A DNA stretch of 43,252 nucleotides from NCBI GenBank assembly GCA_000934665.2, contig JYFJ02003341.1:1-43252 (forward strand). Reading direction: 5' to 3'. The DNA comes from Catajapyx aquilonaris. Its lineage: Eukaryota. Within the stretch, counting starts at the first letter, position 1; the number at the start of each line of letters is the position of its first letter. Below, in pieces: positions 1 to 43,252 of this stretch. The notes beneath the pieces were generated by a model, which made no database searches, was not told the DNA's origin, and saw only the letters and a list, made by a program, of their open reading frames with translations. The translations under genes and the position numbers were made by a program.

Positions 1-1037
1 GCGACCCCGTGTTCTTTCGATGGCACAAGTTCATCGATGATATCTTCCAGGAGCATAAGGTCCTCCTCCCGCCGTACACGACCGAACAGGTACGTCCATA
101 ACAACGCAAGGTTGTGACTCACCTAACAGTATTTTCGTCACAGTTGGGTTTCCCTGACATCGAAGTGACATCGGTCGAGGTTCTGACAGTGAATCGTCCT
201 AAGAACTGTATGGTCACATTCTGGGAACAGCGTGACATGGACCTGACACGAGGGTTGGACCTTCGTCCTCTGGGTCGTTCCGGGTCAGTCATTGTCCGAT
301 TCTCTCACCTGCAACACGAGCCGTTTGTGTACCGGATCAACGTGCAAAACAAAGGTGCAGATGTTCTGAAAGGAACGGTACGGATCTTCATGGCCATACA
401 ACGGTCAGAGACGGGACAGAAGTTCCGTCTGCAGGATCAACGGTTGATGTTCATGGAGATGGACAAGTTCCAGCATACACGTAAGGAGTTTGACGTACTC
501 GTACATACAGTGTTCCTCGACTTACATTCCTGTACGCAACATTACAGTGCAGCCTGGTGACAATGAGATCATCCGTCGCTCGGACGAGTCCTCGGTGACC
601 ATACCGTTTGGAAGGACCTTCCGAGATTTGCTGACAAAGCCGTCTGATGGTGCATCGGACCAATACTGTGGATGCGGATGGCCTGACCACCTCTTGGTCT
701 CGATTGGGTCTCTCAGCGGCATGGCCTTTGACCTGTGTGTCATGGTCACTGATTTCCGGGAGGATCAGGTAGTGCATGACTAGTGAGCTGCTATCACTAG
801 ACTAAATCTATGATATCGTAGGTTCAACTACGGCATGGTTGTGGAGGCAAATCTTGTTCGTCCACCAGTTACTGCGGACTACGTGATGACAAGTACCCTG
901 ATAAGAAGCCGATGGGATTTCCGTTTGATCGTCTTCCTCTTCAGGGAATCAGCACCATTGAAGACTACAAGTTGGGAAATATGCATGTTACCGAAGTTAC
1001 TGTACAGCATGAAGATCGAACTGTCTATCACCAATAA
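1..1037 (+). CDS. PPO: Prophenoloxidase / hemocyanin-family gene, 3' part (4 exons; 5' end outside the window)
   Basis: Exons <1-89, 144-480, 548-768, 822-1037 join in frame at GT-AG introns. Peptides DPVFFRWHKFIDDIFQEHK (last CuB His), VRFSHLQHEPF, GTVRIF, EMDKF, IIRRSDESSVTIP, CGCGWPDHLL, YCGLRDDKYPDKKPMGFPFDR are typical of the family; GCGWP plus YCG favours PPO over hexamerin. Confidence 0.88.
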
Positions 1038-1330
1038 GTCATGTGGTGCCCAAATTTCTCTGTAGGGCCTATCTTATTGAGACATTAAAGATATTTTGAC
1101 CTCTCATGACCGGCGATACTGTTTATTCATTGTCGATAAGAGGGATAAACTTATAAGAAAATGTTGTTCCTCGCTGTCTATATCTGATGATAACAGGACT
1201 GCAACCCGGCTTAAGTATCTTGCAGATACTGTGTGTCCCTCACGTCAGTCACGTGACTTTGATTAGTGGTTTGCAATTGTTCAGAAAGTGCACATCTTGT
1301 AGAAGGAAACACCTCACAACAGATATTGCC

Positions 1331-3113
1331 ATGAGATTTTCAATTTGGAGCTGCATTTGCATCACTTGCGTCTCAGCAGGTAAGTGCACGTATGTTTCAT
1401 GTACAGTACACACCATGCACCTGTACATGATAATAACGTGACAAATGTTTAGACAGACTGTCAGAAGCAGAGCATGTATGGATACTCCGTCCAAACACTA
1501 AAGATGGATACTTGTTCTCTGATATGGCAACAACGTGGGTGGGAGCTAACCGTGACTGTGAGGCCAAAGGAGGAGACCTTCTGGTCATCAACTCGACTGA
1601 AGAACTGGTGAGGAGTCAATTACATAGTGTAAAATTCAAGTGATAATTGTAATTTCTCTCAACTCATAGCATTGGTTGAAAGAAACATTTAGAGAGGAAA
1701 TGAGGTGTACTTCTGACTGGTACGTTGGACTGTCTGACTGGCAACATGAAGGTGTCTGGCAGTGGGAGGACGGCAGCTTGATGAATGCTTCTGTCACGTG
1801 AGTATTGCTTTTCCTGCTAAGAACTTCATATTATAAGAATAACTGATTTGTTGTAGAAAATGGCACAAATCTGAGCCAAATAACGGAAGAGTTGAGGACA
1901 TTTGCGGCATGTATGTGAACTCAACTGGAAGCATCAGAGATGCCCCATGTAATGAGTCCCACTGTTATGTCTGTCGGGATGGTGAGTGGAACTACTGAAT
2001 ATTCTGTTTGTCAAATATGAATATTAATATTTGTTACCGGTACTACAGATATGAAGTCAGTGCCGATAGTGTGGGAATCATCACCATTGACCTGGTATAA
2101 GGCTTACTTAGACTGTGAGAAAAGAGGAATGCAGCTGTATTGGATCGTAACTAAAAAAGATATGGTAAGAATGATTTATTTCATTTTATTTCCGTTCAAC
2201 TGTGGTAAATATTCCAGAGAAACTTGTACTATACCGCACTGAGTGTGGACAACGCTCATTGCGACAAGTCCTGGACCGCTCTTCAGAGAGTTGGTTATAA
2301 ATGGACGTGGATCACAAATCCTCCTAACAAAATGGATCCAAGAGTGTCGTGAGTTATACTATCCCAATTTCAATAGTTGGCACTATTTTCAAATATGTTT
2401 CAGACCCTGGGAGAAGGGCAGACCAATGGAGGTGCCTGAAGAGGATTGTGGTGTGATCAGAAATGGACTTCTGAGTGATGTTCCCTGTGATAAGCAACTG
2501 CCATTTATCTGCAAGAAAACAACATTTCAATCCAGCTCTGAACCAGGTTGTGCAAATTGTCACCAACAAGTCAGTGATGGGCATTCGAGTCTGGGATTGG
2601 TCCCCACTCACACTCACACTCATGCACTGACCTTTTGCAGACGAATCGGTGATTCAGCACATGTCTGATACCGGTGCACAAAAATATGAAGCAACGGAAG
2701 AGATATCATGGGATCTGAAGATTACGACCACTGAAACACCACCAGGAGGGAAGAGCACTATCGGTCAGAGTTCTGGAAACTCAAACAGCAATGGGCTATC
2801 AATTGCTGTAGTCTTTATTATTGTTTTGCTAGTAGCAATATTGGTCATCCTCGTTGGCTTCATGATTTTCTTGGTAAGTGTCTTAGCTGATAGCGCTTTA
2901 TACGTCAACACACTATGAAGTAGCTGAGAGTATGATGATGATGATATCCAACAGGCACGTTACTGGCAGCTCATTAAGAGTTTAATTGTCGCAAATCCGC
3001 CTAATGATCAAAGGAATGTTATCAGTGATAATAATGAGACTCACCCAAGACTAGAAGAAAGACGTCACTTGATGAGAAATGGAGAGCAGCAAAATAAGGA
3101 GAACATTGACTGA
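1331..3113 (+). CDS. Transmembrane C-type lectin 1 (signal peptide, 2 CTLDs, TM, tail)
   Basis: Nine phase-compatible exons: MRFSIWSCICITCVSA; TWVGANRDCEAKGGDLLVINSTEE; WYVGLSDWQHEGVWQWEDG; WHKSEPNNG...RDAPCNESHCYVC; second CTLD ...DCGVIRNGLLSDVPCDKQLPFICK; TM IAVVFIIVLLVAILVILVGFMIFL; stop 3111-3113 with AATAAA just after. Confidence 0.88.
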
Positions 3114-3971
3114 CTGGGAATAAATAGGCTACGTGCATTTTCAGGAGCTTACGCATATTGTAGTAAGCACCTTACCTGTAACCTGAACTGTAATCGTAAA
3201 AACAAGTCACGCCACTTGAAATAAAATTGGGCACCAAAAACCTATAGGTATAATTGCCTAAAGCATGTCTCTAAGTGATTATAATATTGCTCTTTCAGAA
3301 CAGCCTATTGAGTTGATCATCAGAAAATGCAAATGAAGGAATGTATTGCACAGAATGTCCCCTGTAGTTGTTTCAGACATTCGTTTGTCCTTTTGGTACC
3401 GTAATAAATATTACATGCAGATCTCTAATGACCAATGTTGTGTGTATATGAGCACTGATTTATTCGGATTGTGTGATTTTTCAAGCATCAGTATTACCAG
3501 TTATTAGCTCTTGGCATTACAGATTACATAGGCAGATATAAACTTACTGTATTTTTTGCGATTACCTTGACGTGCTTTATTGGAATGTCGGAAAAATGGG
3601 GAGGTGTAGATGTCCGAGATGGTATACCGAGTGTTTGTTGCAAATAAGTTGCAAAAATCAATATTGATTAGGTACTTTGGATTATGAGTCACGCATTCAC
3701 CAACCTTATGTCCTCATTATTAACAACCCTCGTAATAAACAGCCAGATATCAAGTGCCATGGTTGCCTATTTACAATCAGCTTTATAACGACTGGTGAAT
3801 ATGTGAAAATAACTGCTTATCTGATAAACTGAATCATTATGTCCATCGTGCACCTTCTAATACATGTTTAAGTTGCGATAAAATGATAAGTACGTGCAAC
3901 ACCTTTCTCGCCTCTAAGAACGCCTTGCATTAGGAACCATATTTCTGGATATGACTACGACGTATAAGCCA

Positions 3972-5749
3972 ATGGTAACACACCTATTGCTATTTTCAAT
4001 GGCATCATTCTACATTCTACGTCTACAAGAACATTGTGCCTGTCGCAGGGGTCTCGTGGTCTACTAGGATATTAACACTTGAAAATGTTACCGCTCAACC
4101 GACTCGATTCATACGTTGTTTTGGCTCTAGTCATCGGACAAATTGAAGATAAAGGATGTGTCGAGTGCATCGCAGATGTATGGAAATTTCGGCCTGAATC
4201 TTCTGAGCAATACTTGTTCAGCAGCCTGATATTGCAATGGGCAGATGCATTCGAATATTGCCAGGATCGACAAAGCGACCTACTGGTCATACATTCTGAC
4301 CATGAGGAGGTTAGTCGATATAGAAATAGATTATCACTCAATATGTTGATAAAGACACTTAGAAGTCCTCATCCAGGAGTGGCTTGAGACATGGCTGAAA
4401 CAAGAAAGCTCCTCACTGACCTGGTGGATTGGACTGACTCACAACAAGAGAGAAGCACTTTGGAAATGGATAGACGGCAGCCTTCTGGACACAAACATAA
4501 GGTACGGTTGTGTATACATGCACAGATGCAATAAGCGGCAATAAATTCCTCGAAATAATTGAAAAATATCTTCTCACAGCAATTGGCAGCAATTAGAACC
4601 GGACGATGGGGTTGTGGAGAATATTTGCGTCCAATATGTCAAAGGAAGCAAGAAATTAAAAGATGGAAACTGCAAAGAGCGAAATTGTTTTGCATGCTAT
4701 TCTGGTAAGGCTGCATTTTGGTTTTTGAAACGGTCCAACACACAGCCATTTTTTTATCATCGTCTAGGGCCCGATGCACTACGCTCACTGCCTGTACCGT
4801 TCACCTTCACTTCATTGGAGTTATACAATGAAAGAATGGAATGGAGAAAAGCGTACACCACGTGCAGGGAGCGAGGTTGGTCCCTTGTAACAATCAGCTC
4901 TTGGTTGGCAAAGGTGGGTTGTAGCTAGATTAATGTTACAAGTGCTGTAACACATTACGGTCCTACATAAACAGGGAGTTATGGACTATTACATTCTTTA
5001 TGACGAGAGTGACTGCGACACATGGTGGCTGGGCAATAAGGGAGTAGAGGCAACAACCGAGTGGACTTGGGTTGAATACGACGAGCAATTGTAAGTAACG
5101 CCATTGTTGTATGTATTAATGTATAAGGTCGAGTGATGCAACAATGTCATCCAATTACAGAGATGAGTCGACAATGCCAAGCATTGCAGAAGAATGCGCT
5201 GGGATACAGAACGGATTCCTTTCGGATCACGCATGCAGTGAAAGGCTTCCTTTCATTTGCAAACGAAGAATGAATTCTGGAATATCTTTGGGTACGTAGC
5301 ATATTGTAGACCCATAATTGCGCTAAAGAATGATCGAAATTTTGTCCCAAATCTTGAGTTGATCAACAATAAGAATATGTCCAAAAAGTTACAAATCTAT
5401 GCAACATAAAACACTTTTGTCCGAAAGCTTGGCTTATATCACGTAATAAATTGATCAATGTTGAAAATACAATATCTTGCTCTCATGCAGATATCTGGAG
5501 CATTCAAATGGGTTACAATTACCTGATAGTTCTACCGATTCTGGCAGTAATTCTCATCTTACTTGCTGCCATGGCTACAGGTCTTCTGGTATGTGTTATT
5601 ATACTTGTAATTACAATGATCTGTTTACTTAAAACAGTTTTATAGACACTGGGGAATTCAAAAGCTTCATTTGTTTCACTTTGCAGGACACATTCAACAA
5701 AGCGAGAGGTCTGGATTCAGGAAAAGAAAGAAAGATGTCTTATGCTTGA
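3972..5749 (+). CDS. Transmembrane C-type lectin 2 (2 CTLDs, TM)
   Basis: Exons encode WADAFEYCQDRQSDLLVI, WWIGLTHNKREALWKWIDG, WQQLEPDDG...NCFAC, DALRSLPVPF...WRKAYTTCRERGWSLV, YYILYDESDC, ECAGIQNGFLSDHACSERLPFICK, TM LIVLPILAVILILLAAMATGLL. First and last exon boundaries are uncertain. Confidence 0.83.
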
Positions 5750-6160
5750 GGATTTTCAAATAAAATGCTGTCATAACATGAAACATGCTTTTGTTGCTGG
5801 GATATTATCGATTTATTGGAAAACCGGGAGTGACCAGTTACCAAAAGGTGACAATGAAACCTATATATTTTGGTCACGCTGAATCCGAATCCAAGAACCG
5901 TTTGTCGCTATCTCTTGCGGTTTTAATAGTATAGCCTGCATGTTCACTAACGGACACATCTGCTCTTTTTTTGCTGAAAAAACGCATAATCCACCATAAC
6001 ACCTGCTATTTCCATATCTAATCGTCGCGGCGATTATAGGGAGTATATAATAGTCTGTTCAAAAAGTTGAAGTCAGTTACTACGCAAGCACCGCTCAAAA
6101 GGGCAAGTCTGTTATTTTCATTTTTGGAATCTTATTTATAACAATTCGATTTTGTCATTT

Positions 6161-6785
6161 GAATCGCAAATTTGAAAAAAATGGGGTAAGTTACAGTAAC
6201 TAAACTTTTCAGGAAGCATGAACCCCAGAACCCTATGTGTTATGTGGAATTTTACTGAGAAGACAACATACCCATCTCAAAAAGATCAGTGTTTTTTATT
6301 TTTTTTATTTAGGAAACTCAATAACAGTTGCCAAAGAAAACAAGAGTAAGATCAAGGGGTTAGCAACTCCCTGGAACCTGGTGGAACCCCCCGGTTCCAG
6401 GATCTGGTGTACACATTCTTGGGGAGTTGCTAACCCCTTGAGTAGTTGAGTAAAACTGACTGGTTCAGGGTCGTACTGGAGTATATGCTGCATGTACAGC
6501 AATTTCTGCTCTAGAATTGGCACAAAACTCCATATACAGGGTGACAACAAAGGTCTGGACACATAGGTAATATAATTTTTGTATTGTTGGCTGACAATAC
6601 ATTACCGATGTGTCCAGACCTTACGAGTCATCCTGTAGTCTCAATTGTTCGTCTGACTTGCACAATTCTTGCACGTTTTCATGTGTCATAGCCCATAGCC
6701 ATAGGGTGGAGAATCATATGGTAGCCTACGAATAACTCATAATCGCCAAAATCGTGACTTACCCCGTTTGACAAATTTGCGATTC
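6161..6785. mobile_element. Inverted-repeat-bounded non-autonomous element relic
   Basis: gaatcgcaaatttg...ggggtaagttac near 6161-6194 is mirrored by gtgacttaccccg...caaatttgcgattc near 6754-6785; contains an internal IR (tcaaggggttagcaactccc / gggagttgctaaccccttga, ~6351-6440). Confidence 0.5.
6537..6635. mobile_element. ~100 bp Tc1/mariner-type MITE
   Basis: TA-cagggtgac...aaggtctggacacat...atgtgtccagacctt...gtcatcctg-TA: imperfect ~35 bp TIRs and TA duplication. Confidence 0.7.
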
Positions 6786-7004
6786 TTAAATTGTGCAAAT
6801 TTAATTTAGTTTGTCAATCATCACTAATTGTATACAAGAATGGCAGGTCGTATTATTTTAGTTAGATTGCCATCACTATTCCAATATAATTATAATAGAG
6901 CCTATGTCATTAATATTGATGTGGCTACCGAAACATAGTCCAAAAATATTAAATTCATCGCTAGTTAACATTGATGAAAATAATGAATCCTCCAAACACA
7001 CAGC

Positions 7005-9443
7005 ATGAAAATAGAAGCACGAGGCGTCTTCTTCATCACCTTTGTGTTCATAACAGGTGAGTACTCTACGTACGCTACATTCTCATTTATGTAGCCTACC
7101 TGTAGTTTCAAACTGTCATGATTTATCTGATTTGAAGCTGTTGTATGATTGATTACGCCTGCAATTTCTCCGTCTACTTCTTTGAATTATAATAATAATT
7201 AGCCACATCTTGTATTGTGAGAGATGCATTTTCATGCACAGTACGTACAATAATTCTGAATCACACGGTACTGTACGGAAGCAGCAATTCATGCCAAGCG
7301 ACTTAACTGGTAAGCTCTGCGTTTCAGGATCTTCATATGCAAATGAGAATAGATGCGGAAACAAGTGGACAAAGCCCACAAACTCGAAGAAATATTACCT
7401 TACTTGTAACAAGCAAATGACATGGCTGGAAGCAAGGCACACTTGTCTTGATATGAATAGTGACCTGGTGACGAGTAACTCCTGGCAAGAGCAGGTAAGA
7501 CGAGTTATTTTCAGAATGATATTGACAGCCTCTTACAGTGACTCTAAAAGTTTGTCAGCATTATCCGGAAACACCTTGTATAATAAGCCTTACAGAATAA
7601 CAAGCATCTTTCTAAGAGTATTCAAAACATCTCTAAATTGCTATACGACCCGACTCTAGTTCATTGCCACGAATTATTTCACGAATTACAGTACATATCA
7701 ACCCCATTGTCATTTAAACAATAAGATGATTGTTACTGATTATATGTAAGATTAACTAACATGTGTTAATTATGTTATCAATAAGTAGGTGTAGGTGATA
7801 TACATGAACAATACAATACAATCTTCTATTTTCTCTCAAAACAATAATAACCTCAACATCATTATTTGTCACAGTACGCGTAACTCATTAGGGGTAACAT
7901 GGGGAAAGATCATCACACATTGCATTCTGCCCCTCTGGTCATTGACTGGATTTGATGCAGCATTCCGCAGTACGGGCGGCACTGATACATATTTAAAACA
8001 ATGGTGCCTGATTGTTATTTTGATAAATTTTCCTTTGAGGAATGGATGGCACGAATTCACGCAAAAAACCTAGAATCAACATCATGGTGGACAGGGTTGA
8101 TAAAAGGAACGAGAGGTGAATGGACATGGGTTGATGGAACCAGTTATAACTCCACCGTAAGGTTAGATTATTTTTTAAATGATTAACTTAACTGGCCTGT
8201 TTCTACATGTGATTTATTGCAGTCAGTGGGAAGAATGGGAACCAAGTGGAGGGAAACGCCAACAATGTGGATACTTAACCAGGCCAAGAGGATTTAAGCA
8301 AAGCGCATGTGACGACAAGATGTGTTTCTTCTGCCAATCTGGTTCGTGTGACAGTTATTACTCCTGAAATAATAATTATGTTATTATTATTGAACTTTGA
8401 GTCATAATGTTGTACCGTCATACCTTCATTTCAGGCCCCAATGCTTTGAAATCCCTGCCAGTCCCATTCAGTTACTCTTCCTTTGAGATTTACAGCGATA
8501 ATGTAACGTGGAAAGATGCGTACCGACAATGTCGCAAAAGAGGATGGACAATGGTCAGTGTGAGATCTTGGCAAGACAAGGTATACACACTGTGTGGATA
8601 GTTTAACATGTGTGTTTATCTCATATTATTTGCCACTCCATTTTCCGTCAGGGAGTAGTGAACTACTACCTGTTGCATGACTCAAGAAACAGCTGCTCAG
8701 GATGGTGGTTAGACCATCGAACTATCCCTGACACTTGGCTGTGGTCAAGCAATGTGACTGGGACCAACACAACGTAAGTAACTCCACAATTATTCCGAAA
8801 TGCAAAATTATCTTCATGGTTATTAATGGATCACCATGTTGTGATACAATCCATACAATGCACAGCCAGTGTAATAAGTATTTTGCAGAGTGACTTATGG
8901 CACTACTTTTGTTTGACAGGGAACTCGATACTAATGGAGGAGATGAGGAAAATTGTGTGGAAATGAGCAATGGACTGTTGAATGATGTATCCTGCATGAC
9001 GAAGCTTCCTTTTGCTTGCGAGAAAAGAACAGGCTTGCATACTGAGCCACCAAGGCACAAACACAGAGGTACTCATATGTTTACGTATTTTCATAGCCAG
9101 TAATTTTGTATTTACATAAGTCAAGTGTTACCAGTAGGCCTACCATTAATATTGTAACATTATTTTTTCTAGGTTTACAAGACAAATATGCTACATCAGG
9201 TAGTGAAATTGTGTCTCCTGTGTTGACAATCTCAATTTTGGTGTCTACAATGATGGTAAATTTCAAAACTTCTAGAATGTTAGCTTTCTGAATCACTACA
9301 TCAGAACAATGCTACTTTACTAGGAACAATAATAGAGTGCAAGCATTTTGTATTAGTCTCTGAACAGTTGTTCATTCAAAACCTGTGAATAGGTCATTTT
9401 TATGGAGTCTAGGCCCATCTTCCGATTTATCCGTGTTTTCTGA
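7005..9443 (+). CDS. Transmembrane C-type lectin 3 (2 CTLDs, TM)
   Basis: MKIEARGVFFITFVFITG; MTWLEARHTCLDMNSDLV; WWTGLIKGTRGEWTWVDG; WEEWEPSGG...MCFFC; NALKSLPVPF...WKDAYRQCRKRGW; ENCVEMSNGLLNDVSCMTKLPFACEK; TM IVSPVLTISILVSTMM|VIFM. Last exon uncertain. Confidence 0.83.
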
Positions 9444-10794
9444 TTATTCGGCAACACCCGTGCAGCCACTAGCCCAGATAATAGAGAGAGTACAATGTAA
9501 AATACTATGCCTCTATGTGTAGGTTTCTCAATGTGCAATTGTTGCAGAGAATATAATTAAAAAGATTTTTAAGTAGTCCACACAATATACCTAGTCAACC
9601 ACTAGCTTACGCTGTCTCGACTTACGTAAATCCGGTTATTCGCAAAAAAATCCACTGAATTTATAGAACAAACCGGGAACACAAAATGCTGCCAATGACT
9701 AGAAAACATGTTATGTGTTCTTAATTTTTGGATATTGTTCTCCTATTGGACATTGTCGCAGTACAGTATTATGTTTCACTTTTTGTAATGCAATTACTTT
9801 TTAATGAGCCATTTTTCACAGTATGCTATGGCTGGAAGAATGTAATTTTTAAAAATAAGATCTGTAAAACTTTATTTAATAAAATAATAATGTGCCAAGA
9901 TCTGCCCTTATTACAAATTGTCCAGTCAGAAACATGAATAAAAACACGTCTTCCCGCTCTTTTTCCCTTTGGTTCTATCTCCATCACCTATGTATATAGC
10001 TCATTACAGCTAGATAGCCTTAGTTGCTTTGACTCTTTGTTACACATACAAGCTTTCAAACAAGACTTCGGCGGAGTTATTTTGACAATTTGTTCGAGAC
10101 ACATATGCCATCATATATTGGGGTCAGTACTAAATAAAGTGAGGACATTGCAGCTGTCTCAAGTTACCCCGGAAGTCTAGGTAGTATATACACAGTACTG
10201 AACCTGATCCAGGTGTGTGACTGATATTCTTTGTCTTTCGAATCAAACAGATGAAGCAAGTCCACCTGGGGTGATTGTGCTTTCCCACACCTGCTCCATA
10301 CGGTACTTATCACTACACAAATCGAAACATTTCAAGGTGCACATTGTCAAACCGGGTCAATTCTGGGAAAATGCCAACACTTGCCAAAATTAGACACATG
10401 TTATTTCCTCCATTTTTAAAATCTCACAGCTGCAAAAAATATTGATGTAGTGGAAGCGAAGGAAAGTGAACAAAGTTCAAAATATTGCGAGTATATTTAT
10501 TGTTTTGGCAAAGTTGACCCATTCGGCCTCAGTTGCCTATGTGTAGGTGATGAGAACCTGACAGCAGTGTAACAACTATATTGCCATCGGCTATGCATGT
10601 AGGCAATGGCGATAATGACTCAACGTGGCTCATGGGCTGAAAAAACATGCTGGGATTTTCCCATTAGAGCAGAGCAAAAAAAAATGAGGTGTCACAATAT
10701 TGATCAGCAGTAAAAAAGAGAAAAGAATCACAATTTTCACACAACAATGTAATTGAGACACTTATGGTAGCATAATGAATTTATTCAACAAAGT

Positions 10795-13700
10795 TCAGCA
10801 TTTCAGAGGTGGTTGCTGGGTCAGAAGCAAGCCGAACTTTTTCTTCATGGTCAGCCGCTCACGAGAGTATTGATCCTGCGGGGAGAATCTAGCTGCAAAG
10901 CAAAAGAGATCATGGCAATAGTGGATGGTAAAACTCCTGTTGCGATCTACATGTCTTCGAAAAAGTTTCAGAATGTGGCAAAATTGCAACTATTTTCGAG
11001 ACACTGGAGAAAAAGAATATCGACCCACATCTCCCTCAGACCCTGGTGTTGCCTGTGATACCTGACTGGACTGCAGGTGGTATGCAGACTCTAAATTTTT
11101 CCCAGGGTTGTGAATCGAAAATAGTTGTTGGGATCTTATGTATCATATCAATACCCTTCCCTCTACAAAAATGCCACATGCTGTTTTGCGTCGTCGGACG
11201 CAAACCTTCCAGGACTTGTCCCCATCTAATCTGATGACGAGACTGGCAATCCAGGAGTTACAATCGGCAGCGAGAAAGACACCAATCCACTATTAACCCT
11301 TTGCCTTCTGCTCAATTATGCACGCTTAGGGTGGGGGTGTAAAAATAGCGCCCTAGGTGAAAATCACTGGATCTGGCGCCATTGGTTTCGCTCTCGATTC
11401 ATGCACAAGAGGGGGCTGAACATTGCGAGATCTACCAACCTATGCTGCATTTCGATAGAGTACATCAACAGCCTCATATACTATGCAGGAGAGGGTGGCG
11501 TCATCCTATTGCGACACCTAGGCGGGTTTTTTTAGGCGGCTTCCACCCGAGTGTAACAAGACCCTATGCTGAAATTTTAATGGTGGGTAGGGGACCCCGA
11601 AACAAAACATTTTTGACCAATGAACCCACCCTCCTTAAAAATCATCAAATTCACTTAAATCAATAACTGGTTAGTGCCTGTAGTAACAGTTATGTGGTTG
11701 CTGCTACTCTACAGTAGCGTTGTCATGGTAGTTTTGACAATTTAGTACAGTACTGTAAAAGGTCTTCACCACCACAAATCAATGAACACTGACATGAAAC
11801 CGACCACCACCTCTATTGCACCTCACACAAACCTGTAATCAAAGGAGCTGCTCAAAGTGTCCTCCAGCCACTTGTACGCACAGCCTACAAAGACGCACAA
11901 GAGATTCCTTAATCGATTGGAGCACCCCGGGAATACTCAACTTCAGGATATGTTGCGCTGCGCCATGGATTCGGGCCACCAAGTCCGTCTCCGATTCCAC
12001 TGGTGTGGCATACACGAGGTCCTCTAACCACCCCCAAAATCAGAAGTCCAGGGGATCTCGCAGGCCAGGCCATCGACCCCCCACAGCCTATCCACCTGCC
12101 TGGTAAGGTATCATTGAGATGGGCACGCATGGCAGAGCACAATCGTGCTGGAACCACATCTGTGTCCTGATGTGTGGTGGCACATTATCCAGTAATTCCG
12201 GAAGGACACCCTGCAGGAAAGCCAGATACATATCCTCATCAAGGCGAGATTGCAGCATGTATGGGCCGAGCAACTCATACTCCCACAATCCCAGCCCACA
12301 AATTGATGGCAAATCGGCACTGGTGCCCGTGGACATAGGTGCGATTAAGATTCTGGTGCTCCGGGATGTTCCTGTTGCTAAATGCATCTCACTACGTGCA
12401 CATTTCCACCCGCAGCCCCATACGCAAGGTGCATGTTCGCGAGTTCCCCCCATGTGAATCGCTGCATCTTGTCTGGCAAATGAATACATACTGTAACGTG
12501 GCCCAGTGGAGGGAAGGGATTGCAGGAATGGTACAATGTTCTTATCTCCGGTAGTAGAATTGGGCACAAGCAATGGGCACAACACTGAATTGTTTATTTT
12601 ACCAAGAGCTAAATTTTACTTATGTTTTTACTGACAATCACTTGTCAACACTTCCATGACAACGCTATTGTAGAGTAGCAGAAACCATATGACTGTTACT
12701 ACAGGCACTAACCAGTTATCGATTTGATGATTTTTTAAGAGGGTGGCTTCATTGGTCATAAATGATTGTTTTGGGGTCCCCTACCACCTTTAAAATTTCA
12801 GCATAGGGCCTTGTTACACCCTGCATATGATTGTCCATTCCCTCTGATGAATTATGAAACATTATAATGTCCATTTAAAATGATGTTATGTGATCTGCCA
12901 GGTGCAAAAATGGTGGCTCAGGTGGCAAGCAGGCACCGTCTAGAGCTCAAAGCAGTCCGCCCAGCCACTTAGGAGCGAAGTCACTTTCACGACTGCAATG
13001 GCGCCTGAGGAGTTTGACTACCATTCACAAATCGTTCTGATTTTTTCCCCGGCGAAAAGTAAGTTGCAGAATTTCGGGAATTTTAAAATGATTTTCAGCT
13101 GCACATCCCCTTACCGAGAAATATGCAGCAGGGAGCCGTGTGGATTTAAATTCATGCAGTGTTTGTTTACCTTTGGTATGTGACGTCATGCTTTTAAAAA
13201 TATCACATGAGAGGCAGTAAATACTCATGAACATAGACTTAAGCAACTCTTCTAGTTTCTACGGTGAAAGGAATTTCCTTCTGGGTTATACAGTGCTGGA
13301 CAAATTAGCCGTCGCTGAATGTTTTTTCTCCGGCGGCGGCGGCGGCGTTACCTGGCACCCCGTCCGGCGGGCCAATTCAAACATCAGCCCATGGAGAGCG
13401 CTTCCATTGTTGCCACTGTTTACAAATCGAGTGAGTGACCCCAAAATAACTTATTGCTTCTAACATCCTTATTTTCCCCGTTTTCTCCTGCATATCCCTG
13501 CAGATACTGTGTAAGCAGGCAGAAGAGACCCGTCGCTGGGTCATCCGCGTCACTCACTCGATTTGTAAACAGTGGCAACAATGGAAGCGCTCTCTATGGG
13601 CTGATGTTTGAATTGGCCCGCCGTACAGGGTTGCCAGGTGTCGCCGCCGGAAAAAAACATTCAGCGACGACTAATTTGTCCAGCACTGTACCATGGAATT

Positions 13701-14363
13701 TTAAAAAAATATTGTGTTTGGTGCTGCATTAAGGCCTGTGTGTATGGGCCTTAATGCAACCAACATGACCGCAGGAGACAAAGGGTTAATTAATACCAAA
13801 TTGATTTCCATGCTTACTTTCTCTCCTCCGACAGTTATGCATTGATTGTAAGTCTCACCGCAATGACGTGGAACAGGAATGAATTTGTGCACCCTGACTT
13901 AATTGACACTCTCTATCGCCAGCAGGTATTCACCATACCTGGATGTGCTGAGTTCGTCGGCTTGCCACTGGGGTCTTCCTTCTGAAATTAAAGCCAAATT
14001 AATGAGATGTTGCAATACAAGTTGGTTTCAGTCCTTATTTTCTAGCTTATTGTTACCAACAATGGATCATGTGGCTAAACAGTTGTACATGTTCGTGAGG
14101 CTCTTTCAGCGGCCTACACTGCTCGGAACGTCACTGCTGCACTGTGCAGTACCATGTAATTATGGGAAGTTTAGTCAAGGAGTGGGAAGATGAGGAGAAA
14201 GAAGAGACAATGTTCATCGCAGTACTTTATTACCCAAGCAGGTGCTCGAAATGCCCTCCCTTCACCTGCCTCCCGACCATGCAGCCAGCCAGTGGCCGAC
14301 CCTGATCCTCACCTTGAAGGTGTAGACCCTCTTCCCGTCCTCCATGTAGTACATCAGGTACAT
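10795..14363 (-). CDS. NOP10: H/ACA snoRNP subunit NOP10 (63 aa, 3 exons)
   Basis: Exons 14363-14313, 13981-13939, 10892-10795 give [63 protein letters not shown]; canonical splice sites; AATAAA on the minus strand at ~10780-10785. Confidence 0.95.
11551..12827 (-). mobile_element. Degenerate Tc1/mariner transposon (DDxD-type transposase fragment) with ~190 bp TIRs
   Basis: Frameshifted peptides [10 protein letters not shown]...[17 protein letters not shown]...[29 protein letters not shown]; inverted repeats ~11551-11740 and ~12642-12820, right end ...ttacaccctgcata. Confidence 0.85.
13291..13688. mobile_element. Tc1/mariner-type MITE, family A copy 1
   Basis: TA-cagtgctggac...gtccagcactg-TA, ~145 bp TIRs; second copy at 31417-31759. 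Confidence 0.9.
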
Positions 14364-14879
14364 TCTTGTGCCGCAACAATACTTGCGAAGGAAGGGAGAC
14401 CACGCCAGATGCAGAGCACGCTCCTTGGGCCAATATGGCGGAATAACAATGCGGGGCCGAATCGGACGCAGCAGCTTTGTCACTCACTATCATGCAGCTT
14501 AAATGGGCTGTTGTTTATAATTTAAATATGGTGGTACAGTACTAGTAATTATGTAACAATTTTTAACATGCAGCCGACGTTACGTATTACGCCAGATGGC
14601 TCGTGCCAGCTGACGCGTATTACAACTAATAAGCGGCTACTTGTAGCCGAATAGCCAATAGCGTTGTTGGCTAACTTCTTTGGTGATGACCAGCCAGTGT
14701 CCAGCGGTCCTCTCTGGCTTCTCCTGGTCCGACGCTGCATCCACACCCTGAAGCACAAGCCCGGAGACAACTCGTAGCTGGAGTGAAATCAGAGCAGTGG
14801 TGTCACAGGTAATGTTGCTGAGTACATGTTCAGTGCGCTTGACGCTTACAGTTTTGCTCCTTCAGAACATCCCGTAACG
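14364..14879. promoter_or_regulatory. Divergent promoter / 5' UTR region shared by NOP10 and MED7
   Basis: Start codons face away from each other ~516 bp apart; CCAAT at ~14654; likely MED7 5' UTR intron 14809-14865 (cag|gtaatg...ttcag). Confidence 0.6.
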
Positions 14880-15595
14880 ATGTCGACGGAAGCCACACAA
14901 GTGAGCTCCCTGCCGCTGCCTCCGCTGCAGTACATGAACCTCTACACGGATGAGAATGTCCGTCGAGGGAAGGCGCCCAGGCCACCGCCACCCATACACG
15001 ACTCGTACTCCATGTTTGGGAATTCCTTCCATGCCGACGATACCATCATTCGACCACTTGAAAGCCAGGTAAATACACATGCAGGAGCGAATCGTACAGC
15101 CAACTGACCTTTTTGTACTTGTAGGGTATCCGCCGCCTGTACCCGCAAAACTTTGACCCGCGTCGTGAGCTTCGGAAGCTCAACCATTCCGTTTTGGCCA
15201 GCTTTCTGGACCTGTTGGAGCATTTGGTGCGTAGTCCTGAGTCGCCGCGGCGGGAGGAGAAGTTGGAGGACGTACAGCTTCTTCTGGTCCACATGCACCA
15301 CTTGGTGAATGAGTTCCGTCCGCACCAGGCACGTGAGACCCTCCGAGTGGCCCTGGAGATCCAGCGCAGGCATCGGCTGGAGACTGCTGACCGCTTCCAG
15401 AAGCACCTGGATGCGGCTGTTGAGATGCTGCAGCAGGCACTGGCGGCGTTGCCAGGTGCGGCTGATCTGGACTGCAAGCTTCTGGTCCCCTTACCTGGTG
15501 AGGGTCAGGGTGGTGGAGCCACGGACACAGCGGAGGCAGCCGAGGATTGCAATGGACTGGATAGGCTCATGTGCGATATTGTTGACGCATTATGA
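14880..15595 (+). CDS. MED7: Mediator subunit 7 (219 aa, 2 coding exons)
   Basis: Exons 14880-15068 and 15125-15595: QVSSLPLPP...YSMFG...[15 protein letters not shown]...ELRKLNHS...[19 protein letters not shown], characteristic MED7 motifs. Confidence 0.95.
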
Positions 15596-16262
15596 GTTGC
15601 TTCTGCTTATGCTGAGTGTCCTGTGCATCTCATTGGTACAGAGTTGACAGTCATGATCTGAGAGGTACATTTCAATATGAGAATTAGGAAGGTTGTGTGT
15701 CAGGCGCTGCAAAGTTAAGAGGTATTCCTAGGCAAGCGAAAAGAAAAGAAAGTAATTGACACTCTTGTTGTCGTTAATTGCGAGCATGGATCCTGTTGCA
15801 GAGTTATGATTGGGAGACAGAAAAAGATACTTTTTATACTTTTTTGTGTCACAATACTGCGAATAGCATTGTACAAATGCTCCAAGTGGGGCGCATTACC
15901 AATGAACCTTCAATTCAGCTTTCCATATTTTTTACCATGCATCACATCGACAGTAGTGTTTTCTGGGACTGCTTTTTCTATGAGGTTGTCCACTGTCTAA
16001 TGAGGTACCCACCAAAGAAGGGCTTGCAATGAGAATATGAAGTGATGTAAGATATAATTCATGTTAAAAGTAAGTTTAGAACACTTGGCGATGTAATGAG
16101 TATCCTGATGCATTATCGTGATTCATTATTCATGTACAATACTGTACCATTGGCATTAAATTAATGGTTTATACATTCATGAAATTTTTTATTACTGAAC
16201 CAGCAAATATGGTAACAGTGATATATTTTGTTTGATAAGTGTTTAACACTTATCGGATGGGC

Positions 16263-16340
16263 CCTGTTATTGTGCCTAGAGCTGTCCCCCTAAAGGGGCT
16301 CCGCCCCAAACACGAGATAACATAAATAAATATATAAATA
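16263..16340 (+). mobile_element. 5'-truncated non-LTR retro-insertion
   Basis: 78 bp insert ending in an A/T-rich tail, flanked by 18 bp direct repeat aacacttatc(g/a)gatgggc at 16245-16262 and 16341-16358. Confidence 0.6.
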
Positions 16341-17167
16341 AACACTTATCAGATGGGCATATCATAATGATACGGCAGCTTGGAAGAAAATAATATTGGC
16401 AAAATCATAGTGGTTTTCTGTAAGGCAAAGTAGTTTCGCTGTGGATTATTCATGTTTCTACAATACAAAGAAAATTCTTTTATGGTAAAACTTGTATAAG
16501 TCGAATTTCCATTGGACCGGGAAAAAACTTCGAGATATAGAGGATTTGTGTTAGAGAAGTTTGGAATTTTTAAAGCACACAACTCGATAAGGAAGCCTAA
16601 CTTTATATCCAGCAATGAAAGGTGTTTAAAACTTGAAAATAATTGTCACTATCACACTACAATGTTCCCCATTCTTTTGCTGTAAAAAAAACTTTGTTAT
16701 GGACATTAGCCTACTCTTAGATCTGCTCTCACTCTTAATATAGGATTCAATTGTCACAATCGAGTCAAACCCTTTTTTCAGTAGACGGAGATCAGGAAAG
16801 AGACTTTCTGTACATGTGGCCTACTCTCAACAACTCTTCGGCTGGGAAATGAGAAAATTTTCTGTACTCGCGAACATGAACTTCCACTTACAGTTAGGGA
16901 GACTGAAAATACATCAACATCCCATTGTAAGGCCTTGCCTGCACTTCGAGTTATGGAGAACTTCGAGGTATAGATATTCGAGTTATTTTATATTATACAA
17001 AACCTGAAACCTGGTACCACCAGGTGGGTACCAGGTGGGTACCTTGAAACCTGGGGGTTATTTTTTATTATTAGGGAAGTTTAGTTCGTATTATTTTACA
17101 TAGTGACCAACTACTAAGCTCATAATTTTCTGGGACTAATAGAAGTTTTACTATATATTAATCCATG

Positions 17168-17390
17168 CCAAAGCAGGTTGGCATAGTGGATAGGGCGTCT
17201 GACTGCTAATCGGGAGGTCCTGGGTTCGAATCCCGGGGCCGGCAACCATGACTGTGGTTTTCTGTGGTTTTCCACAGTCTTTCTAGGATAATTCCGGGGT
17301 CGCTTACGTATAATAGGCCACAGCCGCTTCCTTCCTTCCCTATCCTTGGAGGTTGAAAGGCAATGCTAGGCCAACCTCCTTAATATCAAT
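17168..17390 (+). mobile_element. tRNA-derived SINE
   Basis: A box tggcatagtgg, gactgctaatc arm, B box ggttcgaatccc, then body gtggttttctgtggttttccac...ggccacagccgcttccttcc shared with three other copies in the window. Confidence 0.85.
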
Positions 17391-18255
17391 TATAAAGTAT
17401 ATTAATCCAAGTTGCAATATGTGAACGATTCAACCATTACACATTAATCAGCATGAGTGGATATCTTCTAAAGTCGGTGTCCTTATGACCGCAACTGATA
17501 AATGTCATGATGGATTGGAATACTGCGTTGGAATCAGTCAGTGTATCAGCCAGAAGTGGCAAAATAAGGCGCAATATGCTGAGCCATACTTGAATTCCGG
17601 GACGCACCTTGCTTTTCACATCTAGATAAGTTACACAGCAAGATAAGTGAGCCAGAGAGAAAGCAGGAAAGATTAAGGGCAGATGGGTGGGAAAAAACGG
17701 ACAGATAAATCCAGACACACACCTGTGCTGCCAATTGTATCAAGCCACTATGAACGAATGTGTATTGTGAGATGTGTATTTGCAATTAACATCATCCAGC
17801 GTGCATTTTAGTGTTTGTCACACAAACATTTCCAGAAATTGATGCAGATTAAGGTAGTTTGTAGTAAGAGTCAGAGTCACCAGCCATAAATACTACTATG
17901 CAATCCAACCACACTCAAACAATGGACTGTGTGCTTTTTTTTTGCCTAACTTTAAAATCTGACACGTCACTTGGCCGTACAACCTATGGATTGAATGATA
18001 TACCTACAGGCCTGTGCAATAGGGTGTAGCGTCATTGGACGAATTTTACCGGATCAAACGGCACATTTCAGGTTTTGTTAAGTGGACCTCCCAAACTTCA
18101 AATATGAAAAGAAATTTTTTTCCTACAAGTGTAACACCCAGTAAAGAAGCACTACTCCTCCAGCTACTCCCAAAGAAAGGGTAGCAGGGTTTGTCGAGAT
18201 GATTAAGGCCACCGCCTCCCACCTCTGGGGACTTGAGTTCAAGTCCCGGCTAAGT

Positions 18256-19096
18256 ATAATATATAATAATATACAGGGTGATCCAACTCTGTGGCACCAA
18301 CAGTTATTGGAAAAATCAACAAGCTGCTTGTTTATAAGCAGGTCGTTGCTAAGAGATCAATAAGAGTTACTTTCTGGAGAATCGGGTAGAGCACACCTGC
18401 TGATATTAGGTCCAATGTAACAAAATTAATGAGGGAAAAAAGGGTCATCAGTGGGAAACAGGCCTGTTCTGGTGTTCGCTGGAGGGTTTCACATGGGGTC
18501 ACTAGCTGCCAAACCAGAGGGCTAATCCGTCGGAACTGGACAGACCCGGGTGTGTCAATAAATAGGCCTTCTGGTCCGTTCCTTGTTGGCCGCTGTTGGC
18601 AAAACTGAGACAGGTCAACAGGCAGCGTTGTTTAGTTACCAGCAAATAAAATTGTTGCATGGCCATTGGACCTAATATCAGCAGGTGCTCTTCCCGATTC
18701 TCCAGAAAGAGCCAGAAAGCATCTCTTAGCAACGACCTGCTTATAAACAAGCAGCTTGCGCGATTTTTTCAATAACTACTGGTGCCATAGAGTTGGATCA
18801 CCCTGTACATAATATAATTCATACCCCGTTATCAGCCGGCGGCTCTTTAGGGGGGATTTATTTATTTTTTGACTGGAACTCTTTGTTTCGTTTTTACTGC
18901 GCTTTTTTGGGATAGGATAGGAAAGGAAGGAGGCGGCTGTGGCCTATTAGTTTAGGAAACAACTCCGGAATTCTCCTTGAGGAACCGTGGGAAACCACAG
19001 AAAACCACGGTTAGAGTTGCCGGCACCGGGATTCGAACCCAGGACCTCCCGATTAGCAGTCGGATACCATATCCCCTCCGCCACCACTGCTTCCGT
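18256..19096 (-). mobile_element. tRNA-derived SINE inserted in the hAT element
   Basis: Reverse tRNA-like head at ~19020-19093; 15 bp TSD aagtcccggctaagt at 18241-18255 and 19097-19111; AT-rich tail interrupted by a MITE. Confidence 0.85.
18274..18805. mobile_element. Tc1/mariner-type MITE, family B
   Basis: TA-cagggtgatccaactct...agagttggatcaccctg-TA with long imperfect TIRs extending >100 bp. Confidence 0.9.
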
Positions 19097-21751
19097 AAGT
19101 CCCGGCTAAGTTTGCCTATATGAGCGTCATTGAGCGAATGTTACACTTATCTTCTAAAGTCAAATATGAAAGGAAATTTTTTGGGATATGAAAGATTTTT
19201 TAAAATTGTCTAGTCAATATTTTATTTTTGCAATAAGCACATACACTGTCATACACTGCTACATAAGTACAGAGTGCAGTTTATTTAGGAAATGGTGCAT
19301 TAAAGTCTTTCTTACTTCTGAATGAAGCCATAAAGTCACGGGATTTACATGCTGACCTAATATAGCCATCTGTTGCCTCCTCCGTAAAATGCCTCGGATG
19401 CTTCAGTTACCACCTACACGCATCTTTCCACTGCTTGAGAGTGACATGGTAGCGTTACGACACGGGGTTCCTCAATTATTATCCGCTCAAGCTTTTCGAT
19501 GGAGAACTGCATCGTGAGAAAATGTTTCGGGCCTTCTGTACATCTTGGGTGACGTTTGATCCTGAACCACATGGGTCCATAGTGGCACACGACGCACTGT
19601 GCGAGTAAGCGCAGCTCTTCACAGATGGCCCGAAACATTTTCTGCACCAAATCAAGCTGCTAACAGTATTGCCACTGGCAAGCGAGGACATTTTATGGCG
19701 TGTTATCCAAAGAAACGCGTATTGGGCTCACCATGAAAATGTGTTACTAGCGATGCTTGCAGATGATGACCATGAAAACTGGAAATTGGCAGTCGATGTA
19801 ATCAAGAACCATTCCGCAACTTCCCAAACAACAGCCAGCCAGAGAATTTCGGCCTCCAAAGGTCCTGAAAAGATCTCAGATTTTGAACGATCTACTTCCA
19901 CCAGTGGAAGAGTGCAAGAAGGAACCTCCACTCCCGATGCAGTTCTCGATCGAAAAGCTTGAGCGGATAATAATTGAGGAACCCCGTGTCGTAACGCTAC
20001 CATGTCACTCTCAAGCAGTGGAAAGATGCGTGTAGGTGGTAACTGAAGCATCCGAGGCATTTTACGGAGGAGGCAAGAGATGGCTATATTAGGTCAGCAT
20101 GTAAATCCCGTGACTTTATGGCTTCATTCAGAAGTAAGAAAGACTTTAATGTACCATTTCCTAAATAAACTGCACTCAGTACTTACGTAGCAGTGTATGA
20201 CAATGTATGTGCTTATTGCAAAAAGAAAATATTGACTAGACAATTTTAAAAAATCTTTCATATCCCAAAAAATTTCCTTTCATATTTGACTTTAGAAGAT
20301 AAGTGTAACATTCGCTCAATGATGCTCATATAGGCAAACTTAGTCCTAGCCGGGACTTGAACTCAAGTCCCCAGAGGTGGGAGGCAGTGGCCTTAATCAT
20401 CTCGACAAACCCTGCTACCCTTTCTTTGGGAGTAGCTGGAGGAGTAGTGCTTCTTTACTGACAAGAATGGAGGAGTTGGGAAACGAGCATCGCCTTGCGC
20501 GGAGGGTCACTATTCCATTTTGTTGGGGCTTTGCTGTTGGTTTCCTGTCAACCAAATTTGGCACAGGAGTAGAGGAGACATAGCTGCGATTCCCTATGTC
20601 ATGCATTTACCAATATGTCTGCAACCATGTCGCTGGTAAGCATTCATTGGTCTAAGTTGGCCATTTTAACAATTTTCAAGGTCAAAAAGGGGGGTGTTAC
20701 ACTTGTCGGAAAAAAAATATCTTTTCATATATGAAGTTTGGGAGGTCCACTTAACAAAACCTGAAATGTGCCTCCAGATCGCCCATGACGCTACACCCTA
20801 CTGTGCAATGTCCACTTACATTACACTTTTTGCTGCAGGTAATGCGATCTGTGCATGTGAGCCACTCGTAACTTACCAAAAAGTAAATTTAAGAAGTTGT
20901 GAAAGTGCTGCACTGTCCAAGTTCACTTAATGCATGTCAACTAAACCCAGCTTTGTCAGGACAATTGCCTTCGTCAATCAAGTGACACATATTTGAGAAA
21001 ACAATTTATCTAGAATTCTAGCTACCGGTACATGCGAAAAGTTGTGAAAAATTTACTTATCTATATATTCTAAGAAGAAAATGTATAATTATGATAAGTG
21101 CTATGAAGGAAAATTGAGAGCGAAAAGATGTAGGTACTCCAGCATGTGATAACAAATTCAAGAGAAATCATTGCAGAAACTCTCTCATCAAGGTGACATG
21201 AGTAATCCAATAAGTGCTAAGTTCTATTTTTAGTTAAGTGTATGTCCACAGTACACAGTCCCCCTGACTGCCCCTGATTAGTGTTGACCTTCTTTCTCTT
21301 TCACTATTGTTCAAGATGGTTATCTCATATCTTGTCAGTACCGAGAAGTGCTTAGCAATGAGAGCACAGCATTTGTTGTTTGGCTGCGTAGGCCGCTTAT
21401 AAATCAGGATATCAGTGTGATATGTGGGGAGCGACTGACAAACAAAGGTGGATTATATTTGAACTCTTGAGCAGCGTTGGTGCGATATGCAGGGCTTATC
21501 TGACTAGAAACCATATAAAAGACCCGAAGAACCGTTGCGTCTACTTTTTCCCAGTTATACTTCACATAGTCAGGGTACAATTTTTTGGCAGTTGTCAAGG
21601 GTTGAAGTGGCCAATGATATCTGAGGGAAGTAGAAACTCCTGCCTGCTCTTCTGGCATCAAATAAATTTCCTGATTTATTTGTGATGAGATGATTAAGAC
21701 GACAATCATCAATAGTACAGGATGTTAACAGCAGAAGAAAAGCGTCAGAAA

Positions 21752-24700
21752 ATGACATGGATGTCTTCCACTCTGCTGTGGCTCGTTTGCCATTCAGTGC
21801 TGCTCTGCGCTGGTAAGTAAACAATATTGCGTTCATAATTGATACCTGATGACCGTCCAAACCAAGCATGTGACAAAATTTTAAAATTGCCCACAAAATA
21901 TTACAGATTAACTATTACTACTGTTGTAACTATCTAGCTGGGATGCCATTGCTACATGTGTCATAGTGTTATAATAGAAATTATAGGATAATTATTTTCT
22001 TCGTTTTTTGGGGGGGGCTAATTTTGGACGCAATCAGAAACATGGTACTCCTCTTCATTTAGCATACTCTTTCACAGTTACTTAGTGACTCACCACCTGA
22101 GCCCCAGTGATCGGCCATAGTCATGACCATATGCAAGCATGGATGATAAATGGTGCATTCCCATGTTACTATCAATGATGTTTGTGAAATATGCGCACTG
22201 CTCCCCCGCTCGTCCTACAACAGTTATCTTATCAAATCTGGATACTTACACTATATCATTATAGCCTTTTGCTGTAAGTCTAATTCTGTTGACTGGATTC
22301 TGGCATTGGACATTTAATAATCAGATTCTTCAATAACAACTGTAAATTGGAGCATACTCTACATTATAAAATGTTAATGCTGAATTATAATGCCCTACCT
22401 GCGTAGTGATAAATGGCAGTTATTTTCATTTCTTCTTATTGTTGTTTTGGCAGTGGAGAAATGCACAGGAAACACTTTATCGAAGATGTCTGGCCACACA
22501 CATGACGAGGATTGGGCCAATCTGCTCTTTCCTGACCAGCGTATGACATGGACAGAAGGAAACACATTTTGCCAAAAGAATGATGGCCACCTCCTGGTGG
22601 TCAATTCGGAGGAGGAGGAGGTAAACTAGTTGCAAGAGGATCAGCATTATTGTCATTGACATAGGCCTACATTAGACGGATATTTTCCTCAGGAAACACT
22701 GCGTAATCAAATGAACTCTCAACTGAACAAGACAGCTTTTTGGGTTGGCCTGAAGTACCACAAAAATATGGGGCAATGGAAATGGACCAATGAATTACCG
22801 CTAGACAGAAGAATAAGGTAAGCGATTGCAAATATGATAATAAAAAGTTATGGCAATTCAGTCACATGTTTTAGGACCAATATTTGACACATATTTTGTC
22901 TCATTTCAGCCCATGGGACAAGTGGGAACCTGACACCGAAGATTCTGGAGAAGGATGCGTTGAATATGTCCGAGGAGGTGTAGGAATGAATGACATGCAT
23001 TGTCGAGAAGCCAGGTGTTTTCTGTGTTCCAAAGGTAACACATCTATCACATGTATCAAAAAGGCTTTTGACATGTTTCTGCCTTCCATCATCACTCGAG
23101 GGGTGATTGTTCCATAAATCCAGCTCGTCCAAAACATTTTTTGAAATAAATAAAATATAAAATAGGGACTAAAATATTGAAACGTAAGAAACCAACTTAC
23201 CTTCTCAGATCCTGATGCGTTGAAAACAATGCCAGTGCCATTCAGCTACAAGGTCTTGGAATTCCACAATAAGAGGGTCACCTGGAAACAGGCGTATGAA
23301 ACTTGCCGAGAAAAAGACTGGTCGCTTGTCAGAGTTCCAACCTGGCTTGAAAAAGTAAAGTCATTATTTACATAAAAATAGACTTGATTTGATAAAAATA
23401 TTTGTCACCTTCACACACAGGGAGTTCTGAATTATTACATTCTGTACGACGAAAGCGACTGTGAATCCTGGTGGCTTGATCGAGACAACAGGACTCAGCA
23501 CGAACAAGTGCAGTGGATTGAAACTACCTCACATGATTCAGTGTAAGTGTTTTACTCTATAGCCTGTCACTATTTGTAATTCGATGCATATTTTCAGGTC
23601 GCTGTCATCATGGCGTCCTAAGATCCGCAGGGAAGAAGAGCACTGCGCTGTGATAAGAAATGGCCTTCTTTCTGACCATCCATGCGACCAAAAATTTCCA
23701 GTTATTTGCGATAAGAAATCTAATCAAGGTAGTGAACATTTACGCCAAATATTTCACTCTTGAGACTGGTTACAAAATAATGGGTGTTCCTCCACACAGG
23801 CTTTGAAATAAAGGTTCGAGTTGTCTTGCACCTGCTTTACTCCTGCTGTGTAGTTCCACACACTATAATCATGGTGTTATTATTAGTAATGGTAGGTTTT
23901 TTTTCTACGATTTATGCTGACGTACAATGAGGCGTGACGAAAATTTCGTTAATAATTGAAATATTTTACAGGTGTCGCTTGGAATATTGCGCTTCTACAG
24001 GCATGGCATTAGGTTGTCTGGATTACAACTACTCAAAACCCTCGAAATAGAAAATTGCACAATTCTTGAACACTATGTAAGTATAGCCTATAATTAAATA
24101 TTATTACTATCTTATTTTTGAAAAAGGTGATATGTTTCCCTCTCATTGCTTACTCTGTAGGTACCTGAAGATTCGTCCCTGTGTGATCCTCCAACTGTGA
24201 CAGGCGCTCATGATGAGCAGACAGAACCTAATGATAAATGGACTTGTAGTCCCTACCTTTCTACAGAGAAGTATGGCAAAGTTTGGAGTCCTCCTATGAT
24301 GCGAGACGAATCAGGTGAAAAAGGAAGCTGTGATCAAATCAAACTTATTGAGGAACCTGAAGCACCATGCAGATATGATGCAAGTGACAAATCACCTGAA
24401 AGAGAAGTTCTTTTTGCCAGAAGTGTTTCTGTTACAATGCAAATTGATCCTATTGTGACAGATTACCCTAGGAGTGCATCAATGGTAAAGGTGAGTACAC
24501 ACCTACTTGTTCAAGAACTTGATTGGAAAGTATACAGAATTACTGTAGTCCATTGTAGACAGCTGCTATGTAAACGCTTGGTTAACTTTTCAGAAAGCAG
24601 ATAAGATGTTGTTTGATGCATGCAAAGAGAACAACTTGGAGAAGGTGAAGGAAGCACTGGAGACAAGGGGTATTCAGGAGCTGATGGAGGTACACCAGAA

Positions 24701-25226
24701 CCAGAGGACTGCACTTCATGTTGCTGTTGAGTGCAAAGCTGAACCAGTGGTGAAGTACCTTCTGGATAAAAATTGGCATGTTGAAGGACGGGACAGCAAA
24801 GGCATGACTCCTCTTCACTTAGCCGCCATGGGCGGTCATGTGGCCATGTGTGAACTGCTGATTGAAGCAGGCTCTGATGTGATGAGCAAAGATTTATCTG
24901 GAAATGAGGCCCTTCATTTAGCTGCTACCAGAGGTAACGTGAGTATTGCGGAGGCCTTAATTCGAGAAGGGGCTTCTATAAATAGCAGAGGAGGACGCTA
25001 TGGAGACACACCCCTTCACATTGCGGCACTTAGACACCATGAAAATTTGGTTCAATTTCTGCTTGACAATGGAGCAGATAAGGAAGCTGCGAATGCAGAA
25101 GGAAGGACACCTGTTGATGTGGCTGGACATCAACGTATTGTTTCTCTCTTACGGAATTACAGAAGTGAAGCTAGGGCAAGGACAAGGGGGGTAAACCACA
25201 CATGTATTTACAAGTTAATTAAATGA
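21752..25226 (+). CDS. Transmembrane C-type lectin 4 with predicted cytoplasmic ankyrin-repeat domain (~678 aa)
   Basis: Exons 21752-21812, 22454-22620, 22693-22817, 22910-23034, 23209-23354, 23421-23542, 23598-23728, 23800-23891, 23972-24076, 24161-24490, 24594-25226 are all GT-AG and phase-compatible with no internal stop. CTLD1 has FWVGL, WEPD, MND; TM IIMVLLLVM|VSLGIL; ankyrins RTALHVAV, GMTPLHLAA, GNEALHLAA, GDTPLHIAA, GRTPVDVA. A further donor at 25191 may add a short last exon. Confidence 0.78.
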
Positions 25227-25384
25227 CACTCAACCATGTTATGTATTGGCTATTTTCCATATATTTTTTCCCCAACAAGCAATGTAGACTGTGATGGGAA
25301 GTTACCCAAGTGGGTCTGAAGACACCATTCCAATGAAGCTCAGCAGCTGTTAGTTCCTACTCTGGAATGATTATCTTGGGGATG

Positions 25385-26813
25385 TCACTGCATAGTCTCG
25401 GAGTAGTCTCGGTTATTAGTATCGGAGTAGTCGTGGGTAGTACCAGAGTAGTCGTGGGTAGTACCAGAGTGTGTGCCACCAGTCATGGAGGAGCTGTAGC
25501 TATTCCTGCAGATGTAGCCATTCTTCTCATAAGGCGCGGGGTATGCTGCAGCATGTTTCTTGTAGGGACGCCATGTGCGTCGTTTGGACTGCCTCTCGTG
25601 ATTCTTTTCGAGTAATGTCTTTGGATGCTGGAAGTAGGTGGTATCAGGCATCTCTCTGCATTCTCCATGGTACCTAGAGAAAGGGGTTTGATTTTGACCT
25701 TGTCTGTCCGGAGACACACTGTGCTTCTTCCTGAAAATACAGGGTGTTCCAAGTGATATGTGATGTGAGATTAATAATTTGTGTTTATCGCTGTAAGTAT
25801 GACTTCTTAAAGTCCCAATTGTTGCTTACTTCAGATTGATATTCACTAATGATCTGGTTTCACTGTCACTGTCTACGGAACTCTTTCTGACGTGAAGTGT
25901 AGAGAGGGCAGCATTCATATGGGCCTTCTCCTGGGAAAGTTTTTCCTCATAGGCCACCCAGTCCGGGAGTTCCTTGTTGTACTTGTTCCATGGGTGCTTA
26001 TGCTCGAGGGTGGGCTTTTCAAGGTTGAATTCTGGCAATGGTTCATAACCAGGGCAGGCAAATAATATTGAATTGCGAGTATTATCAGGGATGGCTCGAT
26101 AGGTGTAAAACTCTGCTCTGCTCATTTTGCTAGGGGTTGCCCTACAAGTCTGCTTCCTGAAGAAATAGATATTATCATAGAATCAAGTGTCAAGAGTTAG
26201 AACTAATTTGGCTTACTGTGCATCACCCGCTTGATAGCAGTTATTGTAATAATTCATGGGGTTCATATTGTAATTTTCCAGCTCTCTTTCATATTGTTTC
26301 ATCCAGTTCTTATTGGTATTAAAACTTTCCAGCTCACGTTCATACTGATTGATCATATTTTTGGTATCATAATATTTGCCGAGGTCCTTAGGAACACCTG
26401 GGAGGTGGTTACATAATGACATCAGCATTGTTGTCAATATTAAGCAAGGTAAAATGTGCAATGTTTAAAAAAAATTTGCTGCCACAATATTATGTTGATT
26501 TGTAACCGAAATAATTACCGTAACTACTCTGTGTCAAATTCCGGGATCCAATTTGACCCATGCCTGGTTGGCTGGAGACGTTCGCAGGGCAGGTCACAGG
26601 TCGCTTGGGATGGCCACAGGTCCCAGGAAATGGGCAGGGTGGCCACAACTGCTGATCACTGTAGAATTGGCATTTTTGACCCAGGGAAGAACGAGACTTC
26701 CTTGAGTTCCTGATGACACTGGCCAGAGGGTTGTCCCAGCTGCCTTCCATGTCCGAGTGGTACCTCCTGGCAGCTTGTGTTAAGCTTGTGGCAGGGCGTT
26801 CAAATGTTGCCAT
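25385..26813 (-). CDS. Uncharacterised 4-exon gene (382 aa), no recognisable domain
   Basis: Exons 26813-26519, 26397-26217, 26156-25830, 25730-25385; donors gtaatt/gtaagc/gtaagc, acceptors all cag; phases 1,2,2 join four separate ORFs into one 1149 nt frame. Confidence 0.75.
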
Positions 26814-27250
26814 ACTGATGGTTCTTGGTGTGTTTTGCCGGTTGATTTTGTAAAGAATTACATGAGAGTCAGTTGGGAGCTCTCTTTAATGCACCATGTC
26901 CGTAGAGGTGGGGACAAATTTTATTATGGGAGTTTCTCTGACAACTACATTGTTTGTTGGGGATCAATATTGTTGTGAACTTTTTTGAAGAGTAAAGAGT
27001 AAACAGTTTGTAACAAATCTTAATCACTGTGAATAACATCAGCCCTCATTTGCATGCACCATGCAGAAGGCTACTTATTACGCATCAGTTGTGATTCACC
27101 GATTACAAAAGGCAGCATGATTACAACCTGATTATGAGTAGCAGAGATGTGTGGACATAATACTGAACACTAAACTATGTGTGACCTTTGCCATGATCTG
27201 ACTACTCACTGTCAGATCAGGGTCAGCTTATTTTCTTACTGAAAGGCATT

Positions 27251-28641
27251 ATGGGCTTTTGGTTTGGAATTGAGGTGTACTTCATGGCTTATTTTGCGTT
27301 TGGTAAGTTTTATAGTTTCAATTAGTGCAAGAAATTAACACGTGTAAAGTAACACTTGGTATTTGCATTTGGTTTTGCAGTGCCTGTGGGACTGACACAT
27401 TGAGCTAAAATTTACAGTACCATACCACTTTGAAAAATAATTAGGGTACCTTTGTCTCTCTCCATGCAGATATGTACACTGTAAATGCAACATCAAGATG
27501 GATTAATTGGACTGACTACAGTGACGTACACCTCAAGTGTGACATGACTGCGTCAGATGTTGATCTGCTCAAGAATGGAATGGAGCAAAAGCAGGTATGA
27601 CACGCACGTGTTGGCATAAATACGTAATTCCAATACACTTCATATTGATACACGCAGGACCTGCTCAAGAGTGTCATTGACATATGGGAATGGGAAGGCC
27701 ACGAAGGGCAGTATACAGTCGGACACACTCATGCTCATTATACTAATCTAACTGCATTGTAAGTAACATTATATTTATCATATTTATTGCGATAAACATC
27801 AATGATTAACAATCAAATATGTGTTTCAGGCATACCTGTTGCTGTGATCCAAAGGTGTGACCAGCCAAGGCAATCAAACATGTTGTATAATACTGTAATT
27901 AAAACTAAACTAATGTGAACAGTGCATTAGTGTTGTCGATGTAATAATGTACAGCACAATAAATTATTACTGGCCTAAATAACAATGACTGGTGTTGACT
28001 ACGTAACGTTGGTAACATCATCTTACTATTCTCAGCAACATTTCTGACCAAGCACATCATTGCAATCGAGGCTAAGTGCTATGTCCGCAATACGGTAGGG
28101 ACATTAGTATTTAAATCATTTTGAATATGCTCGTCGTAATACTAATTTTTAAAATGGCATTTTGACAACAAAGGATAGCAGAACAACCATCCTCCGAGGA
28201 TGATGCCTCAGGGAAACAAGTACATTACGACGATACCACTGCCACTCTCTTGGAAATACTTGTGCCTGGCATTGCCCTATTGGTTATTGTAAGTGAAATG
28301 TCTTACTTTAGAAATGACTGGCAGTAACACTGTTACTGAATCGTTCATCATCAGGTGCTAGGTATGGGGGCATACGTTTATCGATCGAAGCTTCGTGATG
28401 CTTGCCAAGCGTATTTCAATTTCTGTGGTTGCCAAAAAGTAGGAGATCCCGACACCAGCACTTCTGACAATTCAGGTGAGCTCCTCTTGATAAAATAATT
28501 ATTGCTTCATAGGATCGTAATAATCATTATAAAAACATGTATAATAATTAATTATATTACATGTTCTGTTGCGTGATAATGATCTTGCTCTTTGTTGTCA
28601 TTTTAGAATCACCTACACCAAAAGAGGTAGAGCCAGCTTGA
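27251..28641 (+). pseudogene. Degenerate C-type-lectin-like transmembrane gene
   Basis: Same exon phase pattern as the lectin paralogs: leader MGFWFGIEVYFMAYFAF, NWTDYSDVHLKCD, TM LLEILVPGIALLVI|VLGMGAYVY, tail ending EVEPA*. CTLD motifs are eroded and the linking exon has TAA at 28073-28075 in the expected frame. Confidence 0.45.
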
Positions 28642-29131
28642 CATTGTAGTGTTGCATCATCCAGATGGCTGTAGGCAATATTTTCATCATGTTCCTCGAC
28701 AGGAAGTAGACACCAGCACCTATAGTTTCACACTATTAATAATTTGTATGAAAGTTCACACCCAGAATAAGTTAATAACTGCCTGTGTTGTTTCAGTGTC
28801 TTCTAAAGACAATAAAGGAAAATTTGTGTACAATAGTTAATTCTTTAAAATGCCATTTATTATTTAATTAGTGATGTTTTTCCTAGTATTTCCTTATTTG
28901 ATAAGGTGTCTTATCATTGCAATGTTCACAGCCTGCAATCAGACAGCTTACATGATAATGGTAGTTTGTTTTACTGTTGTCCTGCGTAAAAGGTCATATG
29001 GTGGACTGGACAGCTCACAAGTGACCAATAGTGGTTTAACTACTTATCTAAAGTAAATTATTTGTGGTCCACACCCTCTTTTCTCCAAGTCGATTTCAAC
29101 ACTAGCATTATATGTTGACTAGCTAACAGAT

Positions 29132-31002
29132 ATGAATATGTTTTCGTACAAGAAGTGCTACATTCTCTTAGCTGTCTTGGCCCGTAAGTGTCTAAGCATG
29201 GCAACAATAGCATTAATTGTCTTTTAGTCCTGAATGATTGTCTTTCAGACGCTCATGATGTGGCAGAAAACCAGGTTTGGAAGCCTGGTCCGACCCCAAC
29301 GCATTTCTACATGTTCTCAGACCAGGCCTTGCCTTGGAAAGAGGCAAGTCTGGAATGCCAAAATAAAGGGGCCTCCTTAGTCATCATAGGATCACCAACA
29401 GAGCTGGTGAGTTCAACAACAATGCAAGGTATAAACTGCTCTAATCGAAACTACCAACAGAATTGGCTGCAGCAATGGCTGCCAGAGGTCAATAACAATC
29501 GGTCAACATGGGTTGGACTGACCTTGGAGGACAGGCAATGGCGATGGATTGACGCTCGGCCACTCAACACGCAAATTCTGTGAGTGGTACTCATTACACG
29601 ATATCACAAAAGTGCTATAATAGCCACATTGTTGCAGGAAATTTTCACCAGAGGACAAGCAACAAGCAGCGGATTGTGGAGAGTATGTGAAAGACAGTGG
29701 TACTATTGCACACGCACCATGCGAGGACATCAAGTGTTTCATATGCCAATCAGATGGTCAGTTACAACTGTGTTCATATTGTAGAAAAATTTTGGTTTGT
29801 TCTAAGTACAAATTAAATCAGAATAATTTAATTTAACCCAATAACGAAATATTTGACAACTTCAGCTAGGAGTAACAGTCCAAAATTAACTGCTAGTAAC
29901 TTATGGGGAAAAATCCATTGCAAAAATCACATGCTGTTACAGACATTTTAATCACGTTTCAGGATTTCAGCCTAAATGGAATTCAGGAAAGTTGGCCTGG
30001 ATGGATGCTTACGGTAACTGCACCATGGCTGGAGAGAATTTGATGAGCATCAGTTCATTACGTCATAAGGTAATCACATGAATGCGAGTTAGACTTGACT
30101 TGCGTAAATGTGAACCTCTAATTAAATTACAGAAAGCACTGCTTGACTCGGCCACAAGAGGCCAACATTCCAACTGTGAGAGGGCTTGGATTGGACTGGT
30201 GAATGTTCGTGGATCATGGAAGTGGGTTGATCAACGCCAGCTGGATTTGCGCCTTATGTAAGTCTAGCATGCATCATTATTTTGTGAAAAATTGTTGTAT
30301 GATTTGAGAGTATTGTTACAACCAGTAATTTCAAAATATACTTGACATCCTTCGCCTATTTTGTTTTAGGCAATGGGAAAAGGCTCAGTCGGAAATAGAA
30401 GAGAGCAAATGTGCCAAAACCAAGCGAGGGCAATACTTGTACAACTCCCTGTGCACACAGACGAGACCTTTTGTGTGCGAAAAGATATTTCCAGATTCTG
30501 CAAATGAAACAGAACGTAAGTATTTGTTTATATTATTACAGTCAAGTATTAGACGATTTAGGCTACTGCCTTGAAACAGTCACAAAACCTGAAAATAATA
30601 TCACATCATCATCATTTGAATTTCTAATTTTAAATTAATGTTTTCCTATGCAGCGGCAGAGAGTAAACGCGATTCAAGAGCCATAATGACAGGTGCAATT
30701 GTTGTAGTAATCTTAGCTGCAGTGATAGGTGCAGCGGTGTGTCTGTACATAAAGGTAGGTACACTTCTGTATGTATAACTTAAAAGGGGCCAATAACAAT
30801 ATTAACTTAATACAGTTTTAATTAATCGAAGCATAAGAAAACACTTGCCAAGAAAAAACCAGAGGCATCTGCGGAACAACACCTTGGTGTTCATTATTCC
30901 GTAAGTGTCCGCAGCTTTTTGTTGATGTTTCCGCCAGTGGGTTTAATTATTAATTTCATTCACTCTCAGAACATTGATGGAAATGAGAAGGAAGAGGGCT
31001 GA
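29132..31002 (+). CDS. Transmembrane C-type lectin 6 (2 CTLDs, TM, tail with VHYSNI)
   Basis: MNMFSYKKCYILLAVLA; LPWKEASLECQNKGASLVII; TWVGLTLEDRQWRWID; HAPCEDIKCFIC; AWMDAYGNC; AWIGLVNVRGSWKWVD; LCTQTRPFVCEK; TM IMTGAIVVVILAAVIGAAVCLYI; stop 31000-31002. Confidence 0.85.
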
Positions 31003-31416
31003 CCCTTCGCTGCTCTATTTAGGAAAAATGAAGAGGAGCGCATATCATCACTTTGAGTTTGCATACTCAACTTGTTTGTGGACCATCTGAGCAACAATCA
31101 AGATCAACGAAGAGAAGAATTTTGCAGTGTCCACTTATTGTAGAATGGTACATTTTGATCAAAAGTGAAAGGACTGATTCTGAAATATAATATGTATTTC
31201 AATGTTAAAAAGTGAGGATAAGCCGGGATAAGCATTATACTTGCACTTTGCTTCATTAACCACTAACTAGTATCGTCAAGGTCGACGGGTATGGCGGTCA
31301 CAGGTGACTACAGGTGGTAATTTAATTGTATTTCATCTCTAATTCATGTGATTACATTTTGAATGACATGTAAAATAAGCTCATCAATATGTGACTAATG
31401 GAACAGACTTATAGTA

Positions 31417-31759
31417 CAGTGCTGGACACATTAGCCGTTGCTGAATGGTTTTTTTCCGTCGGCGACGGCGCTGCATTACCTGGCAACCCCGTGTCCCTGT
31501 CCGGCGGGCCAATTCAAACATCAGCATGTGGAGAGCGCTTCCATTGTTGCCACTGTTTACAAATCGAGTGAGTGACGCGGACGACCCAGCGACAGGTCTC
31601 GTCTGCCTGCGCACTCACTCACTCGATTTGTAAACAGTGGCAACAATGGAAGCACTCTCCATGGGCTGATGATTGAATTGGCCCGCCGGACAGGGTTGCC
31701 AGGTAACGCCGCCGCCGCCGGAAAAAAACATTCAGCGACGGATAATATGTCCAGCACTG
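31417..31759. mobile_element. Tc1/mariner-type MITE, family A copy 2
   Basis: TA-cagtgctggac...gtccagcactg-TA; near-identical arms to 13291-13688, opposite orientation of the central spacer. Confidence 0.9.
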
Positions 31760-32752
31760 TACGGTAGTGATTGAGTATTAAAAACACTTGTGCAATATTT
31801 TCCATCCCTGTCATGTTGACATTATTGTGGAATTGCTATATTATTACCATAAAAACTATTTGGTTATACTGTATAAAGAACCGGTTTTTCTCACATGCAA
31901 GTAAAGATTCATTTTTTTATTTTCTGTCCAGCTTCAGATTTTACATGATTGTATTTAGGCCTAATTATTTTGCATTTGGAGTTGGAACTGCTTCCATTGA
32001 TTGTCACTTGTTTGTTGTCTGTTTCAAAACCTGGATTGCTCGCTGGGAGTATCACCAAGTGTGTCATGCAATTAAAATATATCCTGCAACAATTTGGCAA
32101 TCTGAACCAGACACATCGTACTAGAACTGTGATGTTGGCACTGTCGCCAACATGCCCATCTCCAAATGCAAAATTCTCCACTCTGAGTTGGTTAAAAAAA
32201 AAAAAAAAACCATCCAAATCACTGTTGCGTTATCAACCTTTAAAAAAAATGCTACTCAACAACAGCATCACACAATTGTTGTAGTCATTAATGTTGCCCT
32301 AGGTTGCCGGAACAGTAGGCCTACTGCTCTCAGGTGGTGGCGCCTTGTTGCTCCAAATATCACTTTTGCTTGCCTGGCTTCTTTAAATACATTTTTCCAT
32401 CTGGATATTTGTACGAGTATATTAAAAACATTTAACCCAAAAATCTATGGACATTGCTTGTTACCAAAAGGTTTTCAGGTACCTACCACAAAAAAGAATT
32501 TCATCCGTATATCCTTTCCACATATTTGTCCTCTTGCTTATTTTAACGATCACGTCACACTGCCACCAATACTGGCATTTAAGATGTGAGTATGTGCAAT
32601 CTCTTAAAAATTCATTACTCTGAATTTGAACATCAACAAAACAATCACACCATTCACATACTCACAAAGCTCAGCCTTTTCTAAACAAAAAAAAGAGGAA
32701 GAAAACCTGTTCATATTGATGGTCACCAACTGTTGTTTGTTCTGTCTTCAGG

Positions 32753-33337
32753 TTAGGATAATGATATTGTCTTCTGCCTCTTTGATGGGTGAGAAGATGA
32801 GTCAGAGTCGGATTCGGACTCACGTGAGTAGCTGAAGTCCGATTCAGTCTTGATGTGCACGCCACCAATGGACCCACTGTTGCTGCCGTTGCCAAAGCCG
32901 GCCATGGAATCCGGTGCTTCACTGGCTGCTGCCACTGCAAAATTGCCAGTAGCCCTGGCCTGGACTGGACCAGCGATGGACTCGATCTGACTCGCCAGTT
33001 TGGAGTTTTGCACCTTGAGATTATCAATGTCCTGCTGATGCGCCGAGTTCTTCCTCCGCATGAACTGTATGTAATCAGCCGCCTTCTTGAGAATCTGTGC
33101 CCGACTGGCCTTACTCTCACCTTTCAAAGCAGGTACGGAGTCCCGCAGGCTGGAGAAGCTGTCCTTGATGTGATCCCGCCTCTTCCTCTCCAACGCATTG
33201 TGGTGGGCCCGCTTATCCGCCTTCAAATGCTGCGGCACAAATCCATCCTGCGGTGATCCTCCCGGCTCACTGTCCATCATCAGGAAGTCATCACCATCAT
33301 CGCTGTCCATGTCCAGGTCCCTCTCAAAGTCGCTCAT
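32753..33337 (-). CDS. Max: Max (Myc-associated factor X) bHLH-Zip protein, single coding exon, 194 aa
   Basis: [69 protein letters not shown]; acidic N-terminus MSD..., basic C-terminal PSKRQK. Confidence 0.95.
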
Positions 33338-33904
33338 CTTACCGTCACTTCTATTGAAACCAAAATTAGTGGTGGAAATGCAACAGGAGTGTGATACACT
33401 TGTACCCACCGTGGTCCAGTCCTTGACTAACACTCCTATCCCAGCCTTATGCAGACGGCTTGCTCACTTTTTATCTCAGAAACTCCTTTCCAAGACATGT
33501 GTCTTTGGCCATGTTGTATGCCATGTTGTAGCCATGTGTGGCGATTGGACAAAAATCGCTGAACAGTTATAAAGTGCTGCTATTTTTTTAAATATATATA
33601 TGATCTTCAGTTGATCGTAATGTGAGATTTTAATCGTCAGTGATCTGTATGTTTCAGTAATGTACGGTAGCGTACATTTCAGTTTTAAAGAGCACTTGTT
33701 GTTTAAACGAAGTGTTGATACAAAAATAGCAATAGCAGTTAAAGCTGCTTTTGAAAAATAGCTGTTAATTCCATCGCTACCACAAGCGAAACGGGGCGAA
33801 CCTGGTGGAGGATTACTGAAGCTGCGTCTACAAGCCTTGTATCGATGTATCGGTGCGATTTTTTTTTTCAAAAAGTTTATTTATTTATACCGAATCAGCG
33901 CTTT

Positions 33905-34387
33905 ATATTAGGGGGGTGGAGTACCACCATTGGATGGGGCCAAGGATAGTAAATAATAAGTAAATAATAAATCTTACCCCGTTATCAGCCTTTTTCGGCT
34001 CTTTAGGGGGGATTTTTGTTTTGTCTGGAACTCTTATTGCGTACCTACATTTTTACTTTGCTTTTTTGGGATAGGATAGGGAAGTAAGGAGGCGGCTGTG
34101 GCCTATTAATTTAGGAAACAACTCCGGAATTCTCCTGGAGGGACCGTGGGAAACCACACGGTTAGAGTTGCCGGCCCCGGGGCTCGAACCCAGGACCTCC
34201 CGATTAGCAGTCGGACCCTATGTAGCCACTCCACCAAACTGCTTCGGTGATGGGGCCAAGGATAGGGAAGGACGGAAGCGGCTGTGGCCTATTATACGAA
34301 AACGACCCCGGAATTCTCCTGGGGGGACCATGTAAAACCACGGTCAGGGTTGCCTGCCCCAGGATTCGAACCCAGGACCTCCCGATT
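33905..34387 (-). mobile_element. Host SINE (5'-truncated head), split by the nested copy
   Basis: Reverse of 34249-34387 reads aatcgggaggtcctgggttcgaatcc...ggccacagccgcttcc...ctatccttgg and continues past the TSD at 33933. Confidence 0.75.
33950..34248 (-). mobile_element. tRNA-derived SINE nested in an older related SINE
   Basis: Close match to 18820-19093; 17 bp TSD gatggggccaaggatag at 33933-33949 and 34249-34265. Confidence 0.88.
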
Positions 34388-34759
34388 GAATTATATCAAT
34401 ATCGATACCGAATAAGCACATGCGAACTGACATGACAGTGATGAGTTGCGCTTGATATGAATGATATCATGTCAAATCGTCCAACAAACAACGGTTGAAC
34501 TTTCAAATATCATTGTTTGACTTAACTGACATGGCATAAATAATAATTTTATCATAGAAAGGTACAAAGGTGTGCAAAATGGCGTGGGAGTCAACATTCT
34601 GTTAGCAGTTTTATGTAGATAAGAGTATACACTTTCTTGGTACTGCACATCATACCATGCAATATGATTTAAAGATAGTGACACTTGCATTAGTGGCGCT
34701 AAATTATTGAAGAAATTGTTAGAATGTGAGAGACAACTTGTGCAATAGTTCATTACTTA

Positions 34760-36745
34760 ATGGATTGCTCCTGGTCGTTTGTTTGTGTCCTCGCTGGGAT
34801 ACTCACAGGTACGTACAGTATACATTGCGCGAGTGCACGTTAAAGATCCCCAGAGTGGCCAAATTTCCAGGATCTGCATTATGTTGTACTTGTACATTGT
34901 TGGTTTGAACGTCATTAATACCATATATGATTGACAGGTAGATGCACATCACACGAGTGGGTAATGCGAAATGAAACAATATCAACGTACATGTTCAGCA
35001 CCCAACCGTTGTCCTGGTCGGACGCGAAAATATTCTGTGACGAGAGTGACAGCAGTCTACTAGTAGTCAAGTCAAAAAAGGAACAGGTCACTTTGTCAAA
35101 ATATTATGTAGGCTACATCTTGAAACTATCAGCACTTGATCAAGGTGAAAAGCTAACTTCACCTTGATCGAGTGATGATTGTTATAGTAGAGCCAGGATA
35201 CCGTTAGTGAAACATTACCTTCACTATGTTCATTAAAATAATAGCGCTGTATTTACAGAAATGGTTGCAGGAAAAGTTAAAAGGGCGTAGCCAGCCTAAT
35301 ATTTGGTGGATTGGACTGACCTACGATGAAGAAGAAGCAAATTGGGAATGGACTGATGGACACGTTCTTGATACTGACATTTCGTATGGTACATTTTTTT
35401 AAACAATAGGAACACAACATACACTATGCTTATTGTTGCAGCACATGGGACCAGTGGGAGCCTGACAATGGAGCTGTAGGACAAGAATGTGTCGCGTATG
35501 TCAGAGGAAACGTGGATTTGAATGACGATCATTGCACGACCAAAAAATGCTTCATTTGTTATACTGGTACAGTACATCCTTTCACTGTGTAACAATCAGT
35601 TTGGACTAATTGTTACTGCATTTGTTGCAGGTCATGATGCCTTACTGAGACTACCAGTGCCGTTTAATTACGAGACAGTAGAATTTCATCAAACCAAAGT
35701 GGACTGGAAACGTGCTTTCAATATTTGTAGAAACAAGGGTTGGTCTCTTCTTAAGATTGGCTCCTATCTTGAAAAAGTGAGTAACAATATTTGAAAAGTA
35801 CGACAATTGCAGTACATGTAAACATGACGTTTTTTAAAAGGGAGTGTTAGATTACTACATATTATATGATGAGAGTGAGTGTAGATCATGGTGGCTGGAC
35901 AAAGACAAAAAGACAGCTTCAAGATGGAAATGGACTAACCCGACTCTTGACCAGTCGCAGTAAGTTCATTGGATTAGAATCATAAATATTTGAACACAGG
36001 TAGTTTTTGACAAAATTGCATCATCTTGAAAAATATTCATCCTTATGATTTTATTTTTCAGATTATATTCGCAACCTGGTTCAAAAAGTGAATATGCAAA
36101 TGAGAATTGCGCTGCAATACAAAACGGATTTCTGGGAGATTATAACTGTAGAGAAAAATTGCCTTTCATATGTAAACGAGAATTTACTCCCAGGTTATCT
36201 CAGGATATGCCAACACACGAGATAGGTATAATTATTGTCAGATTTTTAAAAAGGCCCAATTTTGACAGTAATTTGGTGCACCATGCAGGCCTATAATATT
36301 GTTATGGTGGGTTAGAGCTCTAGACGCTAGAGTTTGCCTAAATTCCACTAGAGAAAATTAAATGAATATGAAATTTATGCTCACATTATTTGCTGGTTTT
36401 GAAAACGTTTTGTAAACGTCTGGCCTGCATATACAGTATAACATAATTATAGTAATTATTGTTTCTCCCGTACAGAATTTTCGACATTTATTACGAACTT
36501 ATTTATTCATCTAATATTTGGGATAATTATTTGCACAGCTGTAATTTGTATTGGAGTAGGGATATCAGTACTTCTTATGGTAAGTTTACAAAATCCCCTA
36601 TACTGTCCACTTACAATGCTAACGAGGACTATTTTATTCACAGAAAATGTATTATACTACACGTTTTTATTCGTTTATGAAAGGGATCAGAGGACACCAC
36701 AAAAGCTCAGTTGACACTACCAGCGATGCATCAGAGTCCTCCTAA
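34760..36745 (+). CDS. Transmembrane C-type lectin 7 (2 CTLDs, TM)
   Basis: MDCSWSFVCVLAGILTG; LSWSDAKIFCDESDSSLLVV; WWIGLTYDEEEANWEWTDG; WEPDNG...LNDDHC...KCFIC; DALLRLPVPF; YYILYDESEC; NCAAIQNGFLGDYNCREKLPFICK; TM LIFGIIICTAVICIGVGISVLLM; stop 36743-36745. Confidence 0.88.
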
Positions 36746-37162
36746 GCAGCTTGCCTGTCTGAGCAATTATTTTGCTCATCTGGTATTTCATTTCAAACTT
36801 GCAAACTCTGGTTGATCTCATTGTTTAATAAATAATAATAAGAAAAGTTTTTACATGCTCCCAGAAATTATATTCTTGAGAACCGAAATCATGTCCATGC
36901 AATAACTTCTGTTAAAATAATTTCGGCTAAATGTATCTTGCAGCACTGTGGCAAGGCGAGGATATTTTCTCCTTACCTTCACCTTATTGCCATAGGGGCT
37001 AGGGTGGAGGTTCCCCCCCAAAAAATTTGACTGTTTATATAGAGATTGGAGTAACACTGGGGAAAATGTACCAACAGATGTTAGAAATGAAACATTTATG
37101 TTTGCCTCTCTGTAGCTTTTCATATAGTAAAGCTCACTACTTTCCGAACGCCACTATCATTG

Positions 37163-39272
37163 TTACATACAAACAACATTCTCAAACCCTCCATTTTCAG
37201 TGTCATTCCGATTTCTTTGGCATCTACTGACAGGAGAAAGGACAGAGTTGTATTTTTCCTGCAAAGAAAATAAGTGAAGAAAGATGCGTGACATAAATGG
37301 AATAGCCATCAACAATGAGCTTACCTGTACAAAATACACTGCTCCGATTCCTATTGTAATGAAGAAGAGACAAACCACCATGAGGATGAGGAGGCAAAGA
37401 AAAATGCTCTTAACATTGATGGCGAAATCTGTCGGAAAGAAAATGATGCCATCTACAGGCAGTGTCAGCTGAGTCCATTATGTGTTAAATTGATAAAATT
37501 ATTATTTTTAAAAAATTTGTAAAAACCTTTTAAAATTCCTTCTTTAAATAAAAATGTTTGTATGTTTTCATTCTCTCCAGAGCTATTAAAAATAGTTCAA
37601 CAACTTGTCACCATATCTCACAAAGATCCACCGATGTGATGTTACGTATTATCACTACGAGAATTTCATTACATAGGGGGTATTACCAATGCTATGTGTA
37701 GGCAACTCCAATGATAGTCTTGGAGTGAATATCCCCTTGCATATAAAATGCATTTTTTCATTACAATCGTAGTCACCAAGATGGCCGTTATGTGTGCCAG
37801 CGCAGTACTTTGAATTTTTCTTTTGCAGTTCTGCAGGCTGTGAATAGGACCTAAAAGAAAAATGTATGGGGTGTATGACGTCTACAATATTGTACTGCAG
37901 TGTACACTTACCGAGAAATATCAGAAGTAGGATCATGAGTCTCCTTTTCGTTGAACAACCGCGAAAGGCACTCACGTTCATCATATATTATGAAGTAATG
38001 CAGCATTTCCTGGTATATTAACTCATAAAATCAACTGAATATTTAAAAATAAGCCTCACGTACCTTATTTCCATGAGAGCTCACTTTTATTACAGACGAT
38101 GCATTGTTGAGGCAAGTCTGGTACGCTCGTTTCCAGTCCAGTTTAATTTTACGAGGCTCCAGAGTTGCAAAGCTAAATGGTACCTGTAGTTGAGTTAATT
38201 TCTGCTGATCTGAAACGGTAGAACGGGTGTGAATACGTTTGTTGAGTGTTATTCTCTGTGCCAGTTACCACTGTAGCATATGAAGGCATTTTTGGCAGTG
38301 CAATGATGGTTGCGTATGTCCCCATTTTTTCTAACATACTCGATGCACTCGTCGTTGTTGTCAGGCTCCCATGTGCTGAAACAATAACAATTAAATATTA
38401 TTTTCTTCTCATATGTGAACAAGTCCAATACTTACATGATATTAGTGTCGAGAGCGACTCCGTCAATCCATTCCCAATTGGATTCTTGTCTATTGTAGGA
38501 TAGACCAATCCACCATATCAGAGGCTCGTGGTGTCGATCTAGCCTTTCCTGCAGCCATTGCTGTATAAAAGACAAAATATACAGATTATTGGGCCGCAGG
38601 TGTGTTAATTGTTATAAGACCTGTTCCTCCTTCGACTTGATGACCAAAAGACTGCTGTCACTCTCTTGACAGAAGTTTTGGGCATCAGCCCAAGGCAGTG
38701 GCTTGTCGCTTAACATATACGTGGCCATGGAATCGTGTCGAACTTCCCACCTGTATGCTTGGCACCCTGAAGTGAATAAGTAACATAAAGTAACATAGGC
38801 TGTTTCTGAGTTTGATTGAACACTACAGTCATCTATTAGCTAAGGCCTATTGCCAGAATGAATAGCCAATTATTCACTCTAAAGTTGCCATCTGGTCGCA
38901 ATTTAATTTTTGTAATTATTGTGACATAAACACCACAGGTTTTCATCTGTTGACACAATTCTTTATCCCAAGATGCATGTTAGAAGCTCAATATTAGGCG
39001 TTAAAATGGTCTGCACTAGCTGGACGAGAGAAGTTGCTGTGCCAACAGACCAATATGGGGCTGAGCGGGGAGCAAACCCGCCGCAGGAGAGGTTTTTTTT
39101 TTTGGGGGGGGGGTTTCAAGGTCACACGAGCTTAGGTGAATGTGGGGGATTTGAGTGGGTGTGAAGTGGACCCGCGTACCCCCGCTGCGACATCACTGTA
39201 AAAGGTTAATTCATACGTACCAGTTAGTGTACCAGCCATGATGCAGATGGAAAACCAAATAGTGCAGTCCAT
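37163..39272 (-). CDS. Transmembrane C-type lectin 8 (inverted close paralog of lectin 7)
   Basis: MDCTIWFSICIMAGTLTG; LPWADAQNFCQESDSSLLVI; WWIGLSYNRQESNWEWIDG; WEPDNNDEC; QLQVPF; YCAGTHNGHLGDYDCNEKMHFICKGIFTPRLS; TM IFLCLLILMVVCLFFITIGIGAVYFV. Confidence 0.87.
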
Positions 39273-39794
39273 AATTAAATACATTCTGACGCATGGAGCA
39301 GCAGTTATAACTTTCTTGCATACTAATCTTGTTACACACCGTCGCAATATTTCTCTCACTCTTGTAGACAAATGTTAAATTATTTTTTAAATCACTAATA
39401 ATGCCGAAATACATTGGCCAAAGAATTTAGGGCCTGAGGAATTGAGCAGGGCAGACGATTATTCACCTATTGTTAACACGCGTCTGAAGCTTGTTGATAT
39501 GCGACTTAAAATAATGTCACCTGTAGTACCCTGTCGTAATAAGCCAAATTGCATCAGCATAACGTCATGATAAAAGGTCAGTTTGAAGAAGATAGCAGGT
39601 AATTCTGGGAGCTTGTGATTGATAAAAGACCTTCCCTTTTGTGCTGCAGACTTGTAGAGCAAACTATCTTGAGAAGTTCATGTGCAGATTACTATACCAC
39701 ACCTATTCATTCTGACAACTGATTGCGATAGTTTTCATAATAACTCACCTTTCTTTACACAGCACAACGATAAATTGTCATGACCTGACCGATT

Positions 39795-41724
39795 ATGCTT
39801 AGGACCATTGCAGCTGAAAGAGTGGTCATGGGTGGGAGCACTTCATTATCTGCTCGCTTTTCCTATTCTAATGGATATCCATGGTGGTTCAAATTGGCCG
39901 TAGTCCTGCTACTATGGGGTAGGTTTACACGGCTTCTTAGTCTTGTTCTGTCGGTCCATCATGATTTGGTTTGTTATTGGCAGCTATAGTAGCCATCGTT
40001 CATTTTGCAGTTGGCTATAGCATTGGCTCACAATGTTGTGCCGAAATGTGACAATATGTAATAATTAATTGTTGCGTATAATGACAGGTGGTCCAGTGGC
40101 AGGCGATGAATGGGTCCATCGTCGAGGATCACTAAATACCTATCTTTTCCAAGAAGGAAGATATACTTGGTGGGATTCCAAACAACACTGCCAGGACTTA
40201 CAGAGTGACCTACTTGTCGTATCATCAGCTGAAGAAATGGTAGAGTATACCGACCACTGTTCATCTGTTCATATGACTTGTGGGACATTATTATTTGCAG
40301 ACATGGCTGCAGGGAATTGTTGGAGAAAAAACACAAGAGAAGTGGTGGATTGGATTGACGGATAATGGTACGGAAGCATACTTTAAGTGGACCAACGGAC
40401 GTGAATTCGACACATCCATTACGTTAGTAGTTGTTGACTAAATTCCCATCAAACAGTGATGTTGCTGATGAATGTATGTTGCAGGAAATGGTCTGAAGGA
40501 GAGCCTGACAATGGTGGAGAAAGATGCGCAGTATTTCTGCCTCAAGAAAAAGGCTTCCTTGATATTGACTGCACAGAATTGAAATGTTCCCTATGCTGCA
40601 AGGGTAGGTAATACATGCCGTACACTGACTATCACTCAACGCCGTAATGACCCATTCTGCAAGTATACTGCACCTGTTTTCTCTATATAGGAGCGATTTC
40701 CTCTTCATACCCAGAGGTGGATAAAGACAAAAAGACATGGCACAGAGCGTATCGTACAACTCCTCTAAAGAACATGGAACTGTGCGTGATCAAAACTCTC
40801 CAGGACATGGTATGATCTGATCTGAACAATATGTGGGACAATGATCATTTTGAATAGCTAGATTAATTATTTTCGAGCGTTTTCCGAACCCGTATAGAAA
40901 AAACTGAAGACATTTGCAGGCACCCTACTAGATGATACATACTGTGTAGATTACTGGGTGTCTCTCCAGAAACAAGACAAAGGGGTCTGGCTTTGGATGG
41001 ATGACAGAGAAATGGATCCTCAAATATCGTAAGTAAGTCACATAATATCACCTAATCTCATGTGGTAATACCACTACTTGTTTAACAGTCCTTGGGTACC
41101 TGGAGCTCCTCAGACGATAGTGGAGGAGGACTGTGCTGCGATTAATAAAGATGGAACCTTCAACGACTTAAACTGCAATAGTCAGGAACCTTTCATTTGT
41201 AAGAGGAGTCTGACTACCTCACCAACAGGTAATGAACTCTCTTTGTCTTTTTAAAGACTGTTTATATGGATGAAATGGCTGGCTGATTTCTTGCAGAAAA
41301 GACGCCTGCTTATGATGATTCCTCTGAGTCAATCCTGGTAGAGTTTGGCACGACCTTTGAATTACCATATGCAGAGTCACCGTCTTCAAAGGAACAAGTG
41401 CATCAAGCGCCAGTAGCACGACACTTCACGATAAAAGTTACTCTCAGCTGGGTGAATAGCATTGCTGTAGTTGTTGGAGTATCGCTACTTTTCATTGCTA
41501 CTGGATTTCTGATTGAGGTATGTAAAATAAATTATTGTCGTATAAAATATCCTAAACTAAAAATACTTGTCAAATTTTTTCCTGGTAAGTTACAGATTAT
41601 GTATTGGGTGTGCACAAGACCTGGGGGATATCAGGGAGTGCCAGCTGATGGACAGCAAGATGAAAGCGATCCAAGTGAACATTGTAATACAGACCAAGCA
41701 CCACAAAATCTGGGCTCCACGTGA
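39795..41724 (+). CDS. Transmembrane C-type lectin 9 (2 CTLDs, TM)
   Basis: Leader ...PWWFKLAVVLLLWG (start codon uncertain, 39795 or 39828); YTWWDSKQHCQDLQSDLLVV; WWIGLTDNGTEAYFKWTNG; WSEGEPDNGGERC; DCAAINKDGTFNDLNCNSQEPFICK; TM IAVVVGVSLLFIATGFLI; stop 41722-41724. Confidence 0.85.
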
Positions 41725-42735
41725 GAGAGAATACTACACTGTGCCTACATATGCCCAGCGGGTCCTGTATGTCGATGTCTACATTTTTGGCCACATTACC
41801 GTACTGTATATCAATGGAGAACATTGCTCAGAATTGAAAATATATTTGTGCTTTCTGATTATTTACACTACATTATTTTCCACATAAATCATTTTTGTGG
41901 ATTGATCCCTTATTGCATAACAACGTCCATATTTAGTATTTTCAAAAATGTCATAATGATATGTTTCCATGATGTCCAATATATCATGGTAGTTTGGGGC
42001 ACGAAATCAAAATTCAGCCACCAGCATAATAAATTACTGCTCCAACGTTTAATAAAGTTAAGCTGTAGGTAAGCAAATATCATGAACTGTAATAATTATT
42101 ATGATCGTCCCCATTCAATAAAATCAGATAATATTGCCTGTTATGCTGTTGCCTCACAGGATTCTATTAGTTGCTCTTCTACTACAGTAGTTCACTTTTC
42201 TTCGAATACACACCCTACATTATTTCAAGCTGGTTAGGGCCATTCCTGCTTATTATGGCAGGCTATCTATGTACAGTACGTATATGGATGTGGTGGTGGC
42301 GATTGGCCAAGCCACAATAACGTTCGTTGGCCTGCGGCGCACGAAGACTGTCCGTCTTTGTGGGCCGCAGGCCAACGAACGTATTGTTCGCGGATATTGT
42401 TGAGCGGATACACAACCCACAATAAGCGCTCAGATCGGTATACGCTCGCAACTAACTAAAATCATCGGGGAATACGGCAAACGGTGCCTGTCAGGGCCAC
42501 AACATAAGACAGACCTATTGCGGTCACACCAAAGCCCCACAGCCACACCAGCACAAAGGGCTCCATCCATCACCCCCATCACCTCCATATATCCATAGGT
42601 GTATGAAAAGCAGTAACGACGAGAACTATCTGTGGCTGTTTTAAAACGACCAGAACTAGGTCTGGTCGGCCGTTTGCGGGGTTTGAGCCTAACAGCTGTT
42701 ATAGATAATTTTTTAAATCACTTGTGATAGTTACA

Positions 42736-43160
42736 GCAGACAATTATTCACCAAAGCGTCCAAAGCTTGTTGATAGACTGTATAGGCGGCTAAAATAGGC
42801 CCACATCCGGGTGCAGCAGCGAATAACCCTGTCTTCATGATAAAAGGTCAGTTTGAAGAAGATAGCAGCTAATTCTGGGAGCTTGTGATTGATAAAAGAC
42901 CTTCCGTGTGCTGTAGAGCAAACTATCTTGAGACGTTCTCGATTACTATACCACACCTCTTCATTCTGACAACTGATTGCGATAGTTTTCATAATAACTC
43001 ACCTTTCTTTACACAGCACAACGATAAATTGTCATGACCTGACCGATTATGCTTAGGACCATTGCAACTGAAATAGTGGTCATGGGTGGGAGCACTTCTT
43101 TATCTGCTCCCTTTTCATATTACATTAATTATGGAGTTAATAGCTCTTGTGGATATCCAT
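42736..43160 (+). repeat. Direct duplicate of 39451-39882 (region upstream of and including the start of lectin 9)
   Basis: Long near-identical blocks, e.g. tcatgataaaaggtcagtttgaagaagatagcag...gattatgcttaggaccattgca...ggtcatgggtgggagcacttc, ending at ggatatccat in both copies. Confidence 0.9.
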
Positions 43161-43252
43161 TAGGGTGGTCCAAAAATGACGAAAGTTTGAAAAGTCAGCA
43201 ACGATTGTCATGAAAAGTTTCCTTTTGACAAAAAAAGGACTTTTGCAAAATA
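43161..43252. mobile_element. Probable hAT element end, truncated by the window edge
   Basis: Homology to the lectin 9 region stops abruptly and tagggtg begins, the same terminal heptamer as the hAT element at 18020. Confidence 0.45.

Follow-up and report, generated by a model that had tools for sequence, protein, structure and literature searches.

The window analysed here is the whole 43,252-nt stretch of Catajapyx aquilonaris contig JYFJ02003341.1, and all coordinates are positions in it. A gene of 11 exons occupies positions 21752-25226 of the forward strand, on which all parts of the gene are located. Its coding sequence of 2037 nt (678 codons plus stop) contains no internal stop codon and encodes, in this order, a predicted signal peptide, two C-type lectin domains (CTLD1 and CTLD2), a hydrophobic segment, an acidic linker and an ankyrin-repeat domain.

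Exon structure of the gene

The 5' untranslated leader (21701-21751) begins where the transcript contig described below begins, and an in-frame ATG at 21722 is found upstream of the start codon at 21752. Exon 1 (21752-21812) carries the start codon and a hydrophobic, putative signal peptide and ends in phase 1 at a GTAAGT donor; in the transcript contig its joint to exon 2 is placed at 21811/22453. CTLD1 is encoded by exons 2-4 (22454-22620, 22693-22817 and 22910-23034), as assigned from Pfam Lectin_C matches, translation and contig joints, and CTLD2, a probable second lectin domain, by exons 5-7 (23209-23354, 23421-23542 and 23598-23728), where a Pfam match to exon 7, alignments to paralogues, translation and contig joints were used. 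Exons 8 and 9 (23800-23891 and 23972-24076) encode the hydrophobic segment followed by a basic juxtamembrane stretch, exon 10 (24161-24490) the acidic linker, and exon 11 (24594-25226) the ankyrin domain and the stop codon at 25224-25226. An ATTAAA variant of the poly(A) signal, in a feature at 25218-25236 that ends with the transcript contig, overlaps the stop codon.

Exon 9 ends at 24076 with a GTAAGT donor directly after it, exon 10 (330 nt) is in phase 0 at both ends and is followed by a GTGAGT donor, and the start of exon 11 at 24594 is preceded by TTAACTTTTCAG. The splice sites and coordinates of the initial annotation were all correct when checked in the sequence. The same is true of its statement that no promoter-sized gap precedes the ankyrin reading frame, since introns 9 and 10 measure only 84 and 103 nt. 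The sole open frame of exon 10 is the one used, which links exon 9 to exon 11.

Exon 11 is a single exon of 633 nt, compared with 61-167 nt for the exons of the lectin part. It contains an in-frame ATG at 24606, four codons past the acceptor and with an A at -3, and a typical N-terminal capping repeat comes after this ATG. If exon 7 were left unspliced, its frame would meet a stop 10 codons beyond the donor.

A spliced transcript contig covers all exons

One 2098-nt contig from a public sequencing run (X1) spans 21701-25236 and joins all 11 exons. All ten introns are omitted at their GT..AG ends, including those at 24076/24161 and 24490/24594 (the latter joint aligns at 24488-90/24592-94). Reads across these two junctions had been named as a way of checking the predicted fusion, and both are joined in the contig. 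The evidence consists of a single contig, assembled by the de Bruijn method (Logan) from one run of unrecorded kind. No other contig covers the locus, and this one extends without branching from a point 51 nt upstream of the start codon to one 10 nt beyond the stop codon. Outside the gene the region 21000-27000 is covered in this run by nothing except a 133-nt piece at 26868-27000.

Since the contig lacks ten introns it derives from spliced RNA, either directly or through a retrocopy. Each junction is thereby proven, and a single molecule with all exons is strongly supported although not absolutely so, because the contig is assembled; such a contig is uninformative on 5' ends, isoforms and protein. 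Its word depth was 34.8, which is a poor measure of expression. The contig and the window differ at 2 of 2098 letters, and both differences are non-synonymous (M405I in the linker and Y604N in an ankyrin repeat), two sites being of no statistical weight. With 678 open codons and a transcript-derived contig over every exon, the earlier proposal that the lectin domains, the membrane segment and the ankyrin repeats form one spliced reading frame holds.

Lectin domains

Pfam scoring of the lectin part was done exon by exon. Exons 2, 3 and 4 match positions 2-27, 31-63 and 69-107 of Lectin_C (PF00059), in collinear order and with E-values of 6e-4, 1.4e-4 and 1.7e-3 (bit scores 20.9, 23.0 and 19.5, the cut-off being 22.6), so that CTLD1 matches the profile with the whole domain covered. 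For CTLD2 exon 7 alone matches Lectin_C (positions 69-107, E 7e-5, 23.9 bits), with no match at E<=0.1 for exons 5 and 6; its assignment as a probable second domain was made also from the three-exon layout like that of CTLD1, from tblastn alignments to the second domains of the paralogues, and from the pattern of cysteines and WIGL-like motif.

The canonical Ca2+-dependent sugar site of CTLDs consists of EPN or QPD together with WND. CTLD1 has its cysteines and a WIGL-like motif, with EPD in place of EPN/QPD and MND in place of WND. To judge from these motifs it appears to keep most residues of the site and may bind Ca2+ and sugar. In CTLD2 the corresponding positions are occupied by RPK (EPN) and LSD (WND), and the canonical sugar and Ca2+ site is therefore absent.

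Putative membrane segment and predicted topology

The hydrophobic segment lies at approximately residues 298-333, with a Kyte-Doolittle maximum of 2.51 at residue 308, and no second segment of this kind follows the signal peptide. It is split by the phase-0 intron between exons 8 and 9 and comprises 36 residues, which is unusually long. Basic residues (R/H/R) follow on its C-terminal side, and two N-x-S/T sites of the putative ectodomain are on its N-terminal side. From hydropathy and charge, which form the basis of the topology, we read the segment as one membrane helix and predict a single-pass type I membrane protein. The ankyrin repeats should then be cytoplasmic, because the predicted signal peptide is at the N-terminus and just one hydrophobic segment comes after it, in line with the intracellular position previously suggested for them.

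Predicted cytoplasmic linker and ankyrin domain

The acidic tail between membrane and ankyrin repeats is about 137 residues long, of which exon 10 contributes 110. This linker is rich in S, E, P and D with a net charge of -9. Exon 10 matched no Pfam family, and its AF2 model from a single sequence had a mean pLDDT of 43.2, which is weak evidence but fits a linker that is probably disordered. A V-W-S-P variant in exon 10 provides a W-x-P element.

Exon 11 gave strong matches to Ank_2 (PF12796; E 3.2e-46, three stretches) and Ank (PF00023; E 8.3e-35, four stretches). Four canonical repeats stand between an N-terminal and a C-terminal capping repeat; the repeats are intact, resemble the consensus and include TPLH motifs. 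In the AF2 model (pLDDT 73, pTM 0.72) helix pairs were predicted, five of them clear and a sixth at low confidence, so that tandem 33-residue repeats that match the profiles are also modelled to fold as helix pairs. The earlier count of 5-6 ankyrin repeats holds.

The best PDB matches of the domain were DARPins, ankyrin-1, NOMPC, latrotoxins, TRPA1 and tankyrase, and IkB was absent among the best 60 of 400 matches (E<=1e-10). As judged by these comparisons, the domain is of a generic kind, near the repeat consensus, and without specific likeness to IkB or Notch. The likeness to IkB, Cactus and Notch that had been drawn in the initial annotation is thus not upheld, the best matches being consensus-type repeats such as those of DARPins, ankyrin-1 and NOMPC. 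The PDB matches link the domain to no particular partner.

The lectin array in the window

By tblastn, the further seven CTLD loci of the window match only the CTLD-CTLD part of the protein (residues ~40-296). Downstream of six of the seven, at a distance of about 120-320 nt and on the same strand, there is a TM-like segment with a Kyte-Doolittle value of 2.5-3.6 (crude Poisson P ~1e-4), and four of these six segments end in a phase-0 donor-like site, as exon 8 does. The array is therefore probably one of membrane-anchored dual-CTLD proteins. On these sequence features, membrane anchoring would probably not be new to the ankyrin-bearing member, and the gain would consist of the long tail and the ankyrin domain. 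Pfam detected ankyrin repeats in a single frame of the window (450/451 open frames of at least 45 aa), and the other CTLD loci are without them, in agreement with the earlier view that one member of the array gained an intracellular ankyrin module. A hemocyanin-superfamily gene of arthropod type adjoins the lectin/ankyrin gene, and this alone does not establish the insect origin assumed in the initial annotation.

Search for relatives

When the ankyrin exon was compared with longer proteins (8000 candidates scored, 6308 matches), the 120 matches listed were all giant ankyrin proteins and PF00059 was present in none of them, which is weak evidence because such proteins swamped the list. With exon 10 the corresponding search gave 38 candidates and none that scored. 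Among proteins of similar length, 112 of 995 candidates matched the ankyrin exon at E<=1e-20 with a best identity of 45%; no entry was near-identical, and the window's own protein is therefore absent from that collection. A phmmer search of 1.84 billion representative proteins with exon 10 gave eight matches at E<=1e-3, all of low complexity, each consisting of 4-16 short stretches in T/S/A/G-rich proteins and in one case (P0237) in an E- and S-rich one. Residues 1-470, compared by local blastp with 240 fetched proteins, gave a single match with an E-value of 0.006, located in the linker. In metagenome scans none of the 87 pattern matches of exon 10 was confirmed, and of 182 for the ankyrin exon a single one was, with an identity of 35% (L001).

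In these protein and metagenome searches neither an orthologue nor an annotated copy nor a fused relative came to light, and for this reason conservation or purifying selection is unsupported. A protein with CTLD, membrane segment and ankyrin repeats was not found in full-text searches of the literature either; in the relevant passages of PMC8242945 and PMC6321704, CTLD and ankyrin are mentioned only separately. The layout had been put forward as one not previously described for a receptor, and no named family in the literature or protein searches contradicts this. Horizontal acquisition of the ankyrin exon, with a bacterial or viral source, was also weighed and is without support, because nothing closer than 45% identity was found. 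Marks of transposition or retroposition were looked for around the ankyrin exon, with no inverted repeats and no notable flanking direct repeats found, and its GC content is like that of the surroundings.

Discussion

Arthropod dual-CRD lectins, such as insect immulectins and crustacean dual-CTLD lectins, are known as secreted proteins. The present gene has in common with them a signal peptide, two CTLDs, an arrangement in tandem arrays and a variant sugar-site motif in one domain. In the reviews PMC10312389 and PMC9028835 these lectins are treated as pattern-recognition proteins. Unlike theirs, the transcript described here runs on past CTLD2 into exons 8-11, and with the hydrophobic segment in exons 8-9 the protein differs from immulectins, which lack an anchor. 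CTL-X proteins carry extra domains that are extracellular (CUB, Sushi, EGF, Ig and similar). They are described in PMC9954269 as transmembrane multi-domain C-type lectins of insects, for example Tribolium TcCTL15, and are likewise membrane-anchored arthropod CTLD proteins with additional domains. A CTL-X protein with a folded cytoplasmic domain or ankyrin repeats was not found in the literature searches.

Vertebrate type I CTLD proteins include layilin, chondrolectin, the CD93/thrombomodulin group and the mannose-receptor family, and their tails are short with linear motifs (talin-binding or endocytic). They have the same topology as predicted here, with one or more CTLDs outside, one helix and a cytoplasmic tail. 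Ankyrin repeats are not known from any of them.

Notch resembles the predicted protein in being a type I receptor whose ectodomain binds a ligand and whose cytoplasmic ankyrin repeats are set off from the membrane by a flexible linker of about 100 residues. However, the ankyrin domain is not specifically Notch-like, nothing found here points to regulated proteolysis, and Pfam matches to the EGF and LNR domains of the Notch family were absent from the exon translations and from 450 open frames of the window. The canonical RAM motif of Notch is hydrophobic-W-hydrophobic-P, of which exon 10 has only the V-W-S-P variant. With IkB, Cactus and Relish the protein shares some six ankyrin repeats in one block, which could in principle bind a Rel-family protein. 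A Rel-homology domain was absent from the 450 open frames scored with Pfam, and the IkB degron motif, D-S-G-x-x-S, is absent from the tail, where only D-E-S-G is present.

We consider it probable that the locus holds one real, expressed gene for a membrane protein of CTLD-CTLD-TM-linker-ankyrin layout, a chimeric receptor gene that is apparently lineage-specific. Most likely a membrane-anchored dual-CTLD gene of the array would have captured, in this lineage, a downstream single-exon ankyrin coding unit by means of two new introns. The one-exon ankyrin part, the ATG near its acceptor and the stop that the unspliced exon 7 frame would soon reach are consistent with such a capture. The ectodomain would bind a glycan-bearing ligand on a microbe or a cell surface, and clustering of the receptor would join the ankyrin domain, as a generic protein-binding scaffold, with a cytosolic partner. 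Recognition could in this way be linked with uptake, with anchoring to the cytoskeleton or with a signalling adaptor. The earlier suggestion that the protein acts as signalling chain in a recognition system not yet described found no support in the data.

An alternative is that a membrane dual-CTLD gene and a small ankyrin gene are normally expressed separately and that the conjoined read-through message is a functionless by-product of splicing between them. Several observations would fit this: the ankyrin part has an in-frame ATG with A at -3 followed by a capping repeat, it is one exon next to much shorter lectin exons, no fused relative turned up in the protein searches, and transcript starts are invisible in contigs. 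We nevertheless find this decidedly unlikely, as exon 10 has a splice joint at each end and is closed in every frame but the one linking exons 9 and 11, the introns around it are too short to house a promoter without overlap with coding sequence, and the sole, unbranched contig continues from before the lectin start codon to the end beside ATTAAA. A chimeric gene of recent origin, transcribed and with an open frame yet evolving neutrally and with no selected receptor function, would account for linker homologues of low complexity only, for an ankyrin exon with no relative above 45% identity, and for two variants that both change the protein. We judge this explanation unlikely, and it is opposed by ten introns that all keep the frame, by intact, consensus-like repeats with confidently modelled helices, by the cysteines and most of the Ca2+-site residues retained in CTLD1, and by a contig depth that, poor measure though it is, suggests expression above trace level.

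That the joined contig should be an assembly chimera, or a processed retrocopy rather than current expression of the locus, is hardly credible. De Bruijn assembly and the unrecorded kind of run leave some room for it, but each of the ten joints coincides exactly with a GT..AG site that the genomic sequence by itself predicts, all of them keep one frame, the contig is nearly identical to the window, and a retrocopy would itself stem from a fully spliced 11-exon message. Within the gene's possible functions, the ankyrin domain could act like a tethered IkB and keep a transcription factor, of Rel/NF-kB type or another, at the membrane, or be freed by Notch-like, ligand-induced cleavage, and glycan binding by the CTLDs would then directly release a nuclear signal. 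We hold this to be very improbable. The layout of ectodomain, one helix, flexible linker with its W-x-P element and ankyrin repeats is compatible with tethering or cleavage and gives neither of them specific support.

How C-type lectins of arthropods signal into the cell is poorly understood, and most of those studied are soluble and need a separate receptor. The weight of the present gene is limited because it is known from one genome only, with no orthologues found. As a transcript-backed gene whose product would connect lectin domains across the membrane with a folded protein-binding domain, it is a concrete candidate for a lectin that signals directly or drives uptake. The CTLD-membrane-ankyrin arrangement in one message represents, as far as the literature and protein searches go, an undescribed receptor layout, and the gene would be a clean example of how a tandem receptor array may gain a new cytoplasmic module by exon capture.

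Gene structure and transcript evidence

The gene at 21752..25226 on the plus strand was resolved by direct reading and three-frame translation into 11 exons (21752-21812, 22454-22620, 22693-22817, 22910-23034, 23209-23354, 23421-23542, 23598-23728, 23800-23891, 23972-24076, 24161-24490 and 24594-25226). All splice sites named in the initial annotation are fitted by this model, and the gene that it had described is confirmed. The donors start with GT in 10/10 cases, six of them reading GTAAGT, GTGAGT or GTAGGT, and all ten acceptors end in AG with a pyrimidine-rich tract in front. When a script concatenated the exons by coordinate, the spliced reading frame came to 2037 nt (678 codons plus stop) and contained no internal stops. 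Three-frame translation of exon 10 showed that its sole open frame is the one joining exon 9 to exon 11. The introns of the gene are short (55-641 nt), with 84 nt for intron 9 and 103 nt for intron 10. An in-frame ATG is also found at 21722, inside the transcript contig and 30 nt 5' of the start codon originally chosen; a start at this position would put ten mostly charged residues ahead of the signal peptide.

One public sequencing run (X1, of a kind not on record) contained the stretch, and on 21000-27000 it yielded a single contig of 2098 nt with a word depth of 34.8. The contig begins at 21701 with 51 nt of sequence ahead of the start codon, ends at 25236, 10 nt beyond the stop codon, and lacks all ten introns, each cut at its GT..AG ends. 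The junctions 24076/24161 and 24490/24594, which the initial annotation had singled out for checking, are both present. A sequence lacking ten introns exactly at the predicted borders can only be a descendant of spliced RNA. Each exon junction is proven by the contig, and one full-length message is very likely, an assembled contig falling short of strict proof. Since an ATTAAA signal (25218) shares bases with the stop codon, 25236 may be the real 3' end. Only two letters of the contig, at 24301 (G>A) and 24999 (T>A), disagree with the window, and the contig thus derives from another individual or allele; both substitutions are non-silent, the first giving M405I in the linker and the second giving Y604N right in front of a TPLH motif in the ankyrin domain.

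Domains of the predicted protein

When Pfam was applied to the ten single translated exons 2-11, exons 2, 3 and 4 matched consecutive pieces of Lectin_C (profile positions 2-27, 31-63 and 69-107) and exon 7 matched positions 69-107, while exons 5, 6, 8 and 10 had no match and exon 9 one at chance level only. Because exons 5-7 have the same three-exon arrangement as exons 2-4 and can be aligned with the second domain in neighbouring lectin genes, the protein is assigned two C-type lectin domains (CTLDs). The classical lectin motifs are EPN/QPD and WND; at these positions the translation reads EPD and MND in CTLD1, and RPK and LSD in CTLD2. Past the signal peptide, hydropathy analysis gave a single hydrophobic segment (residues ~298-333, maximum at residue 308), followed by basic residues. 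Five N-x-S/T sites are present, two of them inside the CTLDs. A signal peptide and a single membrane helix would place the ankyrin domain on the cytoplasmic side.

The ~137 residues beyond the membrane segment, with S, E, P and D in abundance, carry a net charge of -9, and the fold predicted for exon 10 from its single sequence has a mean pLDDT of 43. Exon 11 gave strong ankyrin matches (Pfam Ank_2, E 3.2e-46). Its predicted fold (pLDDT 73, pTM 0.72) consists of paired helices, five pairs being clear and a sixth poorly resolved, and its sequence holds four canonical repeats plus capping repeats. Compared with solved structures it is consensus-repeat-like, with DARPins, ankyrin-1, NOMPC, latrotoxins, TRPA1 and tankyrase on top, and no IkB or Notch chain was found among the best 60 of 400 matches.

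The lectin array and its neighbours

A Pfam scan covering 450 of 451 stop-to-stop frames (at least 45 aa) in the window located CTLD exons at seven further loci and no second ankyrin frame. These loci align by tblastn only to residues ~40-296 of the spliced protein, i.e. to the two CTLDs. A hydropathy scan of the window (six frames, 19-residue mean of at least 2.3) gave 16 hydrophobic segments. Besides that of the ankyrin-bearing gene itself, six of them (KD 2.5-3.6) lie on the coding strand ~120-320 nt past the last CTLD exon of six of the seven loci, against a chance expectation of about 0.7 (crude Poisson P about 1e-4). The six dual-CTLD loci are found at 1512-2858, 4214-5612, 29188-30751, 34931-36579, 38839-37346 (minus strand) and 40144-41514; four have a phase-0 donor-like site at the segment end, like exon 8 of the ankyrin-bearing gene, and their putative cytoplasmic tails had no Pfam match. 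As hydrophobic segments follow six of the seven loci, the array probably encodes a family of dual-CTLD proteins anchored in the membrane and not secreted lectins. The seventh locus (7408-9100, plus strand), with best downstream hydropathy values of 1.87 at 9208 and 2.17 at 9734, lacks a comparably hydrophobic segment and may be a secreted or decayed member.

An extended tail and an ankyrin domain set the gene at 21752..25226 apart within the array. The initial annotation had interpreted it as a lectin receptor that gained an intracellular module and could serve as a signalling chain. This interpretation is supported in part: its architecture (one frame, one contig) and the uniqueness of the ankyrin part within the array (one ankyrin frame in 450) stand, and the signalling role is hypothetical.

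Housekeeping and regulatory genes sit among the array loci, and gene density is high. Pfam identified Nop10 (10798-10989, minus strand), MED7 (14787-15592, plus strand, E 4e-30, with human MED7 as a close PDB match), a weak match to EMC4 (15719-15997, plus strand) and a bHLH transcription-factor exon (32756-33463, minus strand). A hemocyanin-superfamily gene of arthropod type is represented by its 3' portion, with three Hemocyanin_C pieces (102-1034, plus strand); among solved structures its best relative is a chain deposited as 'TK receptor', ahead of insect phenoloxidases and chelicerate hemocyanins. A convergent gene of unassigned family (25388-26885, minus strand) leaves ~100-150 nt between its end and the 3' end of the ankyrin-bearing gene. 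Its three long frames (146, 118 and 131 aa) had no Pfam match, and the last one contains 2.6 tandem copies of a 21-nt unit (25417-25470) that encodes a heptad rich in Thr, Tyr and Ser.

Relatives

The searched protein collections did not contain the protein itself, and neither the linker nor the ankyrin exon had a close relative in the protein and metagenome data searched. The best identity among 112 matches to the ankyrin exon was 45%, and the linker search gave eight matches, all of low complexity and none covering the lectin part. In comparisons with longer proteins, none of the 120 listed of 6308 matches to the ankyrin exon, a list crowded with giant ankyrin proteins, had a lectin domain, and for exon 10 none of 38 candidates scored. 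Pattern matches were confirmed in 0/87 cases for exon 10 and in one generic case (35% identity) for the ankyrin exon. The texts as returned by full-text literature searches held no CTLD-membrane-ankyrin protein, and the published architecture-based grouping of CTLD proteins is not known to include such a group. Databases may well contain automatically predicted proteins of this architecture that were never described.

Discussion

One message carries, in one frame, lectin domains, a hydrophobic anchor and ankyrin repeats. With ten introns removed at their predicted borders, an artefact is extremely unlikely. We consider a conjoined transcript from two genes quite unlikely: the only open frame of exon 10 leads into exon 11. 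An in-frame ATG lies four codons past the acceptor of the ankyrin exon. The exons of the lectin part measure 61-167 nt and the ankyrin domain is a single exon of 633 nt; an unspliced exon 7 frame would end 10 codons beyond its donor, and paralogues have similarly short ends after their last CTLD exon. The exon sizes, the in-frame ATG and the exon 7 stop fit an origin in which a membrane dual-CTLD gene captured a downstream single-exon ankyrin coding unit. The surroundings of the ankyrin exon showed neither transposon marks nor flanking repeats, and no shift in composition. That the product of such an event is a young and neutral chimera is unlikely, if conceivable, for a gene whose frame is intact over 678 codons.

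As a working receptor, the protein would face outward with its CTLDs and bind a glycan-bearing ligand, CTLD1 being the likelier sugar site. Through the flexible acidic tail a cytosolic partner would gain access to the ankyrin domain, and a multivalent ligand could cluster the receptor and so alter the set of bound partners. We infer an adhesion, uptake or scaffold receptor. A tethered domain that signals directly in the manner of IkB or Notch is very unlikely. Known from one genome only, the gene is well documented at the gene level, and it is akin to membrane C-type lectin receptors and to ankyrin-tailed type I receptors, both kinds already known.
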